Assembly: GCA_964631015.1 (NCBI GenBank)
Contig: CAZVXH010000002.1
Coordinates: 36 to 64,035 of the forward strand
Direction of reading: 5' to 3'
Length of the DNA stretch: 64,000 bases
Source: an uncultured Candidatus Cloacimonadota bacterium
GTDB lineage: Bacteria > Cloacimonadota > Cloacimonadia > Cloacimonadales > Cloacimonadaceae
Shown: positions 1 to 64,000 of the stretch, piece after piece
Position numbering within the stretch: the stretch's first letter is position 1
Layout: each line of letters begins with the position of its first letter
Program-made: the position numbers and the translations under genes
The notes under the pieces: generated by a model
Told to the model about the DNA's origin: nothing
What the model saw: the letters and a program-made list of their open reading frames with translations, nothing else
Database searches by the model: none

Positions 1-1347
1 CGCCAGAGTTTCGACAACCTCGCCAATCCCGATGGAATGGTGATCTTCGCCGCCTCCTGCTACAACGGCATGATCGACAGCAACCAACAGTGCCTGGCCG
101 AATACGCCCTCCAGAAAAAGGCCGTGGCCGTCACCGGAGCCACCCGCACCGGCTGGTACAAGATTGGCTGGGCCAATCCCGGCTGGGGCGGGATCACCTC
201 CTACAACCACCACTGGCTGGAAAACTATGCCAACAACGGCATGTCGGTCGGAGCCGCCCAGGCTTGGGCCAACCTCACCCACAGCCAGTACTATCTCTTT
301 GGTGACCCCGTCGATTCTGGTGGGATCATCTACCCGGAGCTGCAAAACGTTTACACCTACCTGCTCTTCGGCGATCCGGCCGTGGGTTATATCGGCCAGG
401 ATAATTACACCAGCGGCGAGATACTGGTCTACGAACCCTTCCACCACAACGGCCTGCCCATCGTTGAAGCCCTTGATCTGGCCCACTTCAACGTGATCTA
501 CACGAACAAACTCATCCCAGATTACGACTATATCAACCAGTTCGAAGCGGTCTTCTGCCTCTTTGGCTGGGGCGACACGGCTTACATCCTGAACCCCGAT
601 TCGCTGGACTACGCCCTGCTGGATTCCTACCTCAACGGCGGCGGCAAGCTCTATCTGGAAGGCGACGTCGGTTGGAACCCCCAGGATCCTTTCTGGGCCA
701 AATTCGCCACCCACGCCCCGCTGGACAGCCTGGCCTACATTGAAGACCTGCAGACCTTCCAGGCCGGCCACGTCTACACCTGGGGCTATGACGACGCGGC
801 CGACCCCTACACCCAGGCGCTGCTCCCCACCAATGCCTCCGCCGAGGTTTTTTTCAGCACCCAAAACCTGCAACACCCCGACCATCCCGTCGCCATCCTG
901 CATGACACGGACACCTACACCACCGTGGCCTCTTCCTTCGCTTTGGCGGATGTGGACGACAGCCCCGCTTACTCGAGTAATTTCCGCTTCATGCTGGGAA
1001 CGATTTTGGACCGCCTGGGCGTGATCTCTTACCTTCCTTCCGCCAGCGACGATTCCCAGATCCCTTCAGCCTCGCTCTCCGCGCGGGTTTATCCCAATCC
1101 CTTCGCCACCGGGATGTCACTCCGGGTTGAACTGCCCAAAGCCACCGCGGCCAGCCTGGACATCTACAACCTTCGGGGCCAGAAAGTACGCTCCCTCAGT
1201 TACTTGTCCCTTGCAGCCGGAACCCATGAACTGCTCTGGGACAGCCGCGATTTCCAAGGCGACGCCGTCTCGCCCGGCCTCTATTTCTGGCGGCTCAAGG
1301 CCGGCGGAAATTCCCTCAGCGGCAAGATGCTCAAACTGGCGGAATGA
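1..1347 (+). CDS. C25 (gingipain-like) peptidase, C-terminal part, with T9SS type-A C-terminal sorting domain. 5' end lies outside the window
   Basis: Frame 1 is open from base 1. 'VIFAASCYNG' matches the Cys region of clan CD C25 peptidases. The last ~85 aa ('VYPNPFATGMSLRVELP...LDIYNLRGQKVRSL...GLYFWRLKAGG') are a typical Por/T9SS C-terminal domain. TGA stop at 1345-1347. Confidence 0.7.
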   Translation, partial: RQSFDNLANPDGMVIFAASCYNGMIDSNQQCLAEYALQKKAVAVTGATRTGWYKIGWANPGWGGITSYNHHWLENYANNGMSVGAAQAWANLTHSQYYLFGDPVDSGGIIYPELQNVYTYLLFGDPAVGYIGQDNYTSGEILVYEPFHHNGLPIVEALDLAHFNVIYTNKLIPDYDYINQFEAVFCLFGWGDTAYILNPDSLDYALLDSYLNGGGKLYLEGDVGWNPQDPFWAKFATHAPLDSLAYIEDLQTFQAGHVYTWGYDDAADPYTQALLPTNASAEVFFSTQNLQHPDHPVAILHDTDTYTTVASSFALADVDDSPAYSSNFRFMLGTILDRLGVISYLPSASDDSQIPSASLSARVYPNPFATGMSLRVELPKATAASLDIYNLRGQKVRSLSYLSLAAGTHELLWDSRDFQGDAVSPGLYFWRLKAGGNSLSGKMLKLAE

Positions 1348-1469
1348 TACCTACAAAGCTTTTGGAGTTCATTTGGCCTGGACGGTTCCCACACCCATCC
1401 TCCCCGACCCAACGGACTTCATAAGGATTGCGAACCAGCCCTGAATAATTATCGATCGAGAGGTACATC

Positions 1470-4004
1470 ATGTTTAACACCAAGCGTTTCGCCCTGCTCT
1501 TTGTCCTGCTGGCCTGCGCCCTCGCCGGCCTCGCCGCCCTGCCCCCGCTGTTCACGCGCCAGGGCAATCCGGAACTTTACGGCTCCCTCCGCGGGAAAGC
1601 GCTGGACAACCTGACCAAGCTGGACCGTTCCCATACCAGGGAATACCGGCGCCTGCTGGAGGAACAGGACGACGTTCTGATGGCCTATCTGCTTGCCTAC
1701 GAAAGCGATGCCAATCTCCAAATTGCCCGGCCTGCTGATGTTCTTTCCAATTATCTGCACATCCGCTCCCTCCTCAACAACCGCGGAACCACCCTGGATC
1801 CGGAATTTTACCTTTCCTACGTGGCCAAACAAACCGTTTCCGACGAACGCATCGAAGCCTATCGCGAAGCTCTGCTCAAAGACGGTCTGCGCGAGATCCT
1901 GGACGGCAGCACGGATGAACTGGACCTCTACCGCAAGGTTAGCCTATGGTGCGTGGGACGCCTCAAGTTCCAGCCCACCTCCGGACGCGACCAGAGCCCG
2001 CTGGATATCACCCAAAAAAGCCTGCTGGGACGCTGCGAGGAGATGCAGATCCTCTTCGTGGCCGCGGCCAGAACCGTCGGCTTGCCCGCCCGGCCGGCCT
2101 CCACGCCCTGGTGGCCCCATCAGGACAACAACCACGCCTGGGCTGAAGTCTGGCTGAACGGCGCCTGGCACTACACCGGCGACATGGACGCCGCCTATCA
2201 CCCCGACCAAACTTGGTTTTCCGGCCTTATCGACAAGACCGTGCTGATCCTCGCGGACGGCTCTTTGCCCGCGGCTGGCGATGAAGTGCTGGTCCGGGGA
2301 AAGTACGATTGCGTGATCAACTCCATCCGCAACTACGCCGGCGAAAGAACCCGCTCTCTTACCATTCAAACCCTTGACGAACAAGGACTTCCGCTTCCGA
2401 ACACCAGCGTCGGCGTGATGGTGGTGAACTGGGACGCCCTGCGTCCGCTGATCTGGCTCAAGACCGATTCTGCTGGCCAGTTCACCCTCTCCGTGGGCCG
2501 CGGCGCCTTTTACCTGGCTGCCGAAAAGGACGGGAGACGGGCCCTTGAACTGGTCCCCTCCAGAGACAGCACCCTGATCAGCTGCGACCTTAGCCTGAAA
2601 AGCGGGCCCCTGGCCGATCGCGACGACCGGCTGGTCTATCCCTCCAATCCCTTCGAGTGGAAACAGGCTCCGGCGAGCTGGGACGAAGGCGTGAAGCGGG
2701 AAAAAGACCGCTGGAACGCCGTGGACCAAAGCTGGGCCAGGATCACCGCCGCCAGGGCTGATTCCCTTACGGCTGATTTTGTCCGGGCCGCCCGCGGGAA
2801 TTATGCCCAGGCGCTGGAATTTCTGCGCCGCTATCCCCAACCCTACGAATGCTTTCTGGACGATTGCCTGGCCGAAGAATGGGGTATCATGGACCCCAAA
2901 TTCCTCTGGCAGGCCAGTGCCGATCAGATCGAGGCCGTCTATCACGCCTACCTCTACTTTGAAATGGAGGATTTTGGCACCCAGGAACTCGCCGCGCTGG
3001 TCTCTCCCTCTGTCCGTTACGAGGAACTGCCCCAGCCGGTGGAGTATGTGGACGGTGTTCCCAGCTTTTATCCCCGCTCCTTTTTACAGAAAGGCTACAC
3101 CAAGCTCGAACGCCTGAACCGAGCCGCGCGCTGGCTGAAACGGAACTACAAGCTCAACCCCGACAAGGCTTTGAGCGGACTGACCCCGCTTCACGTAACC
3201 CTTGGCCAAAAATACCTCAACAACGCTCAGTACAAGCAGCTGGGCGTCAGCCTGGCCCGCGCCAACGGAATTCCCGCCGACTACTCCTACCGCGCCAACC
3301 TCATCCACGTAGTGTACGACAACGGTGACAGCGGCTATTACGACCTGGAGGCCTGCGCTCCGGAAGCGGATCCCGCTGAAGAGGAAGCTTTTACGAACCT
3401 TACCGTGCTCGTTTCCGACGAAACCGGCGCCCCCCTGTACCCCTATGCCAACGCCGTGATTATCCTCTCCGATATCCGCGCGGGAGACTATTCCTGGCTG
3501 GAGGGTTATTCCGGAGAGGATAAAGGCAACGGCGTGCAAAGTTTCCGGGCGCCCAAGGGTGAATACTATCTTTCCACCAACTACCGTATCTCCGACAGCC
3601 AAACCGCTTTCCAGACCAAACATCTGGACCTCTCCCAAGCCGACAGCCTCAGGGTGGAGATCTTCCTGAAAGACTATCCCCGCGGCTGGAACAACGGCGT
3701 CTATTACCTGATCACGGACCTCCTGACTGAGGCGGACACCGTCGGCGTTGGCATCTTCCTGATCGGTAACCACGACCAGGAAAACAGTATCCGCCTGGCC
3801 GAAAAACTGCGCGCCCTGGGCCAAAAATTCCTCTGGGTGGGTTATGAGCCGGCTCCGCAACCCATTGAAAACTATGTGGTAAGCACCCTCTGGACCCAGT
3901 GGGTGGCGGAGGACCAACGCAACCGCGTGCGGACCATCACCCTAACCCTCAAAAATGGCAAGTGGGACAGCTACGAAGGCCTCTGGGACCGCTTGCCGGA
4001 GTAA
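1470..4004 (+). CDS. secreted transglutaminase-like (Cys-His-Asp core) protein, 844 aa
   Basis: Signal peptide 'MFNTKRFALLFVLLACALAGLAA'. Transglutaminase core 'GRCEEMQILFVAAARTVGLPARP...NNHAWAEVWLNGAWHYTGDMD'. GAGAGG RBS upstream of the ATG. Confidence 0.8.
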   Translation: MFNTKRFALLFVLLACALAGLAALPPLFTRQGNPELYGSLRGKALDNLTKLDRSHTREYRRLLEEQDDVLMAYLLAYESDANLQIARPADVLSNYLHIRSLLNNRGTTLDPEFYLSYVAKQTVSDERIEAYREALLKDGLREILDGSTDELDLYRKVSLWCVGRLKFQPTSGRDQSPLDITQKSLLGRCEEMQILFVAAARTVGLPARPASTPWWPHQDNNHAWAEVWLNGAWHYTGDMDAAYHPDQTWFSGLIDKTVLILADGSLPAAGDEVLVRGKYDCVINSIRNYAGERTRSLTIQTLDEQGLPLPNTSVGVMVVNWDALRPLIWLKTDSAGQFTLSVGRGAFYLAAEKDGRRALELVPSRDSTLISCDLSLKSGPLADRDDRLVYPSNPFEWKQAPASWDEGVKREKDRWNAVDQSWARITAARADSLTADFVRAARGNYAQALEFLRRYPQPYECFLDDCLAEEWGIMDPKFLWQASADQIEAVYHAYLYFEMEDFGTQELAALVSPSVRYEELPQPVEYVDGVPSFYPRSFLQKGYTKLERLNRAARWLKRNYKLNPDKALSGLTPLHVTLGQKYLNNAQYKQLGVSLARANGIPADYSYRANLIHVVYDNGDSGYYDLEACAPEADPAEEEAFTNLTVLVSDETGAPLYPYANAVIILSDIRAGDYSWLEGYSGEDKGNGVQSFRAPKGEYYLSTNYRISDSQTAFQTKHLDLSQADSLRVEIFLKDYPRGWNNGVYYLITDLLTEADTVGVGIFLIGNHDQENSIRLAEKLRALGQKFLWVGYEPAPQPIENYVVSTLWTQWVAEDQRNRVRTITLTLKNGKWDSYEGLWDRLPE

Positions 4005-4271
4005 GCTAAACACTCTGGTTAGTGCTTCCCCAACTCCTTAAACCGCGCTTTCCGGGCCGGATTACCTTGCTCGGCCCCAAGCCCCAGCCTGTTCGCCTCC
4101 TGTCCACATCCCATTGAGTTCCCGTTCAGCCAATGGGTTGTTAATGGGAGGCGAATGAGATGCGAATGGGTTGTGGCTTGGGGCGGGGCCTCGAGCGAGA
4201 GCTTTGAAGCTGGTAAGAGCGACGCGGGAGCAGCGACACAAGACACATTACCCCCCCCCTCCGCGGCCTGC

Positions 4272-4563
4272 CATTCCGGGGAAGCGTGCGTCAGCACGCG
4301 GGGCACCGGAATCCAGCCCTCGCGGGAATAGCCCTGGGAGGGTGTCGACTCAGACTGCGTCTGGGTCGAACCCGACTTGGAGGTGAAGCTGTTTTGGTTT
4401 GACCGTCTGGATTCCTGGGCCCCGGGGGCTGAAGCCCCCACCCCGGAATGACAGGGCTGGGCTGGGTGGTGGATAGGTCTGGATTCTTGGGTCCCTACCC
4501 CCGAATGACAGGGCTGGGTTGATGAAAGGACTGGATTCCGGGGCCCCTACCCCGGAATGACAG
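4272..4563. repeat. cluster of ATTCCGGGG...CCCCGGAAT hairpin repeats: one long copy (4272-4372) plus three tandem inverted short copies starting at 4407, 4479 and 4531
   Basis: Tandem units read 'CTGGATTC(C/T)NGGG..CCC(C)TACCCC(G)GAATGACAGGGCTGGG'. Each has a 9-bp stem ATTCCGGGG/CCCCGGAAT. Related copies lie at 10495-10547 and 57106-57180. Confidence 0.8.
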
Positions 4564-4607
4564 CCAGGAACCCCACCCTGAGAAAGGCAGCCCGGCGCCA
4601 GCAGTGC

Positions 4608-5162
4608 TCAGAAGCCGTAAAAGATCCCGGCGATGGAGGCTTCCAACTGGTTGTCGCGGATACTGTTGTAGAGAGATTGGGGTATGGTTCCAGAGAAACG
4701 GCCTGTCCTGCCGGGTTCCAAGGATTCGATTTCTTCCAGATAGAGTTTGAGGGGCACGGCCAGTTCGCCGAGTTTGAGCGAGATGCTCAGCACGGGGAAC
4801 GAGCCCACGTTGAGCAGGTCCACAGCGATCTGCGGCGCGCCGTATTCGCTTTCCAGGGTCTCCCAAGACCAGTATGGGTCTTGGTTTTGGAGATCGTATT
4901 CGTTCCAGACCTGGGCATAGCTGGCGTCGTAGAAATCGCGGAGCGAGGCTTCGGTGAAGTTCTGGACCAGTTCCTCCGGCAGGTCGATGTCCTCAAAAGT
5001 GTCGCCCAGGGAGCAGTTCCAGATGTTCAGCAGGTAGGTAACAAAACTCTCGGGAAAGCGGTCGATGCTGTTTCTACCAACCTCGTCCCGGCCGTAACTG
5101 AGGGCGGAGAGGCCGCCGAGCAGGCAGAGGGCCAGCAGCAGCAGGAGAAGTTTTTTGGTCAT
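4608..5162 (-). CDS. small secreted hypothetical protein (184 aa)
   Basis: Internal Met with a GGAGG RBS (revcomp of 5167-5176). Signal peptide 'MTKKLLLLLLALCLLGGLSALS'. The longer ORF start at 5270 has no RBS. Last gene of a three-gene minus-strand operon. Confidence 0.55.
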   Translation of the reverse strand: MTKKLLLLLLALCLLGGLSALSYGRDEVGRNSIDRFPESFVTYLLNIWNCSLGDTFEDIDLPEELVQNFTEASLRDFYDASYAQVWNEYDLQNQDPYWSWETLESEYGAPQIAVDLLNVGSFPVLSISLKLGELAVPLKLYLEEIESLEPGRTGRFSGTIPQSLYNSIRDNQLEASIAGIFYGF

Positions 5163-5199
5163 GAAAACCTCCAATAGAATTGGTTGCGGGATGGGCCGG

Positions 5200-6216
5200 T
5201 CATAGCTTCCGGCTGGTTTCGAGGCGCAGGCACAGGGCCTGTTCGATCTCGTGTTTGTGAAGGTGGGCATAGCGGGAGAGTTCCAGGCTGGGGGGCAGAA
5301 CGCCTTTAAAGATAAGGTACTCGCCGTTGTAGAGGCGGGCTGTTTTGCCCCAGAGCGAACTCTCCAGCGCCAGTTCCCAGCCGTTTTGGCCGCGGGTCAG
5401 CTCGTACCAGTTACTTTGCAGTTCCAGTGCCTTCCTGAACCTCTCTCTGGCAATGTGTTCAGGGACCTCGATGTCCATCATGACTTTGGAAAAACTTACC
5501 AGTTCGGCGTCGTCCGCTTTGGCGAGCTGCCGCTTGGAACAAGGCCGTTCACTGGCAGCGTAGCATTCGCTCGGGTGGGACTCAGGCCGAAACTCCTGAC
5601 GCGAGCGCAAGGACTGAGCCTCCTCTCGCAGTTCAATCTGGGGGATCCAGAGCGAAACGCCGGGTGAACGCACGGAAGGGGTCCTGTAGGCGCAGGTGAG
5701 TTCGTGTTCCTTGATCCGGAACTGGGCCCTCAAGCGACCGATGTGTTCCCAGTAGAGGGGTTTTCCGCTGAAGAGGTTGCCCTGGGCGGAGCAGGAACCT
5801 TCGATCTGGAGAAAGGTGTAGGCGTCGGTTTCGTCCAGCACCACACTGTCGCGGATCTGTTCCCGTGAGAGGGTGAAAGAGTTGTCCAATTCGGCGATGT
5901 ATTCGCCGTTGGCGCCCATGAATCCGAGGTCGAACCAAGTTCCGAACTGCGTGAAAGTGCTCACCTTGAGGGCGGTGTAGCGTTCCGCGTCGATCTGCGC
6001 GACGATCAGGTAGAGAATGAGGAAATCGCCGTCATCGAGCAGGCGGACGCTGCCGAAGAGACGTTCGGGCGAAAACTGGAGCGGATCAACGGAGGCGGTT
6101 TCCAATGGCAGGGGCGGGCTTTCGGGCAGGGTGAAAGGTACAACCCGTTCCGGGCGGACCGACTCCAGGTACATCTTCCAGAGAATTTCGCCGTGGCTGT
6201 CCAGCGTTCTAATCAT
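5200..6216 (-). CDS. hypothetical protein (338 aa), no recognisable domain
   Basis: Long ORF with a GAGGTGAG RBS, 7 nt downstream of the preceding gene's stop. Coding-like composition. Confidence 0.6.
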   Translation of the reverse strand: MIRTLDSHGEILWKMYLESVRPERVVPFTLPESPPLPLETASVDPLQFSPERLFGSVRLLDDGDFLILYLIVAQIDAERYTALKVSTFTQFGTWFDLGFMGANGEYIAELDNSFTLSREQIRDSVVLDETDAYTFLQIEGSCSAQGNLFSGKPLYWEHIGRLRAQFRIKEHELTCAYRTPSVRSPGVSLWIPQIELREEAQSLRSRQEFRPESHPSECYAASERPCSKRQLAKADDAELVSFSKVMMDIEVPEHIARERFRKALELQSNWYELTRGQNGWELALESSLWGKTARLYNGEYLIFKGVLPPSLELSRYAHLHKHEIEQALCLRLETSRKL

Positions 6217-6223
6217 TCTTTAC

Positions 6224-7045
6224 TCACCTCATGTCTCTATATGTTTCCTGCACCGGGGTTTCCTGACACAATTGTGGCAGCCAGAGCAGGCTGAACAGCC
6301 TCGCGACCTCTGTGGAAAAGCCTTTCTCGGCTACATAGGCGAGCAGTTTGTGGCGGAGGCGGGAATGGATCTGGTCGATGTTGGCGTTGGTTTCCCGGGC
6401 CAGACGTTGAGTGGGGCGGTCCAAAAGCACCTCGCAGTAATGGCAGAGGGCGTTCAGATGGCGGGGGAGCCAGTCCTCCCTCAGGCGATCGTAAAGCTCG
6501 CGGGCACGGGCACGGGTTTCAATCTGGGCGATGATCTCGGCAAGGGTTTGGGGGGCGGCCGGGCGCGGAGGGAGGCCAAGGTAGTCGGGAAAGTCGCCCC
6601 AGCCGTCATCTTCGGAGACGAGGTCCGGCGGCAGGGTCCCCCCTTTTTGCCAGAGATCGTCGATCACCTCTTTGTTGCAGAAGATGAGGTTGTTTTCCAG
6701 CACCCGGTAGAAATAAGGATAGAAGGCTGTGGAGCCCTGCTGGATCCTCGCGTTGAGGATGTTCCGCTGGGGTTTGAGGCGGGCATAGACTCCGGCGGCG
6801 CGACTGGTGAGGGTTTCCCAGAAGTCCTGGCGGCGGCGCTGGCAGAGGTCGCGGATGAGGTTGTTCTGGGCTGGCCGGACCTTTAGGATGAAGCAGATCA
6901 GGCACCAGATGCCCTCTTCGGTTTCCTTACCGGTGGCGTCCGAGCGCAACAGCTCCCATATCCCATTGAGCAGGATCGTGAAATCCAGGCTGAGGCCGGA
7001 ATTTTGGTTCAGCCATCTCTGGTAGCGCGCTTGATCCGGAGGCAT
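6224..7045 (-). CDS. hypothetical protein (273 aa), possibly a divergent sigma-70/ECF-like regulator
   Basis: Long ORF with an AGGGGAAG RBS. 'FYPYFYRVLENNLIF' loosely resembles sigma region 2. The C-terminal 'PTQRLARETNANIDQIHSRLRHKLLAYV' resembles a region-4 HTH. The two are joined by an acidic, Pro-rich linker. The functional call is weak. Confidence 0.55.
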   Translation of the reverse strand: MPPDQARYQRWLNQNSGLSLDFTILLNGIWELLRSDATGKETEEGIWCLICFILKVRPAQNNLIRDLCQRRRQDFWETLTSRAAGVYARLKPQRNILNARIQQGSTAFYPYFYRVLENNLIFCNKEVIDDLWQKGGTLPPDLVSEDDGWGDFPDYLGLPPRPAAPQTLAEIIAQIETRARARELYDRLREDWLPRHLNALCHYCEVLLDRPTQRLARETNANIDQIHSRLRHKLLAYVAEKGFSTEVARLFSLLWLPQLCQETPVQETYRDMR

Positions 7046-7228
7046 CTTCCCCTGTCACCTTGCAGACTCGGTGGGCGGGTTCCGCCCGACCTCACGCAAG
7101 TCTCGCCGGCGTGATTTTTCTGTCAATCAAAATAATTTGTCAGCCGGGCCCCGCCCCGACGCATATACAAGTTTGGGAGGCCGCGAGCTTCCCGGTTTCA
7201 AACGATCATACTTATGGAGGTAAGATAA

Positions 7229-8203
7229 ATGAAACAGACACTACTCAAAAATCTGGAGGATTACCGCTGCGCGCCGGGGATTTCGGCGCGGGGTCTCACC
7301 CTTATTCCGGTGGTCCGCGAGGGAGCCGCGTCGGCTGCCTATCATTCACTGCGTCAAGCTTTTGCAAGCGGGGCGGTTCAAATCACCGAAGTCAGCGTGG
7401 GCGGCAGTGTGCCGAACCTGAAAGTGATCAACCGGGGCAAGCTGCCGGTGCTGCTGCTGGACGGGGAAGAATTGCGCGGAGCCAAGCAGAACAGGGTGCT
7501 CAACGCCAGCGTGCTGGTGCCGGCGGCCAGTGAACTGGTGATCCCGGTGAGTTGCACGGAGGCGGGGCGCTGGAGCTATCACCGGCCCGATTTCGAGGAA
7601 TCCGGCAACGTGATCGCGGCCAGCATGAAACCCGGCAAGATGGACACGGTGAGCCAGAATCTCAAGTGCAGCAAGGTTTTCCAGGCTGACCAAGGCGCCG
7701 TCTGGGATGACATCGAACAGCTGCAAATGAGGATGGGCGAGCGGTCCAGAACCTCGGCGATGGCGGATGTCTACGCGTCCCGGAAGGCCAATCTGGAAGT
7801 GTTTGAACGGGTTTTCCACTTTCCGGAACTGGCCGGCAGCCAGTGCGGGATACTGGTGGAGAATGGCGGCAGGTTCGCCGGACTGGAGCTGGTTTCAGAT
7901 CCCGCGGTCTGGCAGGATGTGAGTGAAAAGATCGTCCGCAGCTACGCCATCGAGGTGGTCGACAGGCCGGAGGGAGAACCCCGGCGCGTGGAACCCGCGG
8001 GAAACGAGATCGGACGACTCTTTACGGATCTCACTTTGGAAGGCTTCAAGAGCGTGGGCCTGGGCGACGACCTGCGGTTTGAGAAAGCGGAGTTGATAGG
8101 TTCGGTGTTGATTTGGGAAAAACAGTTGGTCCATCTGGCCGCCTATCCGCGCGCGACCAGAAAGGAAGATGTTCGCTACCACAGCCCCAGATACCGGAAT
8201 TAA
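7229..8203 (+). CDS. hypothetical protein (324 aa) of a widespread uncharacterised family (I believe DUF6569-like)
   Basis: GGAGG RBS. Motif block 'LPVLLLDGEELRGAKQNRVLNASVLVPA...IPVSCTEAGRWSY' recalled from memory as the signature of that family. Divergently transcribed from 6224-7045. Confidence 0.7.
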   Translation: MKQTLLKNLEDYRCAPGISARGLTLIPVVREGAASAAYHSLRQAFASGAVQITEVSVGGSVPNLKVINRGKLPVLLLDGEELRGAKQNRVLNASVLVPAASELVIPVSCTEAGRWSYHRPDFEESGNVIAASMKPGKMDTVSQNLKCSKVFQADQGAVWDDIEQLQMRMGERSRTSAMADVYASRKANLEVFERVFHFPELAGSQCGILVENGGRFAGLELVSDPAVWQDVSEKIVRSYAIEVVDRPEGEPRRVEPAGNEIGRLFTDLTLEGFKSVGLGDDLRFEKAELIGSVLIWEKQLVHLAAYPRATRKEDVRYHSPRYRN

Positions 8204-8232
8204 GCGCTTAACAGGGCATTCCTGGCAGGCGG

Positions 8233-8266
8233 CAGGGCGTTCGGAGATCCGGACGCCCTGTTATTT
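8233..8266 (+). terminator. candidate intrinsic terminator after 7229-8203
   Basis: 8-bp stem CAGGGCGT/ACGCCCTG followed by a weak T-tract TTATTT. Confidence 0.4.
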
Positions 8267-8386
8267 AACCTGGTAACGATTTCAGCAGACCAGATCGCTC
8301 AGGCTTGCATCCCTACCGCTTGGGTCAGCCCGGAAGGGTAAGTCCAGGATCGAAACAGCTTGCGCACCCGGATTGAAAGAGAGGCA

Positions 8387-9403
8387 TCAGTAATATTCGT
8401 AGCGGATGCTGAGGCTGAAATTTTCGGTTCCTTTATCCTGGGTGGAAGTGAACTCCGTGAGGTTGCCCGCGGCGTCGGTTTTGTATGAATAAACGGTGGT
8501 GATCTTGTCGTTGGGCGAAGTGTAGAGCACTTTGCTAAGGCGGCCCTCGGCGTCGTAACTGTAGCTGTATTTGCGCATTAGGTTGCCTTGGGGGTCATTG
8601 ATGGTGCTTTCTTTCAGCCGTCCGTCCGCGTCCAAAACGTTCGTGGTCTTTTGGGTGGGGGCGTCGTTCAGATAATCCTGCAGGATGGTGACGGTGTTCT
8701 TCTTGGCATCGTGGCTGTGTTTGGCGGAGTTTACGAATTTCCCGTTCTGGTCTTTCTTCTGGCTGGCGATCAGCGTGCCCTGGCGGTCGTGGAAAAAGAT
8801 CTGATCGCGGTTGCGGCGGCTGGGGAGGGCAAAATTGATGGCGATGCTGTAGCCGTCGGCGGTGTAGGTGTAGAGGTGCTCTTTGAAGATGGCGCCCGCC
8901 TCATCGAAGAAAACGATCCGGCTGAGGTAGCCAAGTTCGTCGTAAGTGTATTCCGCGGCGTTGCCCTGAGGCGGGAAAAGGCTGTCCAAATCGGCGGTTT
9001 GGGTCTCGAAGCCGTCCTGGTAGGCATAGCGCTGCACCTTTTCCAACTGGCCATCCGCACGGTAGAAATAGCGGAACCCCTGCGGCAGGGAGCTGTGAGG
9101 ATAACTGACAGTGGTGGCCACGCGGCCGAGGCTGTCGAAGCGCACTATCGCGTGGTCCCGCAGGGAGCCGGGTTCCCAGATGATGTCGCTGCTTTGGATG
9201 TATAGCTTGCGGACTCTGCCCTTCAGACCGAACCCGGCCCAGTCCAGCCGGTCCAGGCCGCCGTTTTTGAAAGGATATTTGTCCAGGGCGCTGTGACGTT
9301 CCACATAGGGCGCGCCGGGGGCGGGATGGCTGCGCGGAGCCGCGTCCGCGAAGGCCAGGGCGGTAACGGCCAACAGCATCAAAACAAGGTATGATCTCTT
9401 CAT
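8387..9403 (-). CDS. secreted YD-repeat protein (338 aa)
   Basis: Signal peptide 'MKRSYLVLMLLAVTALAFADA' at the internal Met, with an AAGGAA RBS. Repeated YD motifs 'YTYDELGYL', 'YSYSYDAEGRL', 'YSYKTDAAGNL'. Confidence 0.7.
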   Translation of the reverse strand: MKRSYLVLMLLAVTALAFADAAPRSHPAPGAPYVERHSALDKYPFKNGGLDRLDWAGFGLKGRVRKLYIQSSDIIWEPGSLRDHAIVRFDSLGRVATTVSYPHSSLPQGFRYFYRADGQLEKVQRYAYQDGFETQTADLDSLFPPQGNAAEYTYDELGYLSRIVFFDEAGAIFKEHLYTYTADGYSIAINFALPSRRNRDQIFFHDRQGTLIASQKKDQNGKFVNSAKHSHDAKKNTVTILQDYLNDAPTQKTTNVLDADGRLKESTINDPQGNLMRKYSYSYDAEGRLSKVLYTSPNDKITTVYSYKTDAAGNLTEFTSTQDKGTENFSLSIRYEYY

Positions 9404-9487
9404 TTCTGTTCCTTCAGGGGTCTTGATATCTGAATTTATACAATTCTCTTTGGCTAATCCTGTCAAGTTTTATCTGTCCCGGCGCCA

Positions 9488-10312
9488 TCAGGCAGGCGCG
9501 GTCCGCCAGTCGGAGGCGATCTTTCCGCTCAGCCAGAGGAGGGCCTGGCCGCGGATCAGCACCCGGCCGGAGTGGATCTCCACCTCGAAGGCGCCCCCAC
9601 GCTGGGAGGCCTGGCGTCCGTTGAGGACGTTGAGGCCGAGTTTGGCCGACCAGTAGGGCGCCAGGTAGGTCTGGGCGGAACCGGTGACGGGATCTTCGTT
9701 GATGCCTTCCCAAGGGGCGAAATAGCGGCAGAGGTAGCCATCCGGACTGGCCGCGGTGACGGCGATGCCCAGCCAGGGCAAACCCGCAAGGCTGGCCAGG
9801 CTGGCGAAATCCGGCTTCATCCCGGTTATCTGGCCGGGCTCGGCGTAAACCAGGATGAGGTTGCGGCTGTTTCTGGCGCTGAGGGCCGCGAGGGGAGCGT
9901 CTGGTCCCAAAGCTTGCAGCAGTGCCTCATCAACCTCGCAGGGCTGGGAACTCTCGGCGGGAAAATCCAACTGGATCAGTTCGCCTTTGGGCGTGGCGGT
10001 GAGCTCTCCGGAGAGGCTTTCAAAGGTGATCCGGCCGCTTTCTCCGTTGGCAGACAAGGCCTTGGCGGAGGCCAGAGTAGCGTGGCCACAGAGGGGCACC
10101 TCCACCTCCGGAGTGAACCAGCGGATATGGTAACGCGCGGGGGCAAGCCGTTTGACGAAAGCGGTTTCGGACCAGCCGAACTCTTTGGCCAGGGCCAACA
10201 TCCGGCTGGGGTCCGGATACTCATCCAGGAACACCACGGCCGCGGTGTTGCCTTTGTACCAGGCGTCCGTGAAAGCGTTCACGAAAAAGACGGGATCTGG
10301 GTTGGTCATCAT
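9488..10312 (-). CDS. PhzF-family isomerase
   Basis: 'FFVNAFTDAWYKGNTAAVV...EVPLCGHATLASAKAL' is typical of PhzF/YddE. Start chosen at the Met preceded by GGGAGA. Confidence 0.85.
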   Translation of the reverse strand: MMTNPDPVFFVNAFTDAWYKGNTAAVVFLDEYPDPSRMLALAKEFGWSETAFVKRLAPARYHIRWFTPEVEVPLCGHATLASAKALSANGESGRITFESLSGELTATPKGELIQLDFPAESSQPCEVDEALLQALGPDAPLAALSARNSRNLILVYAEPGQITGMKPDFASLASLAGLPWLGIAVTAASPDGYLCRYFAPWEGINEDPVTGSAQTYLAPYWSAKLGLNVLNGRQASQRGGAFEVEIHSGRVLIRGQALLWLSGKIASDWRTAPA

Positions 10313-10494
10313 TTCTCCCTGGGCGGCGGCGCGTTTCTTGGCGCCGTTCCGCACCGGGAAACAGCATCTTGATCAGGCGGAAAGCTGTCAACCGCAAATC
10401 GTTGGTCCGCGGATCACGCGAAAGCATGTTGAACCACGAATTACGCAAATTGAGGCTCACTTTCAAACCCAGTAGGTAAATGAGTCCGTATGTG

Positions 10495-10547
10495 ATTCCG
10501 GGGAAGCGTTTTAGACACCGGGGCTCCGGTCACTCCACACCCTCGCT
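10495..10547. repeat. third locus of the ATTCCGGGG hairpin-repeat family
   Basis: Shares the 15-mer ATTCCGGGGAAGCGT exactly with 4274-4288, followed by the same CRCGGGGC.CCGG...CCCTCGC layout. Confidence 0.5.
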
Positions 10548-10803
10548 ATCGTTCTGACGCCTCTGCGAGGCTCACGGGCGTTGGGGACGAGAGGTTTCAG
10601 ATGCCTTCACATTATCGCAAATTATCTCAGATTCTCAGGGCCCTGTAACTTGCCAACCCTCATCAGTACAGGGTTTTTGGTTCAGATTCTCAAAATAACG
10701 GCACCTCCACCCCCGGTGGAGGAAAACAGGCCGGTTACCAGTGAGCCACCCCAAATCTGTGGTTCGATTAGTTCCACCCACTCGATATGATAGTGAGCCA
10801 GAC

Positions 10804-10836
10804 AAAAAAAGGGGATGAAGCTGGCGCTCCATCCCC
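10804..10836 (-). terminator. intrinsic terminator of the C25-M14 operon
   Basis: On the minus strand: GGGGATGGAGCGCCAGCTTCATCCCC followed by TTTTTTT, about 20 nt after the M14 stop. Confidence 0.7.
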
Positions 10837-10857
10837 GCGGGGTTTATCTTGGTCTGA

Positions 10858-12693
10858 TCAATCCGGATAAGTGAGGGTGCAAGGCTGCGAAACCTTGATC
10901 CAGTAACCCTTGCCGGGCTCCATCTGGGTTGGATTCACGCCCAGATAGTCCACCTGCTGCAGGTAAGCGGAGATGGAGGCCAGGGCGGTGGCGGTGGGTT
11001 TGGCGGCGGCGGGCAGATAGGAAACCAGATTCCAACCGGCTTTGAGGCTGATCGGAAGGGCGGAGGCATCCACCTGGGAGCCGGTCACGGTGAGGGTCGC
11101 GGCTGAAGAAAGGTTCACCCAGTAGCCTTCATTCACGGCCAGAGCGTCCAGGGTGTTGAAATACGCGGCCATCGAGGGCATATGGCTGAGTGAGGCGTTC
11201 TTAACCTGGATCAGTCCGGAGATGCCGTCAAAGATATCCGCCAACGCGTAGGAGGCGGGCACCTTGTTCAGGCTGATGAGGTTCCAGCCGGCATTGAGGG
11301 CGATCGACTGAGGCAGTTCGCCGAAGACGACGGTGATGGGTGTCGGCTGTCCGGCGTTGACTGTCACCTGGACGTTTTGCGAAGCGTATCCGGGCGTGGA
11401 GACCGTCAGAGTGTAGGTTCCGGGTTGCAGATAGCGGTAGAGATCCCCGTGTGTGGGGTCCGTTTCCACTGTGGAGTAGCTGTTATCGTAGCCGGAGATA
11501 TTGACCGTGGCTGCCAGCGGATTGCCGTAAGCGTCCACCACAGTGCCGTGGATTCCGTTCAGAGCCAGTTCCAGATAGCTGAGCATCGCCTCGTAGTTGT
11601 AGTTCCAGTAGTCGGGCATGGTTGAAGCGGCGGGCATTTTTGTATTTGAGCATTCGATGGTCACCTCGCGTCCGTTGCGGGTGTAGTTCATCCAATCCTG
11701 GCGTCCGCCGGCGATCACGTACCAGTCGGCGCCGTTGGTGATGCCGTTGGAGCTCACGCTGGTGAAGTAGCCGCTGGGGCCGTTGGCCTGGGCGTTGGAG
11801 GCGTAAACCAGGCTGGAGGAGATGAACCAGGCATCGTCCGGATGCAGGGTGTAGGTGTAGTCCCAGGGATAGTTCACCACTTCCGCGCCGCCGTGGTAGT
11901 TGATGCCAAAGACGAAGTTGTGGGCGTTGGCAAAGTCCATCAGGGACTGGGTCTCAGGCTGGATGGCGCCTTCGTTCAGGCTGCCGTCGTAGTCCGGGTA
12001 GTTTCGGTTCAGGTCGACCCCATTGAAGTTATAGCGGCGGGCGCTGGCGACGGTATTGTCGCCGCCGTAGTAGGTCCCGTCGGGATTGGTGTTGGGCCCG
12101 ATATACAGCTCCATGGAGTTCACGAGGTTGGCCAGGCGGGGGTCAGTCCCGTACTGGCTGAGCAGGGTGTCGATGAGGCGCAGCATCAAGATCCAGCCGG
12201 TGGTCTCATCGCCGTGGATAGTGCTGGTGAGCAGCACTTCGGGTTCCTTTTCCTCGCTGGCCACGTTGTCCGAGATCTTGGCCACCAGGATGGCGCGGCC
12301 GTTCACGGTGGTGCCCACGTTGATGATCTGGCAGAGGTTGGGGTAGCTGCTGGCAAAGCCGTTCATCATCGCCACGTAGGCACTGTAGGTGGGGTAGGTG
12401 TCCCAGTCCTTGGCTTCGCTGGCGCTGGAGCTCATCACCACCGGGAATTCTCTGGACGGGGCTGGCAGAAGCTGGGTTTTGAGGCCCAGCTTGCCGAATT
12501 CCGCCCACTCAGAATCGTTCGCGTAGGCATAGACCCAGTTGCCTTTAACGTTGTCGATGGAGACGATCTTGGTGATGTCTGGCAACTGGGCTTTGTCGGT
12601 GAGTTCGAACCGGAAGTAATACTGGGTCCACTCTCCTGCCACGAGGGGCAGACAGAGCAGGACCAGCATGATCGCTATGAATGTGTTTTTCAT
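10858..12693 (-). CDS. secreted M14-family zinc carboxypeptidase (611 aa)
   Basis: Signal peptide. Zinc and substrate motifs 'HGDETTG', 'DLNRNYP', 'NYHGGAEVVNYPWD'. The start codon lies 1 nt after the stop of the upstream C25 gene. Confidence 0.85.
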   Translation of the reverse strand: MKNTFIAIMLVLLCLPLVAGEWTQYYFRFELTDKAQLPDITKIVSIDNVKGNWVYAYANDSEWAEFGKLGLKTQLLPAPSREFPVVMSSSASEAKDWDTYPTYSAYVAMMNGFASSYPNLCQIINVGTTVNGRAILVAKISDNVASEEKEPEVLLTSTIHGDETTGWILMLRLIDTLLSQYGTDPRLANLVNSMELYIGPNTNPDGTYYGGDNTVASARRYNFNGVDLNRNYPDYDGSLNEGAIQPETQSLMDFANAHNFVFGINYHGGAEVVNYPWDYTYTLHPDDAWFISSSLVYASNAQANGPSGYFTSVSSNGITNGADWYVIAGGRQDWMNYTRNGREVTIECSNTKMPAASTMPDYWNYNYEAMLSYLELALNGIHGTVVDAYGNPLAATVNISGYDNSYSTVETDPTHGDLYRYLQPGTYTLTVSTPGYASQNVQVTVNAGQPTPITVVFGELPQSIALNAGWNLISLNKVPASYALADIFDGISGLIQVKNASLSHMPSMAAYFNTLDALAVNEGYWVNLSSAATLTVTGSQVDASALPISLKAGWNLVSYLPAAAKPTATALASISAYLQQVDYLGVNPTQMEPGKGYWIKVSQPCTLTYPD

Positions 12694-12694
12694 C

Positions 12695-15600
12695 TTAGTT
12701 CTTTACCGCTTTAATGTAGTAGAAGGCCATGGGCAGTTCGGTCAGGTCGTCGAACAGCAGCGCGTTAACGTTGAAGCCTACCTGTTCGTAGGTCCCGTAG
12801 GGATCAGTGGCGCGCCAGACCTCGTAGATATCGGCGTAGTCCACCGCGTTCCAAGCGATCCGGAAGCCGCCGCTGACCTTGGTGATGGCTGTGATCACGG
12901 GAGTGTCGAGCTCGGTGATCTCGCTCACGCTGACGGGAACGGGGGTTTCGGTGCTGCCGATCACGTCGTTGTAGCCGAGGCTGTAGGTTTCGAGGGCGTC
13001 GTAGGCCAGGTTGGCGCTATAGTCGTAGATCTTGAAGCTGATCTCCTCGCCGTCGGAAGCCAGGTTCACAACCAGGGTCACATAGGCGTTGGCGCCGTTC
13101 ATCACCACATCGGCCACGCCGCGGCATTCGGTTCCCACAAAGGCTCCGACCACGTCGTTGAGTTCGCCGGCCACACCGTAGATGGTCACGATGCCGTGGA
13201 GGGTGGCGGAATTGGGATAGAGCACAGCTTCCCAGCCGGGTCCGGCTACTTCGTTGACGGTCACCTGGACGCTGTCGTAGGCGTAGGTGTAGCCGTCATA
13301 GACGGAGAAGGTGACGGTCTCGGTGCCGGTCCAGTTCTGGGCGGCGGTGAAGGTGACGCTCAGTCCGTTTATGGCCACAAGGATGTTGGTGTTGCCGCTG
13401 TAGCCCAGGGTGAGGGGATCGAGGTCCTCGTCGGAGACATAGGAACTGAAGTCCGCTGTCAGGCTGCCGTTGCGGTCAAACGCAAAGCTGGCCGGCAGAA
13501 TTATCTGGGGAGCGTGGTTGCCGTTGTCCCAAACGTCCATGGTGGCGCTTACATCCAGGCTAGGGTTCACCGGATCGTTGGAATGGATGGTGAGCATGGC
13601 TTCGTAGCTGCCCACCGCCATGCCGACGGCGGAGAAGTAGGCCGTGATGGTGGCGCTCTGTCCGGCGGCGATGCTGCCGCTGAGGGGCTGCACGCTCAGC
13701 CAGGCGATGGGAGGCAGGTCCTCGGCCAGCACGATGGAGCCGTCGAGGGTGTGGGGTTCTGAACCGTAGATATCACCGTTCAGGATCCAGGGCAGAGTGA
13801 GGTCGCCGCCCAAGCCGATACCGATGGTCACATTGACCGTGGCGCTGGCGGAATCGCCGTTTCCGTAGATCACGCCCCAGCCGCTGGAACCTTCGCCGTG
13901 CCAAGTGACGGTCACGCCGCTGCCGCTGGTCACGTCCGGGGTCAGGTCGCCACCGTCGCCGCCCACGAAGGTGGTGGCGCTGTTGACGGTAACCCCAGCG
14001 GGGAAGCTGATGATCACGTCTTTGATCCACTCGCTGTCCGTGCTGGCGTTGGTGACAGTGAAGGTCCAGTCCACCGTGGTGCCGGGCAGGTAATTCGTGG
14101 CATCCAGAGTGAGAGTGCTGCCGGCTATGCTCTTGTCTGCATCAGAGGCGGCCTGCGGCTGGCGGTTGGCCTGGGCGAGCAGCTCTTCCATGCTGATGCT
14201 GTAGGTGAGGGGCTGGCTGCCGGTGTTGGTGATGGTGAAGCTATCCGTGCCTTCTGTTTCCACCTGCAGGTTGGCATAGAGGGCGTCGTTGTCGATGTCG
14301 ATCGTGGCTGGGATGTAGCCCGTGCCGGTGACGGCGAGGTTGACGCTGGTGTTGTTGTTGGAGTTGTTGGCGATCGCCACATTGCCGTTGTAGGCTTGCG
14401 CGGCGGTGGGCGCGAAAGTAAGGTTGTAGGTCTTGCTGGCGCCGGCGTTCACGCTGAAGCCCAGGCTGTTGCGGCTGACCTTGCCGGAAGTGGCAGTGGC
14501 GGACCTGGCCGCCTCGGCCACGCTGTAACCGGCTGGGGTGGTGATGGTGCCGGTGAGGGTTTGGTCGCCGCCGTTGGCGATAGTGAAGGTCTTCACGTCA
14601 GTGCCGCCCACCGCCACGTCGCCATAGGCGAGGGTGCCGGGGCTGACCACGATCATGGGGCCTTCCTCATTGGGCAGCAGGGCCAGCTTGAGGTTGGGAC
14701 GGTTGGTGGAAGTGGAACCACCGGTGAAGACAGCGGTCTGGTCTGCTGAATCGCTGCGGTTGTAGCGATAGCCGTTGGTTACGGTAGAATACTCTGTGGT
14801 GCCACTTTGATTGTAGGATGCGATCAGGCCAAAGCCGGTGTCCACCAAGAGGTTGTCCGTTCCGTTCCAGAGGAAGGGGGTGGAGAGGGTGTACATGTTC
14901 CAGCCGGTGGCGGTGGGCTGATAGGAGGCACCGCTCCAAACCTGGGAGAGTCCGGTGGAGATCCAACTGGCGACGTTGGCGGCGGTGGTGTGTCCCATAC
15001 GGACCACGAAGTTCGGCATCGCCTGGGCCGGAAGCCCGGTGATGTTGAAGCCGATCTGGGTGATGTTGATGGGTCCAACTACACCGGCGGCGTTCAGTTC
15101 AGCCGCGGTATAGACCGATTGCCCGTGCAGGCTGCGCCAATATTGGTTCACCGGGCAGGCGGTGGTGGTTCCGTTAGAATTTGTTCCGGTGCCGATGATG
15201 ACTTCGGTGGGCACTATCGCGGAGGGAGTGGCCTGCACCGTATCGGTGGGATCGGACACGCCGCCGCTGTAAACCGCGATCAAGTAATATGAATAGGTGG
15301 TTTCGTTCACCACCGCGTTGTCGGTGTAAGTGAGCCCGGTGACCGTGGTCAGCAGGCTGCCGTCGCGGTAGATCCGGTAGCTGGTGGGGGTGCCGGTGAG
15401 CGGGGTTTGCCACGTGAGGTTCACATAGCCGTTGCCGGGGGCGGCGCTGAGGTTTTGCGGCGGATAGAAGTTGCTGGGGGTGGTGGAGGCGGGGAAGATG
15501 ATGTCGTCCACCCAGGCGCAGTTGGAACCGCTGTCCACGCTGCCGTCCTTCATGTATTCCCATTTCAGCACGCGGGTGCCGGCGGCCAGTGTGTAGCTGG

Positions 15601-18600
15601 CCTGGGTCCAATCCACTTCGCCGGACCATTGGCCTTGCTGAGTTCCATCCACATAGAACTTCAGATAGTCGTATCCGCTTTCGGAGGAGACCTTGTACCA
15701 GAAGCTGAGGTCGCCCGAGGTTGAGAGGATCCGGGTTGTCTCCATGGTGCTGGACTGGCTGTGGGTGATGGTACCGCTCTTGGCGGCGTAGCTGGCACTG
15801 TGATAGTTGTCGTTAACTATGGTCCAGGGTGTGCTGCTTTGGATCCAGGGGAAGGAGGAGAAGCTGCCAGTGCTGAAGTCCTCGATGATGAGGCCTACGG
15901 CCACGTTTTCGGTCTTGTTGGCGGTGTAGGCTCCCGCGGTGGCATTGAAGACCAGGGCCGCGACTGTACCGACCGTCATGCTGGAGGCGGCGGTGAGGGA
16001 GAAGCTGAGATTGGCAGAACCCGCCGCAGCGATGGCTGTAAATGAGGCGGTTCCTGTATTGATGGTGATGCCCGGGGTAGCGCAGGTCAGAGTGGCACTT
16101 CCCGCCGGGGAGGCAGCCGCACCGGTGTTGTGCAGGGGCATGGTGATAGTCACAGTTTCGCCCGGATCAAGGCGTCCGTTGTTGTTGCCGGGCGCGGGGT
16201 CGGAAACTGTAATAGTGCCGAAAGCCAGAGCCGGAGCGTTCAGGGTGAGGCTGAAGTTATACGTCCAAGGACTTTCGCCGCTCATGGTCATGGTGATGGT
16301 GAAGTTGGCCACCGTTCCGTTGGCCACGTTGTTGGCGATGCTGATGGCGTAAGCGTTGTCCGCCAGGAGGCTTGCGCCGGCGGCCAGGCTGTTGATGGTG
16401 TGGTTGGCATCGGTGATCGTTACTCCGGTGGTGGAGCAGGTGAGCACCGCGCTCACGTTGGTGGCGGGGTCCACGCCAACGTTTTCAAATGTCACGTCCA
16501 GGTAGCCGCTTTCGTTGTAGTCCGGAGCGTCGTTGTTGGCATCGTCATACAGAACTGAGTCCACCGACATATAGGGGCCTTCAGCTGCCACGACGGGAAT
16601 GTCCACGATCTTGGTGATCCGGTCTTGGGCTGTGAGCACCAGTTTGGCGGTTCCGGCGGTGGTGAAGGGGGTGATGGTAAGAGTCAGGTTTCCGGAAGCG
16701 TCGGTGATGCCGGTGGCGTAGATCACGCCGTTCATGGAAAGGCCGATCCTGGTGTAGGGGGCGGCGCCGGTGATGGCGTAGCTGGTGTTGCCGATCATGA
16801 TCTGGGCGGGATAGGAGGCCGGATTGGCGGTGGGAACTCCGTAGTAGGGCATCAGGGAAGGATCGCCCATGATGGAGTAGATCTCCCAATAGTAGTTGAT
16901 CATGGAGCTTCCGCCCTGATTCACAGCCAGATTGCCCATCCAGATCGTTTCGCCCATGGTTTGGGCCCAGTCTGTGAAGGCTTCGCTGTGGTCGTGGTAG
17001 ATGGCGTCGTAGGCACCCAATTTAGTGGCGTCGTAGGCCGGAGCGGTGCCGTTGGCCGTACCCTTGGCTCCCACGCCCCACCAGTAGTCTTCATCCCAAT
17101 AGGAATTGTTGGTGGCGCCGATATAAGCTACACCGCCGGCATTGGCTTTGCGGATGATCGATTCGCCAAAGCAGGGGCTGGAATAGCCGAAGGAGTTGGT
17201 AACACAGCAGTTGCCCACCATCACTCCATACTTGCCAGCGTTGGTCATGGCATTCACGTCGGACACGGAGAAAGTGGGGTCGGCCCAGCTGGTCTCGCTG
17301 CCGTGGGCGGTATAGTTGATGAAGCCGCGGCCTGCATTGGCATTGGCAATGATGGTGGCATCGCTGCTGCCAGAGGCAGGATAGAGATAGGTGTTGGAGT
17401 TGATGCCGTGGGCGGTGTTAAAGTAGTTTTGAGTGGCATAGTTGATCGCCCCATTGGCGTGAGTGGGACCAAAGCCTGAGTCCACGCCCGCGATCATCAC
17501 CACATTGCCCAGATAGCTCAGGTCTGTCATCTGGGTTTTTTCCCAGGTCAGGGTCTTGTTCACGATGTTGGTCAGTTCTGCGGCCGAGGCTACAGAAAAG
17601 CGCCCGTAATACATCTCAGGCACAAAATCGGTTCCGCTGAGCCGCACATAATAGTTGTCTGTGATGTGGGAGCTGCTGGGGCTCGTCACTTGGGCCGGCA
17701 TGGCGATCACGTTATCTCCCGAAGTGGAGGTGTCGCCGATGATCAGCAGGTAGGTAGGCGCGGGGTTTTGTGCTGTGGCGGCGCTCCAGACGCTGCTCAT
17801 ATAGTTCTTGATCGCCGTTGTGGTATTGGCGATGGTGCCGCCGGTACCCACAGTGGTCACCGTCACGGCGTAACCCTGCTGGATCTTCCAATCCACAAAG
17901 GGCTGCAGTTCATCCGTGTAGTTGGGCGGGCAGAGGATGAGATACTTGGTGGGGTAGCGCACGATGCTGGTGCGGTCGTCCGCTTTCCAGTTGAAGAGGC
18001 TCTTGGCGTAGAGGGCGTCAAATTCGTGGGAACCTGTTCTGGCAAGCATGTCAGCCGTGCCAACCAGGTCCGGATTGAAAAAATCCACCCGGACATCCAG
18101 GTTTTCCATCACGCGGAGGGAGCCGTCCACCGGGTTGTAGCGCACCGGATAGAAATCCAGGGCGAAAACCCGCACGCCGCGCATGATGCCCAGGTCTGAA
18201 ACCTGCACCCAGTCGCGGGAGTTGAACTCGGCGCGGGAGTAGATATCTTCCTTTACCACAAAGGGCAGGGTGGCCGGGTCGGCGGATTTAGAAACGGATT
18301 CCTGGGCGGGGATGACGCGGTGCCGCAATTTGCTGGCAACGGCATCCAGTTCCCGCGCGGACTGGGAATTGAGGGTGAGGCGCACATCCGCCCCCAGGGG
18401 GACGGCGATGAGCTTGCGCAGCAGGGGAAGCTTGGGTTCTCCCACGGCGTTCGTGTGGGTCCAGCCGTCGATGGAAAGCTCGTCAAACGCGCCCTCCCTG
18501 GTCTGAACTTCAAGGATCTTCAGCGCGCCGACGCTGTATTGAACGTCGAAACCGAGGTCGCTGTTGTTGTTAAGCCGGGCCTCGTTGGCTGAGGTGGAAA

Positions 18601-18694
18601 GGTCTATCTGCCGGGTTTGGGCAGACAGGGTCAGGGCGAAGGCCAGGGCGACAGCTATCAGCGGTATCACCTTGCCTCTGAACTCTTTGTGCAT
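12695..18694 (-). CDS. giant secreted C25 (gingipain-like) cysteine peptidase (1999 aa) with MAM-like, FN3, unknown-module and Ig-like domains
   Basis: Signal peptide 'MHKEFRGKVIPLIAVALAFALTLSAQ'. C25 propeptide-like N-terminus. Catalytic dyad context 'NYTAHGSETSW' (His codon 17303-17305) and 'VGNCCVTNSF'. AAGGGAG RBS. Confidence 0.9.
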   Translation of the reverse strand: MHKEFRGKVIPLIAVALAFALTLSAQTRQIDLSTSANEARLNNNSDLGFDVQYSVGALKILEVQTREGAFDELSIDGWTHTNAVGEPKLPLLRKLIAVPLGADVRLTLNSQSARELDAVASKLRHRVIPAQESVSKSADPATLPFVVKEDIYSRAEFNSRDWVQVSDLGIMRGVRVFALDFYPVRYNPVDGSLRVMENLDVRVDFFNPDLVGTADMLARTGSHEFDALYAKSLFNWKADDRTSIVRYPTKYLILCPPNYTDELQPFVDWKIQQGYAVTVTTVGTGGTIANTTTAIKNYMSSVWSAATAQNPAPTYLLIIGDTSTSGDNVIAMPAQVTSPSSSHITDNYYVRLSGTDFVPEMYYGRFSVASAAELTNIVNKTLTWEKTQMTDLSYLGNVVMIAGVDSGFGPTHANGAINYATQNYFNTAHGINSNTYLYPASGSSDATIIANANAGRGFINYTAHGSETSWADPTFSVSDVNAMTNAGKYGVMVGNCCVTNSFGYSSPCFGESIIRKANAGGVAYIGATNNSYWDEDYWWGVGAKGTANGTAPAYDATKLGAYDAIYHDHSEAFTDWAQTMGETIWMGNLAVNQGGSSMINYYWEIYSIMGDPSLMPYYGVPTANPASYPAQIMIGNTSYAITGAAPYTRIGLSMNGVIYATGITDASGNLTLTITPFTTAGTAKLVLTAQDRITKIVDIPVVAAEGPYMSVDSVLYDDANNDAPDYNESGYLDVTFENVGVDPATNVSAVLTCSTTGVTITDANHTINSLAAGASLLADNAYAISIANNVANGTVANFTITMTMSGESPWTYNFSLTLNAPALAFGTITVSDPAPGNNNGRLDPGETVTITMPLHNTGAAASPAGSATLTCATPGITINTGTASFTAIAAAGSANLSFSLTAASSMTVGTVAALVFNATAGAYTANKTENVAVGLIIEDFSTGSFSSFPWIQSSTPWTIVNDNYHSASYAAKSGTITHSQSSTMETTRILSTSGDLSFWYKVSSESGYDYLKFYVDGTQQGQWSGEVDWTQASYTLAAGTRVLKWEYMKDGSVDSGSNCAWVDDIIFPASTTPSNFYPPQNLSAAPGNGYVNLTWQTPLTGTPTSYRIYRDGSLLTTVTGLTYTDNAVVNETTYSYYLIAVYSGGVSDPTDTVQATPSAIVPTEVIIGTGTNSNGTTTACPVNQYWRSLHGQSVYTAAELNAAGVVGPINITQIGFNITGLPAQAMPNFVVRMGHTTAANVASWISTGLSQVWSGASYQPTATGWNMYTLSTPFLWNGTDNLLVDTGFGLIASYNQSGTTEYSTVTNGYRYNRSDSADQTAVFTGGSTSTNRPNLKLALLPNEEGPMIVVSPGTLAYGDVAVGGTDVKTFTIANGGDQTLTGTITTPAGYSVAEAARSATATSGKVSRNSLGFSVNAGASKTYNLTFAPTAAQAYNGNVAIANNSNNNTSVNLAVTGTGYIPATIDIDNDALYANLQVETEGTDSFTITNTGSQPLTYSISMEELLAQANRQPQAASDADKSIAGSTLTLDATNYLPGTTVDWTFTVTNASTDSEWIKDVIISFPAGVTVNSATTFVGGDGGDLTPDVTSGSGVTVTWHGEGSSGWGVIYGNGDSASATVNVTIGIGLGGDLTLPWILNGDIYGSEPHTLDGSIVLAEDLPPIAWLSVQPLSGSIAAGQSATITAYFSAVGMAVGSYEAMLTIHSNDPVNPSLDVSATMDVWDNGNHAPQIILPASFAFDRNGSLTADFSSYVSDEDLDPLTLGYSGNTNILVAINGLSVTFTAAQNWTGTETVTFSVYDGYTYAYDSVQVTVNEVAGPGWEAVLYPNSATLHGIVTIYGVAGELNDVVGAFVGTECRGVADVVMNGANAYVTLVVNLASDGEEISFKIYDYSANLAYDALETYSLGYNDVIGSTETPVPVSVSEITELDTPVITAITKVSGGFRIAWNAVDYADIYEVWRATDPYGTYEQVGFNVNALLFDDLTELPMAFYYIKAVKN

Positions 18695-18795
18695 AATTGA
18701 CTCCCTTGTTCTTTGAGGATTATGTTCAAAATTCTAAGCCGGGCGCCCGAGTACTTTTCAGGCACTGTTGCCAGCCGAGCAAGCACGACTCCGCG

Positions 18796-18824
18796 CAAGT
18801 AATATCAAGTCCGGATTTTGTCAA
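18796..18824 (-). promoter_or_regulatory. candidate sigma-70-like promoter of the C25 gene
   Basis: Minus strand reads TTGACA-17 nt-TACTTG, about 95 nt upstream of the ATG. Confidence 0.3.
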
Positions 18825-19042
18825 CCGTTTAATCTCAAACATTTATCAAAATGGAAACAGGTTTGCCGCGGTGATCAGGAAACAGGCATCGATCGAGGCT
18901 TCGGGGTAATGCTCAAGATGCTTGTGCAAACCTCCAGCCAAAAAAAACTTGACGGATTCTCTCCGGCGGAGATGTTTTTCCGGAGGGAATTGACCCTCGA
19001 CCCAAATTCATTTATCGCCCGCTTAACAAAGGCAAGGATTGC

Positions 19043-19501
19043 ATGGAAAAGATCATCAACGTCCGCGACCACAAGCCCGGCATAGCAGCCGCGGTCCGCT
19101 ACATCCACGGCATCTGGGGCCGGCCAGAGAACCTGGATTTCTATCTGGATGCCGTGCTGCATTCGTCCCTATCGGAAAAATCCCTCCCGCGCTTCTACCT
19201 GCTTCTGGACGGAACACAGGTGGCCGGTTGTTACGCGCTGCTGACCAACGATCTGATCAGCCGTCAGGACCTCTGGCCCTGGCTGGCCTGCCTCTGGGTG
19301 GAGCCTGCCTACCGGGGCCGGGCCCTGGGTGCCAAACTGCTGGCCCACGGCGCCGCGGAAGCCGGCAGGATGGGTTGCGGCAGGCTGTACCTAACCACCG
19401 ATCATGACGGCTACTACGAAAAATACGGCTGGACCCGGATGGAGGACGGGGTCAACCTGTTCGGCGAACACGGCCGCATCTACTGGCTGGACCTGAACTA
19501 A
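19043..19501 (+). CDS. GNAT-family N-acetyltransferase
   Basis: 'LWVEPAYRGRALGAKLLAHGAAEAGRMGCGRLYLTT' is an acetyl-CoA-binding motif A. AAGGA RBS. Confidence 0.8.
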   Translation: MEKIINVRDHKPGIAAAVRYIHGIWGRPENLDFYLDAVLHSSLSEKSLPRFYLLLDGTQVAGCYALLTNDLISRQDLWPWLACLWVEPAYRGRALGAKLLAHGAAEAGRMGCGRLYLTTDHDGYYEKYGWTRMEDGVNLFGEHGRIYWLDLN

Positions 19502-19504
19502 AAG

Positions 19505-20899
19505 TTATTTCTGGAGCGTTCTGGCCTTGATCCAGGTGGTCATTTGCTCCAGCGCCACAGGCGCGAATGTCTGCTCGATCTGGGCGTATTCATCCGGATG
19601 CCCGGTCTCGCTTTCCTGAAACAGGTGGTTGAGCCCAGGGAATTCGGTCAGGGTAAAATCCCGGTTGCCCGCCAGCTCCAGCGCGGCGCCGATGGCGGGG
19701 AGGTTCAGCTGCGGGGGTACCTGCAGGTCCTTGCTGCCGTTCAGAGCCAACACCGGACAGGTCACCCGGCTCAGCCAAGCGGAGGGATCCAGCCTGATGA
19801 ATTCGAACATCCAGGGACTGGTCATGCTGTCCATCTGCATTTTGTAGAGCTCATCGTAGCTGGTGCCTTCCGGGATCGCGATCGAGCCGTCATCCATTTT
19901 TTCCTTTAAAAAAGCGCCCAGTTCTGTCTTGAGTGTTTCCAGGTCCGGGGCGTTCACAGCCAGTTCAAAGGCCGCGGCGTTCACTTCCAGCAACTGCTTC
20001 AGTTCTTCTGCTTCCATTCCGGAAACACTGTAGATGGCCTCCTCCTGCGCCAGCAGCAACTTGTCGCCGCGGATGCCCGTTCCGGCCAGCAGCACGATGA
20101 AATCGACCTCCGCGCATTCGGTGGCGGCGATGGGGGCGATGATCCCGCCTTCGCTGTGGCCCACGAGTCCGATCAGTCCAAGTTCCGGGCGGGTCTTCAA
20201 ATAGCGCACGGCGCTAACGGCGTCGGAGGCAAAATCGTAGGTGGTGCCGGTGGAAGCGTCACCGCCGGAGCCGCCCACGCCCCGGTCATCAAATCTTAAC
20301 ACAGCTATCCCGTTGCGGGTAAGGTGGTCGGCGATCACCCAAAAGGGTTTGTGTCCCATCAATTCTTCGTCCCGGTTCTGGGCGCCGCTGCCGGAGATCA
20401 GCGCCACCGCGGGAAAAATGCCTTCTCCCTCCGGCAGGGTGAGCGTTCCGGCCAGTTCGATCCCCGCTTCGGGATTGGCGAACAGCACTTCCTCAACCCG
20501 ATAACCGAAAGGCTCTTTCGGCTCCTGTGGCCTGATGTACACTGGTTTGGGGAGGGCTTCGCGCTGCAGGTCCAGCGGAGCCTCAAAGCCTGATTGCTTG
20601 AAGGTGCCCACGAACATTCCGTCTTTCAATTCGCCCGAGTAGGTGATCGGAGGAGTGTCCATCAGCAGTTCCAGGCGCGGATCGGCAAAAATGACCCCGG
20701 CCACCGGCAAGGCGAAAGCGCCCTGGTCCGGACTGTCAAGCGTGGCACTCAGTCCTTCTTCCGTGGCACTGATGTGAAAAACGAGGCGGAGCTTCTGTCC
20801 TCCCGCGTCCAGCATTCCGTTCCAATCGCCGGTGATGTCGGTGGCCGCGAACCCGGCCAGGGCCGTAAGCGCCAATAGCAGAGTGAAAATTGTCTTCAT
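19505..20899 (-). CDS. secreted alpha/beta hydrolase (464 aa)
   Basis: Signal peptide 'MKTIFTLLLALTALAGFA'. Nucleophile elbow 'GLVGHSEGG'. AAGGAGA RBS. Confidence 0.8.
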   Translation of the reverse strand: MKTIFTLLLALTALAGFAATDITGDWNGMLDAGGQKLRLVFHISATEEGLSATLDSPDQGAFALPVAGVIFADPRLELLMDTPPITYSGELKDGMFVGTFKQSGFEAPLDLQREALPKPVYIRPQEPKEPFGYRVEEVLFANPEAGIELAGTLTLPEGEGIFPAVALISGSGAQNRDEELMGHKPFWVIADHLTRNGIAVLRFDDRGVGGSGGDASTGTTYDFASDAVSAVRYLKTRPELGLIGLVGHSEGGIIAPIAATECAEVDFIVLLAGTGIRGDKLLLAQEEAIYSVSGMEAEELKQLLEVNAAAFELAVNAPDLETLKTELGAFLKEKMDDGSIAIPEGTSYDELYKMQMDSMTSPWMFEFIRLDPSAWLSRVTCPVLALNGSKDLQVPPQLNLPAIGAALELAGNRDFTLTEFPGLNHLFQESETGHPDEYAQIEQTFAPVALEQMTTWIKARTLQK

Positions 20900-20986
20900 C
20901 TTGTTCTCCTTGGCTGAATATGATCTTCATTTATGTCCTGTTTGAGAAATTCCCCGCTTGTGTCAAGCAAAACCGCAAAAAATATC

Positions 20987-21026
20987 TTGACATATTTCGG
21001 CCATTAACTAATTAGGCGCTTAATTA
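20987..21026 (+). promoter_or_regulatory. candidate promoter (TTGACA-16-TAATTA) overlapped by an 18-bp near-palindrome TAATTAGGCGCTTAATTA
   Basis: TTGACA at 20987-20992. The palindrome at 21009-21026 matches at 16 of 18 symmetric positions and lies directly upstream of the ArsR-family gene, so it is a likely autoregulatory operator. Confidence 0.4.
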
Positions 21027-21048
21027 AACACAATATAAAGGAGAAACG

Positions 21049-21321
21049 ATGTCAGATTCTTTCTACAAGGCCATCGCGGACCGCACGCGGCGGGATATTT
21101 TATCTCTACTGCGGCGCAACGGGCCGATGTCCGTGACTGAGATCGCGGGCCATTTTCCCATCAGCCTGCCGGCTCTCAGCGAACATCTGAAAGTGCTGCG
21201 CCACGCGGACCTCGTTTCCGCCCGCAAGGAAAAACAATTCGTCTTTTACAGCCTCAACACCACAGTGCTTGAGGACTTGGGCAGTTGGGTTCTGGATCTG
21301 ATCAAAAAGAGAGGAGAATGA
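21049..21321 (+). CDS. ArsR/SmtB-family (SdpR-like) transcriptional repressor
   Basis: wHTH 'RRDILSLLRRNGPMSVTEIAGHFPISLPALSEHLKVLRHADLVSARKEKQFVFYSL'. Confidence 0.85.
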   Translation: MSDSFYKAIADRTRRDILSLLRRNGPMSVTEIAGHFPISLPALSEHLKVLRHADLVSARKEKQFVFYSLNTTVLEDLGSWVLDLIKKRGE

Positions 21322-21980
21322 TGACAAGATTGAAAAAGTACAAATGGGCGTTGCTGATCCTGGTGCTGCATCTGGCCGCGGTGCTCTGGTTTGCCGGGCA
21401 ATTGCCCGAGGGGGCGAAGGTTCCCATCCACTGGAACTATCAGAACCAGATCGACGGTTGGACCAGCCGCGGCACCGGCCTCATCTGGGGGATAGGGCTG
21501 AACCTGGCGATGTTTCTGCTGCTCTATCTGCTGCACTGGTTTTCGCCTTGGTACAAGCAGTATTCCGAGCGCTTCGAAAAGATCCTGCCCCCGCTGACCG
21601 CCACGCTGCTGGCCAGTTTTTCCACCCTCAGCCTCTACAGCCTCTACGTGGCCAAATGGGGCGAAGTGCCCGGAGTGAAGCTGATCCTGATCCTCATCGG
21701 CTTGCTCTTCATCTTTTTGGGCAATTTGCTGCCGAAGGTGCCGAAGAATATGTTTGTGGGCATCCGCACGCCCTGGACCATCGCCAACGACACGGTTTGG
21801 GAAAAGACCCACCGCCTGGGCGGCTGGCTGTTCGTGCTCAGCGGCATCATCATGATCTGCAAAGGCTTTTTACTGCCCAATTCCGCGCTGTTCCAAAACA
21901 TCACCACCGTGCTGGCCTTGGGCTGCCTGCTCTATCCCCTGCTGCATTCGTTCATCCTGTATAAAAAACTGGCGCGCTGA
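21318..21980 (+). CDS. SdpI/YhfL-family membrane protein (DUF1648 + SdpI-like)
   Basis: ATGA overlap with the ArsR stop. Multiple TM helices. 'NMFVGIRTPWTIANDTVWEKTHRLGGWLFVLSG' is typical of the SdpI family. Confidence 0.75.
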   Translation: MMTRLKKYKWALLILVLHLAAVLWFAGQLPEGAKVPIHWNYQNQIDGWTSRGTGLIWGIGLNLAMFLLLYLLHWFSPWYKQYSERFEKILPPLTATLLASFSTLSLYSLYVAKWGEVPGVKLILILIGLLFIFLGNLLPKVPKNMFVGIRTPWTIANDTVWEKTHRLGGWLFVLSGIIMICKGFLLPNSALFQNITTVLALGCLLYPLLHSFILYKKLAR

Positions 21981-22075
21981 GCGGAAAGGAGGGACAGGGG
22001 ACAGGCGGAACAGCCCGGGGTTGACAGAATCCGCCCGCTGAAAAACTTCGGCAACGAAGGAATTGAATAGAATTA

Positions 22076-23464
22076 ATGAAAAAAAAGAACCTCTACACCC
22101 TGGAGGAAATGCCCGTAACCAAGGCGATCTTGCATCTCGCCCTGCCCAGCGTGCTGAGCATGCTGGTGAACATCCTGTACAACCTCACGGACACTTTTTT
22201 TATCGGCAGGCTGCACAACGAAGCCCTGGTGGCGGCGGTGTCCATCTCCTTGCCGCTCTTCACCTTGCAGATGGCAATCGCGGGCATCTTCGGAGTGGGG
22301 GGAGCCAGCTATCTCTCGCGTCTGCTGGGTAAAAAGGACTACCAGCGCGCCCGGGAAACCACCTCCACGGCCGTGTTCAGTTCCTTCGTGCTGTCTCTGG
22401 TTCTGGGCGTGGTGGGCATCCTGTGCATCCCGCTGTTTCTGAAAGCCACCGGTTCCAGTGGCGAAACGGCCGTGGCCGCCCAGCAATACATGCTTTGGAT
22501 CCTGATCGGCAGTCCTTTTGTACTGCTGAAATTCACCATGGTGCAGCTTATCCGCGGCGAAGGCGGTGCCCGCCAGGCCATGTACGGGCTGTTCATCGGC
22601 ACCGGCGCCAACATCATTTTGGACCCCGTTTTCATTTTCGGATTCAACATGGGGGTAACCGGCGCGGCCATTGCCACGGTGATCGGGCAGGGGCTGGGGA
22701 TGTGCTATTACATCTGGTATTATCGTTCCAAACACGCGGTGGCCGCGCCGGCGCTGAAGTATCTGCACCTGCGCTGGGAGATCTTCCGCGAGATCCTGCT
22801 CATTGGCATTCCGTCGTCGCTCAGCCAGGTTATGATGAGCATCGGCAACACCATTTCCTACAACCTCGCCTCGGCTTACGGAGTGAGCGCGGTAGCCTCT
22901 CTGGGCGTGGCTTCGCGGGTATTTTCGATTCCCATCTTCGTGTTCATCGGGGTTTCCATCGGCGTGCAGGCGCTGATCGGCTTCAACTATGGGGCGGGCA
23001 ACTTTCCCCGCATGAAAAAGGCCATCAGCACCGCGGTGCTGATCAATCTGAGCCTCAGCGTGGTTTTCACCCTGCTTTTTGCCCTCCTTCCCCGGCAGTT
23101 GATCAGCATGATCACCCCGATCGCCCAGACCATCGCGATCGGCCGCCAGGTGATCGGGGCCTACATTTACGCCATCCCCTTCGCCGGGGTGGGCATGGTC
23201 ATGATGACCAGCCTGCAGGCGATGGGCAAGGCCCTGCCCGCTTTCATCGTTTCCATCTCCCGGCAAGGACTGGCCTACATTCCGGCGCTGCTGGTGCTGA
23301 ACAAACTCTTCGGTTTCGACGGCCTCATCTTCGCCCTGCCTTTGGCGGACTTCTTTACCACCCTGATTTCCGGGGTCTTCGTGATCTTGATCCTCGCCCG
23401 CATCAAACACCATCCGGCGACGCCCCCGGAATTCATTCTGCCCCTGCCCGCGGATGAGATTTAA
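22076..23464 (+). CDS. MATE-family efflux transporter
   Basis: 12-TM profile. N-terminal 'ILHLALPSVLSMLVNILYNLTDTFFIGRL' is a MATE signature. Confidence 0.9.
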   Translation: MKKKNLYTLEEMPVTKAILHLALPSVLSMLVNILYNLTDTFFIGRLHNEALVAAVSISLPLFTLQMAIAGIFGVGGASYLSRLLGKKDYQRARETTSTAVFSSFVLSLVLGVVGILCIPLFLKATGSSGETAVAAQQYMLWILIGSPFVLLKFTMVQLIRGEGGARQAMYGLFIGTGANIILDPVFIFGFNMGVTGAAIATVIGQGLGMCYYIWYYRSKHAVAAPALKYLHLRWEIFREILLIGIPSSLSQVMMSIGNTISYNLASAYGVSAVASLGVASRVFSIPIFVFIGVSIGVQALIGFNYGAGNFPRMKKAISTAVLINLSLSVVFTLLFALLPRQLISMITPIAQTIAIGRQVIGAYIYAIPFAGVGMVMMTSLQAMGKALPAFIVSISRQGLAYIPALLVLNKLFGFDGLIFALPLADFFTTLISGVFVILILARIKHHPATPPEFILPLPADEI

Positions 23465-23534
23465 CGCGCCTGCAGCGATCCCCAGCGGCCTCCGCGAACC
23501 GGAAAGCGCTTAAACAAACACAAGGAGCACCACC

Positions 23535-23957
23535 ATGCCCACAGTTAACATCTATCTGAACTTCGCCGGCAACTGCCGCGAGGCCTTTGAGTTTTACCGT
23601 TCCGTCTTCGGCGGCGAATTTCCCTATGTGGGTACCTACGGCCAGATGCCCTCCCAGGAAGGAATGCCGGCCCGGCCGGAAGAGATTAGGAACCAGATCA
23701 TGCACATGTCTTTGCCCATCAGCAAAGAAACCGTGCTGCTGGGCAGCGACGCCGGCGGCGAATGGGCCCCGCCGCTTACCGTGGGAAACAACTTTTCCAT
23801 CTACGTGGGAGCGGAAGGCACCGCGGAAGCGGACCGCATCTTCGCGGCCCTGGCGGCTGGCGGCACGGTTGCCATGCCTCTGGAAAAAACCTTCTGGGGA
23901 GAGTATTTCGGTATGCTCACCGACAGATTCGGCATCAACTGGATGGTCGGCTGTTAA
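23535..23957 (+). CDS. VOC-superfamily (PhnB-like glyoxalase fold) protein
   Basis: 'YLNFAGNCREAFEFYRSVFGGE...MHMSLPI...LLGSD...MPLEKTFWGEYFGMLTDRFGINWMV'. AAGGAG RBS. Confidence 0.85.
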   Translation: MPTVNIYLNFAGNCREAFEFYRSVFGGEFPYVGTYGQMPSQEGMPARPEEIRNQIMHMSLPISKETVLLGSDAGGEWAPPLTVGNNFSIYVGAEGTAEADRIFAALAAGGTVAMPLEKTFWGEYFGMLTDRFGINWMVGC

Positions 23958-24065
23958 CCGGCACTGATCCGCCTGAGCACAATCCGCGCAGATATTTCTT
24001 GACACGCTCTGCCTCTAATTTTTTTGAACCCGAAAGCAATAATTCCTTAAAGGAGAACTTCGCAT

Positions 24066-25598
24066 ATGCCAAACGTTTCTCTGGCGCCCGACGGCACCGA
24101 ATATCAGATCCCCACTGAGGAAGAAAACGCGCGCGAACGCGAATTACTTGTAAAAATCACCGCGGAGCAGCGCGCCCTGGGCCGCAAGATCGTGGCCGTG
24201 CAAGGCCTGGGCTTTGTAGGCTGCGTGATGGCCACCGTGGTGGCCGACGCCACCGACCAGGATGGCAAGCCCTATTATTTTGTCCACGGCCACCAGCGGG
24301 CCTCCAAACGCTCGTTCTGGAAAGTCCCCGTGATCAATTCCGGAGTGCCGCCGGTCAGCTCCTCCGATCCTGAAGTTCCCCAGATCTTTCACCGCACTGT
24401 GGTGGAAAAGCAGAATTTCCGCGCCACCAGCGAAGATTCGGTTTACAACTTGGTCGACGTGGTGGTGGTGGACATCCAGCTTGACGCCACCAAGCCCTCC
24501 TTCGGCGAGGCTGAAAAAGGTTTTTGCGACCTTTTGGCCTTCCGCGAAGGGATCCGCATGCTGGGTCAGCACATCCGGCCCGACTGCCTCGTTTTGGTGG
24601 AAACCACCGTCCCGCCCGGAACCTGCGAAAAAGTGGTGAAACCCATATTGGAAGAAGAATTCACCAAACGCGGGATCGACATCGTCGCCCATCCGCCGCT
24701 CGTGGCGCATTCCTATGAACGCGTGATGCCAGGCGCCAAGTATGTGGCCTCCATCCGCGATTTCTGGCGCGTCTTTTCCGGCGTGAACCAAAAGAGCATC
24801 GACCTCTGCCGCGAATTTCTGAGCAACGTGCTGGACGTGGAAAATTTCCCGCTTACCCAGCTGGACAACACCAACGCCTCCGAACTGGCCAAAACCATGG
24901 AAAACACCTACCGCGCGGTGAACATCGCCCTCACCCTCGAGTGGGCCCGCTTTGCCGAACAGATCGGCGTGGACATCTACAAGGTGCGCGACGCCATCCG
25001 CAAACGCCAGGGCACCCACGACAACCTTCTGCGTCCCAGCCTCGGCGTGGGCGGATACTGCCTCACCAAGGACCCCGTGCTGGCCAACTGGGCCATGCAA
25101 ACCCTCTTCGGCATCGAGGGAACTTTGGGGATGGCCATCCGCAGTGTGAACATCAACGACACCATGCCGCTTCACACCATCGAACTGATCAAAACCGTGA
25201 TCCCGGAACTGAATAACCTGAACGTGGCCGTGCTGGGTGTTTCCTACCTGGAAAACGTTGGCGACACGCGGCATTCGCCCTCCAAGGTGCTGGTGGAGTT
25301 CCTGCGCAAGGAATTTGCCAAAGTGCTCACTCACGATCCTTACGTGGAAGCCTGGCCGGAACTCGACGAATCCAAGGTGGAAAGCGAACTCACCGCCGTT
25401 CTGCCCGGTGCCGACGTGGTGATCTTCGCCGTGGGTCACGACCAGTATAAGAACCTTACTCCAAACGAGGTTCTGGCGATCTGCGGAACCAAACCCCTGA
25501 TAGTGGATTGCTCGAACTTCCTCTCCGACGCGACCATTGCCGAGTACAAAAAACTCGGCTGCCTCGTCCGTGGCGTGGGCAAAGGCCACATCGTCTGA
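24066..25598 (+). CDS. nucleotide-sugar (UDP-glucose/GDP-mannose family) dehydrogenase, 510 aa
   Basis: Rossmann motif 'IVAVQGLGFVGCVMA'. Catalytic Cys context 'GVGGYCLTKDP'. AAGGAGA RBS. Confidence 0.85.
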   Translation: MPNVSLAPDGTEYQIPTEEENARERELLVKITAEQRALGRKIVAVQGLGFVGCVMATVVADATDQDGKPYYFVHGHQRASKRSFWKVPVINSGVPPVSSSDPEVPQIFHRTVVEKQNFRATSEDSVYNLVDVVVVDIQLDATKPSFGEAEKGFCDLLAFREGIRMLGQHIRPDCLVLVETTVPPGTCEKVVKPILEEEFTKRGIDIVAHPPLVAHSYERVMPGAKYVASIRDFWRVFSGVNQKSIDLCREFLSNVLDVENFPLTQLDNTNASELAKTMENTYRAVNIALTLEWARFAEQIGVDIYKVRDAIRKRQGTHDNLLRPSLGVGGYCLTKDPVLANWAMQTLFGIEGTLGMAIRSVNINDTMPLHTIELIKTVIPELNNLNVAVLGVSYLENVGDTRHSPSKVLVEFLRKEFAKVLTHDPYVEAWPELDESKVESELTAVLPGADVVIFAVGHDQYKNLTPNEVLAICGTKPLIVDCSNFLSDATIAEYKKLGCLVRGVGKGHIV

Positions 25599-25621
25599 GC
25601 TCAAAAAAATGACAGCATATA

Positions 25622-25651
25622 GGGCGGGACTCAACTCCCGCCTGTTTTTTT
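25622..25651 (+). terminator. intrinsic terminator after the dehydrogenase gene
   Basis: GGCGGGA-CTCAAC-TCCCGCC followed by TGTTTTTTT. An A-tract precedes it, so it may act bidirectionally. Confidence 0.7.
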
Positions 25652-25839
25652 GCTCACATCCGCGGACCAAAGCTCCGGCCATCCGGGAACAGGCCGCCAC
25701 GTCACCTTCTCTCCATGCTAAAATACTTGCTCCCGGCCCATTGCGATCGCAAGTTGCATTTTTCCACTTTCAGATTGACAGATATCGCCGCGTCAGCCTG
25801 AATGAAATCAAAGCTAATTTCCACTGAAGGGAGGAAATC

Positions 25840-26160
25840 ATGGCAGAACCGATACTGAGCGGTGCCGAAGCATCGCAACGGCTGGAACAGCCGCATGGAA
25901 AGAGATTCCGGATCCCCCCGGACCGGCTGCGGGGAATCCTGTCGCTGCTGCTGAAACTCTCCGCCATCCTGCCCCTGTTCTTCGCTTTCCTGACCGTTTT
26001 CACCATGGAAGACGACGACAGCCCCGGTCTTTTTTTGTTGATCCTCTGCGTGGGCGGCCTCCTCGCGCTGTTACTTTTTACCTTGGGCGAAGTAGTGACA
26101 ATATTTTCCGAGATCGCCGCCAACACCCGCCACCGGGAGCCAAATTCATCCGTAAGTTGA
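25840..26160 (+). CDS. small two-TM membrane protein (106 aa), hypothetical
   Basis: Strong GGGAGG RBS. Two hydrophobic helices 'ILSLLLKLSAILPLFFAFLTVF' and 'LFLLILCVGGLLALLLFTLG'. Confidence 0.5.
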   Translation: MAEPILSGAEASQRLEQPHGKRFRIPPDRLRGILSLLLKLSAILPLFFAFLTVFTMEDDDSPGLFLLILCVGGLLALLLFTLGEVVTIFSEIAANTRHREPNSSVS

Positions 26161-26185
26161 TCCGCAATTTCCCACCCGAAATTCC

Positions 26186-26273
26186 CCACGTGGCTCCCGA
26201 GATCAATACGGGATAAATACGGGATCAATACGGATGAAATCCGTATTGATCCCGTATTTATCCCGTATTGATC
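26186..26273. repeat. perfect 73-nt palindrome (26201-26273) with a conserved CCACGTGGCTCCCG flank, copy 1 of 2
   Basis: GATCAATACGGGATAAATACGGGATCAATACGGAT-GAA-ATCCGTATTGATCCCGTATTTATCCCGTATTGATC. A second, near-identical copy lies at 42789-42875. Confidence 0.9.
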
Positions 26274-26406
26274 TCAAGGGCCGGTTGAGAGGGTAGTTGA
26301 GTAACATGAATGATCACAGGAATATACGCTAAATCCATGAACAAGCTTTGACGACGGCAAGGCAAAAGCTTGTTAAACAATTAAATAGGGCAATTAATGG
26401 AAAATC

Positions 26407-28137
26407 CTATCTGAGTTTCACCACGCGCAGGGGGCGGCTGTTTTGGGCGGACTCGTCTTTGATGAAGTAAATCCCGGCGGGGGTTTCGGGGCTTGGCGTC
26501 CAGCTAAGTTTGCCGTCGCCTTCCAGCGTGGCGAGCTTTTGGCCTTTAAGGTTGTAAATACTGGCCCGCAGTGTTCCGCGGGCGCTTGAGGCCAGCTCAA
26601 GTTTGTCGCTGAAGGGATTGGGCCAGGCGCTGAGCCGCGCCGGCGGCAAGATCGGATCTTCCGCGGGCAGGATGGGCAGGCTGGCGTCCACTATAAAGGG
26701 CACTTGGTAACAACCAAAGCTGTGGGCGAAAGAAATGCTGCCCTGGACCAACTCGCGGAGCCCGCCTTCCACTATAGCCAATTGCACGTGCACGATCAGG
26801 CTCTGGCCGGGTTCCAGGATGCGGGGCGGGGGAGGATAAAAGCCGCATAAAACAATCGCGTCCACCACGTGGTCTGGCGTCCAGCTAATCTGTTCAATGG
26901 TCAGGCTGGTGTCGCTGATATTCACAAGTTCAAAGAGGCGTCCATTCAATACGGCTTCGTTGTTCAAAAAGAAGACCGTATCCGGAACCGCCATCAGATA
27001 CTGGCGGGGTTCGATGTCCACGATGGCGCCTTCGACCACGGTGAGGTTGTAGGGAAACTGGTCCGGCAGCAGGTACCAGCCGCTGTTGGAGCCGCCCCAG
27101 CCGAAATTGATGTGGAAGAATCCGTCGGTATTGTAGCCGTCCACCGCCACGTTGTGGCCGGCGTCTCAGGCCGGCGTAACCACGGCCAGATGGACCGGCC
27201 GGGCGTCTTTGACGTTTTGCGCCATGCGGGTGTAAAGGTCAGGAGCAGTGGCCGCGAGCAGTTCGCTGCCGCTGAAACCGAAGCGTTGAAAAGCAGCGTA
27301 GGCCTGGCTAACGGCGAAAGTGCCGCTGCCTTCGGAGGTGTAAACCTGCTCCGCGGCCACCCCGCAGGCCCAGATCAGCGCGGCGGCATCGGCGGATGTG
27401 GTGGCCTGCTGCAGGGCGTAGTGGGTGGTGAGGGTGTCCAGCGCGGAGTTGAGTTCGGCCCAGGACGGGAAATCGCGCGCGGCGTGGTCGTCATCTATCC
27501 AGAAATTGCGTCCGGCGTAGTTGTGATGATAGTCGTCGGCATCCGAAAATCTCGTTCCGTTCAGGCTTTGGTGGTAGTTGACGATCTGGGCCATGGCCAC
27601 GGCGGGACAGCCGGCCACGCTGCGCTGTCCGGAAACCGGATCGATGGGGCAATCCGCGTTGTAGGGCGCGCTCTGGTGCCATTCGGTTTTGAGCCAGCCT
27701 CCCGAGGGAGAATATCCCGGCGGCGGCCACTGCTGAAAATCGTCGCGGTCAGAAATGGGGTTTTGCCACATCCGGCGGTATCTTGACCGCTCCGCGGGAC
27801 CGGCGCCGGCCTGGCGAAAAGTAAGGTCGGCCGTGATGAGTTCCGCCAGCCAGAGATCGGTGGCGGGGTCAAAATCTGAGGTGAAAGAATAGGCCAGCAC
27901 GGGGGGAAGGTCATCCGCGGCGGCAACAACGATGTAGCCCTGAGGCTGCAGGCCGAAGATCCAGGCCAGCGGGGAATCAACTTCGCCCAGGGGACGTGGC
28001 GGCAACAGGGTTCCGCTGACTTCTAGCCTTTGCAACTGGGCGCGGGCAACACTTTCCGCCTGGGCGGTACTCACGGATTCCGCGTAAATACAGGCGCAGA
28101 GCAGGATCAGCGCCAAACCAAACAAGAGTTTTTTCAT
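26407..28137 (-). pseudogene. C10 (streptopain/SpeB-like) cysteine peptidase with T9SS C-terminal domain, interrupted by one in-frame TGA (27166-27168)
   Basis: The upstream half (27169-28137) has a signal peptide, a prodomain and the Cys motif 'AGCPAVAMAQIVNYH'. The downstream half has the His motif 'DAGHNVAVDGYNTDGFFHINFGWGG' and a T9SS C-terminal domain ('WPNPFSDKLEL...IYNLKGQKLATL...GIYFIKD'). Both halves are in the same frame: '...VHLAVVTPA*DAGHNVAVDGY...'. Confidence 0.7.
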
Positions 28138-28221
28138 GATAACGCTCCTGGATGGTAACAAAGCAGATATTGAACCAATTTGTCAAATAAGTTCCGTGGT
28201 ATGGGTTTAAACACCGTTGGA

Positions 28222-29112
28222 TCAGGAAAAGAAGTGGATCAGCAGCGGTGTGGTGAAGAGGGCGATGAGGGTGGAGATCGAAACCATGGTGGCGGCGAAA
28301 GGACGGTCCATGTTTTCGCGGTCGGCCAGGATGAGGGTGTTGAAACCCACGGGCAGAGCGGAACAGGTGAGCACCACCAGGCGCGGGATCCCCTGTAAAC
28401 CGAAGAGCAGCGAAAGCGCGTAGCCAGCCGCGAAACCCAGGCCCATCCGGATGAAGACGGCGATCAGGGCCTTGCCCAGATGAGACATTTGGGGCGCGAA
28501 AGCCAGACCCAGCGCCACCATCATCAGCAATCCGGTCGGCTGGCCCAAGACCTCCAGAAAGGAGACCGCGGGGCTTGGGATCCGCACCCCCAAGCCCTTG
28601 ATGCCAAAGGCGATAACCATGCCCCAGAGCGGCGGCAGGGTGAGAAATTTCTTCAGCTGGATGCGGTCGGTGTGGGAATTATCGCCATACTTGATGGCGT
28701 TGTAATAGCTGAAAGTAAAGATCAGGATGGTATTGCCGATGTCGAAAAGCGAGGCGCGGGCCAGTTCCTCGCTGCCGATCGCCTTGAAATAGGGCAGGGC
28801 GAACGCGGTGTTCATGATCATCGTTCCCACCAGAAAAGAACCAAAGGTCGGGCGGGGCAGAGCCAGTTTTTTTCCGATGAAGGAGGAGATGAACCAGAGG
28901 ATGAAGATCACCAGCATGGCGCTCAGAGTTACCAGCAGCATATCCGCGGTAGGCGTGGCGCGGTAGATCGCCAGGATCATCAGCGGGGGCAGGCAAACGT
29001 TGAGCACAAAGCGCAGCAGCACGGCGGCGTCGTCTTTGGAAAGGAGTTTCAGGCTCTTCAGCGCGAAGCCGAGGGCGAAGGAGAGGATGAGGGTGAGGTT
29101 TTGTTCGGTCAT
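28222..29112 (-). CDS. AEC-family (auxin efflux carrier-like) transporter
   Basis: 10-TM profile. N-terminal 'LILSFALGFALKSLKLLSKDDAAVLLRFVLNVCLPPL' is typical of the AEC family. Confidence 0.85.
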   Translation of the reverse strand: MTEQNLTLILSFALGFALKSLKLLSKDDAAVLLRFVLNVCLPPLMILAIYRATPTADMLLVTLSAMLVIFILWFISSFIGKKLALPRPTFGSFLVGTMIMNTAFALPYFKAIGSEELARASLFDIGNTILIFTFSYYNAIKYGDNSHTDRIQLKKFLTLPPLWGMVIAFGIKGLGVRIPSPAVSFLEVLGQPTGLLMMVALGLAFAPQMSHLGKALIAVFIRMGLGFAAGYALSLLFGLQGIPRLVVLTCSALPVGFNTLILADRENMDRPFAATMVSISTLIALFTTPLLIHFFS

Positions 29113-29117
29113 GGTTT

Positions 29118-29420
29118 TTTAACACAGAGACACAGAGAGGGGGAGACACAGAGGTCTCTTTTAACACAGAGAAAAGCAGAGCAAAAGCGGAGTAAAAGCA
29201 GAGTTTTACGTAACATAAGCTTCAGCTTGTTGGCTGCCCGGAATTCATTCCGAGGCGTGAGATAACAGAGAGGTTATTTAACACAGAGACACAGAGAGGG
29301 GGAGACACAGAGGTCTTTTTAACACAGAGAAAAGCAGAGCAAAAGCGGAGTAAAAGCAGAGGTTTATCGAAAACAGAGGGATAGAGGAACAGAGAGTTAC
29401 GTACCATAAGCTTCTGCTTG
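29118..29420 (+). repeat. CACAGAG-rich intergenic element with two ~100-bp direct sub-repeats (about 29118-29219 and 29276-29415)
   Basis: TTAACACAGAGACACAGAGAGGGGGAGACACAGAGGTCT..TTTTAACACAGAGAAAAGCAGAGCAAAAGCGGAGTAAAAGCAGAG occurs twice. An inverted counterpart lies at 40119-40400. Confidence 0.85.
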
Positions 29421-29434
29421 TCGTGTGTCCGGCC

Positions 29435-30919
29435 TCAGTCCTTGGGATGGTAAAAGACCTTGTAGAGCAGGTCCAGATCACTCAGCAGGCCGGCGTTGTA
29501 GCTTTCATCAGCCTGGGTTTTGGGGCTTGCGATCAGCTGCCAGGAGGAGTCTTTGGCCAGGGTCTGGGCGAGGTTCCACTTGCGTTTGAAGCTCTGCTCC
29601 TCCAGTTGGCTGAGCGTGGTCAGTTGGGCGGGATTCAAGCGCTTGTCCAGTCCGCGTTTTTGCAGCAGTTCCAGTTTCACCAGCAGGGGATGGTTTTCGC
29701 TGATGGCGATGATCTCTTTCGCCTGTTCCGGAGGATAGGCGTTTTCGAAAATGAGTTCCTTGTAGAGCTCCAGTTCGGTTCTGAAAGTGCGCAGATTCAC
29801 GAAGCTTAGCTTGTTGGTGTCGATCCCGCGGCGTTCAATCTCTTTCACCGCGGGCTTGTCCACGCTGTAGGTGAGGGGATGGTAGGCCTCGAGTTCAAAG
29901 ACGTTCTGGGTGATGAAGAGGGTGACGAAGGAGAAGAGGAAGGCCATGGCGGGGGCGGCGATCCAAGCCAGGGTAACCTTGCCAAGCACGTTGTAGCGGA
30001 TGTTTTTGCCGCCCTTGGCGAGTCCGATGCCGAGTACGGCGCCCACGATCACCTGCGTGGAGGAAATGGGAACCAGCGGGATGGGCGGAAGTCCCATCAA
30101 GACAAGCAGATCGTGCAAGGCGCGGGAAGAAAAGAGAAAGAGGACGATGGTTTCGGTGAGCAGGGCGACCAGCGCGGTGGCGGGGGAAAGCTGAAAAATG
30201 TCCTTGCCGACCGTGCCCATCACGCGGTGGGAATAGGTGTAGATGCCCAGTACCACGGCGAGCGCGCCGATGATGTAAAGCTGCTGCACGCCTGTGATGG
30301 AGAGGAAGGGACCGAGGGCCAGATCCCGGAATGGCGTCACCGGAACGAAGACCCCCACGGCGTTGGCGATGGTGTTGGCCCCCAGAAAGTAGGCTCCGAC
30401 AGCGCCGAAAACGATCAACGCGTAACGGATGATCATGTCCTGTTCCAGCAGATGGCGCTTGGAGTTGTTGATCCAGCCGCGCACGATGTAAAAGAGCAGG
30501 GCCGCGATGCCGGCGGAGACTACAAAGGCGGTTACCCAGCTGCTGGCGATGGTGAGCAGGGAATTGAAGTTGGTGAGCCGGCCGGAAAAGTAGTTCCAGC
30601 CGATCAGGGCGCCCACGATGGTCTGCGAGATGGAGACCGGAATGCCCATCCGCACGATCACCAGAATGGCCAGCGCGGCGGCCAGCGCCACGGTGAACGC
30701 GCCGCCCAGGGCGTCCACAGAACCCAGCCTGCCCAGGGTTCCAGAGGGCCCGCTACCTTCCAAAACAGCGCCCAGAAAGTAAAAGATGGCGGCGATCAGA
30801 GCGGCCTGGCGGAATTTGATCATGCGCGTGGACACCGCGGCCCCGAAAATGTTGCCGGTGTCGTTGGCCCCCATGGACCAACCTATAAACAGGCCGCTGA
30901 TCAGAAAAACGAAGATCAT
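29435..30919 (-). CDS. PiT-family inorganic phosphate transporter with a ~170-aa C-terminal soluble extension
   Basis: 'GWSMGANDTGNIFGAAVSTRMI' is a PHO4/PiT signature. The hydrophilic tail begins around 'LEAYHPLTYSVDKPAVKEIERRG'. Confidence 0.9.
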   Translation of the reverse strand: MIFVFLISGLFIGWSMGANDTGNIFGAAVSTRMIKFRQAALIAAIFYFLGAVLEGSGPSGTLGRLGSVDALGGAFTVALAAALAILVIVRMGIPVSISQTIVGALIGWNYFSGRLTNFNSLLTIASSWVTAFVVSAGIAALLFYIVRGWINNSKRHLLEQDMIIRYALIVFGAVGAYFLGANTIANAVGVFVPVTPFRDLALGPFLSITGVQQLYIIGALAVVLGIYTYSHRVMGTVGKDIFQLSPATALVALLTETIVLFLFSSRALHDLLVLMGLPPIPLVPISSTQVIVGAVLGIGLAKGGKNIRYNVLGKVTLAWIAAPAMAFLFSFVTLFITQNVFELEAYHPLTYSVDKPAVKEIERRGIDTNKLSFVNLRTFRTELELYKELIFENAYPPEQAKEIIAISENHPLLVKLELLQKRGLDKRLNPAQLTTLSQLEEQSFKRKWNLAQTLAKDSSWQLIASPKTQADESYNAGLLSDLDLLYKVFYHPKD

Positions 30920-30926
30920 GCCAGGA

Positions 30927-31571
30927 TCAGAGCTGCCTTTTGATGGTGTAGATGGAGAGGCGGTCGCACACGGCCTGGGCGTAATCCGAGATCTGTTCGA
31001 TGTGCAGGGCGAACCAGCGCAGATGGGTTTGCTGCGCCAGGTCCATCTCCTGGGAGAAGATCAGGCGACGCAGCTTTTCGCCCAGCTGGTCGGCCTCGCG
31101 CTCGAAGAAATAGACTTTGTGGATGTAGTTGTTCACTTGGGAAAGGTCGCGGAAAAAGGAACGCACCGCGTAGGTGAGCTGCTCCACCGCGGCTGTGGAA
31201 GCGCGCGTGGTCTGCAGCCAGAGGTCGTTCAGCACTTCCGGGATGCGCGGCATTTCGATGGAAAACTGCATCAGCGTGTCCTTGATGTTGTCCACCACTT
31301 CATCCGTGTTTTCCAGAATGGCCAGCACGTCGCCGCGGTTTTCCGGGATCAGAGTGCGTTCGTAGAGATAGCGCTCGATCGCCACGCGCAGGTCGTCGGC
31401 CTTCTTTTCGTTTTCGCGGATCAGATTTAGCCTCTCTTCGAACTGCTCGAACCTGCCCATCAGATAATCCTCCACGCCAAGCTGGAAAAGCAACGCGGAA
31501 TCGCTGACCACGTCCAGAAAAGTGTCGATCTGCGATTCCACGAACTTGGTGGTCTTCAGCACCAGTGCCAT
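30927..31571 (-). CDS. DUF47/PhoU-like phosphate-transport accessory protein
   Basis: All-helical 214-aa protein directly upstream of PiT, the classic ykaA-pit arrangement. AGGAGA RBS. Confidence 0.7.
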   Translation of the reverse strand: MALVLKTTKFVESQIDTFLDVVSDSALLFQLGVEDYLMGRFEQFEERLNLIRENEKKADDLRVAIERYLYERTLIPENRGDVLAILENTDEVVDNIKDTLMQFSIEMPRIPEVLNDLWLQTTRASTAAVEQLTYAVRSFFRDLSQVNNYIHKVYFFEREADQLGEKLRRLIFSQEMDLAQQTHLRWFALHIEQISDYAQAVCDRLSIYTIKRQL

Positions 31572-31738
31572 GTGATCTCCTGTTCTCTGTGATATTCAAT
31601 GCAACCACTCATCCTATTTTCAGCCTGATATTTTTGTCAAGCGGAAAAGCGTCCGCGGGTAAAAGGAGGAAAAAGTTGACAATAATCCCGCCGTTAATAT
31701 CCTGCGGCACAGCCATAAATTCAGCCAGGAGCGAGCTC

Positions 31739-34504
31739 ATGCGCCAGACGCTTTATCTGATCGACGGCACGGCCCTGCTGTACCGCTCACATTTCGCCTT
31801 CATCAAAAATCCGCTGGTCAATTCCCGCGGGGAACACACCAGCGCCATCTACGGCGTGGTGAATTCCTTTCTGCATTTTCTGGAGCTCAAGCAGGCCGCG
31901 AACATCCTGATCAGCTTCGACCGCAAGGCGCCCACCTTCAGGCACGAACTGAGCGAGAATTACAAGGCGAACCGGCCGCCGATGCCGGAGGAACTGGTTT
32001 CGCAGATCGAGCCGGTGCAGCAGTTTTTTCATCTGATCGGGCTGCCGGAGATTTCGCTGGACGGCTATGAGGCCGATGACGTGCTGGCTACGCTGGGAGA
32101 GCGTTTTAAGGATGCCTTCGATATCGTGTTCGTAACTTCGGACAAGGATTATTCGCAGCTGGTGGAAGAGCGGGTGACCATCTTCGATCCCGCCAAGGAC
32201 CTCAGCTACGACCGCGAGGGGGTGTTCGCCAAATATGGGGTCTATCCGGAACAGTTTGTGGACTACCTGGCCCTCGTGGGTGACGCTTCGGACAACATTC
32301 CCGGCGTGAAAGGGATCGGCCCGAAGGGCGCGGAACCGCTGCTGAAAAAATATGGCACCCTCGATGGGATCTACGCCCATCTGGATGAAATTCCGGACAC
32401 GCCCCGCCGGAAACTGCTCGAGAGCCGTGACAACGCCTTTCTTTCCAGACAGTTGGCCCAAATAATACGCGACGTTCCGATAGCGCTGCCTGAAGTGGCA
32501 GAGCTCACCTTCGACGGCACCAGCCTGGCCCGGGCGGCGGAGTTTCTGAACCGCTACGAACTGCATCAGCTCAAACGCCGGATCGACAACCGCTTCAGTC
32601 CAAGTACCCCGGCTGAGCCAAGACCTGCCGCCCCCGAGGAAAACCTCACCCAGGCGGATATTTTCGCCGCGGAACCCAGTGGGGAAGACGGTTCCCTGAA
32701 CGCAGAACTGGCTTTCACAGCGATCCTGGCCAAGCCTGAAGATCTGCCCCGGCTGCTGGAGGAATTGCGCCAGGCGGAACTGGTAAGCCTGGACACGGAG
32801 ACCGATTCTCTTGAACCCGTGGGGGCCAGGCTGGTGGGCATTTCCCTCTGCGTGAAGCCGGATGAAGCCTGGTATCTGCCTTTGGGACACCAGATGTATG
32901 ACAATTTGCCGCTGTCAGAGACCCTGACCGCCCTGAAAACAGCCACGGCGGGAAAAACCATCCTCGGCCACAACCTCAAATACGACCTGATCGTGCTGGG
33001 CGGACACGGCTGGGAACTGGACAATCCTCTCTGGGACACGATGCTGGCCGCCTACATCCTGGATCCCGGCACCAATCAGTATTCTCTGGACGCCTGCGCC
33101 GCCGCGGAACTCGGCCACACGATGATCCCGCTCTCCAGCCTGCTGGATAAGAAAAGCAAAACCAGCTTCGACCTTGTGGACGTGGAAGCCGCCTGCAAAT
33201 ACTCGGCCGAGGACGCCTGGGCGGTGTTCAGGCTGCGGCCTGTTTATGCCAAACGCCTTTCCGACACGAACTTGATGGAGCTTTATGACCAGATCGAGCT
33301 GCCTTTGGTGCCTGTGCTGCAGCGCATGGAGGAAAACGGCGTGAGGATCGACACTCCGGTGCTGCGGGAGATCTCGCGCGCCATCAATCTCGAAGTGAGT
33401 GAACTCACCGCGCAGATCTACGCGCTGGCAGGTTACGAATTCAACCTCAATTCCACCCAGCAACTGGCAAAACTGCTGTTCGAAGACATGAAGATCCCCG
33501 CCGGAAAGAAGACCAAAAGCGGCTATTCCACCGACATTACGGTGCTGGAGGAACTGGCGGAGGACCACGAGATCGCGGACAAACTGATCCAATACCGCAG
33601 CCTCACCAAGCTGGAATCCACCTATGTGAGCACCCTGCCAAAGCTGATCAATCCTGCCACCGGGCGCATCCACTCCTCCTTCAACCAGACCGTGGCCTCC
33701 ACCGGCCGGCTCTCCTCCTCCAATCCCAATCTGCAAAACATCCCCATCCGCACGCAGCTGGGACGCTCCATCCGCAAGGCCTTCATCGCCTCGGATCCGG
33801 ACTGGGCGATCATGAGCGCCGATTATTCCCAGATCGAGCTGCGCCTGCTGGCCCTGTTTTCCCGCGACGCCGCTCTGCTCGAGGCTTTTGCCAATGACCT
33901 CGACATCCATCGCCAAACGGCTGCGCTGATCACGGGGAAACCGTTGGCCGAGGTCAGCAGCGAGGAACGCCGCCGCGCCAAGGTGATCAATTTCGGCCTC
34001 CTCTACGGCATGGGGCAGAAGAAGCTCTCACGCGAACTGGGGATCACGCCGGACGAGTCCAAGGCGATGATCAAACACTATTTTGAACGCTTCCCCTCCA
34101 TCGGCGCCTACATCAACGACTGCAAGGCCGAAGCCAGGCTGCACCGCTTCAGCCAGACCATCTTCGGCCGCAAACTCTGGCTGAAAAACATCGGCAGCGG
34201 CAACCCGGGTCTGCGCGCGGAGGCGGAACGAGTGGCGGTGAATATGCCGATCCAGGGTACCGCCGCGGATCTGATCAAACTGGCCATGATCGCCATCCAC
34301 GCGCGGATCAAGCACGATCCCCGTGTCCGCATGGTGCTGCAGGTGCACGACGAACTGGTTTTTGAAGTGCGCCGGGACTTTCTCGCCGAGGCCGAAAAGC
34401 TGGTTCGCTCGGAGATGGAAAACGCTCTGCCAGAACAATATAGGCGGGTGGTCAAGTTACAGACCGAGATCGCCAGCGGGGCCAACTGGTTCGAAGCCCA
34501 CTAA
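31739..34504 (+). CDS. polA: DNA polymerase I
   Basis: 5'-nuclease N-terminus 'LYLIDGTALLYRSHFAF'. 3'-5' exonuclease 'LDTETDSL'. Polymerase motifs 'DYSQIELR', 'RRRAKVINFGLLYGM', 'QVHDELVFE'. AGGAG RBS before the internal ATG at 31739. Confidence 0.95.
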   Translation: MRQTLYLIDGTALLYRSHFAFIKNPLVNSRGEHTSAIYGVVNSFLHFLELKQAANILISFDRKAPTFRHELSENYKANRPPMPEELVSQIEPVQQFFHLIGLPEISLDGYEADDVLATLGERFKDAFDIVFVTSDKDYSQLVEERVTIFDPAKDLSYDREGVFAKYGVYPEQFVDYLALVGDASDNIPGVKGIGPKGAEPLLKKYGTLDGIYAHLDEIPDTPRRKLLESRDNAFLSRQLAQIIRDVPIALPEVAELTFDGTSLARAAEFLNRYELHQLKRRIDNRFSPSTPAEPRPAAPEENLTQADIFAAEPSGEDGSLNAELAFTAILAKPEDLPRLLEELRQAELVSLDTETDSLEPVGARLVGISLCVKPDEAWYLPLGHQMYDNLPLSETLTALKTATAGKTILGHNLKYDLIVLGGHGWELDNPLWDTMLAAYILDPGTNQYSLDACAAAELGHTMIPLSSLLDKKSKTSFDLVDVEAACKYSAEDAWAVFRLRPVYAKRLSDTNLMELYDQIELPLVPVLQRMEENGVRIDTPVLREISRAINLEVSELTAQIYALAGYEFNLNSTQQLAKLLFEDMKIPAGKKTKSGYSTDITVLEELAEDHEIADKLIQYRSLTKLESTYVSTLPKLINPATGRIHSSFNQTVASTGRLSSSNPNLQNIPIRTQLGRSIRKAFIASDPDWAIMSADYSQIELRLLALFSRDAALLEAFANDLDIHRQTAALITGKPLAEVSSEERRRAKVINFGLLYGMGQKKLSRELGITPDESKAMIKHYFERFPSIGAYINDCKAEARLHRFSQTIFGRKLWLKNIGSGNPGLRAEAERVAVNMPIQGTAADLIKLAMIAIHARIKHDPRVRMVLQVHDELVFEVRRDFLAEAEKLVRSEMENALPEQYRRVVKLQTEIASGANWFEAH

Positions 34505-34512
34505 AATGCGGC

Positions 34513-34541
34513 TTGACATTTAACCGCGTAAATTTTATGTA
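34513..34541 (+). promoter_or_regulatory. candidate sigma-70-like promoter TTGACA-17-TATGTA
   Basis: Lies in the 120-nt gap between polA and the PPDK-like gene. Confidence 0.4.
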
Positions 34542-34625
34542 GCCGGTAGTGTCGCGGACGTGGCCGACCCGTCGATATACGGGATCCGCGCGACCGCAAA
34601 TGAGCAATGAAAGACTGAGGATAAA

Positions 34626-37600
34626 TTGGACAAGATCGAATCCCAGGCCTTGGCGAGCAACCTTGCGCAGACCCAGGTGAAACAGATCGTGCTTTCGCCG
34701 GAAAGCCTGTGGCTGCTTGAACGCAGTGCCGGCTACTACGGCATTCAGCAGCGCACGAAACTTTTTTTGGAAGAGCTGCACCATCCCTTCGCGAACCTCG
34801 ATTCCGCTCTGGAACTGTTGCGCCAAAGCATCATGGGCGATCTCTGGTTCTACGTGCAGCTGGAGGAAAGCGCGCACGCCCTGGAACTGATCCTCGGCAT
34901 TTTCGGCAATATCTTTGCCCGCGCGGCAGAGGAACTGATCAAGCAGCGCTGCCTGAACGAATATCTGGATTTCATCGCCGCCCTGGCAGAGCAGCAGAGT
35001 GTGCCGCAGAGCATTCTGGACCAGGCTTTCGACGTTTTGGAAGACTGGCATTCCCAGGCGCCGGAACTCTTCATCGCCTCTTCCGGACAGTGCCATAAGA
35101 CTTTGCTGCGGCTTTCGGAACGCCTGGGCCGTCAGAACGAGGCTGTGGACCTGCTGCGCTCTGTTTACGAGGCCTCGGTTACACTCTGGCGCTCGCAAGC
35201 GGCCATCGCGGACTGGCACGACAAATACAGCGACCTGGTTTCCCTGGACAAGACGAAACTGGGACAAGCCGTGGGCAAAAAATTCTTCGCGGACTGCCTG
35301 AAGCAACTCAAAGCGGCGCGGACCCTGCAGGATTTCGCCGCCATACCCTCTTTTTCAGCCATTGCCGCCCGCCACCGCGACCTGCTGGCTTCGTTCACCG
35401 GCTTGCCGGAGAAGATCCATTACCTTTTCTACCTCTTGAGTTTACCCACCATGAACGCCCTCAGCGATCATCTGCTCTGGGACCTCAACCGCCTGCTGGC
35501 AGACCTGCACGAATCCCTCTCCGTGAAAGAACTCAACCTGCTGATCGACAGCATCTTCGAGAATCTCACCGAATTCCGCGACCAACACGGCAGCATCGTT
35601 CTGGACTGTGTGCTCACCATCGGGAAAGCCGTGCTGGATCCAAACGAGCCGGAACTCGGTCGCCGCTGCCTGAGCAAGATCATCGACCTCGGCTTCATTC
35701 CGCCCGGGGAGATCAAGATCAACAGCGACTGGCAGATAGTCTCCAACAAAAACCACATCAAGAACATCCGGGCCTGGCTGGATCTGATCAGCATCGACCC
35801 CATCCTTTGCAAGGACCTGCTGGCGGCGCTGATCATCAACCTCACCCAGGGCGGTATCTTCATCTCGGACACCGACCTTTTTCAAAAGGATGTTTCCCAG
35901 TTTCTGAACAGCGACGTCAAACCCCTGTACGTGCAGGTGAAACATCTGCTGCGGCTGTTTCCCGTCTTCTACCACGAGATCGGCGCCGAGGGCGAGATCC
36001 GCGACCTCAGCACCGAGATCGACGAAATGAGCGCCCGCAAGGACCGCCTCATCCATTTTGTGCGCAAACAGGTGCACACTGAAAGCAACAACACCCATAT
36101 CAACCTCCTGCGCCAGATCCTCCATTACTGGACGGACCTGGATCCCAGCCATCTGCAGGGCTTGCTGCCCGAAGACCTGGAACTCTTTGTGCGCAACCCG
36201 GATGAGCGCGCCCTGGCGCAGCAAAAGGCGGTGCGCGGCTTTTTCCGGGACCACCGGACCAGCGTGGAAGATCTGCTGGGCCAATCCTGGCAGGCGGTGG
36301 CTCCGCTGTTCCGGCAGGTAAAGAAGGAGGATTTTTCCCTGCGTCGCCTGGAATTGCTGGTGCGCATTTTCTATATGCTGCTGGACAAATATCAGCTCGA
36401 TCCATATGACATCGCCAAATTTCTGGCCCGCTTCAACTGGTTCGACGAGAAAGAACAGTTGCGCCTCAAGCAGAGCCTTGCCCGCCGGGATTTCGACAGC
36501 GGCATCCGCCAGATGCTGGATTACATCGGCCGCCTGAACCAGGTTATCCTGGACCCCAGCCCCACCCAGGCCTGGGAAAACATCTACTACAAACGCCACA
36601 TCGCGGCTGGCATCCCCTCCATGTACGGCCAGTACCGCGAACCGAAGCTCGAGGCCATGGGCATGATCTTCCGCCTGGAAAACCTGGTGGAACGTCTGGT
36701 TGAGCAAAACATCAAACAGCTGAATCTGGATTACATCACGGCCAAGACCCTCAAGCGCATCATCCGCATCCTTGAGCTCTTCGAACTCGGCCTGGCCCGG
36801 GAAGGCCTCACCAGCGAAGCTTTTTCCAGCGCCCTGCAGATGCTCAAATCCGGGCAGAGGATCGTCAACCTCTCTCTGGACCAGTATCTGGACCTCTTCA
36901 AACAGATCAAGGACAGCATCACCGAGCTGATCAACGAATACTTCTATCGCTTTTACGAGCAGGAACTTGAGCATGCCCCGGTGAAAGGCGGGGCCGGCAA
37001 ATACAAACGCCAGACCGCGCAGCAGATGTTCGCCGAGGAGTTTTTCCGCAAGCTGCTGGCCTCCTCCTTTCTGGTGCAGCCGATGGACAATTTCATCGCC
37101 CAGATCCTGGTCTCGTTGGACGCCATGAAACAGGTCTTCGGTTCCGCCGAACTCAGCCGCGTGATGAGCTACGATCCAGACCTGATGTTCATTCCGCTGC
37201 AAACCAACAACGGCAGCCTCGACAACCAGGTGCTGCTGGGCTCCAAAGCATTCTTCCTCAAGAAGATGCGTCAATACGAATTCCCCATCCCGCCCGGTTT
37301 TGTGATCACCACCGAACTGTACCGCTTCAGCCATATCGTGCGCTCACATCCCGGCATCGAACGCGAAATGGACGAATTGCTCCGCTTCAACATCGCCCGC
37401 CTGGAAAGCCAGACCGGCCTCCGTTACGGCGATCCGGAAGCGCCGCTGCTCTTTTCCGTAAGGTCCGGGGCTCCCATGAGCCTGCCCGGCGCGATGACCA
37501 CTTTCCTCAATATTGGCCTCAACGACGAGGTCACCCTCAAACTCAGCGCCCTGCCAAATTACGGCTGGACCGCCTGGGATTGCTACCGCCGCCTGATCCA

Positions 37601-38693
37601 AAGCTGGGGCATGGCTTACGGCATCGACCGTGACGAGTTCGACGCCGTGATGATCGCTTTCAAGCGCCGCCACAAGGTTAAGCTCAAAACCCAGTTCACG
37701 CCTTTGCAGATGCGGCAGATGTCCACAGCCTACAAAAAGGTGCTGGCCCGTCACAAGCTGGAGTTCGAGCAGGACGTTTTCCTGCAGGTGAAGCAGGCCA
37801 TCCTGCACGTGCTGGATTCCTGGAATACCGATCGCGCCAGGCTTTACCGCCAGAAACTGCAGATCGCCGACGACTGGGGCACCGCCGTCACCATCCAGAA
37901 AATGGTGCTGGGCAATATCAGCCTGGATTCCGGCACCGGCGTACTCTTCACCCACGCGCCCTGGAGCAAGGCGCCGGGGATCACTCTGAACGGAGACTTC
38001 ACCCTTTGCAGCCAGGGTGAGGACGTGGTGGCCGGGCTGGTGCACACTTTGCCGATCTCGGAGCAGGAACGCAAACAGGCCAAGCAAAAGGTGGAACACT
38101 CTCTGGAAAAGGATTTTCCCCAGATCTACACCCGTCTGCTCAGCCTGGCCCATCAGCTTCTTGACGAGCGCGACTATCCCCATCAGGAGATGGAATTCAC
38201 TTTCGAAGGCCCCACCCGGGACCAGCTTTACGTCCTCCAAACCCGCAACCAGGTGATCACCAAAGCCCGCGCCTACACAGTTTTTAACGTTCCCAAGCGC
38301 GATCTGAAGCCCCTCGGCAACGGCATCGGCATCGGCAAAGGCGTCATCAACGGCCTCATCGCCATTTCCAGAGCGGACATCGACGCCCTCAGGGACCGCG
38401 GCCAGCCGCTGATCCTGGTGCGGCCGGACACCGTTCCCGAGGACATGGAACTGCTCTTCGACTGCCAGGGCCTGCTCACCTCGCGCGGCGGCGTTACTTC
38501 CCACGCCGCGGTCACAGCCATCCGCCTCGGTTTGGTGGGCATCGTCAACTGCCGTAAGCTCAAGGTGTTCGAGGACGAAAATCACTGTCGCATCGGCGAA
38601 ACCCTGCTCAAACCTGGAGCTGAGATCGCCATCGATGCCAGCAGCGGCGCCATCTATCTGGGCCACTATCCGGTGGAAACCATTCGCAGCTAA
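34626..38693 (+). CDS. 1355-aa PEP-utilising-enzyme-like protein: unknown ~840-aa helical N-terminus + PPDK_N-type ATP-grasp + swivel phospho-His domain, with no PEP/pyruvate TIM barrel
   Basis: TTG start with an AGGA RBS. 'LLGSKAFFLKKMRQYEFPIPPGFVITTE', 'LLFSVRSGAPMSLPGAMTTFLNIGLND' and 'GTAVTIQKMVLGN' are PPDK nucleotide-binding motifs. 'LLTSRGGVTSHAAVTAIRLG' is the mobile-domain His motif (His codon 38502-38504). The ORF ends about 60 aa later. Confidence 0.8.
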   Translation: MDKIESQALASNLAQTQVKQIVLSPESLWLLERSAGYYGIQQRTKLFLEELHHPFANLDSALELLRQSIMGDLWFYVQLEESAHALELILGIFGNIFARAAEELIKQRCLNEYLDFIAALAEQQSVPQSILDQAFDVLEDWHSQAPELFIASSGQCHKTLLRLSERLGRQNEAVDLLRSVYEASVTLWRSQAAIADWHDKYSDLVSLDKTKLGQAVGKKFFADCLKQLKAARTLQDFAAIPSFSAIAARHRDLLASFTGLPEKIHYLFYLLSLPTMNALSDHLLWDLNRLLADLHESLSVKELNLLIDSIFENLTEFRDQHGSIVLDCVLTIGKAVLDPNEPELGRRCLSKIIDLGFIPPGEIKINSDWQIVSNKNHIKNIRAWLDLISIDPILCKDLLAALIINLTQGGIFISDTDLFQKDVSQFLNSDVKPLYVQVKHLLRLFPVFYHEIGAEGEIRDLSTEIDEMSARKDRLIHFVRKQVHTESNNTHINLLRQILHYWTDLDPSHLQGLLPEDLELFVRNPDERALAQQKAVRGFFRDHRTSVEDLLGQSWQAVAPLFRQVKKEDFSLRRLELLVRIFYMLLDKYQLDPYDIAKFLARFNWFDEKEQLRLKQSLARRDFDSGIRQMLDYIGRLNQVILDPSPTQAWENIYYKRHIAAGIPSMYGQYREPKLEAMGMIFRLENLVERLVEQNIKQLNLDYITAKTLKRIIRILELFELGLAREGLTSEAFSSALQMLKSGQRIVNLSLDQYLDLFKQIKDSITELINEYFYRFYEQELEHAPVKGGAGKYKRQTAQQMFAEEFFRKLLASSFLVQPMDNFIAQILVSLDAMKQVFGSAELSRVMSYDPDLMFIPLQTNNGSLDNQVLLGSKAFFLKKMRQYEFPIPPGFVITTELYRFSHIVRSHPGIEREMDELLRFNIARLESQTGLRYGDPEAPLLFSVRSGAPMSLPGAMTTFLNIGLNDEVTLKLSALPNYGWTAWDCYRRLIQSWGMAYGIDRDEFDAVMIAFKRRHKVKLKTQFTPLQMRQMSTAYKKVLARHKLEFEQDVFLQVKQAILHVLDSWNTDRARLYRQKLQIADDWGTAVTIQKMVLGNISLDSGTGVLFTHAPWSKAPGITLNGDFTLCSQGEDVVAGLVHTLPISEQERKQAKQKVEHSLEKDFPQIYTRLLSLAHQLLDERDYPHQEMEFTFEGPTRDQLYVLQTRNQVITKARAYTVFNVPKRDLKPLGNGIGIGKGVINGLIAISRADIDALRDRGQPLILVRPDTVPEDMELLFDCQGLLTSRGGVTSHAAVTAIRLGLVGIVNCRKLKVFEDENHCRIGETLLKPGAEIAIDASSGAIYLGHYPVETIRS

Positions 38694-38727
38694 GAATTTT
38701 TCAAAATAAACAGACAAGGAGTATCGC

Positions 38728-39981
38728 ATGAACCTCGACCTGAGAAACAAAAAACTGCTCGGGATCAATGGACTCGGCCGGATCGGCAAGCTGCTGCTCT
38801 GGAATCAGATCCATCTCCGCCATTTTGACGGGATCGTCGTCAATTGCGGCCGCGAAGTTGGTAAAACCCTGGATGACCTCATCCAGGTGCTCGAAACCGA
38901 CTCCACCTACGGCAGCATCCACAAATTCCTCTTCGGCATGGTCGGCCGCAAGGCCGCGATCCAGGTTTTGGATCCCGACAAGCCCCTGCTCTCCATCGAA
39001 GGCATACCGGTAAAAATTCTCCGCAGCGCCCGCGATCCCAAGGACATTAACTGGCTGAACGAAGGTGTGCGTGTCGTGGTGGATTGCACGGGCAGTTTCG
39101 TGGATCCGAACGCCACCCCTGAACAGGGCAAACCCTGTCTGCGCGGCCATTTGGAAGCCGGCGCGCTGAAAGTGATCTGCTCCGCCCCTTTCAAGAGCAA
39201 AACTGCCGGCGTCACCAGCCATGCGGACGCCCTCACCCTGATCTATGGGATCAACCACCTGAACTACAAGCCTTCCGAACATCACTTGATCTCAGCCGCC
39301 AGCTGTACCACCACCGGACTAGCCCATTTGGTGAAGCCCCTGCTGGAAAACGAGGCCACCGCCAACATCATGACCGCCTCCATGAGCACCATCCACGCGG
39401 CCACCAACACCCAGAGCATCCTGGATTCCGTGCCCAAGGCCGGCGCCACCGACCTGCGCAAAACCCGCAGCGTGCTTAACAACATCATCCTCTCCACCAC
39501 CGGCGCTGCCAAAGCCCTCGAACTCGTGCTGCCGCAGATCAAATCCGTGGGCTTCATGGCCGACTCCGTGCGCGTTCCCACTTCCACGGTTTCGCTGATC
39601 AACCTCAATGTGACCTTCCACACCGAACTTAACGATATGGGCCAGCCGCTGGTGAACCGCCGCCTCATCAACGAGATCTACAAACAGGCCGCGGAAGGCC
39701 CGCAAAAGGGATTGCTGGTCTATTCAGAACGTCAGAACGTCTCCGCCGACCTTATCGGAAGCATGGCCGCCGCCACCCTTGAGGCCCACGAAACTCACAC
39801 CCGCACCAGCTTCATACCCGTTCCCCGCCAGACTCTTGCCGCCCTGGGAGTGGAAGCCGGCCGCGAAGTGACCATGCCCGTAACCCACGCCAAGATCTTC
39901 GGCTGGTACGACAACGAACTCGGCTCCTACACCAACTCCCTTTCCCGCCTGGTGAACTATATCGAATCCAGCACGCCCTGA
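38728..39981 (+). CDS. gap: glyceraldehyde-3-phosphate dehydrogenase-like enzyme, atypically long (417 aa)
   Basis: 'GINGLGRIGK', catalytic 'SAASCTTTG' (Cys codon 39304-39306), 'STIHAATNTQ', 'ILSTTGAAKALELVLPQ', 'RVPTSTVSLINL'. AAGGAG RBS. Confidence 0.8.
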   Translation: MNLDLRNKKLLGINGLGRIGKLLLWNQIHLRHFDGIVVNCGREVGKTLDDLIQVLETDSTYGSIHKFLFGMVGRKAAIQVLDPDKPLLSIEGIPVKILRSARDPKDINWLNEGVRVVVDCTGSFVDPNATPEQGKPCLRGHLEAGALKVICSAPFKSKTAGVTSHADALTLIYGINHLNYKPSEHHLISAASCTTTGLAHLVKPLLENEATANIMTASMSTIHAATNTQSILDSVPKAGATDLRKTRSVLNNIILSTTGAAKALELVLPQIKSVGFMADSVRVPTSTVSLINLNVTFHTELNDMGQPLVNRRLINEIYKQAAEGPQKGLLVYSERQNVSADLIGSMAAATLEAHETHTRTSFIPVPRQTLAALGVEAGREVTMPVTHAKIFGWYDNELGSYTNSLSRLVNYIESSTP

Positions 39982-40009
39982 GCTTGGCCGTCTCTGTAAT
40001 ATGATCTCC

Positions 40010-40034
40010 GCCCCCGGTTTCGGGGGCTTTTTTA
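40010..40034 (+). terminator. intrinsic terminator after the gap-like gene
   Basis: GCCCCCG-GTTT-CGGGGGC followed by TTTTTTA. Confidence 0.75.
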
Positions 40035-40118
40035 TCTCCACCTTCTCCACTCACAAGTGATCAATGCTCTGTTTTCTCCGCTTGCCAATGCCTCCGTATC
40101 CGAAATCTCCCTGTTTTT

Positions 40119-40400
40119 AAAAACATTTGCTTTTCCCTTGCTTTTGCTCTGCTTTTCTCTGTGTTAAGAAGACCTCTGTGTCCTCCCCATCTCTGTGTCT
40201 CTGTGTTAAAAAAACCTCTCTGTTATCTCATGCCTCGGAATGAATTCCGGGCAGCCAACAGACTAAAGTCTATGTTACTCAAAACTCTGTCCCTCTGTCT
40301 CTCTGTTTTTAAAAAAAAACCTCTGCTTTTACTCCGCTTTTGCTCTGCTTTTCTCTGTGGTTTAAAAATCTCTGTGGTTTAAAAAACTCTGCTTTAAAAA
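40119..40400 (-). repeat. CACAGAG-rich element, inverted counterpart of 29118-29420
   Basis: Contains the reverse complement of the 29.1-kb sub-repeats ('GCTTTTGCTCTGCTTTTCTCTGTGTTAA..GACCTCTGTGTC.TCCCC.TCTCTGTGTCTCTGTGTTAAA'). It also contains the revcomp of the spacer ('CCTCTCTGTTATCTCATGCCTCGGAATGAATTCCGGGCAGCCAACA'). Confidence 0.85.
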
Positions 40401-42614
40401 TCTGCGCCGCAGCAGGTTGGCATTGCTCACCACGGTCACGGAACTCGTGGCCATGGCGATCTCCGCGATCACCGGATGCAGCGCTCCGAACACCGCGAGG
40501 GGGATGGCCACCAGATTGTAGAAGAAGGCCCAGAACAGGTTTTGCCGGATCTTTTTGAATGTTTCCACGGACAGCCGCACCGCCTGTGGGATCAGTTCCA
40601 GCTTGTCACGCAGGATGGTTATGTCCGCCGCTTCGATGGCTATGTCGGTACCCTGGCCCATGGCGATGCCGATATCGGCCAGTTTCAGCGCCGGAGCGTC
40701 GTTGATGCCGTCGCCCACCATGGCCACCGGACCGTATTCCGCGCGGAGTTCGCCTATGATCCTGGCTTTGTCGGCCGGCAGCGCCCGTGCCCGTATTTTG
40801 CTGATTCCGCACTGCGCGGCGATCGCGGCGGCGGTATCCTCGTTGTCCCCGCTCAGCATGATGCTCTCGATGCCCATGTCCCTGAGGGTGTTAACCACTG
40901 TGATCGCCTCCGGACGCACAGTGTCGGCCAGGTAAAACACGCCCAACACTTTGGCCTGATCTGCCATCCAGACCTTGCTGGCGTGTTTCAGCTCCGCCTC
41001 TTCCGGCAGTTCATCCAGACCGCTCACGCCCTCTTCCCGCAGCAGTGAACTGCTTCCCAGCCAGAGCTTGCGCTCTCCGAGAGTGGCGGAAACTCCCCGC
41101 CCGCTGTGGCTCATGAAATCAGTGGCTGGCAGGGCTGACAGCCCTTGTTCTCGCGCGGCGGCCACGATCGCTTTCGCCAGCGGATGCTCGCTGGCGGTTT
41201 CCAGGCTCAGCGCCAGACTCAGGGCTTCTGCATCCGGTATGCCAACCCCCTTGTATTTCAATAGCTTGGGTTTGCCGTGGGTGAGGGTGCCCGTTTTGTC
41301 GAACACCATCGCCCGGATGTCTTTCATCCCTTGCAGGGCTTCGCCGTTGCGGATCAGGATGCCGCGTTCGGCCCCCAGACCGCTACCCACCATCAAAGCC
41401 GTGGGTGTGGCCAGTCCCAGGGCGCAGGGACAGGCGATCACCAAAGTGGCGATGGCGGCCATCAGGGCGGCCGCGAGACCGGTTTTCGCGCTGCTGAGCG
41501 GGATCAGCAGACGCAGCCAGTTGCCCACGGAGAGCATCGTTTCAGGCCAGAGCAGCCAGGCCGCGAAGGTCAGAGCGGCCAGCACCAGCACCACCGGCAC
41601 GAACACTGCCGTAACTTTGTCCGCCAGCATTTGCACCGGCACCCGCGAATGCTGGGCGTCCTGCACCATCTTTACCACCTGAGCCAGGAAACTGTCCCGG
41701 CCAATCTTGTCCGCCCGGGCTTGAAAATATCCGTCCAGATTGACCGTGGCCCCCGTCACCCGGTCTCCGGCCTCTCGCCGCGCCGGCATCGATTCGCCCG
41801 TGACCATCGATTCATCGAGGTTCGCGGCTCCCTCCACGATCACGCCGTCCGCGGGAACCTTCGCTCCGGGCTTCACAATAAAAATGTCGCCCACCTTGAT
41901 CTTGTGGATGGCCACCTCGGTTTCAACTCCGTCTATCAGCAGCAGAGCGGTTTTCGCGCCCAGATTGAGCAGTTTGCGGATCGCTTCGGAGGCTTTGCCG
42001 CGCGCCCGGCTTTCCAGATAGCGCCCGGTGAGATGGAAGGCCAGGATCATGGCCGCGATGCCGCTGAAGTCGTGAGGATCGACGCCTTTCACCACCAGCG
42101 ACAGCGGCGTCACCAGCAAAGACGCCAGAGTGCCCAGGGCGATCAGCACATCCATGTTCGCGCTGCCGGAACGCACTGATTTGAAGGCTGATACGTATAC
42201 TCCCCGGGCGGGGAAGATCATCCCCAGCAGGGTGAGGCCAAAGATGAGCCAAACTCCCTCGTGATGCCAGCTGGGCATGGGTTTGACGAGCATAAGCGGA
42301 AACATCAGCGCCATGGCGATCAGCGCCACCGCCCAGATCCACCCCATCCTGGTCTTCGCGCCAAGCATGTTCTTGATCTGCGCGTCTTCTTCCAAAACAG
42401 GACTTTCCCGCACCGAGAAGCCCAACGCCGTGATCGCTTTGGTAAAATCCTCTTCGCGCACCAGCCGGTCGTCAAATTCGATCGCGGCCTCTTCCATGGC
42501 CAGGTTCACCTGAGCCGCGCTTACACCCTTCATTTTGGCCAAAGCCTTCTCCGTGCGCGCGCTGCAGGCGGCGCAGTGCATCCCGTCAATGCCCAGGTTT
42601 ATCTGTCTTTTCAT
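40362..42614 (-). CDS. copA: copper-translocating P1B-type ATPase
   Basis: HMA domain 'GMHCAACSARTEKAL', CPC motif 'ACPCALGLATP', 'DKTGTLT', 'GDGINDAPAL'. AGGAAG RBS. Confidence 0.95.
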   Translation of the reverse strand: MKRQINLGIDGMHCAACSARTEKALAKMKGVSAAQVNLAMEEAAIEFDDRLVREEDFTKAITALGFSVRESPVLEEDAQIKNMLGAKTRMGWIWAVALIAMALMFPLMLVKPMPSWHHEGVWLIFGLTLLGMIFPARGVYVSAFKSVRSGSANMDVLIALGTLASLLVTPLSLVVKGVDPHDFSGIAAMILAFHLTGRYLESRARGKASEAIRKLLNLGAKTALLLIDGVETEVAIHKIKVGDIFIVKPGAKVPADGVIVEGAANLDESMVTGESMPARREAGDRVTGATVNLDGYFQARADKIGRDSFLAQVVKMVQDAQHSRVPVQMLADKVTAVFVPVVLVLAALTFAAWLLWPETMLSVGNWLRLLIPLSSAKTGLAAALMAAIATLVIACPCALGLATPTALMVGSGLGAERGILIRNGEALQGMKDIRAMVFDKTGTLTHGKPKLLKYKGVGIPDAEALSLALSLETASEHPLAKAIVAAAREQGLSALPATDFMSHSGRGVSATLGERKLWLGSSSLLREEGVSGLDELPEEAELKHASKVWMADQAKVLGVFYLADTVRPEAITVVNTLRDMGIESIMLSGDNEDTAAAIAAQCGISKIRARALPADKARIIGELRAEYGPVAMVGDGINDAPALKLADIGIAMGQGTDIAIEAADITILRDKLELIPQAVRLSVETFKKIRQNLFWAFFYNLVAIPLAVFGALHPVIAEIAMATSSVTVVSNANLLRRRFLKQSFLNHRDF

Positions 42615-42788
42615 TTGCTTTACTTCCTGAATGTATATCTAAAAGATAGGATATTCGAATGACCGCTCTTGACAAGCGTAAACTTGCTCCGTGAGTTTGA
42701 GTTATACGGATATGTAAAATCGAGTTCACTGGAGCGAACTTAAATCGTCTCATTGCATATTATTACTAAGTATGTAGAAATTCGGCTC

Positions 42789-42875
42789 CCACGTGGCTCC
42801 CGTTCACAATACGGGATAAATACGGGATCAATACGGATGAAATCCGTATTGATCCCGTATTTATCCCGTAGTGAT
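42789..42875. repeat. palindromic element, copy 2 of 2
   Basis: CCCACGTGGCTCCCGTTCACAATACGGGATAAATACGGGATCAATACGGATGAAATCCGTATTGATCCCGTATTTATCCCGTAGTG. The core is identical to 26205-26269. Confidence 0.9.
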
Positions 42876-42977
42876 CGTGGGAAGGAAATGGGAAAAAAAA
42901 TTACTGGATTTTCAGGATATATTTACCCGATGCCTCATTTTCAAAGTTAAACCATTTCAGCCGGGTGATATTTTTTA

Positions 42978-43006
42978 TTGACAGAAAGCTGGACTCCTCA
43001 TACATA
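42978..43006 (+). promoter_or_regulatory. candidate sigma-70-like promoter TTGACA-17-TACATA for the S8 gene
   Basis: Near-consensus hexamers with exact 17-nt spacing, about 130 nt upstream of the ATG at 43139. Confidence 0.45.
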
Positions 43007-43138
43007 CACAAAACCGTGTCACAAATCTTTCTTACATAGTGTGGATCAAGTTTTATCCACTCGCTGAACTCGCGAAACCAGACCCGGGAATCAGTGAAAA
43101 CGCACAAAATACAAACCCATAAGGAGATAGAAAGGACC

Positions 43139-46100
43139 ATGAACAGAAGGAAGATCCTGCTGACCGTATTGCTTGTCATCTTTGGCACGCTCGGTTTGGC
43201 GGCCGCGCCGCGCTTTGGCGAACGGCCTTTCATCGACATTTATCAGGTTCCTGACAGCGCCATCGAACAGGGGCACATCAGGATCAAGCTCAGCGAGGAC
43301 CATTCCGCGCTGGCCCAAAGTTTTCAATATCAAAACGGCGCTCTGGCCAGCTTCGGCATCGAAGAACTGGACGCCCTCAACCTTCAGTACGGGATCAAGA
43401 AGATCAGCCCGGTTTTCGGCGACGTGAGCAAGAACCTCAAGTGGGGCTGGCGTCACGTGGAATGGGGCCTGCATCTTTGGTTTGAACTGGATTACGACAG
43501 CGCCGCGGACATCCGCGAGATCGTGCTGGCCTACCGCGGCCTGAAAACCAATGTGCAGTGGGCCGAGCCCGAATACAAGAAAACCCTGCTTTCCCTCAAC
43601 CAGGATGAGGTTTCCGCCCTCGCTGAAACCATCAGCCGCTGGACCCCGAACGACCCGCGTTACGGCGAACAGTGGCACTACAACAACACCGGCCAGACCA
43701 GCGGAACCATCGATGCCGACATCGACCTGCCCGAGGCCTGGGACATCGAGAAAGGCCATCCGGACGTGATCGTGGACGTGCAGGACGGAGGCTTCCAAAC
43801 CGACCATCCCGACCTCAACGGCAACCTCTGGAACAATCCCGGCGAAATTGCCGGCAACGGGATCGACGATGACGCCAATGGTTATATCGACGATATTTAT
43901 GGCTATAACTTTGTAAACAGCAACGCGACCATAGTGGGTCATTACCACGGCACCCACGTATCCGGCACGATCGCTGCCGAATCCAACAACTCCACCGGAG
44001 TGTCCGGCGTCGCCGGTGGTAATGGAACCACGCGCGGAGTCAGCCTGATGTCCACCCAGGTGTTCACAGATGCCTCGAGCGGTGGCTTTGAAACCGCTCC
44101 CGTCTACGGCGCGGACAACGGCGCCGCCATCTCCCAGAACAGCTGGGGCTATACCAGTGTGGGAGCCTATGATCAGGTGGTGCTGGACGCCATCGACTAT
44201 TTTAACGCCAACGGCGGCGGTGCCGTGATGAACGGCGGCATCACCATTTACGCGGCCGGAAACAGCGAGTCATCCGGCCAGTGGTATCCCGGCTGCTACA
44301 GCGGTGCCTTCGCCGTGGCCGCCACCACCCACAACGACACCAAAGCCTGGTACTCGAACTATGATACCTGGGTGGATGTCTCAGCCCCCGGCGGAGAAAC
44401 ATCTGTGACAGCGCAGGGCGTGCTGAGCACCTATACTGGAAGCGGTTATGACTTCCTGCAAGGTACTTCGATGGCCTGCCCCCACACCTCCGGCGTGGCC
44501 GCTCTGGTGCTTTCTTATGCCCACCGCAACGGCCGCACCCTCTCCAATACTGAATTGGCCAATATAATCCGGAATACCACCGACAACCACTACGCTGCGA
44601 ACCCAGGCTACATTGGGCAATTGGGTACCGGGCGCATCAATGCCTACCAGGCTTTGCTGGCCACCGATCCCACCCTGCCCTCGGTTACCATCACCGCGCC
44701 CATCAATGGTTCTGTGTACGATCTCAACAGCAGCATCACCATCACCGCCACCGCCACGGATACCGACGGCACGGTCACCGGCGTGGCCTTCTATATCGAC
44801 GATGTGCTGCAGATTACCGACACCTCCAGCCCCTACAGCTGGGTCTGGAATACCACCGGTTACAGCGGCGGATCGCACGTTATCAAAGCCATCGCCACGG
44901 ATAACGACAGCCACACCGCCACCAGCACGGTCACCGTCACCCTGCTGGCTCCTCCGGATGAAGGTTTTGAGACCGGCAACTTCTCCGCATTTGCCTGGAA
45001 CAACAGCAGCGCGATACCGTGGACGGTGCAGAGCGTGGATAAGTTCTCCGGCACCTATGCCGCCAAGAGCGGCGCCATAAGCTCCAGCGGCAGCACCACC
45101 CTCAGCCTGCCTGTGGTGGTTAGCAGCGCCGGAAACATCAGCTTCTGGTACAAGGTGTCCTCCGAATCCAGCTACGACTGGCTGCGCTTCTATGTGGACG
45201 ACGTACAGCAGGGCCAGTGGTCCGGCTCAGCGGGCTGGGCCGAAGCTTCCTATGCCGTTGGCTCAGGACCGCACACCTTGTCCTGGACCTATTCCAAAGA
45301 CGGCTCTGTGAATACCGGCAGCGACTGCGCCTGGCTGGACCACATCATCTTCCCCCCGATGGGTGCCTACTATGCCCCGCCGCGAAACCTGACCGCCACT
45401 TCCGGCAATGCCGTGGTAAATCTTGCCTGGCAGGCTCCCGCCTCCGGAACTCCCACCGGCTACCGGATCTACCGCGACGGCAACCTGCTCACCACAGTTA
45501 CCGGACTCACTTACACCGACAGCGCCGTGGTGAATGAAACCACCTATAGCTACTACGTAACCGCGGTCTACAGCGGAGGGGTTTCCGATCCCTCCAACAC
45601 CGTGACTGCCTTCCCCACCACCAATCCCCTTGCCACCATCATCATCGGCGAAGGCACGGGATCGCAGACCTACCCCATCGACCGCTATTACAACTATTCC
45701 GGCCATGAAGCCATCTACCTGGCCGATCAGATCGGCACCGCCTGCAACATCAAGTCCCTGGGCTTTTACAAGTCCAGCGGCGTTAATGTGGCCCCTATCG
45801 AGGCAGTGACCATCTACATGAAACACACCACTGAATCATCCCTGGCCACCGGCAATTACAGCACCACCGGCTACACCCAGGTCTTCAGCGGAAACTTCCC
45901 GAACACCGCGACCTCCGGCTGGATGGAGGTGGAGCTGAACAGCCTCTTCGCTTACAACGGAACTTCCAACCTGGCCATCCTGACCATCAAAGGCAACCAG
46001 GCCTATATATCCGATTATCCCTATTGGACCTACAGCACCACTACTGGCACCCAAGCCCGTCAGGCCCACAGCGACTCCGCCCAGCCCCTATCCCTGACAG

Positions 46101-48181
46101 CCTCCACCAATCTGCCCAACCTGAAGCTGCAGGCCTACTTACCCGCCGGTGTCCTCTATCCCGCGCGGAACCTCACTGCGGCAGGCGGTAATGGCTTTGT
46201 CCTGCTGAACTGGATCGCTCCTTTCAGCGGAACCCCCACCGGCTACAAGATCTACCGGAACGGCAGCCTGCTGACCACCGTTACGGGGCTCACATACACC
46301 GACAACGCCGTGGTGAACGGCAGCACCTACTCCTACTATGTGGTGGCAACCTATTCTGGTGTAGACGCTGATCCCACCGCCACCGTTCAGGCCACGCCAC
46401 AATTGGTGACTTCCGCCATCATCGGCGATGGGGCCGGCAGCGGCGGAACCTCGGAAGCCTGTCCGATCAACGTGTACTATCAGAGCCTGCACGGCCAGGC
46501 CGTCTATACCAAAGCCGAGTTAAACGCCAAAGGCGTGTTCGGGCCTATCGACATCTCTCAGATCGGCTTCAATGTGACCGGCTTGCCCAGTCTCGCCATG
46601 CCCAACTACCTCATCCGCATGGGCCACACCAGCGCCGTAGATGTTGCCACTTGGATCTCCACTGGTCTCAGCCCTGTCTGGAACGCTGCCTCCTATCAAC
46701 CCACCGCGACCGGCTGGAACATGCTAACTCTGGCGACCCCCTTCACCTGGAACGGCAACGACAATATCGTGCTGGACACCGGCTTTGGCCTGATCGGTTC
46801 CTGGAACTCGAGCGGAACAACGCAGTACACATCCGTGACCAACGGCTACCGCTACGTGCGCAGCGATACAGTCGACCAGACAGATATCTTTACTGGCGGC
46901 TCAGCCACAGTCTACCGTCCAAACCTGCAACTAACTCTGGCGCCTGAAGTGGTGCAAGCCCCCGAGATCGTGGTTTCGCCTCTGACCCTGGATTTCGGCG
47001 CCGTCCTGGTAGGCAGCACCGGAGTGCTGCAGTTCACCGTGCAAAACACCGGCACAGCCGCGCTGACAGGCTCGATAAGCACCCCGCTTGGCTATACCGT
47101 GTCCCAGGTGATCGCCAAAGGCGTCAGCTCCGCCCCTGAAAGGTCCGCCGTTCCCAGCGGCAAGAGCGCGCCCGCTCTGGAAACCCAGCGCAATACCCTC
47201 ACCCTCAGTGTGCCGGCTGGTCAGAGCGTTGTCTACAACCTCAGCTTCGCTCCCACCTTGGCGCAAGCCTATCCCGGCAACGTGACCATCAGCAGCAATG
47301 ATGCCGATGAACCCACGGTCAACATCGCCATCACCGGCAGCGGCTACACCGACCCCAGCATCAGCGTGAACCCCACCAGCCTCATCTCCACCCTGCCCGT
47401 GAACGGCGGAGAAAACCTCAGCTTCCACATTGGCAATTCCGGCAGCCTGAACCTCGAGTTCACCGTCACGGAAACACCCTCCGCGGACTGGCTAAGCTTC
47501 TTCCCGCCCCTCGGAACGGTGTCGCAAGGTGCTTCACAGGAAGTGGTGGCCAGCTTCAACGCCACCGGCCTCGCCCCCGGCCAATATCAGACCACCCTCA
47601 ACGTCGCCTCCAATGATCCGGAAACCCCCCTGCTGGCAGTCACTGTGACCCTCAACGTCACCAACAACGCCCCCACCCTCAGTCTGCCTCAGGAAGGGTT
47701 CCAGTTCGACATGAATTCCACCCTGCAGGTGGATTTTAGCCAATATATCGCGGATCTGGATGGTCACACAGTCACCCTTACCGTTGGTGAGAGCGACTTC
47801 ATCCAGGCTTCCATCGTCGGACACTTGGTCACTTTCTCCGCGCCGGCCGATTGGTTCGGCAGCGAGATCCTGAACTTCGTGGTGGATGACGGCTACGCGG
47901 TTGGCTTCGGTTCCGTGACGGTCACAGTCAACCTCAATTACCTGGCTGTGCCAAACGTCACCGTCGTCAAATCCGCCGGCGGAGTCACCGTCTCCTGGGA
48001 CAATGTGGCCAACGCCAACCGCTACCATATCTACCGCGCCACCGATCCCTACGGCAATTACGGCACTCTGCCCTTCGCCACGGTGCTCGCGCCAAATTCC
48101 AGCTGGGAGGACACCGAAGTCCTGCCCATGGCCTTCTACAAGGTTGTGGCGGCTTTTGAGGAACTTCCCGCCAAACAATAA
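43139..48181 (+). CDS. giant secreted S8 (subtilisin-like) serine peptidase, 1680 aa, with Ig-like, MAM-like, 2x FN3, 2x unknown module and an FN3-like tail
   Basis: Signal peptide 'MNRRKILLTVLLVIFGTLGLAAA'. Catalytic triad contexts 'VDVQDGGFQTDHPDL', 'HGTHVSGTIAA' and 'GTSMACPHTSGVAAL'. Confidence 0.9.
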   Translation: MNRRKILLTVLLVIFGTLGLAAAPRFGERPFIDIYQVPDSAIEQGHIRIKLSEDHSALAQSFQYQNGALASFGIEELDALNLQYGIKKISPVFGDVSKNLKWGWRHVEWGLHLWFELDYDSAADIREIVLAYRGLKTNVQWAEPEYKKTLLSLNQDEVSALAETISRWTPNDPRYGEQWHYNNTGQTSGTIDADIDLPEAWDIEKGHPDVIVDVQDGGFQTDHPDLNGNLWNNPGEIAGNGIDDDANGYIDDIYGYNFVNSNATIVGHYHGTHVSGTIAAESNNSTGVSGVAGGNGTTRGVSLMSTQVFTDASSGGFETAPVYGADNGAAISQNSWGYTSVGAYDQVVLDAIDYFNANGGGAVMNGGITIYAAGNSESSGQWYPGCYSGAFAVAATTHNDTKAWYSNYDTWVDVSAPGGETSVTAQGVLSTYTGSGYDFLQGTSMACPHTSGVAALVLSYAHRNGRTLSNTELANIIRNTTDNHYAANPGYIGQLGTGRINAYQALLATDPTLPSVTITAPINGSVYDLNSSITITATATDTDGTVTGVAFYIDDVLQITDTSSPYSWVWNTTGYSGGSHVIKAIATDNDSHTATSTVTVTLLAPPDEGFETGNFSAFAWNNSSAIPWTVQSVDKFSGTYAAKSGAISSSGSTTLSLPVVVSSAGNISFWYKVSSESSYDWLRFYVDDVQQGQWSGSAGWAEASYAVGSGPHTLSWTYSKDGSVNTGSDCAWLDHIIFPPMGAYYAPPRNLTATSGNAVVNLAWQAPASGTPTGYRIYRDGNLLTTVTGLTYTDSAVVNETTYSYYVTAVYSGGVSDPSNTVTAFPTTNPLATIIIGEGTGSQTYPIDRYYNYSGHEAIYLADQIGTACNIKSLGFYKSSGVNVAPIEAVTIYMKHTTESSLATGNYSTTGYTQVFSGNFPNTATSGWMEVELNSLFAYNGTSNLAILTIKGNQAYISDYPYWTYSTTTGTQARQAHSDSAQPLSLTASTNLPNLKLQAYLPAGVLYPARNLTAAGGNGFVLLNWIAPFSGTPTGYKIYRNGSLLTTVTGLTYTDNAVVNGSTYSYYVVATYSGVDADPTATVQATPQLVTSAIIGDGAGSGGTSEACPINVYYQSLHGQAVYTKAELNAKGVFGPIDISQIGFNVTGLPSLAMPNYLIRMGHTSAVDVATWISTGLSPVWNAASYQPTATGWNMLTLATPFTWNGNDNIVLDTGFGLIGSWNSSGTTQYTSVTNGYRYVRSDTVDQTDIFTGGSATVYRPNLQLTLAPEVVQAPEIVVSPLTLDFGAVLVGSTGVLQFTVQNTGTAALTGSISTPLGYTVSQVIAKGVSSAPERSAVPSGKSAPALETQRNTLTLSVPAGQSVVYNLSFAPTLAQAYPGNVTISSNDADEPTVNIAITGSGYTDPSISVNPTSLISTLPVNGGENLSFHIGNSGSLNLEFTVTETPSADWLSFFPPLGTVSQGASQEVVASFNATGLAPGQYQTTLNVASNDPETPLLAVTVTLNVTNNAPTLSLPQEGFQFDMNSTLQVDFSQYIADLDGHTVTLTVGESDFIQASIVGHLVTFSAPADWFGSEILNFVVDDGYAVGFGSVTVTVNLNYLAVPNVTVVKSAGGVTVSWDNVANANRYHIYRATDPYGNYGTLPFATVLAPNSSWEDTEVLPMAFYKVVAAFEELPAKQ

Positions 48182-48198
48182 CCAGATCTGAAACAATG

Positions 48199-48237
48199 GC
48201 CCGGCCTGTTCCCTGGTGAATTGGCCGGGTTTTTTTT
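48199..48237 (+). terminator. intrinsic terminator after the S8 gene
   Basis: CCCGGCC...GGCCGGG stem followed by T8. Confidence 0.8.
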
Positions 48238-48254
48238 ACCCCCGGGAAAGGTTG

Positions 48255-48315
48255 TGCAAAGGAAATTGTAACTTTTGCACCGGAAATTGCAACATTAACA
48301 AGCCAATCATACATT
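48255..48315 (+). promoter_or_regulatory. two 18-nt direct repeats (TGCAaaGGAAATTGtAAC and TGCAccGGAAATTGcAAC, 21-nt period) overlapping a TTGCAA-17-TACATT promoter
   Basis: Repeats at 48255-48272 and 48276-48293. -35 at 48287-48292 and -10 at 48310-48315. The ATG is at 48336. Confidence 0.4.
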
Positions 48316-48335
48316 TTCACTTCAAAGGATCGATC

Positions 48336-51300
48336 ATGAGGAAAACCACCTTCGCCTGGCCCCTACTGCTGGCCATGCTACTGCTGATCCCCCTCTCTCT
48401 GGCAGCGCAAAACCTGCCCGGCGGCTCAGCTTTCACCGTTACCCGCGACAGCGGCGACGGCATCCAGATCAGTTTTCAACTTCCCGCCTGGGAGCTCGAG
48501 TCTGTCGAGCGCGACGGCGCCACCCTTTCCCGGGTTCGCGTGGACGGAATCCCCAATCTCTTCATCGGCGAAGAGGAGACCCTGCCGGTGTTCAGCGCCA
48601 TGGTGGCCATTCCCTGGCGCGGCGGCGTGAGCCTGCGCGACTCCGGCGACCCGGCTGAACTTCGCTCCGGGGTCCAGCTGGATTTTGCCGCCGCCCTGGC
48701 CGCGGAACGCCAAAGCGGCCGCTTGCCGGAAAAGCTCTATCCAGCCGCGCCCGCCCTCATCTCTGAACCCATGCTGCTGCGCGATTTCCGCGTGGTGAGC
48801 CTCAACGTGCATCCTTTCCAGTGGGACAGCGCCACGGGCGAACTGCTCGTGCGGGAAAGCCTTACCCTCAACCTCGATTTCGACAACGGCCCCTCCGTGA
48901 ACGAGACGACGCCAGCCCTCAGCCTTTCCCCAGCCTTTGCCAAGATCTATCCCGGCCTCATCCTCAACTACCAGCAGCTGCTTGGCCGCGATGGACTCGA
49001 ATACTCCAACCCCCGCCTGCTGGTGATCTACGGCAACTTCAGCGACGCCATCTATCTGGGCAAGGTGAACGAATACGTTACCTGGAAACGCCAGAAAGGC
49101 TTCCTCGTGAATGCCGTTAGCACCGCCACCGCGGGAACCACCTCAGGCGCGATCAAAACCTACATCCAAGGCCTGTATGACAACCCGGACACCCGGCCGG
49201 ATTACATCAGCATCATCGGCGACGCGGGCACTGGTAACATGCAGGTTCCGTCCAACGACACCTACCACGATTACAATTACACCTGGCTGGCGGGTGGCGA
49301 CAACCTGGGTGACGCCGCCATCGGCAGGATCTCGGTGGAAACCACGGAGCACCTACAGAACTACATGGCCAAGATCAACAGCTTGGAGATAAACATCAAC
49401 CCGGATGCTGCCGCCTGGCTGGACCGCATGCTGCTGGTGGGGGATACGGCTTCCTCCGGCATCTCGACCATCTACACGAACGAATACATCCACGACCGCT
49501 CCCTGGAAGTAAACCCGGATTACAGCTATACAGAGCTTTACAATGGGGCACCCCCTTCCACCAGCATCAACGCGGCCATCAACCAGGGCGTGGCTTTCTA
49601 CAATTACCGCGGCTATATAAACATGAGCGGCTGGCCCAGCACCATGGGCAACATGGCCAATGGCAACCGCCTCTTCCACGCGGTCTTCATCACCTGCAGC
49701 ACCGGCAGCTTCGGCGGAGGGACCGCCACCACGGAATCGGTGGTCCGCCATGGCACGGAAGCCTCTCTGGGAGGCGCGGTGACCGCCATCGGCATGGCCA
49801 CTTCCAGCACCCACACTCCGATGAACAACTGCCTGGACGTGGGCATCTTCCACGGCATTTATCCCCTGGGCATGCGGAACATGAGCGAGGCCATGCTCTA
49901 CGGCAAGCTCTACCTTTACGCGGTTTATGGCGTTAGCAACACCGCCCAGGCCAACAACTTCTCCGGCTTTTGCAACCTGATCGGCGACCCCACCGCCCCC
50001 GTCTATGTGGGAATTCCTGAAACTTTCAGCCTCTCCGCTCCGGCAAGCGTTCCCACCGGTACCACCAACCTGGAAGTAGGGGTGAAGGACGCCGCGAACC
50101 AGCCCGTGGCCGGCGCCTCCGTGGTACTCACCAACAGCTCCGGACAGCAAATCGCCCTGGCCTTCAGCGATGCCACCGGCCTGGCCTACCTGGATTTTGC
50201 CGCCCTCACCGGCGCTGTCAGCCTCACCGTGAACAAAGACGACTTCAAGCCACAGGTGCAGACTATTACGCTAAACAGCTCCGGCGGCCTGGCCTTTGAA
50301 GAAACGGAGATCGACGACTACGATTCCGGCAACGGCGACAACATCGCCAACCCCGGCGAAAACCTGGACCTCTATTTCTGGCTGCGCAACACCGGCGCGG
50401 TCGCCACCGGCGCGTTCAGCGGCACCCTCAGTTGCAACGATCCCTATGTGGTCCCGGTGAGTAACCCGATCAACTTTGCCTCCATCAGCCCCAACGCCAC
50501 TGGCGTCAGCAGCGCCGTGGGCATGGAAATCAGACCCAACTGCCCGGATCAGCACCGTGTGGTGCTCACTTTCACCCACGCGGGCGGGCAGATCGCCGTC
50601 CCCATGCTTGTCTCCGGCGGCCGTTTGGAGATCGTGGCCCACAGCTTTGTGGGCTCACCCGGCAATCTGGTGAATCCCGGCGACAGCTGGCCCCTCACCT
50701 TTACCCTCGCCAACAGCGGCGGCGCTCCCCTCACCAATCTGACTGGAACTCTCAGCTCCCTGGATACTTTCTTTGCAGTAAGCGATGCCCAGGGCGCCTG
50801 GGGCAACCTTGCCAGCGGCGCCAGCGCGACCAACAGTGCAAACACTTTCACTATCAGCGCCAGGAACAGTTGCCTGGACGGCATGGTGATCCCCCTCCAG
50901 CTTGATCTCACCGCCACAGACTTCGCCCAGAGCATCCCGCTCACTTTCACCCTCGGCCAAACCTCGGTCACCGACCCCCTCGGCCAGGATGCCTACGGCT
51001 ATTTCATCTTCGACGCGGGCGACACCAGCTATGACCAGTGTCCCACCTACAATTGGATCGGCATCGCCCCCGCGGAAGGCGGCAGCGGCACCGCCCTCAG
51101 CCTTTCCGACCCCGGCAACAGCTCTGACGAAGGCGATCAGGTGGGTGCGGTGGCCATCCAGACAGTGAACCTGCCCTTCAGCTTCAAGTATTACGGCGTG
51201 GATTACAGCCAGGCCTCCATCTCCTCCAACGGTTTCATCGCCTTTGGAGCCACCAACGACGCCGACTGGCGCAACTGGCGTCTGCCCGACGCTGGCGGAC

Positions 51301-54300
51301 CCAGCCCCATGGTCGCCGTTTTCTGGGATGACCTCGACCTCGTTAGCGGCAGCAGCTACGTGTACACTTGGTACAACAGCGCCCTGCATTACTATGTGGT
51401 GGAGTGGTACAACCTGTATTCCGGCTACGATGGCACCACGCAGCAGACTTTCCAGGCCATCCTCTACGATCCTCTCTATTATCCCACTCACACGGGCGAT
51501 GGCCAGATCAAGCTCCAGTACAAGGTCTTCAACAACATCGACCTCGGCGACGGAGACAGCTATCCCCACGGCAACTACGCCACCATCGGCATTGAGGATC
51601 ACACTTCCACCGTAGGCTTGGAATACACGTTTGGCAATACCTGGCCCACCGCCGCCGCCCCGCTGGATAACGAAAGCGCTCTCTTCATCACCACCCGGCC
51701 GATCATACCGGATTACCCCTATCTGGTGCTGGAACAGATCTTTGTACACGACGCCAATGCCAATGGCCATCTGGAACCCGGAGAAAGCTCCCAACTAAAT
51801 ATCCGCCTGGGCAACCGCGGTTTGGTGGATGCCACGAACGTTTCGGCAGTGCTCAGCAGCGCCGATCCCTACGTTACTGTAACCACAGCCAACGCCACTT
51901 ACGGCACCGTTCCAGCTCAGGGAAGTGCCTACCCTTCCGGCAATTACGCTGTAAGCGTGGCCCCAACCTGCCCGGCTGACCACCAGCTCACCTTTACCCT
52001 GGCCATCACCAGCGCCACCGGCAGCTGGAACTACAACTTCCCGTTGACAGTGGTGGTGCCAGAACTCAGCTTCAGCAACCCGCAGGTGAGCGATCCCAGC
52101 GGCAACCAGAACGGCATCCTCGATCCCGGCGAGACCGCCGTCATCACCATCCATCTGAACAACATCGGCGTGATCCCCAGCCCGGCTGGAACCGCCACCC
52201 TCAGTTGCTCCACTCCCGGGATCAGCGTAACGGATGCCTCGGACAGCTTTACCAGCCTGGCAGCGGGTGCCTATGCCACCCTCAGCTTCGAGCTCAGTGC
52301 CTCCGCCGCCATGACCCAGGGCACTTTGGTGACCCTCGGGTTCAACGCCCTGGCCGGCTCCACCAGCGCCAGCCACAGCGAATACCTCGAGGTGGGCGCT
52401 CCGCTGGAGGTCGTGATCGGCGCGGGTACCTCCACCCAGAACTATCCCCTCGACCGCTATTACAACTACAGCGCCCACGAAGCCATCTATCTGGCCTCCG
52501 AGATCGCCACCGCCGGCACTCTGAAAGCCCTCGCTTTCCAAAAAGCCAGCGGTACGGATGTGGATCCCATCGCCGCCGTCTCCATCTATCTGAAGCACAC
52601 CACCGCCAGCAGCATCAGCGCCGGGGATTACAGCCTCACCGGCTATACCCTGGTCTACAGCGGCGCTTTCCCGAATACAGCCGCCTCCGGTTGGATGGAG
52701 GTGGATCTGAATCCCATGTTCTTCTACGACGGTGCTTCCAATCTTTCCGTGCTAACCGTGAAAGGCTTTCAACAGTACATCAGCGGTTATCCCCAATGGA
52801 CCTATTCCGCGCCCGGGGGCAACCGCGCCCGCCAGAACCGCAGCGATTCTGCCGCTCCCACCAACTTGATGGCCTCAACCTACCTGCCCAACCTGCGCCT
52901 GAAAGTGTTTCCGGATTACGATGTCTTGCTGCCGCCGCAAAATCTGACCGCTGTACCCGGAAACGGCTTTGTGAACCTCAGTTGGGAGGCTCCCGCCACC
53001 GGTTCCCCCATCAGTTATCAGATCTATCGCAATAACACTCTGCTGGTCACAGTTACCGGTCTGAACCACACCGACACCGCGGTTGTTAACGAGACCACCT
53101 ACAGCTACCATCTGATCGCCATCTATGACGGCGGCGCTTCTGGAGCCACCCCCACGGTGCAGGCAATGCCCACCGCGGTTGTTGTCACCGAAGCCATCAT
53201 CGGCTCCGGCACCGCCAGTAGCGGTACATCTGAAGCCTGCCCCATAAACGAATATTATGAAAGCCTGCACGGCCAGTCCGTCTATACGGCTGCCGAACTC
53301 AACTCCGCCGGAGTGGTGGGACCCATCGTGATCAGCAGTATCGGTTTCAATGTGACCGGTCTGCCCAGCCTCGCGATGCCCAACTACGTGGTCCGGATGG
53401 GGCACACCAGCGCCTCCAATGTGGACGCCTGGATCTCCACCGGCCTCACCCAGGTTTGGAGTTCCGCTTCCTATCAGCCCACTGCCACCGGCTGGAACAT
53501 GTTCACACTTACCACTCCCTTCACCTGGAACGGTAGTGACAACCTCCTGGTCGACACCGCCTTTGGCGATATCGGCGACTGGAACTCCAGCGGTACCACC
53601 CAGTTTACTGAAGTGACCAGCGGCTACCGCTATGTCCGCGAGGACAATAGCGACCAGACCAACATCTTCACCGGAGGCTCCACCTCGACCTACCGCCCCA
53701 ACCTGAAGCTGCTCCTTGTGCCGGACGAGGAACCTGAACTGCTTCCCCCCACCAACCTCAGCGCCAGCGCCAGCCACGGCTACGCGCGCCTGAACTGGGG
53801 AGCCCCGGCCAGCGGAACTCCGGACGGCTACAAGGTTTACCGCGACGGCAGCCTGCTCATCTCCGTGACCGGCCTCACCCACACCGATCTCAGCGTAACC
53901 GACGGAACCACCTATCAGTATGGGGTAAGCGCGGTTTATGCCGGAGGGGAATCCGTTCCCGCCGGCCCCGTGAGCGCCACGCCCAACACTCAGCCCCCCA
54001 CGAACCTCACCGCCCTGCCCGGCAACGCCGTGGTGAACCTCAGCTGGTCCGCCGCGTCAGGCCGCGGGCTTTTCTCTGAGCTCGCTTCTTTCGGCAGCAA
54101 GGACCGCGACATCAGCGGCTACCGGATCTACCGCAACGGGGTGGCCCTCACCACGGTCGCGGCAACCTCATATCAGGATGCCGGACTGAGCAACGGGACT
54201 GCCTACAGCTACCATGTGACCACCCTCTACAGCGCTCCCGCGGGCGAATCCGCGCCTTCGAACACCGTGATCGCCACTCCGAACAACCTCCAGACCGTCA

Positions 54301-55064
54301 TTATCGGCAGCGGCACCTTGGTTACCAACGGCAACCAGAACAGCCCCCTCAACATCTGCAACAACAGCGTGCACGGCCAGTCGGTCTACACCGCCGCGGA
54401 ACTCAACGCCGCCGGCATCTTCGGACCCATCGAGATCATCGGTTTGGGCTTCAACGTGGTCACACCCCCCAACCTGCCCCTGCCGAACTTCATCATCCGC
54501 CTCAAACACACCCCGGCCACCAACGCCGCTGCCTGGAGCGATGCCACCGGACTGCAAACCTGCTACACCAACGCCGCTCTGATGCCCGTGGCCGGAGGCT
54601 ACGATCTGCTGAACTTCCAAACCCCCTTCCTCTGGAATGGAACGGACAACCTCCTCGTGGATACCGCCTTCAGCCCCGTGACGGTGGCCAGCCAAAGCGG
54701 AACCCTCCAATACACCTCCGTCAGCAGCGGCTACCGCTTCGCCTGGAGCAACAGCGACGACCAAACCGCGGTCTTCAGCGGCGGAACAGCGGTTACCCGC
54801 CGCTATAACATCCAACTGGCCTGCCGGGAGGCGGAACTCGCCCTCGACCCGCCGTCTGTCGCCATTTCCTTCAGCGGCGCCAACCGCCTGCTTACCTGGA
54901 ATAGCGTGACCAACGCCACCTCCTATCAAATCTGGTGGTGCGCCGATCCTTACGGAACTTACGAAGCGCTGGCCACCCTCAACGATCCCCTGGCCACCAG
55001 CTACACCGACACCCGCCCGGGCCTCGACCGCGCCTTCTACCGCGTGACCGCCCTGCGACCCTGA
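48336..55064 (+). CDS. giant secreted C25-like protein, 2242 aa, lacking the canonical catalytic His, with 3x unknown module, several FN3 domains and an FN3-like tail
   Basis: Signal peptide 'MRKTTFAWPLLLAMLLLIPLSLAAQ'. C25 propeptide-like N-terminus. 'YISIIGDAG'. The Cys context 'FITCSTGSF' is retained, but the aligned His-Gly reads 'NYRGYINMSGW' (Tyr codon 49614-49616). Confidence 0.85.
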   Translation: MRKTTFAWPLLLAMLLLIPLSLAAQNLPGGSAFTVTRDSGDGIQISFQLPAWELESVERDGATLSRVRVDGIPNLFIGEEETLPVFSAMVAIPWRGGVSLRDSGDPAELRSGVQLDFAAALAAERQSGRLPEKLYPAAPALISEPMLLRDFRVVSLNVHPFQWDSATGELLVRESLTLNLDFDNGPSVNETTPALSLSPAFAKIYPGLILNYQQLLGRDGLEYSNPRLLVIYGNFSDAIYLGKVNEYVTWKRQKGFLVNAVSTATAGTTSGAIKTYIQGLYDNPDTRPDYISIIGDAGTGNMQVPSNDTYHDYNYTWLAGGDNLGDAAIGRISVETTEHLQNYMAKINSLEININPDAAAWLDRMLLVGDTASSGISTIYTNEYIHDRSLEVNPDYSYTELYNGAPPSTSINAAINQGVAFYNYRGYINMSGWPSTMGNMANGNRLFHAVFITCSTGSFGGGTATTESVVRHGTEASLGGAVTAIGMATSSTHTPMNNCLDVGIFHGIYPLGMRNMSEAMLYGKLYLYAVYGVSNTAQANNFSGFCNLIGDPTAPVYVGIPETFSLSAPASVPTGTTNLEVGVKDAANQPVAGASVVLTNSSGQQIALAFSDATGLAYLDFAALTGAVSLTVNKDDFKPQVQTITLNSSGGLAFEETEIDDYDSGNGDNIANPGENLDLYFWLRNTGAVATGAFSGTLSCNDPYVVPVSNPINFASISPNATGVSSAVGMEIRPNCPDQHRVVLTFTHAGGQIAVPMLVSGGRLEIVAHSFVGSPGNLVNPGDSWPLTFTLANSGGAPLTNLTGTLSSLDTFFAVSDAQGAWGNLASGASATNSANTFTISARNSCLDGMVIPLQLDLTATDFAQSIPLTFTLGQTSVTDPLGQDAYGYFIFDAGDTSYDQCPTYNWIGIAPAEGGSGTALSLSDPGNSSDEGDQVGAVAIQTVNLPFSFKYYGVDYSQASISSNGFIAFGATNDADWRNWRLPDAGGPSPMVAVFWDDLDLVSGSSYVYTWYNSALHYYVVEWYNLYSGYDGTTQQTFQAILYDPLYYPTHTGDGQIKLQYKVFNNIDLGDGDSYPHGNYATIGIEDHTSTVGLEYTFGNTWPTAAAPLDNESALFITTRPIIPDYPYLVLEQIFVHDANANGHLEPGESSQLNIRLGNRGLVDATNVSAVLSSADPYVTVTTANATYGTVPAQGSAYPSGNYAVSVAPTCPADHQLTFTLAITSATGSWNYNFPLTVVVPELSFSNPQVSDPSGNQNGILDPGETAVITIHLNNIGVIPSPAGTATLSCSTPGISVTDASDSFTSLAAGAYATLSFELSASAAMTQGTLVTLGFNALAGSTSASHSEYLEVGAPLEVVIGAGTSTQNYPLDRYYNYSAHEAIYLASEIATAGTLKALAFQKASGTDVDPIAAVSIYLKHTTASSISAGDYSLTGYTLVYSGAFPNTAASGWMEVDLNPMFFYDGASNLSVLTVKGFQQYISGYPQWTYSAPGGNRARQNRSDSAAPTNLMASTYLPNLRLKVFPDYDVLLPPQNLTAVPGNGFVNLSWEAPATGSPISYQIYRNNTLLVTVTGLNHTDTAVVNETTYSYHLIAIYDGGASGATPTVQAMPTAVVVTEAIIGSGTASSGTSEACPINEYYESLHGQSVYTAAELNSAGVVGPIVISSIGFNVTGLPSLAMPNYVVRMGHTSASNVDAWISTGLTQVWSSASYQPTATGWNMFTLTTPFTWNGSDNLLVDTAFGDIGDWNSSGTTQFTEVTSGYRYVREDNSDQTNIFTGGSTSTYRPNLKLLLVPDEEPELLPPTNLSASASHGYARLNWGAPASGTPDGYKVYRDGSLLISVTGLTHTDLSVTDGTTYQYGVSAVYAGGESVPAGPVSATPNTQPPTNLTALPGNAVVNLSWSAASGRGLFSELASFGSKDRDISGYRIYRNGVALTTVAATSYQDAGLSNGTAYSYHVTTLYSAPAGESAPSNTVIATPNNLQTVIIGSGTLVTNGNQNSPLNICNNSVHGQSVYTAAELNAAGIFGPIEIIGLGFNVVTPPNLPLPNFIIRLKHTPATNAAAWSDATGLQTCYTNAALMPVAGGYDLLNFQTPFLWNGTDNLLVDTAFSPVTVASQSGTLQYTSVSSGYRFAWSNSDDQTAVFSGGTAVTRRYNIQLACREAELALDPPSVAISFSGANRLLTWNSVTNATSYQIWWCADPYGTYEALATLNDPLATSYTDTRPGLDRAFYRVTALRP

Positions 55065-55084
55065 ACCTTGTATCCCCACGCTCC

Positions 55085-55114
55085 GGGGCGGGAATTTCCC
55101 GCCCCTTTCATTTT
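55085..55114 (+). terminator. intrinsic terminator after the C25-like gene
   Basis: GGGGCGGGA-ATT-TCCCGCCCC followed by TTTCATTTT. Confidence 0.75.
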
Positions 55115-55153
55115 CCCCAAAAATCCCTAACTCCCTGCGGGAAAAAATAATCC

Positions 55154-55357
55154 TTGACTGAACAGGCTTGGCCAAATATTGGTGCCAAATACGCAACTGG
55201 CTCTGATGGAAGAAGTTGGAGATCGGCTCTGAAAGTCCTTGGGGATAGCCACCACGGGACCGCCGCTCTCACCACCGGAACCCCATGTGCAAACGATACC
55301 AGTCTCCTTAACGATAGTGTAAAACGCCGCTCCTTCCCGGGGCGGTTGTTTTTTTTC
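55154..55357 (+). ncRNA. candidate small transcript (~150-170 nt) bounded by a promoter-like site and an intrinsic terminator. Identity unknown
   Basis: TTGACT-17-TATTGG at 55154-55182. Terminator CCGCTCC-TTCCC-GGGGCGG plus TTGTTTTTTTT at 55327-55357. It lies between two other transcription units, and I recognised no convincing ORF, RBS or known RNA-family motif. Confidence 0.25.
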
Positions 55358-55386
55358 TTGACATATGTTCCTCTCCCCACAATATA
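55358..55386 (+). promoter_or_regulatory. candidate sigma-70-like promoter TTGACA-17-AATATA for 55470-56975
   Basis: Exact TTGACA immediately after the terminator T-tract, about 85 nt upstream of the ATG. Confidence 0.45.
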
Positions 55387-55469
55387 TGCTCACGATTCAT
55401 GGTTCCGCGCCCGGAAAGGATTCAAGGCGATCCGTCCGAAAGCGGAATAGTAAATTTGAGGAGACAGGT

Positions 55470-56975
55470 ATGAAAAGCTTGCCGCTGCTGTTTGTGCTGT
55501 TGGTGATTTCCACGGGTGTTTGGGCAGAGGTTTATCAGATCGGAACGGGGACCACACCCTCCAATCAGGCCCCGGTCAATGGCAATGCCAATTTTAGCTG
55601 GAGCAAAATGATCTGTCCCCGGACAGATATCAGCAACGCCGGACTGGGCACCACGTCGGAGATCATTGGGATCGGCTTTTCCCTGAACAATCTGATGTCG
55701 GACTACTCTTTCACTAACCAGCACATCTACATGCGCCATACTGACCTTTCATCTTACAGCAACCTCAGTCTGGACCTCACCGGCGCCATTGAGGTTTACG
55801 CTGGCATCGTCACATTTCAGGATACCGGATGGCAACAGGTCTCATTCAGCCAGGTTTTTGCGTGGGATGGAGTAAGGAACATCGAGCTTATCTGGACAAA
55901 CCAGCATGGAACAAGCAGAACAGTATCCCCTCAGTTCCTCCATTCTGGGACCTCGGCCAGTACCTTGGTTTACAAGAGCGGAAGTGCTTTTCCCACTGGC
56001 CCGGGAACGGCTGCAACACGCTTGCCGAATCTGCAACTGATCACGCCAATGCCACCCTTGCCAGCGCTGGCTGTGTATCCGCAGGACGGGAGTTATGCTT
56101 TGCCGGGGTCGCGGTTGATCTGGAAAAGCGGAGGTGGCTGTCCGACCTCGTATGACGTGTATTTTGGCACGGTCGATCCACCGCCTTTGGTGAGCGACGG
56201 CCAAACAAGCGCTTGGTATCAGCCGGCGCTGGCAGCGGGCGGCAGCTATTTTTGGAAGATCGTTCCCTCCAATCTCGGCGGCAGTCCCGCGAGCGTGCCG
56301 CTGTGGAGTTTCCGGGTGCCAGAGGAAGGCCAGTTGGCCGAGAGTTTTGAGACCTGGCTGCCGGCAGATTGGGCGAATCCGGGGGGGTGGAACAGCTACT
56401 CCAGCTATCCCTACCACGGCAGCTACTGCGCCTATGCTTCGGCGGATACGTACGGGAAATTGCTGTCAACGCCCAGGCTTTACGTGAGTGCCGGTTCCAG
56501 CCTGGAGTTTCAGGCCCGGAGTTCAAGCACAGCCGGCAACGCCCGGATGCGGATCAAATATTCTGGCGATGGCAGCAACTGGTCAGTGTTGGAGCCTGCG
56601 TTGAGCGTTACTTCAACCGTTTCCTGGCAGCGCTTTCAGGTAGATCTGAGTTCACTGGCGGGGCAGAGCGTGTACTTGGGTATCGAGGCCTTCAATGCAG
56701 ATGCCTCCGGTACTGTGGGTATCTACCTGGACCAAGTTGTAGGTCCGCGTCCGGCCGGTTTGTATCCGCCGCCGGAGCTCAGCATCAGTCGCCAGGGCAA
56801 TAATTTCAGTCTGGTCTGGACACCGCGGGTCGGGGCCACAGGCTACCGGGTGTATGCCGCGCAGGGTCTGGATTCCTTTACTGAAACGCCGCTGGCTGTT
56901 CTGGGCGCCGGAGTGACGAGTTACTCCGTGCCGGCCGGAGCGGGGAAATTCTTTCGGGTAACGGCGCTGTATTAG
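55470..56975 (+). CDS. secreted non-catalytic paralogue (501 aa): unknown module + Ig/FN3-like + MAM/jelly-roll-like + FN3-like tail
   Basis: GAGGAG RBS. Signal peptide 'MKSLPLLFVLLVISTGVWA'. The module ends 'TRLPNLQLI'. The tail reads 'WTPRVGATGYRVYAAQG...KFFRVTALY'. Confidence 0.8.
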   Translation: MKSLPLLFVLLVISTGVWAEVYQIGTGTTPSNQAPVNGNANFSWSKMICPRTDISNAGLGTTSEIIGIGFSLNNLMSDYSFTNQHIYMRHTDLSSYSNLSLDLTGAIEVYAGIVTFQDTGWQQVSFSQVFAWDGVRNIELIWTNQHGTSRTVSPQFLHSGTSASTLVYKSGSAFPTGPGTAATRLPNLQLITPMPPLPALAVYPQDGSYALPGSRLIWKSGGGCPTSYDVYFGTVDPPPLVSDGQTSAWYQPALAAGGSYFWKIVPSNLGGSPASVPLWSFRVPEEGQLAESFETWLPADWANPGGWNSYSSYPYHGSYCAYASADTYGKLLSTPRLYVSAGSSLEFQARSSSTAGNARMRIKYSGDGSNWSVLEPALSVTSTVSWQRFQVDLSSLAGQSVYLGIEAFNADASGTVGIYLDQVVGPRPAGLYPPPELSISRQGNNFSLVWTPRVGATGYRVYAAQGLDSFTETPLAVLGAGVTSYSVPAGAGKFFRVTALY

Positions 56976-57105
56976 GTTCCGGAAAAAGAGAAACAGGAGA
57001 TCAAGAGCAGGAAAGCCAAGGCTGGGGTACTGGCGTATTGCCGTTACCGGCAGGACGTAAAAGGGGCTTGGACGGCTCGATGAAGTTGGCAAAGTTGAGA
57101 ACTGT

Positions 57106-57180
57106 CATTCCGGGGTAGGGGCCCCGAAATCCAGCCATTCCGAGTAATTCCCTCAGAGGGTGTCGATCCAGACGCAGCCT
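57106..57180. repeat. ATTCCGGGG hairpin-repeat family, long copy
   Basis: CATTCCGGGGTAGGGGCCCCGAAATCCAGCC...AGAGGGTGTCGATCCAGAC is collinear with 4272-4355. Confidence 0.7.
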
Positions 57181-57432
57181 GGAGCGCCCCCGCCTTGACC
57201 CAAGATTGGGATTGGCTATTCCCGCAAGGTCTGGATTCGATCACCCCACCGGCCAACAAGTTGTCCGGCGAGGACCCCGACGGGGCTCCTGTCGCTGGCG
57301 CGACTTCCCCGGAATGACGGAGGTTCTGGGAGGGGTGACGTGGTGGCGGGGTGGTGACAGGCGTAGCGCAGCATGCCAATGCCGCGTACCGGCATCCCAT
57401 GATTGGTATCATGCGCCACGTGGTACTAATAT

Positions 57433-57720
57433 GGCTGGATTCCAGCCTGCGAGGCTGTGTGAAAAGCAAGAGAAAATTCCGTAAAAGTCCCGTAGGGACG
57501 GAATTTCAGATAGCACCCAAGTCCGAAAAATGCCCCCGGAGTCCCGTAGGGACGGCATATTGTAATCTGATATTCATATAAACCACAATGATATACGTAT
57601 CATATATGTCGTCCCCAAGGGACTCACGTAAAACATCATGAAACCAACGTGTCTATCTAAAATAGCGTCCCTCCGGGACTTTGAAAAGAGTTTTCACACA
57701 GCCTCCTGCGCTGGAATGAC
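57433..57720. repeat. ~290-bp composite palindrome with ~30-bp terminal inverted repeats and four GTCCC-N3-GGGAC hairpins around an AT-rich centre
   Basis: TIR cores GGCTGTGTGAAAA (57453-57465) and TTTTCACACAGCC (57691-57703). Hairpins at 57487-57499, 57541-57553, 57611-57623 and 57667-57679. All pairs are symmetric about position ~57580. Confidence 0.75.
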
Positions 57721-57879
57721 TGGCTCTCAGGTTTGCCCACCATAATTGAACTTGAGCCTTACTGAACCGGTTCCGCCCCAAGCCGCCGCTCCTGAACTTT
57801 TCCTGAGCCTCACAGCGACTTCCCCCCCCAACAGGCGGGGACATTGAGGGAGGCAGGCGCGGGGCGCGGGGGAGAGGGT

Positions 57880-58662
57880 TTAGGGCCGGTTCGGCGCGAG
57901 GAGAGGGATCACGGCCTGGTCGAAGACCCTGCCGCGGAGGTCGTGGGCGCTGAGCAGGAGGCTGTGGCCCTGGCGTTCGAGGAGCAGGTAGTGGTATTTG
58001 GGCTGGAAGAACTGGCTGCGGGGGTCGTGGCGTTTGAGGCTGGGGCGTTTGTAGCCACCGCCGCCGCCGGAGACGAGGTAGGTGGTGTCGCCGTGGCTGA
58101 GGCGCTCATAGTGGTGGTCGTGGCTGGAGAGCACGGCGCTCACGCGGTGTTTGGCGGCCAGGGCGGGGAGGAACAGCTGGAGATCGGGATCGCCGCCGTG
58201 CCAGCCGCTGCTGAAGGGGGGATGGTGAAGCACGAGGAGGCGGGGGAGAGGGGAGTTCAGCTGTTCGAGCAGCCAGGCGTACTGAGGCGAGCCGGGGAGC
58301 AGGCTGAGGTTGGAATCCAGGCAGATGATGAGCAGGCTGTCGTGAACCACGCTGTACCAGGAGTTGGTCCTGCCGAGCTTGGCGCAGAAGAGTTCGGGGG
58401 GTCCGTCGTGGTTGCCTCTGGCGGCGAGGAGGGGGATGCCGGCGAGGGGGGCGCTGAGTTCAAAATAGCGGTCGTAGGCGGCCTGATCGCCCGCGTGGCT
58501 GAGGTCGCCGGTGTGGATGACGAGGTCTGGAGCGTGGGCGGCCAGGGCGGTGGCGAGGGCTGTTTGAACTCTGGGATGGGCCTGGGTGTCGCCCCAGACG
58601 CCGATGACGGCGCCCGCGGGGAGGGCCAGCAGGGCCAGCAAGAGGAGGAGGAAGGCTCTCAT
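57880..58662 (-). CDS. secreted calcineurin-like metallophosphoesterase
   Basis: Signal peptide. Motifs 'VIHTGDLSHAGD', 'ARGNHD', 'VLHHPPFSSG' and 'LSSHDHHYER'. ATGA overlap with the upstream gene. Confidence 0.85.
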   Translation of the reverse strand: MRAFLLLLLALLALPAGAVIGVWGDTQAHPRVQTALATALAAHAPDLVIHTGDLSHAGDQAAYDRYFELSAPLAGIPLLAARGNHDGPPELFCAKLGRTNSWYSVVHDSLLIICLDSNLSLLPGSPQYAWLLEQLNSPLPRLLVLHHPPFSSGWHGGDPDLQLFLPALAAKHRVSAVLSSHDHHYERLSHGDTTYLVSGGGGGYKRPSLKRHDPRSQFFQPKYHYLLLERQGHSLLLSAHDLRGRVFDQAVIPLLAPNRP

Positions 58663-59306
58663 CCGAGGGAGCGGTAGTGGTCGCGGAAGCTCTGCAGATC
58701 CTCCCAGGCGGGCCGTTTCCAGTGGGGATTGCGGAGCAGGGCGGCGGGGTGGTAGGTAACATGGCAGGGGAGGCCCTGGAAAGTGTGAACCTCGCCGCGG
58801 AGTTTTTCGAGGGTGAGCTTGCTTTGGAGCAGGGTTTGGGCAGCCACGCGGCCCAGCAGGAGGATGATCCGCGGCTGGATGAGCTCGATCTGTTCAAGCA
58901 GCAGGGGCAGGCAGGCGGCGCGTTCGGCGGGCTCGGGATCGCGGTTCGCGGGGGGGCGGCATTTGAGGATGTTGCAGATATAGATGTCTTCGCGGCTGAG
59001 CTCGATGGCCCGGAGCATGTTGTCCAGCAGCTTGCCCGCTTCGCCCACGAAGGGACGGCCGCCGCGGTCTTCCTCGGCTCCGGGGGCTTCGCCGATCAGC
59101 AGGGCGCGGGCGTGGGGGTTGCCCTCGCCATAGACAAATTTGTTGCGGGTGGCGCCCAGGGGGCAGTTCTGGCAATGGGAGCGGCTTTGGCCCACGCTCT
59201 GCAGGCTGCTTTCACCCTCCGGGACAGCGGCCGGGGCGGGGCGGTAGAGCTCGGTCACGCCGAGGTTGCGCAGCAGTTCCAGGTGTTGCAGCAGGGCGCG
59301 GGACAT
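58659..59306 (-). CDS. family-4 uracil-DNA glycosylase
   Basis: 'CQNCPLGATRNKFVYGEGNPHARALLIGEAPGAEEDRGGRPFVGEAGKLLDNML' and 'VTYHPAALLRNP'. Confidence 0.9.
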   Translation of the reverse strand: MSRALLQHLELLRNLGVTELYRPAPAAVPEGESSLQSVGQSRSHCQNCPLGATRNKFVYGEGNPHARALLIGEAPGAEEDRGGRPFVGEAGKLLDNMLRAIELSREDIYICNILKCRPPANRDPEPAERAACLPLLLEQIELIQPRIILLLGRVAAQTLLQSKLTLEKLRGEVHTFQGLPCHVTYHPAALLRNPHWKRPAWEDLQSFRDHYRSLG

Positions 59307-59314
59307 GGGGCGGT

Positions 59315-59707
59315 TTATTCTTCTTCCTCGTCGTCCTGTTCGTCGCCGAAGCTGAATTCGTCGTCGTCTTCTTCGTCGGAATAGCGGTCGAGGTTGTCGT
59401 GGATCAGTTCTTCGATGTGTTCAGTGGAATCGTCGAAGGTCTCTTCCCCGGGCTCCGCGTCGGCGTCGGCAAAGGGGGAGGCCATCTGGGCCATCGCCTC
59501 GTTCGCCTCTTCGATCTCGGCAAAGTAATCCGGCACCTCGTTTGAGGCCACGTGGTCCATGGAGAGCACGGAGATCTTTTCCGGAAAGCGCTGGCGGACA
59601 TAGACGGGAAGCTGGGTGAGCCTCTGGGATTCCAGTTTGGCCAGGAGGCAGAAGAGGAAGTTGACGTCGGTTTTTTCGAGGAAGGTTTCGATTTTTTTAT
59701 CGATCAT
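59315..59707 (-). CDS. putative RNA polymerase omega subunit with a long acidic C-terminal tail (130 aa)
   Basis: Sits immediately downstream of gmk (ATGA overlap), the conserved gmk-rpoZ synteny. The N-terminal half is helical ('NFLFCLLAKLESQRLTQL'). The tail ends 'DEEDDDEFSFGDEQDDEEEE'. The sequence match to rpoZ is weak. Confidence 0.45.
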   Translation of the reverse strand: MIDKKIETFLEKTDVNFLFCLLAKLESQRLTQLPVYVRQRFPEKISVLSMDHVASNEVPDYFAEIEEANEAMAQMASPFADADAEPGEETFDDSTEHIEELIHDNLDRYSDEEDDDEFSFGDEQDDEEEE

Positions 59708-60330
59708 GAGGTTGCTCCTTGGGCAAGGAAGCCGGTGATGGGCTCCCGGTAGCGGCTGACGCTGTTTTCTTCGGCGCGGATGATGGCGATAACGTCGGCG
59801 ACGGCGGCGGAGAGAAGGTCGTTGACCACCAGATAATCATAGGCGGGGATGTATTCCAGCTCCTGGCGGGCGATGGTGAGGCGTTTGGCGATTTCGGCGG
59901 GGGAATCGGTGGCGCGGTCGATGAGGCGCTGGCGCAAAACCTCCATTGAGGGGGGCACGATGAAGATCTTCACGTAGGGGATGGAGGTGGCGCTGATCTG
60001 GGCGGCGCCCTGGACGTCGATGTCCATGATCACGTGGCGTCCGGCGGCGAGGCGGCTCTGGATGAAGCTGATGGAGGTTCCGTACCAGCGTCCGAACACT
60101 TGGGCGGTCTCCAGAAAATCACCCTCCGCCTGGCGGGCCAGAAAGCTTTCCTCATCCACGAAATGGTAGTGCGTGCCGTTCTCTTCCTGTCCCCGGGGCT
60201 GCCGGGTGGTGTAGGATACGGAGTAGTCGATGCCTTGGGTGGCGCGTACCACTTCGTTCAGAATGGTGCTCTTGCCTCCGCCGGAGGGGGCGGAGAGGAT
60301 GATGAGGAAGTTTTTGTCTTTGGTGATCAC
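59704..60330 (-). CDS. gmk: guanylate kinase
   Basis: P-loop 'LSAPSGGGKST' and 'SYTTRQPRGQEENGTHYHFV'. Confidence 0.95.
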   Translation of the reverse strand: MITKDKNFLIILSAPSGGGKSTILNEVVRATQGIDYSVSYTTRQPRGQEENGTHYHFVDEESFLARQAEGDFLETAQVFGRWYGTSISFIQSRLAAGRHVIMDIDVQGAAQISATSIPYVKIFIVPPSMEVLRQRLIDRATDSPAEIAKRLTIARQELEYIPAYDYLVVNDLLSAAVADVIAIIRAEENSVSRYREPITGFLAQGATS

Positions 60331-60344
60331 GGTTGGCCGGGGGT

Positions 60345-60725
60345 TCAGCCCTCTATGAGTTGGGAATATTCGATGGCGGTGAGGAGGTTGGAAAGTTCTT
60401 CCTCGTTGTTGAGGCGCACGCGGTAGAGCCAGCCTTCTTCAAAGGGCGAGCGGTTGATGATTTCGGGGCTGTCCTCGACCTCCTGGTTCTTGTCGTCCAC
60501 CAGGCCGCTGACAGGGCTGATGAGGTCTTCGGCGGATTTCACGGCCTCGATGGTGCCGCAGGGTTCGCCCGCGGAAACTTTCGCTCCGGCTTCGGGCAGC
60601 TCCAGAAACACTATCTCACCCAGTTCGTGCTGGGCAAAATCGGTGATGCCGATGGTGGCAACGCCGTCCTTGACGCTCACCCATTCGTGGCTTTCGGTGT
60701 AGTATAAATCGTCGGGTACAAGCAT
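60345..60725 (-). CDS. gcvH: glycine cleavage system protein H
   Basis: 126 aa. 'YYTESHEWV' and the lipoyl-Lys context 'GTIEAVKSAEDLISPVSG'. AGGAGG RBS. The annotated 475-aa ORF upstream of this Met is an artefact. Confidence 0.95.
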   Translation of the reverse strand: MLVPDDLYYTESHEWVSVKDGVATIGITDFAQHELGEIVFLELPEAGAKVSAGEPCGTIEAVKSAEDLISPVSGLVDDKNQEVEDSPEIINRSPFEEGWLYRVRLNNEEELSNLLTAIEYSQLIEG

Positions 60726-60959
60726 GGTATCCTCCTGTGATGGTGCTTTTTTAGCTATATCAGGCCAAATCCCCACAAGGGGTTTTTGTGTCAAGGACAA
60801 GTTTGGTGGCGGTGGCCGCAGTTCCCCTGGGGAAGAGGGTTGGGGGCGGGTCCACTTTTTTCGGGGCGGAACTTCCCCGCTTCCGCGGATTTTCCGCTTG
60901 ACCAAAAGGGGCGGCGGCGTTCGGATGGGGAAAATGACCATTCCGAAAAGGAAACGCAG

Positions 60960-61817
60960 ATGACGCATGCAGCCAGCAAAAGGATCCTGGCGGTCCACGA
61001 CCTCTCCAGCTTCGGCAACACCTCGCTGATGGCCTTCATCCCGCTCATGTATCGGCTGGGGATCAGGGTTTGCGCCCTGCCCACGGCCATCCTTTCCGCC
61101 AACACCGACTATCCGCGGCCGCGCTGGCTGGACCTGAGCGGGCAACTGGAGCCCTTCGCGGAGCACTGGGAGGAACTGGGGCTGCGGTTCGACGCCATCA
61201 GCACCGGGTTTCTGGCTTCGGCGGAGCAGGCGGAGCTGGTGGGCCGGATCATCGGCAGGCTGCGTGATGCCGACACGCTGGTGGCGGTGGATCCCGTGAT
61301 GGGTGACCAAGGCCGGCTCTACTCCTGTTTCGGCGGGTCCATCGTGGCGGCCATGCGCCAGCTGATCTCCGCGGCGCGGATCATCACCCCCAATTTCACC
61401 GAAGCGGCGCTGCTGGCCGGGGCCGATCCCACCGCCGGGGCGAATCCCGCTGAGGTTTTGGCCTGGTGCCGGGCCATCGCGGTCACGGGACCGCGCCAGA
61501 TCGTGGTGACCTCCGTTCCCACCGCGGATCCCAACCGCCTGGAAGTGCTGCATTACGACGCGCTCGCGGACAGCCTCAGCCGCCATCCCTTCGCCGTGAG
61601 TGCCGGCCCCCATCCCGGGGCGGGCGACTGTTTTTCCGCGCTGCTGCTGGCCGGAAGGGTGAACGGGCATTCGCTGCCGGCTTCCGTGCGGGCGGCGGTG
61701 GAGATCATGAGCCGGGCCATCCTGGAAGTTCCCCCGGGCGCGGACTGGAGGGAGGGCATAGCGGTGGAACACCTCATGGATTGGGATTTGCGGGGCTTTT
61801 TCCGGGAGGACAGGTGA
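60960..61817 (+). CDS. pdxK: pyridoxal/pyridoxamine kinase (PdxK/PdxY family)
   Basis: 'ILAVHDLSSFGNTSLMAFIPLMYRLGIRVCALPTAILS' and the ribokinase-fold 'GAGDCFSALLLA'. AAGGA RBS before the internal ATG. Confidence 0.8.
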   Translation: MTHAASKRILAVHDLSSFGNTSLMAFIPLMYRLGIRVCALPTAILSANTDYPRPRWLDLSGQLEPFAEHWEELGLRFDAISTGFLASAEQAELVGRIIGRLRDADTLVAVDPVMGDQGRLYSCFGGSIVAAMRQLISAARIITPNFTEAALLAGADPTAGANPAEVLAWCRAIAVTGPRQIVVTSVPTADPNRLEVLHYDALADSLSRHPFAVSAGPHPGAGDCFSALLLAGRVNGHSLPASVRAAVEIMSRAILEVPPGADWREGIAVEHLMDWDLRGFFREDR

Positions 61818-62143
61818 AAACCATCATTCTGCTCTTTATCTCCAACATCTTTATGACCTTCGCCTGGTATGGACACCTCAAACATAAGAATGTTCCCCTC
61901 TTCACCGTGATCCTGATCTCCTGGGGCATCGCTTTTTTCGAGTATTGCTTCCAGGTGCCGGCCAACCGCATGGGGCACGGGATCTTCAGCGCCTACCAGC
62001 TGAAAACCATCCAGGAAGTGATCACGCTGGTGGTCTTCAGCGTCTTTTCCGTACTCTACCTCAAGGAGGAATTCCGCTGGAACTATCTGGTGGGCTTTCT
62101 CTTCCTGATCGGGGCGGTGTTTTTTATCTTCAAGAAGTGGTGA
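61814..62143 (+). CDS. small DMT-superfamily (DUF486-like) membrane protein, 109 aa
   Basis: GTG start overlapping the pdxK stop, preceded by GGGAGGA. Four TM helices. 'FMTFAWYGHLKH' is typical of DUF486. Confidence 0.7.
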   Translation: MKTIILLFISNIFMTFAWYGHLKHKNVPLFTVILISWGIAFFEYCFQVPANRMGHGIFSAYQLKTIQEVITLVVFSVFSVLYLKEEFRWNYLVGFLFLIGAVFFIFKKW

Positions 62144-62146
62144 ACC

Positions 62147-63235
62147 TCAGCGCAGGCTCCGGTAGATCTCGCGCACCGCGGCGGCATCGACCTCGAGGGG
62201 GTTGTTCGCCATGTTGCGGCTGGCCAAAACCTCTTTCACGCTTTTCTCGATAAAGGCGTCCGAGAGCTCCAGCTTCACGCTGAAGGGCAGCCCGGCCAGC
62301 CAGTCCTCGAAACCTGAGCGGCTGAGGCCCACCGCGGCGAAGAGGGCGTCCAGTTCTTCTGGCAGCGTGGGATAATAGAGGTTCAGCACCTGGCGCATCA
62401 CCACGGCGTTGCTGAGTCCGTGCGGCAGGCCGAAAGCGGTGGTGAGCGGATAACCGAGCGAATGCTGCAGGGTGGTGCTGGTCTGGGCGATGGTCATGCC
62501 TCCATAGAGCGAGGCCCGCATCAGTTCCGTTCTCCCGGTAAGGTCGTCAGGCTGGTCCAAAGCGGGTCGCAGATGGCTCAGGATGGCCTTGGCGCCGCTG
62601 TGGATGAGGGGGTAAAGCAGGGGGTCGCGCTGGTTCGACCAGACGCCTTCCAGCAGGTGAGAAAGGGCGTCCAGAGCTGTGTTGAGGGTGATGGAGGGAT
62701 CCAAACTGAGCGTGTAGCGGGGATCGCAGACGGCCAGGCGGGGAAAGGCCAGGTCGTGTCCGAAGCCTGCTTTGATGCCGGTGGCGGGGTCGGTGAGCAC
62801 GGAGTAGGGGGTAACTTCTGTCCCGGTGCCGGAAGTGGTGGGAATGGCGGCCACGGGCAGGGCGGACTTGAATTTCTCCGTTTGATAGAGCTCGTCGCGG
62901 CTCAGAGCGTTGGCCGCGGCCAGGGCGATGGCTTTCGCGGCGTCGATGGGGCTGCCGCCGCCGATGCCGATCAGGAAGTCGCAGCCGCTCTCCTTGAGGG
63001 TTTTGGCTCCGGCCAGCACGGTGTCCAGGCTGGGATTTTCCTCCACCTGGTCAAAGAGAACCCAAGCCAGGTCAGCCCGGTCCAAAACCACCGTGAGTTC
63101 GTCCAAAGCGCCGCTGATCCTGGCACTGGAACGCCCCGCCACGATCAGGGGCTGGCTGCCCAAACTCAGGATCTGGTCCGCCGCCTTCAGCAACGCGCCC
63201 GATCCGAAAAACACCCGGGTGGGAAGATAGATCAT
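62147..63235 (-). CDS. iron-containing (group III) alcohol dehydrogenase
   Basis: 'IGIGGGSPIDAAKAIA' and 'ALSHLLEG'. 362 aa. Confidence 0.9.
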   Translation of the reverse strand: MIYLPTRVFFGSGALLKAADQILSLGSQPLIVAGRSSARISGALDELTVVLDRADLAWVLFDQVEENPSLDTVLAGAKTLKESGCDFLIGIGGGSPIDAAKAIALAAANALSRDELYQTEKFKSALPVAAIPTTSGTGTEVTPYSVLTDPATGIKAGFGHDLAFPRLAVCDPRYTLSLDPSITLNTALDALSHLLEGVWSNQRDPLLYPLIHSGAKAILSHLRPALDQPDDLTGRTELMRASLYGGMTIAQTSTTLQHSLGYPLTTAFGLPHGLSNAVVMRQVLNLYYPTLPEELDALFAAVGLSRSGFEDWLAGLPFSVKLELSDAFIEKSVKEVLASRNMANNPLEVDAAAVREIYRSLR

Positions 63236-63309
63236 GTGTACCTCGCTGAGACCAGTATTTATCTTTTATGGCTGTATTGTCAAGGAAATTCTTGCCTCTG
63301 TCTCTGCTG

Positions 63310-63365
63310 AAAAAAGAGGCCCGGTCCCACCGCCGTTGTGGAAGTTCATGCCAGCGGGGCCGGGC
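63310..63365 (-). terminator. possible intrinsic terminator of the 63400-64000 gene
   Basis: Minus strand: GCCCGGCCCC...GGGACCGGGC (long loop) followed by CTCTTTTTT. Confidence 0.35.
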
Positions 63366-63399
63366 GCCGAATAGGGACGATCAGATCAGACAGTAACGA

Positions 63400-64000
63400 T
63401 CACAAGCAGCCACTTTTTTGCTGAGACTGGGGATTGGTCTCGATGATCTGCAGGTAGTCGTTTACTTTCCGGTTGGGAGTGGTCACGGGATAGTTGCTGG
63501 GTGTGAAATGATAATGGACGTTTTCCAGATATCTCGCGTAGGTTGCGGGGAGAAGATCCTGGTATTTACCCTCGATTGTACTGCTATAGAGGATTTGATT
63601 GGTGCCGGGGTTTTCCACCCGCACGTTGAGGATCACCCGGGCATCCCTGGTCACTTCTTTCACATAGCCGTTCGCGTCCTTGACGGGAGTGTATATCACG
63701 CCGATCTCGTTGATCCTGTAGGTGACAACTTTGGTGGCTGGAGTGATCTCCAGGGCATTGTTCTTGGTAAGCACGTAAACTGGTTCCAAACCCTCCTGAT
63801 AGTTGACCGTGATCGCGGATCCATTGAGCTTGCCGGAGTCGAGCAGGTTTTTGTGCACTTGGTCAAAGTCGCGGTCCAAAACCTTGTATCCTGAATTCAC
63901 AAACTGTCGGATCACCGCGTCTTCCACCGCCACGACCACCTCAAGGTCCGTGGTGGTGTGGGTTTCGATCGAACTGAAGGTGATCATGTCGGAGACCGTA
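63400..64000 (-). CDS. hypothetical protein. The ORF stays open to the window edge, so the N-terminus may lie outside
   Basis: The ORF continues past the Met at 63987 with no stop before base 64000. I recognised no domain. Confidence 0.5.
   Translation of the reverse strand, partial: TVSDMITFSSIETHTTTDLEVVVAVEDAVIRQFVNSGYKVLDRDFDQVHKNLLDSGKLNGSAITVNYQEGLEPVYVLTKNNALEITPATKVVTYRINEIGVIYTPVKDANGYVKEVTRDARVILNVRVENPGTNQILYSSTIEGKYQDLLPATYARYLENVHYHFTPSNYPVTTPNRKVNDYLQIIETNPQSQQKSGCL

What the first reader, a model, noticed from the sequence alone, without database searches (positions are those of the whole stretch)
34626..39981. 1355-aa PPDK-like enzyme lacking the PEP/pyruvate TIM barrel and carrying an ~840-aa unknown N-terminus, next to an atypically long GAPDH
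The C-terminal ~500 aa carry the PPDK/PEP-synthase nucleotide-binding ATP-grasp motifs and the swivel phospho-His motif 'TSRGGVTSHAA' (His codon 38502-38504). The ORF stops about 60 aa after that motif, so there is no PEP/pyruvate-binding domain. The same truncated layout (ATP-grasp plus swivel His plus a separate substrate domain) is known from rifampicin phosphotransferases. This suggests the large helical N-terminal region (about 34626-37150) is a substrate-binding or regulatory domain for an unknown phosphoacceptor. Thirty-four nt downstream is a 417-aa GAPDH-like gene with all catalytic motifs. It is about 80 aa longer than classical Gap, with its Cys at residue 193 rather than near 150. 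A single terminator (40010-40034) closes the pair, so co-transcription is plausible.
Basis: partly seen in the sequence, partly recalled or inferred. Interest (0 to 1): 0.65.

Follow-up and report, generated by a model that had tools for sequence, protein, structure and literature searches.

The report
Barrel-less dikinase paired with long GAPDH
A widely conserved but uncharacterised bacterial enzyme keeps the ATP-driven, histidine-swinging half of pyruvate phosphate dikinase, replaces the pyruvate-binding half with a large helical domain of no known fold, and almost always sits next to a special GAPDH, so it probably catalyses an undescribed reaction at the GAPDH step of sugar metabolism.

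Summary
ORF 34626..38693 encodes a 1355-aa protein. Residues ~861-1349 are a PPDK-type ATP-grasp plus swivel-His domain with every PPDK nucleotide/phosphate residue conserved and His1293 at 38502-38504. It stops 62 aa after the His and has no PEP/pyruvate TIM barrel. It is not an artefact: four independent assemblies keep the stop codon, and at least 568 species-level genomes from about 8 phyla encode the same ~1350-aa architecture.

Residues 1-860 form a confidently modelled all-alpha domain with about 30 invariant, mostly charged residues. It matches nothing in Pfam, NCBIfam or the PDB, by sequence or fold.

The 417-aa GAPDH lies directly downstream in 62 of 67 informative loci. It keeps Cys/His and most anion-site residues but never has the NAD-determining Asp32. 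Other lineages place a canonical GAPDH directly upstream.

The best reading is a dikinase that passes phosphate via His1293 to an acceptor bound by the new N-domain and works with GAPDH. The most likely reaction is 3-phosphoglycerate/1,3-bisphosphoglycerate interconversion; this is inferred, not shown. No literature describes the family.

The parts
34626..38693 (+). Gene for the 1355-aa TIM-barrel-less dikinase-like protein (TTG start; RBS-like GAGGA at 34617-34621)
34626..37205 (+). N-terminal domain, residues 1-860. It is almost all alpha-helical with one beta-hairpin (residues 650-671), has no known relatives, and is the proposed phospho-acceptor site. Invariant across 72 sequences including the distant clade: W369 H377 D415 Q420 G453 A454 R459 D466 D473 R480 K481 H484 W502 K588 Y589 K656 R657 H658 A660 G662 I663 P664 S665 G668 E672 K674 R683 Q753 R808 D821
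   Evidence: AF2 pLDDT 84.9 and 89.4, pTM 0.87 for residues 355-860; Foldseek PDB best TM <0.2; no Pfam, NCBIfam or PDB-profile hit; conservation
37206..38267 (+). PPDK-type ATP-grasp nucleotide-binding domain, residues ~861-1214. K874, R946, G955, E1188, E1190, Q1205 and R1207 correspond to PPDK K22, R92, G101, D321, E323, Q335 and R337
   Evidence: invariance
38313..38672 (+). Swivel phosphohistidine (PEP-utilizers mobile) domain, residues ~1230-1349, aligned to PPDK 391-510. The protein ends at the end of this domain
38502..38504 (+). Codon of His1293, the predicted phospho-carrier histidine in GGVTSHAAV (= PPDK His455)
38694..38727 (+). 34-nt spacer with AGGAG (38717-38721) 6 nt before the GAPDH ATG. 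No terminator here; RNA contigs cross it
38728..39981 (+). Gene for the 417-aa 'long' GAPDH paralogue. Cys193 (39304-39306) and His223 (39394-39396) are catalytic. T226, R244, K245, R247 and R282 are the anion-site positions. Position 40 (= Asp32) is Cys, followed by invariant G41-R42. About 85 aa of family-conserved insertions
40010..40037 (+). Intrinsic-terminator-like hairpin GCCCCCG-GTTT-CGGGGGC followed by TTTTTTATCT, closing the two-gene unit

Best explanation
The two genes form a conserved two-enzyme metabolic module.

SHOWN. The first protein keeps a complete PPDK-type ATP-grasp site and swivel-histidine domain, and has no PEP/pyruvate barrel. In place of the barrel it carries an ~860-aa all-helical domain of unknown fold with about 30 invariant, mostly Arg/Lys/His/Asp residues. 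The gene is almost always followed by a dedicated long GAPDH paralogue.

INFERRED mechanism. ATP (probably with Pi, as in PPDK) pyrophosphorylates and then phosphorylates His1293 at the ATP-grasp site, releasing AMP and PPi. The C-terminal His domain is tethered by one linker and swings to the N-domain. There it donates the phosphoryl group to, or in reverse accepts it from, a small anionic metabolite of the GAPDH step.

My preferred acceptor is the carboxylate of 3-phosphoglycerate, giving 1,3-bisphosphoglycerate: 3-PG + ATP + Pi <-> 1,3-BPG + AMP + PPi. That would make the protein a dikinase-type alternative to phosphoglycerate kinase. The long GAPDH lacks the NAD-specifying Asp32 and is therefore probably able to use NADP(H). 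It would reduce the acyl phosphate to glyceraldehyde-3-P, or supply it in the glycolytic direction. Its conserved insertions possibly dock it on the dikinase.

Rough probabilities: active His-phosphotransfer chassis 0.8; functional coupling to a GAPDH reaction 0.7; acceptor is 3-PG/1,3-BPG about 0.3.
For: Chassis: PPDK_N and mobile-domain hits. The catalytic half is closest to genuine PPDK. All PPDK nucleotide/phosphate residues and His455 are conserved and invariant.

Real and under selection: at least 568 genomes across Cloacimonadota, Geobacteraceae, Bacillota, Bacteroidota, Ignavibacteria, Calditrichales and CSSED10-310, full length at 39-92% identity. The stop codon is confirmed in independent assemblies.

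N-domain: it occurs only in this architecture (430 representative clusters). Its invariant charged residues persist to 23% identity. The model is confident and has no structural relative.

GAPDH link, seen in three independent forms. (a) The long GAPDH is directly downstream in 62 of 67 informative loci, with 8 more partial cases and a median gap of about 50 nt; nothing else is conserved around it. (b) A canonical 333-aa type I GAPDH is directly upstream in Bacteroidota, Ignavibacteria and CSSED10 loci, where pgk usually follows gap. Some of these loci have no long GAPDH at all. (c) A 349-aa GAPDH is downstream of a distant-clade (~1460-aa) member. A SerA-like 3-PG-dehydrogenase-type gene follows the pair in two loci, L063 and L089.

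The long GAPDH keeps Cys, His and the anion sites but never Asp32, whereas the upstream canonical copy has it in 9 of 10 cases. RNA contigs cross the spacer.

Chemistry, from established knowledge: transfer from His~P to a carboxylate to give an acyl phosphate is what succinyl-CoA synthetase and ATP-citrate lyase do. Pairing a kinase that makes an acyl phosphate with a GAPDH-like reductase is the Ask/Asd, ProB/ProA and ArgB/ArgC pattern. From textbook values, deltaG0' of 1,3-BPG + AMP + PPi -> 3-PG + ATP + Pi is about -4 kJ/mol, so the reaction is feasible in both directions.
Against: There are no biochemical data for any member, and the acceptor is inferred only from gene neighbourhood. Dikinase relatives also phosphorylate plain hydroxyls (glucan water dikinase, RPH), so a triose or glycerate hydroxyl is not excluded. 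Cloacimonadota are reported to have an otherwise complete glycolysis (bioRxiv 10.1101/2025.11.11.687785; PMC12590816), so PGK is probably present and this protein is not an obligatory replacement. In the distant ~1460-aa clade only 1 of 5 contexts has a GAPDH neighbour. One long GAPDH was found without the dikinase beside it. Arg195 of classical GAPDH is Lys in 55 of 63 long GAPDHs, so the substrate could differ from GAP/1,3-BPG. Pi/PPi use is assumed only from similarity to PPDK.
Confidence: 0.45

Rival explanations
1. The dikinase phosphorylates a hydroxyl group of a triose or C3 acid (glyceraldehyde, dihydroxyacetone or glycerate) and so feeds the neighbouring GAPDH. It would be a wasteful but irreversible 'triose/glycerate, phosphate dikinase', analogous to glucan water dikinase.
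For: The same gene-neighbourhood evidence applies. Known barrel-less dikinase relatives (GWD, RPH) phosphorylate hydroxyls (established knowledge). The N-domain has many basic residues suited to small acids.
Against: It does not explain why a dedicated, insertion-bearing, non-Asp32 GAPDH travels with the enzyme, since the canonical GAPDH would suffice. The position after gap in the Bacteroidota clusters mimics pgk.
Confidence: 0.2
2. It is a regulatory or phosphorelay protein. The helical N-domain binds a protein partner, possibly the GAPDH itself, as the helical subdomain of PTS Enzyme I binds HPr. His1293 would then phosphorylate that partner or sense energy charge or redox state.
For: The N-domain is all-helical and its whole-domain Foldseek hits are solenoid-type scaffolds, though at noise level. 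Some distant members carry an N-terminal hemerythrin sensor domain. GAPDH adjacency is compatible with a protein target.
Against: About 30 invariant, mostly charged residues are clustered in short motifs (DTDLFQKD, EIGAEGEIRD, RKQVHTESNN, YKRHIAAGIPSMYGxYxEPK). This pattern is more typical of a catalytic or ligand pocket than of an interface. The full PPDK catalytic apparatus is maintained. In the loci examined, no other gene beside the GAPDH forms was conserved around the dikinase gene.
Confidence: 0.12
3. It is a xenobiotic or antibiotic phosphotransferase of the rifampicin-phosphotransferase kind, with the N-domain as a drug-binding domain.
For: It has the architecture of ATP-grasp plus swivel His plus a non-barrel domain. 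There are weak NCBIfam hits to RPH, PigC and RedH models.
Against: The RPH model scores 33 bits against a cutoff of 999, and PDB RPH scores 27.6 bits against 361 for PPDK. Foldseek did not retrieve the RIF-binding domain. The gene is conserved across phyla with a central-metabolism partner rather than showing a patchy resistance-gene distribution.
Confidence: 0.03
4. It is a split PPDK whose PEP/pyruvate TIM barrel is supplied in trans by another gene, or a truncated or mis-assembled PPDK.
For: Databases name it 'pyruvate, orthophosphate dikinase' or 'PEP/pyruvate-binding domain-containing protein'. The catalytic half is closest to PPDK.
Against: No conserved neighbour other than GAPDH was found, and no PEP-utilizers_C gene in the annotated loci. 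The stop codon is confirmed in four assemblies. The 860-aa N-domain is conserved and unexplained by this model. The protein ends exactly at the end of the His domain in hundreds of genomes.
Confidence: 0.03

Closest known systems
Pyruvate, phosphate dikinase (PPDK, EC 2.7.9.1; e.g. Clostridium symbiosum 1DIK/1KBL)
   Same: The ATP-grasp nucleotide-binding domain and the swivel phosphohistidine domain are alignable over PPDK residues ~10-510. All key residues are kept: K22, R92, G101, D321 (as Glu), E323, Q335, R337 and His455 in GGxTSH. The first partial reaction (ATP + Pi + His -> His~P + AMP + PPi) is therefore probably the same.
   Different: There is no C-terminal PEP/pyruvate TIM barrel, so it cannot be a PPDK. 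It has an extra 860-aa N-terminal domain. The His domain is C-terminal and held by one linker only. TIGR01828 scores 344 bits against a cutoff of 843.
Rifampicin phosphotransferase (RPH; PDB 5HV1/5FBS) and relatives (YvkC, PigC/RedH)
   Same: The evolutionary theme is the same: a dikinase chassis (ATP-grasp plus swivel His) combined with a non-barrel acceptor-binding domain.
   Different: Sequence similarity is very low (33 bits; 27.6 bits). The domain order differs. The acceptor domain is unrelated according to Foldseek. The genomic context is central metabolism, not resistance or pigment clusters.
Succinyl-CoA synthetase / ATP-citrate lyase (mechanistic analogue only)
   Same: These enzymes have an ATP-grasp site, a mobile phosphohistidine, and transfer of the phosphoryl group to a carboxylate to give an acyl phosphate. 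This is the chemistry proposed here for 3-PG.
   Different: No detectable homology of the acceptor domain. SCS is not a dikinase (ATP -> ADP). The comparison rests on established knowledge and was not tested here.
Phosphoglycerate kinase with GAPDH (gap-pgk operons); B. subtilis GapB-type NADP-dependent gluconeogenic GAPDH
   Same: The gene sits beside gap in the way pgk does. The long GAPDH lacks Asp32, as anabolic NADP-using GAPDHs do. The proposed net reaction interconverts 3-PG, 1,3-BPG and GAP.
   Different: No homology to PGK. The predicted cosubstrates are AMP/PPi rather than ADP. The long GAPDH has about 85 aa of insertions and Lys in place of Arg195. Cofactor use is inferred, not measured.

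Membership tests
Pyruvate, phosphate dikinase (TIGR01828 / EC 2.7.9.1) | ATP-grasp nucleotide-binding domain with the catalytic Lys/Arg/Glu/Gln/Arg set | tested here: met
   PF01326 at 93 bits. K874, R946, G955, E1188, E1190, Q1205 and R1207 align to PPDK K22, R92, G101, D321, E323, Q335 and R337 and are invariant.
Pyruvate, phosphate dikinase (TIGR01828 / EC 2.7.9.1) | Swivel phosphohistidine domain with the GGxTSH motif | tested here: met
   PF00391 at 51 bits; GGVTSH with His1293 aligned to His455.
Pyruvate, phosphate dikinase (TIGR01828 / EC 2.7.9.1) | C-terminal PEP/pyruvate-binding TIM barrel (PF02896) | tested here: not met
   No PF02896 hit. The protein ends at PPDK position ~510-515, and the next gene is a GAPDH. 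The stop codon is verified in independent assemblies.
Pyruvate, phosphate dikinase (TIGR01828 / EC 2.7.9.1) | Score above the curated equivalog cutoff | tested here: not met
   344 bits against a cutoff of 843.
Rifamycin-inactivating phosphotransferase (NF041857) | Score above the curated cutoff; ATP-grasp, RIF-binding domain, His-domain order | tested here: not met
   33 bits against a cutoff of 999; PDB 5HV1 at 27.6 bits. The domain order here is unknown domain, ATP-grasp, His. RPH structures are not among the Foldseek hits.
PEP synthase / pyruvate, water dikinase (TIGR01418) | Score above the cutoff and presence of the TIM barrel | tested here: not met
   55 bits against a cutoff of 740; no barrel.
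Type I glyceraldehyde-3-phosphate dehydrogenase (TIGR01534), for the downstream gene | Gp_dh_N and Gp_dh_C domains with catalytic Cys149/His176 and the anion-site residues Thr179, Arg231 and Thr208-Gly209 | tested here: met
   PF00044 and PF02800 are above their cutoffs. C193, H223, T226, R282 and TTG 257-259 are conserved in 63 of 63 family members. Arg195 is Lys in 55 of 63.
Type I glyceraldehyde-3-phosphate dehydrogenase (TIGR01534), for the downstream gene | Equivalog score cutoff; canonical length of ~330 aa; Asp32 NAD determinant | tested here: not met
   304 bits against a cutoff of 367. The protein is 417 aa with about 85 aa of insertions. Position 40 is never Asp in 63 long GAPDHs, against Asp in 9 of 10 neighbouring canonical GAPDHs.
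Functional dikinase (ATP -> AMP, two phosphoryl acceptors) | ATP-dependent autophosphorylation on His, and AMP + PPi (or Pi) release | not testable with these tools
   Needs biochemistry. Only residue conservation supports it.

The most novel reading that the evidence does not exclude
This is a previously unrecognised enzyme of central carbon metabolism: a '3-phosphoglycerate, phosphate dikinase' that interconverts 3-PG and 1,3-bisphosphoglycerate using ATP+Pi / AMP+PPi. It would do so on a new-fold acceptor domain, and would form a channelling pair with a dedicated NADP-type GAPDH. That would make it a third energetic bypass of trunk glycolysis/gluconeogenesis, alongside PPDK/PEP synthase and PPi-PFK/FBPase, in many anaerobic phyla.
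Probability: 0.27. Interest if true: 0.9.

Novelty: new variant of a known kind. Interest (0 to 1): 0.68.

Why it matters
If the module acts at the GAPDH/3-PG node, it adds a new reaction to the most conserved stretch of metabolism. It would also change energy and PPi bookkeeping in models of syntrophs and fermenters that dominate anaerobic digesters: Cloacimonadota, Bacteroidales, Clostridia and Geobacteraceae.

Whatever the substrate turns out to be, three things already stand. The finding defines a large uncharacterised enzyme family with a confidently modelled domain that has no structural relative. It shows another way the dikinase chassis has been re-used. It also raises an annotation warning. 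Databases call this barrel-less protein 'pyruvate, orthophosphate dikinase', while Cloacimonadota reconstructions rely on 'PPDK' to replace the missing pyruvate kinase (bioRxiv 10.1101/2021.10.08.463351; PMC12590816). I could not test whether those calls rest on this protein.

Tried and rejected
- Truncation or assembly artefact: rejected.
- Known domain in residues 1-860: none was found by Pfam or NCBIfam, by single-sequence or 60-sequence-profile searches of PDB sequences, or by Foldseek against the PDB. Foldseek was run with the 860-aa model (only solenoid-type noise, TM <0.2) and with the better core model of residues 355-860 (best E = 0.29).
- Stand-alone or differently fused N-domain: not found among 1.84 billion representatives. 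The only variation is an added hemerythrin in a few distant members.
- Other conserved neighbours (pgk, tpi, a TIM-barrel protein, a regulator): none. Only GAPDH genes recur. A 2-hydroxyacid dehydrogenase follows the pair in only two related loci.
- Distant ~1460-aa clade: contexts are mostly unrelated (cytochrome oxidase, HAD hydrolase, radical SAM), with one GAPDH neighbour in five.
- Literature: eight full-text searches found no description of the family or of a PPi/AMP-linked 3-PG kinase.
- Correlated divergence of the two proteins (Spearman 0.88): this is expected for any two genes of the same genomes, so it counts for little.
- RNA support comes from assembled metatranscriptome contigs whose RNA nature is partly guessed, and DNA carry-over is possible.


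Full report
**1.
The + strand ORF 34626..38693 (TTG start, GAGGA four bases upstream) encodes 1355 aa. Pfam finds only PPDK_N (residues 912-1214) and the PEP-utilizers mobile domain (1261-1341). There is no PEP-utilizers_C barrel and nothing in residues 1-860. NCBIfam ranks PPDK first at 344 bits, well below its 843-bit cutoff. PEP synthase (55-69 bits) and rifampicin phosphotransferase (33 bits) are far behind. PDB sequences align PPDK residues ~10-510 to query residues ~861-1347.

His1293 in GGVTSHAAV is codon 38502-38504, and the stop is 62 codons later. The second ORF, 38728..39981, follows after 34 nt with an AGGAG. It encodes a 417-aa protein with both GAPDH domains and Cys193. A G+C-rich hairpin plus T-run at 40010 closes the pair.

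**2. It is not an artefact.**
Contigs from four independent metagenome runs cover the 3' end. They carry substitutions only, and the one indel lies after the stop codon. A search of 5.8 billion proteins returns full-length relatives of 1335-1400 aa down to 43% identity. A scan of one genome per species finds at least 568 genomes. The best 80 loci are 32 Cloacimonadota, 18 Bacteroidota, 11 Bacillota, 10 Geobacteraceae/Deltaproteobacteria, 3 CSSED10-310, 1 Ignavibacteria, 1 Calditrichales and 4 unnamed. The window itself is a Cloacimonadota genome from wastewater: its best hits are 85-92% identical, and it is rich in giant secreted proteases.

**3. The catalytic half.**
In the alignment to C. 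symbiosum PPDK, the residues known to bind nucleotide, Mg and phosphate are all kept:

| PPDK residue | This protein |
|---|---|
| K22 | K874 |
| R92 | R946 |
| G101 | G955 |
| D321 | E1188 |
| E323 | E1190 |
| Q335 | Q1205 |
| R337 | R1207 |
| His455 | His1293 |

All are invariant in alignments of 30 and 60 sequences. Formation of His~P from ATP is therefore very likely retained. Use of Pi/PPi is assumed only from the closeness to PPDK rather than to PEP synthase.

**4. The N-terminal 860 residues.**
- AlphaFold2 with a 60-sequence alignment gives pLDDT 84.9 and pTM 0.75. The model is almost all alpha-helical, with one beta-hairpin at residues 650-671.
- The conserved core (residues 355-860) modelled with 72 sequences gives pLDDT 89.4 and pTM 0.87.
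- Foldseek against the PDB returns only noise: TM <0.2, with best E of 6.6e-4 for solenoid proteins using the whole domain and 0.29 using the core.
- A profile search of PDB sequences finds nothing for this region.
- In 1.84 billion representative proteins the domain occurs in only 430 clusters. Apart from fragments, it is essentially always in proteins of 1335-1540 aa with the same architecture. A few distant members add an N-terminal hemerythrin.
- Thirty positions are invariant across 72 sequences, including a clade at 23-27% identity, and they are dominated by Asp, Arg, Lys and His. They fall in short motifs: SDTDLFQKD, EIGAEGEIRD, RKQVHTESNN and YYKRHIAAGIPSMYGxYxEPK. This pattern suggests a pocket for an anionic ligand rather than a simple scaffold.

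**5. The GAPDH link.**
- Among 67 loci with enough downstream DNA, 62 have the long GAPDH directly after the dikinase gene, with a median gap of about 50 nt. Eight shorter loci show its beginning. No other neighbour is conserved.
- Four of the five exceptions are Bacteroidota loci that carry a canonical type I GAPDH beside the dikinase gene instead.
- Several Bacteroidota, Ignavibacteria and CSSED10 loci have the order canonical gap, dikinase, long gap.
- A member of the distant ~1460-aa clade has a 349-aa GAPDH downstream. Four other contexts of that clade do not.
- Starting from long GAPDHs instead, two of three contexts have the dikinase upstream. The third has a canonical gap beside it.
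- In two loci (L063, L089) a SerA-like dehydrogenase with an ACT-type tail follows the pair.
- Metatranscriptome contigs, one of them 100% identical to the window, cross the spacer.

**6. The long GAPDH.**
It keeps Cys193, His223, Thr226, Arg244, Arg247, Arg282 and the TTG loop in all 63 family members. The position of Arg195 is Lys in 55 of 63. The Asp32 position is never Asp: it is Cys, Ala, Val, Thr or another residue, followed by an invariant Gly-Arg. The neighbouring canonical GAPDHs have Asp in 9 of 10 cases. By established knowledge, Asp32 excludes NADP, so the long form probably accepts NADP(H), like anabolic GAPDHs. This is not measured. About 85 aa of insertions are conserved within the family, including a ~30-aa block at residues 355-387.

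**7. Mechanism.**
- Shown: the chassis, the absence of the barrel, a new conserved domain, and the linkage to GAPDH.
- Inferred: His1293 shuttles a phosphoryl group between the ATP-grasp site and the N-domain, and the acceptor is a metabolite of the GAPDH step.
- Preferred acceptor: 3-PG/1,3-BPG. His~P-to-carboxylate transfer has a precedent in succinyl-CoA synthetase. A kinase that makes an acyl phosphate paired with a GAPDH-like reductase is a recurrent design. The gene takes the place of pgk next to gap. The energetics are near equilibrium.
- This specific assignment has a probability of roughly 0.3.
- Rivals: a hydroxyl acceptor on a triose or glycerate, a protein-directed phosphorelay or sensor, a xenobiotic kinase, and a split PPDK. 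The last two are poorly supported.

**8. Comparison and novelty.**
The protein is not a PPDK, a PEP synthase or an RPH, because defining features were tested and not met. It works like a dikinase. I found no paper describing it. I classify it as a new variant of a known kind: the dikinase chassis with a new acceptor domain and a dedicated GAPDH partner. It would become a new central-metabolic reaction if the 3-PG hypothesis holds.

Noticed in passing
window 26407-28161 (- strand): A streptopain-like Peptidase_C10 gene appears split over two adjacent ORFs. ORF 27166..28161 has the I69 prodomain plus C10 profile positions 1-159 of 194. ORF 26407..27150 has C10 positions 171-194 plus a Por secretion tail. 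This is a likely frameshift or stop interruption, or a sequencing error.
   Followed up: no
window 12695-18694 (-), 43094-48181 (+), 48216-55064 (+), 10858-12693 (-), 37-1347 (+): There is a cluster of very large secreted proteases: C25 gingipain-like proteins of 1999 and 2282 aa, an S8 subtilase of 1695 aa with Ig/fn3 repeats, an M14 carboxypeptidase, and a further C25 fragment at the window start. This fits a protein-fermenting Cloacimonadota lifestyle.
   Followed up: partly
window 29435-31571 (- strand): A PHO4-family phosphate transporter and a PhoU_div/DUF47 partner lie just upstream of polA and the dikinase gene. The pair is not conserved with the dikinase in other genomes.
   Followed up: partly
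window 60345-61772 (-) and 60786-61817 (+): A 475-aa ORF carries a glycine-cleavage H domain only in its last ~120 residues. It overlaps an opposite-strand ORF with Phos_pyr_kin/PfkB hits. One of the two is probably over-extended or a shadow ORF.
   Followed up: no
P0163, P0168 (distant family members, not in the window): Some ~1450-1540-aa members of the dikinase family carry an extra N-terminal hemerythrin (HHE) domain. Several members of this distant clade sit next to cytochrome oxidase genes, so the family is not confined to strict anaerobes.
   Followed up: partly
L063 13586-14746; L089 7133-8296: A SerA-like 2-hydroxyacid dehydrogenase with an ACT-type C-terminus directly follows the dikinase and long-GAPDH pair in a Calditrichales genome and in a related metagenome contig. 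This hints at 3-phosphoglycerate as a shared metabolite.
   Followed up: partly
Annotation of homologues versus the Cloacimonadota literature: JGI and NCBI name this barrel-less protein 'pyruvate, orthophosphate dikinase'. Published Cloacimonadota reconstructions count PPDK in 91-95% of genomes as the substitute for the missing pyruvate kinase. I could not check whether a genuine barrel-containing PPDK is also present.
   Followed up: no
window 40362-42614 (- strand): A CopA-type copper/heavy-metal P-type ATPase with an N-terminal HMA domain converges on the terminator of the GAPDH gene.
   Followed up: no

What the first reader, a model, noticed from the sequence alone, without database searches (positions are those of the whole stretch)
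45638..46940. Unannotated ~170-aa module present seven times in four secreted proteins
A module recurs with the conserved skeleton '(I/V)IG.GT...(C)P.N.YY.S.HGQ.VYTA.ELN..G..GPI.I..IGFN(V/I)TG.P...MPN(Y/F).(V/I)RMGHT....V..W.......W....Y.PTATGWNM..L..PF.W.G.DN(L/I)(L/V)(V/L)DT.FG........GTT.Y......GYRY.R.D..DQT..FTGGS...RPNLKL'. It occurs at about 14680-15205 (minus strand, C25 protein). It also occurs at 45638-46130 and 46414-46940 (S8 protein), and at 52410-52905, 53193-53715 and 54297-54825 (C25-like protein). The last copy is at 55530-56045 (501-aa protein). Two subtypes exist: a 'CP.N.YY.SLHGQ' type, and a more divergent 'YP(I/L)DRYYNYS.HEAIYLA' type. In the three giant proteins the module always follows an FN3 domain and ends in an (R/L)PNL(K/Q/R)L motif. 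I cannot assign it to any domain family I know. It is the only element common to serine-peptidase, cysteine-peptidase and non-catalytic members, so it is a good candidate for a lineage-specific substrate- or cell-surface-binding domain.
Basis: seen in the sequence. Interest (0 to 1): 0.75.

Follow-up and report, generated by a model that had tools for sequence, protein, structure and literature searches.

The report
Unannotated beta-sandwich binding module, widespread
The repeated ~170-residue module is a real, confidently folding beta-sandwich domain with no Pfam, NCBIfam or solved-structure match, but it is not lineage-specific: it belongs to a very large family of bacterial surface proteins and phage tail-fibre genes and most likely acts as a ligand-binding module.

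Summary
All seven copies sit at the stated coordinates in four signal-peptide proteins: an S8 peptidase, two C25 peptidases and a 501-aa non-catalytic protein. A profile built only from foreign sequences finds each copy at 70-173 bits, and no other copy exists in the window. Pfam, NCBIfam, PHROGs and PDB sequences give no significant hit. Only sub-threshold, colinear matches to Pfam DUF4082 appear. AlphaFold2 models of both subtypes are very confident (pLDDT 95 and 97) and all-beta. The nearest solved folds are only loosely similar (TM 0.53 or less): lectin-like, carbohydrate-binding and phage fibre-tip domains.

The module is not lineage-specific. An exhaustive search finds 14,301 protein clusters, with up to 14 copies per protein. 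Members occur in Cloacimonadota, Bacteroidota and WOR-3, often right after the signal peptide. Some are small proteins made only of signal peptide, module and T9SS sorting domain. In viral contigs a ~200-aa homologue always directly follows a collagen-like tail-fibre gene.

Best reading: an autonomous, non-catalytic recognition module, probably for a glycan or other surface polymer. This is inferred, not shown. It is not the only shared element, because all four proteins also share a ~72-aa C-terminal domain. Verdict: a new, unnamed family of a known kind, of moderate interest.

The parts
45635..46132 (+). Module copy 1 of the S8 peptidase, subtype B ('YP.DRYYNYS.HEAIYLA'), protein residues 848-1013
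   Evidence: An HMM built only from foreign sequences scores it at 173 bits. AlphaFold2 model pLDDT 97.1.
46412..46942 (+). Module copy 2 of the S8 peptidase, subtype A ('CP.N.YY.SLHGQ'), residues 1107-1283
   Evidence: Foreign-only HMM 111.5 bits. AlphaFold2 model pLDDT 95.1, pTM 0.91.
52407..52907 (+). Module copy 1 of the C25-like protein, subtype B. It is preceded by a CARDB/Ig-like domain, not FN3.
   Evidence: 165 bits. 63% identical to S8 copy 1. CARDB hit at residues 1303-1363.
53190..53717 (+). Module copy 2 of the C25-like protein, subtype A
   Evidence: 125.8 bits. 75% identical to S8 copy 2.
54294..54827 (+). Module copy 3 of the C25-like protein, a divergent subtype A
   Evidence: 92.7 bits. 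46% identical to S8 copy 2.
55530..56045 (+). Module of the 501-aa non-catalytic protein, the most divergent copy. It starts one residue after the signal-peptide-like segment (...GVWA|E-VYQIGTGT).
   Evidence: 70.5 bits and i-E 8e-18 with the foreign-only HMM.
14678..15205 (-). Module of the C25 (gingipain-family) protein, subtype A, residues 1164-1339
   Evidence: 126.3 bits.
43139..48181 (+). Host gene 1. Domain order: signal peptide, S8 N-terminal domain, S8 peptidase, Big_7, MAM-like, FN3, module B, FN3, module A, Ig-like/choice-of-anchor-D region, C-terminal FN3-like domain. The likely ATG start is at 43139; the open frame runs from 43094.
48336..55064 (+). Host gene 2. It holds a C25 propeptide and a C25 peptidase, followed by Ig/CARDB-like domains. 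The order then runs module B, FN3, module A, FN3, FN3, module A' and the C-terminal domain. The likely ATG start is at 48336.
55470..56975 (+). Host gene 3 (501 aa from the likely ATG). Domain order: signal peptide, module, linker, choice-of-anchor-J domain, C-terminal domain.
12695..18694 (-). Host gene 4. Domain order: C25 propeptide, C25 peptidase, C25 Ig-like domain, MAM-like, FN3, module A, choice-of-anchor-D/Ig region, C-terminal domain.
45377..45616 (+). FN3 spacer before S8 module B. Equivalent FN3 spacers lie at 46157-46399, 52929-53171, 53742-53984, 53991-54281 and 15224-15466(-).
   Evidence: Pfam fn3 hits; coordinates
47942..48178 (+). Shared ~72-aa C-terminal FN3-like domain of the S8 protein. 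The same domain lies at 54843-55061(+), 56760-56972(+) and 12698-12910(-).
   Evidence: No Pfam hit. No profile similarity to T9SS CTDs.

Best explanation
Each copy is an autonomous ~165-177-residue all-beta sandwich domain of the lectin / carbohydrate-binding-module kind. It belongs to a very large, so far unnamed domain family.

In this Cloacimonadota genome segment it is built into four exported proteins that carry Sec signal peptides. It is separated from neighbouring domains mostly by FN3 spacers. The proposed role is a non-catalytic recognition module. It would bind a polymeric ligand, most likely a glycan or another cell-surface or particulate polymer. That binding would hold the S8 and C25 peptidases, or the cell itself, on their target. 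Tandem copies of two subtypes (B then A) would add avidity or a second specificity.

Shown here: the domain is real, it folds confidently, it is unannotated, it is widespread, and it occurs alone on T9SS-sorted proteins and next to phage tail-fibre genes.

Inferred: that it binds a ligand, and what that ligand is.
For: 1. The domain is real and independent. There are seven copies, each found by a foreign-only HMM at 70-173 bits. AlphaFold2 gives pLDDT 95.1 and 97.1 for the two subtypes, with the same strand order.
2. The fold class fits binding. The nearest solved structures are the Cwp84 lectin-like domain, the CBM domains of the acetyl-xylan esterases PbeAcXE, CspAcXE and FjoAcXE, a polyvinyl-alcohol esterase solved in a polymer-binding study, CBM6/CBM35, ConA-type lectins, and mycobacteriophage central-fibre and tail-tip proteins. 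The BFVD matches are mostly minor-tail or collagen-fibre proteins, plus one true homologue with TM 0.79 and 25% identity.
3. The architecture fits a distal, exposed module. Among the 150 best family members there are 2-14 copies per protein, and 79 of the 150 start within 60 residues of the N-terminus. Co-occurring domains are T9SS sorting domains, FN3 and Ig-like domains, with peptidases only occasionally.
4. The module works on its own. Small proteins made of signal peptide, module and T9SS CTD occur as tandem paralogue pairs in Chryseobacterium and WOR-3.
5. There is a phage link. In viral contigs L085-L088 and L090, a ~200-aa homologue (66-74 bits) lies immediately downstream of a collagen-like tail-fibre gene. 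In L087 that upstream gene is a 1916-aa protein matching PHROG tail-fibre families at E=0.
6. The family-wide conserved residues are mostly core aromatic and aliphatic residues plus a few polar ones: P18, Q29, E36, T73, N118, D152 and N171. The His of the 'HT' motif is not conserved family-wide, which argues against a shared catalytic centre.
Against: - No ligand, binding site or experiment supports binding. The structural similarity to lectins and CBMs is weak (TM 0.38-0.53, E no better than 8e-4 in the PDB library) and could reflect generic beta-sandwich geometry.
- The genomic neighbourhoods of the small stand-alone genes are uninformative housekeeping genes.
- The phage protein next to the fibre could be a fibre-assembly factor rather than the receptor-binding tip.
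Confidence: 0.6

Rival explanations
1. The module is a passive structural spacer or stalk. It only extends the peptidase or adhesin away from the cell surface and has no ligand of its own.
For: It is repeated up to 14 times, alternating with FN3 in a beads-on-a-string pattern. It sits among many Ig/FN3 spacer domains.
Against: - Small proteins consist of nothing but signal peptide, module and T9SS sorting domain.
- The module is preferentially the first domain after the signal peptide.
- Polar residues are conserved across phyla.
- Homologues are linked to phage tail-fibre genes.
These features are not expected of a mere spacer.
Confidence: 0.15
2. The module is a protein-protein assembly or self-anchoring domain. 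It would oligomerise, as fibre-tip domains trimerise, or attach the protein to the producer's own envelope or S-layer, rather than recognise an external substrate.
For: - The structural neighbours include trimeric phage fibre and tail-tip proteins.
- The phage homologue is a separate small protein next to the fibre gene, as fibre-assembly or adhesin partners are.
- The small genes come as tandem paralogue pairs.
Against: In Bacteroidota and WOR-3 members the T9SS CTD already provides surface anchoring. In the window proteins a separate, strictly C-terminal domain is the likelier sorting or anchoring element. No oligomer prediction was run.
Confidence: 0.15
3. The module is a small catalytic domain, for example one acting on glycans or peptides.
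For: Q29, E36, T73, N118 and D152 are conserved in a non-redundant set.
Against: - No enzyme fold appears among the structural matches beyond the accessory domains of esterases.
- The His of the 'HT' motif is not conserved family-wide.
- Up to 14 tandem copies occur in one protein.
- The module occurs in proteins that already carry S8 or C25 catalytic domains.
Confidence: 0.05
4. The module is simply a divergent member of an already described Pfam family, DUF4082 (PF13313), and so is not a new family.
For: DUF4082 is the recurrent best sub-threshold Pfam hit, in a consistent register. Module positions ~54-139 align with DUF4082 positions 29-113. It matches 4 of 16 modules (best E 0.0033). In whole-protein scans it matches P0016 at 15.7 bits and P0146 at 22.3 bits with E 1.4e-4.
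Against: Every match is below the gathering score of 28.4 bits and covers only about half of the module. None of the seven window copies reaches E<0.1, and only one matches at all. DUF4082 is itself of unknown function, so even true remote homology would not explain the module. No profile-profile test was possible, because no DUF4082 sequences were at hand.
Confidence: 0.3

Closest known systems
Pfam DUF4082 (PF13313)
   Same: It is the only curated family that gives repeated, colinear matches to the central strands of the module, though all are sub-threshold. It has a similar size (143 profile positions). It is also an uncharacterised domain of bacterial secreted multi-domain proteins (that last point is from my own knowledge of the Pfam entry).
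   Different: No module reaches the gathering score: the best is 22.3 bits against 28.4. The matches cover about half of the module. The N-terminal 'IG.GT...P' and C-terminal 'RPN(I/L).L' signatures lie outside the match.
Gingipain haemagglutinin/adhesin modules (Pfam Cleaved_Adhesin, PF07675) of Kgp, RgpA and HagA
   Same: It plays the same architectural role. It is a repeated, non-catalytic beta-sandwich module appended to C25 peptidases and also found in non-catalytic paralogues. The gingipain part of this comparison rests on established knowledge of those proteins.
   Different: There is no sequence relationship: no PF07675 hit at E<=10 on any of 16 modules. In one homologue Cleaved_Adhesin occurs as a separate domain beside the module. 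The terminal RPNL(K/Q/R)L motif is predicted to be the last beta-strands of the fold, not a linker, so nothing points to a processing site.
Lectin-like and carbohydrate-binding beta-sandwich modules: the Cwp84 lectin-like domain 4ci7, acetyl-xylan-esterase CBM domains 7toh/7toj/7tok, CBM6/CBM35, ConA-type lectins
   Same: They share an all-beta sandwich architecture of similar size and are accessory domains of secreted hydrolases. These are the best PDB matches for both models.
   Different: The superposition is only loose (TM 0.38-0.53, rmsd 5-11 A, 6-13% identity). No ligand-binding residues could be compared.
Distal domains of phage collagen-like tail fibres and minor tail proteins
   Same: They are structural neighbours in BFVD and PDB. 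True sequence homologues of the module are encoded immediately after collagen-like tail-fibre genes in viral contigs.
   Different: In the phage contigs the module is a separate ~200-aa protein rather than a domain of a giant protein. No PHROG family or INPHARED genome contains it.
Choice-of-anchor J / MAM-like domains (NF038128, PF00629)
   Same: This is another beta-sandwich accessory domain found in the same proteins: S8, C25 and the 501-aa protein.
   Different: It is a distinct family. NCBIfam gives no hit on the module, and the profile-profile comparison gives only 6% probability.

Membership tests
Pfam Cleaved_Adhesin (PF07675) | Match to the family profile at or above the gathering score | tested here: not met
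   No hit even at E<=10 on 16 modules, and none on the four whole proteins. It occurs as a separate domain in one homologue.
Pfam DUF4082 (PF13313) | Match to the family profile at or above 28.4 bits | tested here: not met
   Best scores are 22.3, 15.7, 13.4 and 12.0 bits.
Pfam DUF4082 (PF13313) | Remote homology (same superfamily) shown by profile-profile or structure comparison | tested here: inconclusive
   Sub-threshold hits recur in a consistent register. No DUF4082 alignment or structure was available for hhalign or Foldseek.
Choice-of-anchor J / MAM-like domain | Match to NF038128 or profile similarity to the copies in the same proteins | tested here: not met
   NCBIfam hits only residues 326-458 of the 501-aa protein, not the module. 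hhalign of A6 against A9 gives probability 6%.
Lectin / CBM-like beta-sandwich fold class | Two-sheet all-beta sandwich of about 150-200 residues that superposes on known members | tested here: met
   AlphaFold2 pLDDT 95-97 with 11-12 strands. The top Foldseek matches are lectin-like, CBM and fibre-tip domains, but only at TM 0.38-0.53.
Carbohydrate-binding module (functional definition) | Demonstrated binding of a carbohydrate ligand by the isolated module | not testable with these tools
   Needs binding assays.
T9SS cargo protein (context of the family) | C-terminal sorting domain matching PF18962, PF13585 or TIGR04183 | tested here: not met
   This result is for the four window proteins. 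They show no CTD hit, and hhalign of their C-terminal domain against T9SS CTDs gives probability 0.3%. The feature is met in the Bacteroidota and WOR-3 homologues.

The most novel reading that the evidence does not exclude
The module defines a new, very large family of receptor- or glycan-recognition domains. The family is shared between T9SS-type surface proteins of the FCB superphylum and the collagen-like tail fibres of phages. Its conserved polar residues (Q29, E36, T73, N118, D152, N171) would form one ligand site. In Cloacimonadota, two specialised subtypes would target secreted S8 and C25 peptidases to the envelopes or debris of other microbes. If so, it would be a new CBM- or adhesin-type family with a defined ligand, exchanged between phages and hosts.
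Probability: 0.25. Interest if true: 0.65.

Novelty: new member of a known kind. Interest (0 to 1): 0.45.

Why it matters
More than 14,000 protein clusters carry a confidently folding domain that no curated library names. These include giant surface proteins of gut, rumen and digester bacteria (Prevotella, Bacteroidales, Cloacimonadota). At present such proteins are labelled only after their FN3, Ig or 'choice-of-anchor' parts.

Defining the family would improve annotation of a large share of T9SS-type cargo. It would also give a concrete handle on how uncultured Cloacimonadota hold their extracellular peptidases on substrates. Experiments can start from a small, stand-alone target: the ~280-aa proteins made of signal peptide, module and CTD, or the ~200-aa phage protein. 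The phage tail-fibre linkage suggests a shared recognition module between phages and bacterial adhesins.

Tried and rejected
- Pfam, NCBIfam and PHROGs scans of the whole proteins, the excised modules and 49 further homologues found nothing over the module except sub-threshold DUF4082.
- A PDB sequence search with the profile at E<=10 gave zero hits.
- tblastn of the module and of its phage homologue against INPHARED phage genomes gave no match.
Only the subtype-A alignment could be used, so the genome scan says nothing about the taxonomic range of the whole family.
- The word-indexed homologue search returned only short proteins, all named 'hypothetical' or after other domains.
- The idea that RPNL(K/R)L is a gingipain-type processing site was rejected. 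The motif forms the last beta-strands of the predicted fold, and N171 is conserved family-wide while the K/R position is not.
- The idea that the module is a diverged copy of the MAM/choice-of-anchor-J domain in the same proteins was rejected (hhalign probability 6%).
- The idea that the shared C-terminal domain is a canonical T9SS CTD was rejected at profile level.
- Gene neighbourhoods of the small stand-alone genes gave no functional clue.
- Literature searches on DUF4082, Cloacimonadota with T9SS, gingipain, FN3 or C-terminal domain found no description of this module.
Full report
**1. Observation**

The window holds four large open reading frames that carry the module:
- 43094-48181(+), likely ATG start at 43139
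- 48216-55064(+), likely ATG at 48336
- 12695-18694(-)

Pfam assigns the first to Peptidase_S8 and the second and fourth to Peptidase_C25. It assigns nothing to the third, which NCBIfam marks only with a choice-of-anchor-J domain. Each starts with a basic, then hydrophobic, signal-peptide-like segment. This was seen in the sequence; no predictor was run.

The subtype-A copies are 46-75% identical to one another. The two subtype-B copies are 63% identical to each other. A and B are about 25% identical. The copy in the 501-aa protein is 27-28% identical to either subtype.

A profile scan of the six-frame translation finds exactly these seven copies. A profile built only from nine sequences of other organisms finds all seven at 70.5-173 bits. 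The observation therefore stands.

Two side statements do not hold. First, the first copy in the C25-like protein follows a CARDB/Ig-like domain rather than FN3. Second, the module is not the only shared element (see section 6).

**2. Is it annotated anywhere?**

No Pfam or NCBIfam family covers the module in the four proteins. None covers the 16 excised modules even at E<=10, or 49 further homologues. PHROGs gives nothing. A profile search of all PDB chain sequences gives no hit at E<=10.

Public records name member proteins only after their other domains: 'choice-of-anchor D', 'choice-of-anchor J', 'fibronectin type III', 'gingipain R', or 'hypothetical'. Full-text searches found no description of the module.

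The single recurring lead is Pfam DUF4082. It is always below its 28.4-bit cut-off (best 22.3 bits) but always in the same register over the central strands. A distant relationship is possible and untested. DUF4082 is itself uncharacterised.

**3. Fold**

AlphaFold2 on a 16-sequence alignment gives very confident models for subtype A (pLDDT 95.1, pTM 0.91) and subtype B (pLDDT 97.1, pTM 0.92). Both have 11-12 beta-strands and one short helix, in the same order. The 'IG.GT' motif lies at the first strand, and 'RPN(L/I).L' forms the last strands.

Foldseek against the PDB finds only loose neighbours (TM 0.53 or less, best E 8e-4). These are the lectin-like domain of the Cwp84 cysteine protease, the CBM domains of acetyl-xylan esterases, polyvinyl-alcohol esterase structures, PHR domains, CBM6/CBM35, ConA-type lectins, and mycobacteriophage central-fibre and tail-tip proteins.

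Against predicted viral structures there is one true homologue, from an uncultured Caudovirales phage (TM 0.79, 25% identity, E 2.8e-9). The rest are mostly minor-tail or collagen-fibre proteins at TM about 0.5.

The module is therefore a beta-sandwich of the lectin/CBM/fibre-tip kind, with no close solved relative.

**4. Distribution**

An exhaustive HMMER search of 1.84 billion representative proteins finds 14,301 proteins at E<=1e-3, 10,369 at E<=1e-10 and 2,218 at E<=1e-30.

The 150 best carry 2-14 copies each, 638 in all, in proteins of up to 6,732 residues. In 79 of the 150 the first copy begins within 60 residues of the N-terminus, directly after the signal peptide.

Named members come from Cloacimonadota, WOR-3, Bacteroidales, Prevotella, Flavobacteriales and Chryseobacterium. 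The subtype-A signature was found at 261 genomic places. Of the 79 loci kept, 78 are from Cloacimonadota genomes or bins titled only 'uncultured bacterium', usually with several paralogues per genome. This also identifies the window as Cloacimonadota.

So the family is not lineage-specific. Only the subtype looks lineage-restricted.

Co-occurring domains in 39 mid-sized members are T9SS sorting domains (Por_Secre_tail in 10, CHU_C in 4), FN3 and various Ig-like domains. S8 (2 members), C25 (1), Cleaved_Adhesin (1, as a separate domain) and MAM (1) appear only occasionally. Most carriers are thus non-catalytic surface proteins.

**5. Clues to function**

(a) Small proteins consist only of signal peptide, module and T9SS CTD. 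They occur as tandem paralogue pairs in Chryseobacterium terrae and a WOR-3 genome. Their neighbours are housekeeping genes and give no hint. The module therefore functions on its own at the cell surface.

(b) T9SS CTDs anchor the C-terminus of a protein (established knowledge). An N-terminal module is then the distal end of the protein.

(d) A non-redundant set of 125 copies, all under 40% identical, shows these conservation levels:
- G5 81%
- G7 77%
- P18 94%
- Q29 70%
- E36 80%
- I48 85%
- T73 79%
- V89 92%
- W102 75%
- P110 82%
- F111 84%
- G115 82%
- N118 89%
- D152 57%
- N171 74%

The His of 'MGHT/MKHT' is not conserved family-wide, which argues against a common catalytic centre.

Taken together, the best-supported mechanism is a non-catalytic recognition module. 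It would tether peptidases, or the cell, to a polymeric ligand, probably a glycan. That it binds anything is inferred, and the ligand is unknown. Passive spacer, assembly or self-anchoring domain, and enzyme are the rivals, in decreasing order of plausibility.

**6. Comparison with known systems**

Functionally, the arrangement parallels the haemagglutinin/adhesin modules of gingipains. Those are repeated beta-sandwich modules on C25 peptidases and on non-catalytic paralogues. There is, however, no sequence relationship to Cleaved_Adhesin.

The conserved terminal motif is part of the predicted fold, not a linker. The module is also not a diverged copy of the MAM/choice-of-anchor-J domain in the same proteins.

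The four window proteins lack a recognisable T9SS CTD. Instead they all end in a ~72-aa FN3-like domain (consensus W..V.NA..Y.IYR...PYG.Y....T....Y.D...LP.AFYKV.A), often followed by a short 'PAK' or Lys-rich tail. An HMM of the four copies finds 62 instances in the 79 Cloacimonadota loci, and 59 of them end within 12 residues of the stop codon.

**7. Verdict**

The finding is real, and the 'unannotated domain' claim is correct as far as Pfam, NCBIfam, PHROGs and the PDB go. It is an undescribed family within a well-known kind: beta-sandwich accessory or binding modules of secreted multi-domain proteins. It is not a lineage-specific invention.

It is worth defining as a new family. It is remarkable for its size and for the phage tail-fibre link. 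A specialist would not find another uncharacterised beta-sandwich in such proteins surprising. Interest 0.45.

Noticed in passing
window 47942-48178(+), 54843-55061(+), 56760-56972(+), 12698-12910(-); also L001-L079: All four module proteins end in a shared ~72-aa FN3-like domain, often followed by a 'PAK' or Lys-rich tail. In 79 Cloacimonadota loci, 59 of 62 hits end within 12 residues of the stop codon. It has no Pfam hit and no profile similarity to T9SS CTDs. It is a candidate Cloacimonadota-specific C-terminal sorting or anchoring signal.
   Followed up: partly
L085 1177-1782, L087 5893-6501, L086/L088/L089, L090 1218-1838 (IMG/VR contigs): ~200-aa phage proteins are true homologues of the module. 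Wherever upstream sequence is present, they lie directly after a collagen-like (G-X-Y) tail-fibre gene. In L087 the two frames overlap by a few bases. This could mean translational coupling or a frameshift fusion; neither was examined.
   Followed up: partly
L080 8001-8906 and 9218-10123; L081 7023-7994 and 8001-8897: The small genes encoding signal peptide, module and T9SS CTD occur as adjacent paralogue pairs in Chryseobacterium terrae and a WOR-3 genome.
   Followed up: partly
window 44951-45358(+), 15488-15895(-), 56328-56747(+): A MAM/choice-of-anchor-J-like beta-sandwich domain is shared by the S8 protein, the C25 protein and the 501-aa protein. NCBIfam recognises it only in the 501-aa protein.
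   Followed up: partly
window 10858-12693(-): A secreted-type M14 zinc carboxypeptidase with a CarboxypepD_reg domain lies immediately downstream of the C25 gene on the same strand, separated by one base. This suggests a peptidase operon.
   Followed up: no
window 34626-38693(+): A 1355-aa protein has PPDK_N and PEP-utilizers domains only in its C-terminal third (residues 912-1341). The first ~900 residues have no Pfam hit at E<=1e-4.
   Followed up: no
window 60345-61772(-): In a 475-aa open frame only the last ~120 residues match glycine-cleavage protein H. The rest is unassigned. The cause may be an over-extended frame or a fusion.
   Followed up: no
window 1470-4004(+): An 844-aa protein has a transglutaminase-like core (residues 141-233) and no other Pfam domain at E<=1e-4.
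   Followed up: no
L084 379-6075 (IMGVR_UViG_3300028625_000190): A contig classed as viral encodes a 1899-aa host-like protein whose module is 53% identical to subtype A. It is probably a Cloacimonadota provirus region or a misclassified host contig.
   Followed up: no

Follow-up and report, generated by a model that had tools for sequence, protein, structure and literature searches.

A module of about 70 residues, here called the tail, was found in common at the C-termini of four proteins with Sec signal peptides encoded in one 64,000-nt stretch (the window) of the Candidatus Cloacimonadota contig CAZVXH010000002.1 (assembly GCA_964631015.1). Both its sequence and its predicted fold identify it as an FN3 domain and, as it stands where sister proteins carry the type IX secretion (T9SS) tag, it probably serves as a tag for export or attachment that has not been described before. 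Our preferred reading, to which we assign a probability of roughly 0.55, is that the tail would act, at the C-terminus of hydrolases and adhesin-like proteins exported by Sec, as an addressing module specific to Cloacimonadota, because it is terminal, single-copy, joined to unrelated heads and mutually exclusive with the type A C-terminal domain (CTD) of T9SS cargo. Concerning the alternative secretion or attachment tag proposed in an earlier note on this DNA, the terminal, single, modular and CTD-exclusive nature of the tail in Cloacimonadota held up, while its sorting role is one that we infer.

The heads of the four proteins comprise one S8 peptidase, two C25 gingipain-like peptidases and one choice-of-anchor-J protein, and their signal peptides were identified by direct reading of the sequences. 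The S8 subtilase gene (43139..48181, plus strand) encodes, in order, Peptidase_S8_N, S8, Big_7, fn3, choice_anch_D, an HYDIN-like Ig domain and an 82-aa tail (47933..48178, plus strand), which has 'FEELPAKQ' after strand F. The second C25 peptidase (48336..55064, plus strand) consists of a propeptide, C25, CARDB, three internal FN3 domains and a 76-aa tail with the terminal letters 'AFYRVTALRP' (54834..55061, plus strand), while the minus-strand C25 peptidase (12695..18694) contains a propeptide, C25, C25_C Ig, choice_anch_D, a cadherin-like domain and a 75-aa tail with the terminal letters 'LPMAFYYIKAVKN' (12698..12922, minus strand). The choice-of-anchor-J protein (55470..56975, plus strand) also carries its tail last (56757..56972, plus strand; 72 aa, terminal letters 'KFFRVTALY'), the most divergent among the four. 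All four tails were thus recovered within a few bases of where they had been reported, each 0-7 residues from the stop codon. The description of four giant exoproteins fits three of them (about 1680, 2240 and 1999 aa), but not the choice-of-anchor-J protein with only 501 aa. Pairwise identities of the four tails range from 20 to 38%, and the invariant columns are P, W, A, Y, F and A. Choice-of-anchor domains are named from their occurrence upstream of alternative C-terminal sorting signals, and the presence of NCBIfam choice-of-anchor D or J domains in tail carriers was counted in favour of an addressing role.

A leave-out HMM, built from 65 tails of database C25 homologues with no window sequence included, was searched against 826 ORFs from all six frames of the window. 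Best placed was the tail of the minus-strand C25 peptidase with 78 bits, followed by that of the S8 peptidase with 66 bits (E 8e-20), that of the second C25 peptidase with 60 bits (E 5e-18) and, as a partial match, that of the choice_anch_J protein (17.5 bits, E 1e-4; 28.8 bits in another scan). Only these four tails were recovered among the 826 ORFs, the next match reaching just 8.7 bits. Since a profile free of window sequences recovers all four tails, chance is excluded for their likeness.

Position and copy number were then compared for Cloacimonadota proteins and loci, in a carrier sample gathered via homologues and via the tail itself, which is not an unbiased proteome scan. All 144 tail-class matches (17.9-98.3 bits) lie 0-17 residues from the stop codon and there is always one per protein, while the 171 internal FN3 matches in the same proteins score at most 12.8 bits to the tail profile. 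Across all life the profile matched 34,539 proteins, mostly in internal tandem FN3 repeats (7-43 copies each in the best 150 of these proteins), therefore the sequence alone defines no terminal-only family. The terminal bias for which an HMM scan had been suggested is present in Cloacimonadota (144/144 terminal and single) but not across all life; at superfamily level, the internal matches that the earlier note had named as refuting its proposal were formally obtained. What sets the tail apart from generic FN3 domains is its position, copy number, lineage and, in the models, a missing strand G. A chance likeness, or a generic FN3 domain devoid of positional bias, would accord with the internal repeats found across phyla, but we rate it as next to negligible, and for the Cloacimonadota lineage it is refuted by the leave-out E-values together with the lack of any internal case among the 144 tail-class matches.

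At least seven head types end in the tail, namely the C25, S8, M14 and M6 peptidases and the choice_anch_J, Ig-only and Y_Y_Y proteins, and the claim of a C-terminal module conserved across differing catalytic domains is borne out by the four peptidase heads. The domain directly upstream varies as well, being choice_anch_J, cadherin-like, fn3 or HYDIN-Ig. Within the choice_anch_J family, 19/19 orthologues have kept the tail 1-2 aa before the stop codon, with overall identity down to 31%. The same spread could be left by a passive terminal FN3 domain, i.e. a cap, spacer or substrate-binding module that reached its position as C-terminal cassettes were shuffled between related exoprotein genes and serves neither export nor attachment. 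We consider this explanation unlikely, though it has to be taken seriously: the tail is a bona fide FN3 domain by sequence and fold, FN3 spacers are common in bacterial hydrolases, and the single subtype shared by the M6 and C25 tails (56-79% identity) fits a recent domain transfer. Neither a partner gene nor a known sorting motif was found, which would suit it too; in the window, the genes beside those of the tail proteins include neither a PorP/SprF-like one nor any other candidate for a partner. However, a spacer is expected to be sometimes internal, duplicated or placed before a CTD, as 0/144 tails are, and the ordinary FN3 domains of the same proteins are, unlike the tail, internal and repeated. 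The retention in all orthologues at such low identity also argues against passivity, and since the upstream neighbours differ, the tail has not moved only within one cassette. Against the addressing module itself stand the homology between the tail and ordinary FN3 spacers, the tens of thousands of internal repeats in other phyla that its profile matches, the lack of sequence or profile similarity to T9SS CTDs in the searches described below, and the lack of a candidate partner beside the tail genes of the window. Nor is co-evolution with a common receptor indicated, as tails from different families resemble each other no more within a genome than across genomes.

The FN3-like character assigned to the tail from its letters was confirmed by a PDB profile search (3mpc, E 2.8e-10; 5g56, E 6.4e-09; 7jgt, E 1.7e-06) and by Foldseek, of which the top 50 matches to the tail model were almost all FN3 (TM 0.55-0.73, normalised to the query). 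Profile comparison by hhalign linked the tail to the FN3 domains inside its own carrier proteins with a probability of 74% (E 2.8e-5), and Pfam fn3 (PF00041) matched only 1/67 diverse tails, at E 0.061 and below the gathering score. AlphaFold predicted six strands for the S8 tail (pLDDT 90.2) and likewise at residues 437-500 of the whole choice_anch_J protein, so that two independent runs (pLDDT 90 and 85) have strands A, B, C, C', E and F present and strand G absent. This suggests that the tail is a six-stranded FN3 domain lacking strand G. In the sequences, 1-13 residues follow strand F in tails versus 17-19 in generic FN3 repeats.

Behind the tail, a short basic stub, x3-P-x-K/R-G-x-K, is frequent, and Lys is the last residue in 60/142 tails. 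Together with the conserved C25-M14 gene pair, this would be consistent with a removable C-terminal pro-domain or processing handle, rather than an address tag, that in the course of maturation is recognised and clipped by the Lys/Arg-specific C25 peptidases and trimmed by the co-encoded M14 carboxypeptidase, for which the processing of gingipains and CPG70 in P. gingivalis offers a parallel. Such a handle is nevertheless improbable: the stub is absent from many tails and, in the window, from three of the four; where body and tail join, no conserved cleavage motif can be seen; and the mutual exclusivity with the CTD is left unexplained.

Known C-terminal signals were searched for by several routes. 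Neither TIGR04183 nor PF18962 matched the four window tails at E<=10, and no Pfam or NCBIfam T9SS family, including the type B CTD models CHU_C/PF13585 and TIGR04131, matched any of 67 diverse tails at E<=1; the NCBIfam scan gave no T9SS-related match, in a library from which a type C (ChiA-like, cl41395) model is perhaps absent. The hhalign probability between the tail and the type A CTDs of the same genomes was 0.7%, and no T9SS CTD occurred in the Foldseek top 50, nor any CTD-bearing chain in the PDB profile search. Pfam dockerin matched neither tails nor whole proteins, the NCBIfam scan for PEP-CTERM, LPXTG and GlyGly-CTERM signals returned no match in tails, and direct reading of the sequences revealed no hydrophobic stretch of these types behind the tail. 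The view that the tail belongs to no known C-terminal sorting family thus agrees with the absence of Pfam and NCBIfam matches and with the 0.7% probability against type A; at present, neither Pfam nor NCBIfam has a family for the Cloacimonadota tail. Could it then be a divergent T9SS CTD, of type A (TIGR04183/PF18962), B (TIGR04131/PF13585) or C (ChiA-like), that the models miss? Its similar size (~70-80 aa), extreme C-terminal position and beta-sandwich fold, its presence on the classic T9SS cargo families C25, M14 and S8, and the many tails ending in Lys would speak for it. But the profile and Foldseek matches are to FN3, hhalign prefers the internal FN3 domains to the local type A CTDs, and the model has six strands, not seven, with no motif-E strand. 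Homology with the T9SS CTDs that were compared is effectively refuted by the profile, HMM and Foldseek results, and we regard a divergent CTD as very improbable.

Two neighbouring peptidases in the window do end in a canonical type A CTD, as had been noticed before, with TIGR04183 scores of 34.8 and 25.1 bits (cut-off 23). One CTD (1078..1344, plus strand) terminates a third C25 peptidase, of which the window start cuts the gene and leaves the 3' part (1-1347); the other (26410..26640, minus strand) terminates a C10 peptidase gene that an in-frame TGA splits and of which 26407-27150 is the 3' part. The C25 genes of the window are thus split, two ending in the tail and one in the type A CTD. 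Among 120 clusters of C25 homologues, 102 end in the tail, 5 in the type A CTD and 0 in both, and the remaining ones are partial or oddly ended; no protein with both modules was found among the Cloacimonadota carriers examined. The alternation also occurs between neighbouring genes: at one locus (L005), one of two adjacent M14 genes has the tail and the other the type A CTD, and at three others (L009-L011) a tail-bearing C25 gene and an ORF with a CTD at its end are about 2.5 kb apart, the latter ORF being at L010 itself a CTD-type C25 homologue (P0244). That complete C25 paralogues have either tail or CTD as their ending is a further point against a passive FN3 domain. As the contigs with tail genes also encode cargo with the type A CTD, the tail-bearing organisms presumably have a T9SS.

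For the addressing module, the following course can be envisaged. Sec would export the tail protein across the inner membrane, and recognition of the terminal FN3 domain, which fills the slot that the type A CTD fills in paralogues, would follow at the outer membrane or at the cell surface. The recognising partner might be the T9SS or one of its shuttle or anchor proteins, in which case the tail would join the three known classes of cargo signal as a fourth, or else a surface scaffold on which the enzyme would be parked, dockerin fashion. Dividing our estimate roughly, a T9SS-linked signal is a possible though doubtful variant, and T9SS-independent docking a more doubtful one. The likely contact surface would be the open edge of strand F with the conserved C-C' loop, (D/E)PYGxY. 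More tentatively, and as far as the models can be trusted, the tail may constitute a fourth, Cloacimonadota-specific C-terminal signal class in the FCB superphylum, parallel to the type A CTD in the same cell, taking sister enzymes to a different destination and operating via beta-strand complementation, in which strand G would be donated by a shuttle, anchor or scaffold protein and lie along the open strand F edge.

In anaerobic digesters and anoxic waters, the uncultured Cloacimonadota are abundant and ferment protein and amino acids; very large secreted peptidases are presumably their feeding route. If the tail is indeed a tag, it would define a further class of cargo, perhaps with a T9SS signal type or a docking system not known before, allow the exoproteome of the whole phylum to be predicted by a simple rule on sequence, and account for gingipain-like enzymes that lack the expected CTD; an ordinary FN3 spacer fold would have been turned into a terminal signal through loss of one strand. 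If it is only a cap, a clean family definition, currently missing from Pfam and NCBIfam, would still result.

Among known systems, the bacterial FN3 domains of the 'W..V.GA.GY.VYRS...G.Y' kind are close, sharing with the tail the core of a strand B Trp, a strand C Tyr and the F-strand 'FY.V.A'; 3mpc (Clostridium thermocellum) and the CtXyl5A FN3 (5g56) are profile-homologous to it and have the same fold (query-normalised TM 0.66-0.70). Known bacterial FN3 domains, however, have seven strands and are internal, usually tandem spacers (7-43 copies in the best matches), whereas the tail is single and always last, stops where strand F ends, carries a (D/E)PYGxY loop of its own and scores under the Pfam fn3 threshold. 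The incomplete Ig-like folds of chaperone-usher pilins and of the type V pilins of Bacteroidia are completed by a donor strand, and a beta-sandwich without its last strand, a gap that in the tail is predicted only, is their sole resemblance to it; pilins polymerise, while nothing hints at polymerisation of tail proteins. In the same phylum, 'Ca. Stygibacter' has S8 and C25 enzymes with C-terminal dockerins, proposed to park the enzymes on a surface scaffold, and its cohesin scaffoldin itself has a CTD (PMC8542988). These dockerins resemble the tail as non-CTD C-terminal modules on signal-peptide enzymes of the same families, but their EF-hand-like fold is unrelated to FN3, and they have a cohesin partner whereas no cohesin-like partner was identified for the tail. 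The T9SS type A CTD has no sequence or profile relation to the tail, and has seven strands versus the predicted six; the tail is without its motifs A-E and without the Lys-bearing last strand, which is needed for secretion (PMC10202324). The T9SS takes three unrelated CTD classes (PMC10202324), which is a precedent for an addressing role of the tail, as are the 'Ca. Stygibacter' dockerins. With the tail, the type A CTD shares the extreme C-terminus of Sec-signal proteins, the C25 and M14 families, a similar size and a beta-sandwich, and in paralogues from the same genomes it stands in the tail's place.

The window, a stretch of Cloacimonadota chromosome with ~59% G+C, has coding ORFs marked by a GC3 of ~0.75–0.82, and its C25 peptidase has Candidatus Syntrophosphaera as the closest named relative (92% identity). 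Besides housekeeping genes, i.e. Pol I, GAPDH, a P-type ATPase and a PPDK-like gene, it is strikingly rich in secreted peptidases. Four encoded proteins, in each of which a Sec-type signal peptide was read in the sequence, end in a shared ~70-aa segment, the tail: an S8 subtilase (43139–48181, +), a C25 gingipain-like peptidase (48336–55064, +), a 501-aa choice-of-anchor-J protein (55470–56975, +) and a second C25 peptidase (12695–18694, −). Their tails follow the pattern P.V.I...G...W..V..A..Y.(I/V)(Y/W)...(D)PYG.Y......(A/K)F(Y/F).(V/I).A, and the stop codon lies 0–7 residues past the shared segment in all four. In the six-frame translated window, an HMM made from these tails matched just those four segments (104–118 bits), and ordinary FN3 domains elsewhere in the four proteins scored no more than ~3 bits. 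The earlier claim that four window proteins end in one module was borne out by an HMM built from database sequences only, which scored the tails at 78, 66, 60 and 17.5 bits versus 8.7 for the next ORF; the similarity is not a chance one. A word-index search with the four tails returned only 8 fragments, all from close orthologues.

Type A T9SS C-terminal domains (CTDs) were confirmed by TIGR04183 matches on both comparison proteins (1–1347, +; 26407–27150, −). The first, previously noted only as a secreted peptidase, is the 3′ portion of another C25 peptidase gene truncated by the window start, which brings the C25 genes of the window to three: two have the tail and the third has this CTD. Each of the four tail proteins also holds 1–3 copies of a ~190-aa module, 'IIGxGT...CP.N.YY.S.HGQ.VY.A.EL...IGF..', that has no Pfam annotation. 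The gene of the 501-aa protein has a GC3 of 0.65 versus 0.76–0.82 in its neighbours, and the ~900 bases 3′ of it (56976–57880) contain no convincing ORF, tRNA or Rfam match; neither tRNA nor Rfam features were found anywhere in the window. At 34626–38693 (+), PPDK_N and PEP-utilizers domains match only the last ~450 aa of a 1355-aa protein, and its ~900 N-terminal aa are without annotation.

Searched against Pfam and NCBIfam at E ≤ 10, the four window tails yielded nothing relevant, with two chance-level matches (E 0.08 and 0.15). When 67 non-redundant tails were searched against the same collections at E ≤ 1, 35 of them weakly matched the FN3-like GH85_C domain and one weakly matched fn3, while no T9SS family was hit, which bears on the earlier question of whether the tail scores as a known C-terminal-domain family. 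The 67-tail profile matched solved FN3 domains, namely 3mpc (E 2.8e-10), the CtXyl5A FN3 (5g56, 6.4e-09) and 7jgt, and hhalign gave 74% probability when the tail was aligned with FN3 domains from the interior of its carrier proteins. AlphaFold2 with the 67-sequence alignment predicted six strands, A, B, C, C′, E and F (pLDDT 90.2), and the top 50 Foldseek matches of this model in the PDB were almost all FN3 domains. An independent model of the whole 501-aa protein (pLDDT 85) again gave a six-stranded tail, with the chain stopping one residue past strand F. Profile matches, fold and six-strand models together identify the tail as an FN3 domain that, in the predicted structures, lacks strand G. 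The FN3-like nature noted earlier is confirmed: by sequence and fold the tail belongs to the FN3 superfamily, as an atypical member that has six strands and falls below the Pfam threshold.

Homology to T9SS CTDs of types A and B was rejected, since no family HMM matched, hhalign against type A CTDs from the same genomes gave a probability of 0.7%, and no CTD appeared among the Foldseek top 50; the tail tested as a member of neither type. For type C, the NCBIfam search yielded no T9SS-related match. Identity with dockerins or with PEP-CTERM/LPXTG-type signals was likewise rejected. Run on all six frames of the window, the CTD HMM recovered no CTD beyond the two already known, which rules out one concealed 3′ of a tail in a different frame. 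No paper describing the tail was found in the literature, and models of it are absent from Pfam (2025) and NCBIfam (June 2026).

Among 120 cluster representatives of homologues of the minus-strand C25 peptidase, 102 had exactly one tail at the end and five a type A CTD, with another 10 labelled partial and three having odd ends; none of the 120 combined tail and CTD or held an internal tail. In orthologues of the 501-aa protein, the tail stood 1–2 residues before the stop in 19 of 19, down to 31% identity. Further loci were fetched through C25 or 501-aa homologues or tail patterns, including two narrow sub-alignments, and in those from Cloacimonadota the tail was terminal in all carriers. These comprise more C25 genes, an M14 carboxypeptidase whose M14 neighbour has a type A CTD (locus L005), M6 metallopeptidases (L009, L010 and a fragmented gene in L001), an Ig-only 1338-aa protein (L006) and a Y_Y_Y-domain protein (L008); in one M6 protein an ordinary, Pfam-recognisable fn3 lies directly upstream of the tail. 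Contigs with tail genes also encode cargo proteins that have a type A CTD. Pooling all Cloacimonadota hits, a sample biased toward carriers, separated 144 terminal ones (17.9–98.3 bits) from 171 internal ones (≤12.8 bits), so the proposed strict terminal position holds within Cloacimonadota.

That distribution fails at the superfamily level, where the observation named earlier as refuting the idea, abundant internal matches, does occur. An exhaustive search with the tail profile (E ≤ 1e-3) retrieved 34,539 proteins; the 150 best-scoring are all multi-repeat FN3 proteins with 7–43 copies each, classic tandem spacers of the 'SW.AV.GA.GY.VYRS' type. Only 3 of 149 such proteins (1,959 copies in total) had their last copy ending 15 residues or fewer from the C-terminus; normally 17–19 residues, equivalent to strand G, follow a copy in last place. 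In loci from Clostridiales, Eubacterium, a deltaproteobacterium and a metagenome contig (L014, L015, L017, L018, L024), the copies were internal tandem or non-terminal as well. Past the F-strand alanine, the pooled tails have 1–13 residues with few longer exceptions, polar extensions of 16–33 aa occurring in two metagenome loci (L025, L026). Many tails bear a basic stub after strand F, x3-P-x-K/R-G-x-K (e.g. those of P0186, P0178 and P0214), and the last residue is Lys in 60 of 142; in the S8 tail this region is 48158–48178 (+).

An M14 carboxypeptidase gene (10858–12693, −) directly follows the C25 gene at 12695–18694 (−), and this adjacent order recurs in four other Cloacimonadota loci (L003, L004, L005, L006), reminiscent of P. 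gingivalis, where gingipains are paired with the carboxypeptidase CPG70. At its C-terminus, over ~150 aa (10858–11310, −), the M14 protein has two 'GWNL(I/V)S...G(K/E)GYW(I/V)' units without a Pfam match, and the same pair, then '...PQNPTKTNRY', ends P0206, a C25 homologue with neither tail nor CTD; besides tail and CTD, the pair may thus represent a third type of C-terminal module. The C10 (streptopain-like) peptidase gene (26407–28161, −), which has a type A CTD, is split by an in-frame TGA (27166–27168, −) just upstream of the catalytic-His motif 'GHNVAVDGY', which may reflect pseudogenisation, misassembly or stop-codon recoding. On the strand opposite to the C25–M14 pair, L003 (18528–23311, −) and L004 (15139–19922, −) hold an adjoining cluster encoding proteins of 665, 418 (DUF5723) and 510 aa, with no NCBIfam match; not being conserved in the window, it was rejected as a tail partner.

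In Cloacimonadota exoproteins the tail constitutes a genuine class of C-terminal domain, clearly delimited and apparently not described before, and its identity and distribution are solid. Being always last, single, found on seven or more unrelated kinds of head whose upstream neighbours differ, kept in orthologues and mutually exclusive with the CTD among paralogues, it shows the pattern typical of sorting or anchoring tags, and its carriers contain 'choice-of-anchor' domains. The sorting or anchoring tag proposed earlier is thereby upheld for Cloacimonadota in being terminal, single, modular and CTD-exclusive, but at the superfamily level the best 150 matches are internal repeats, and function is what we infer from the pattern: an addressing role of some kind, to which we give a probability of about 55%. 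A passive cap formed by a terminal FN3 is the chief rival and less likely, leaving both the strict terminal position and the either/or relation with the CTD unexplained. Two results speak against an addressing role: no partner or T9SS gene was found near the tail genes in the window, and co-variation of tails within genomes was not seen. Within-genome homogenisation of tails was likewise not supported, the cross-family identity being 61–73% within versus 66–73% between genomes. As to how an addressing role might work, one may speculate that the open β-edge left by the missing strand G pairs with a partner strand. The tail would combine two known kinds of element, an FN3 fold and a putative C-terminal addressing domain. 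T9SS accepts three unrelated CTD classes (PMC10202324), and C-terminal dockerins are found on the same enzyme families in another Cloacimonadota genus (PMC8542988), so that a signal linked to the T9SS appears plausible, and so does a docking module.
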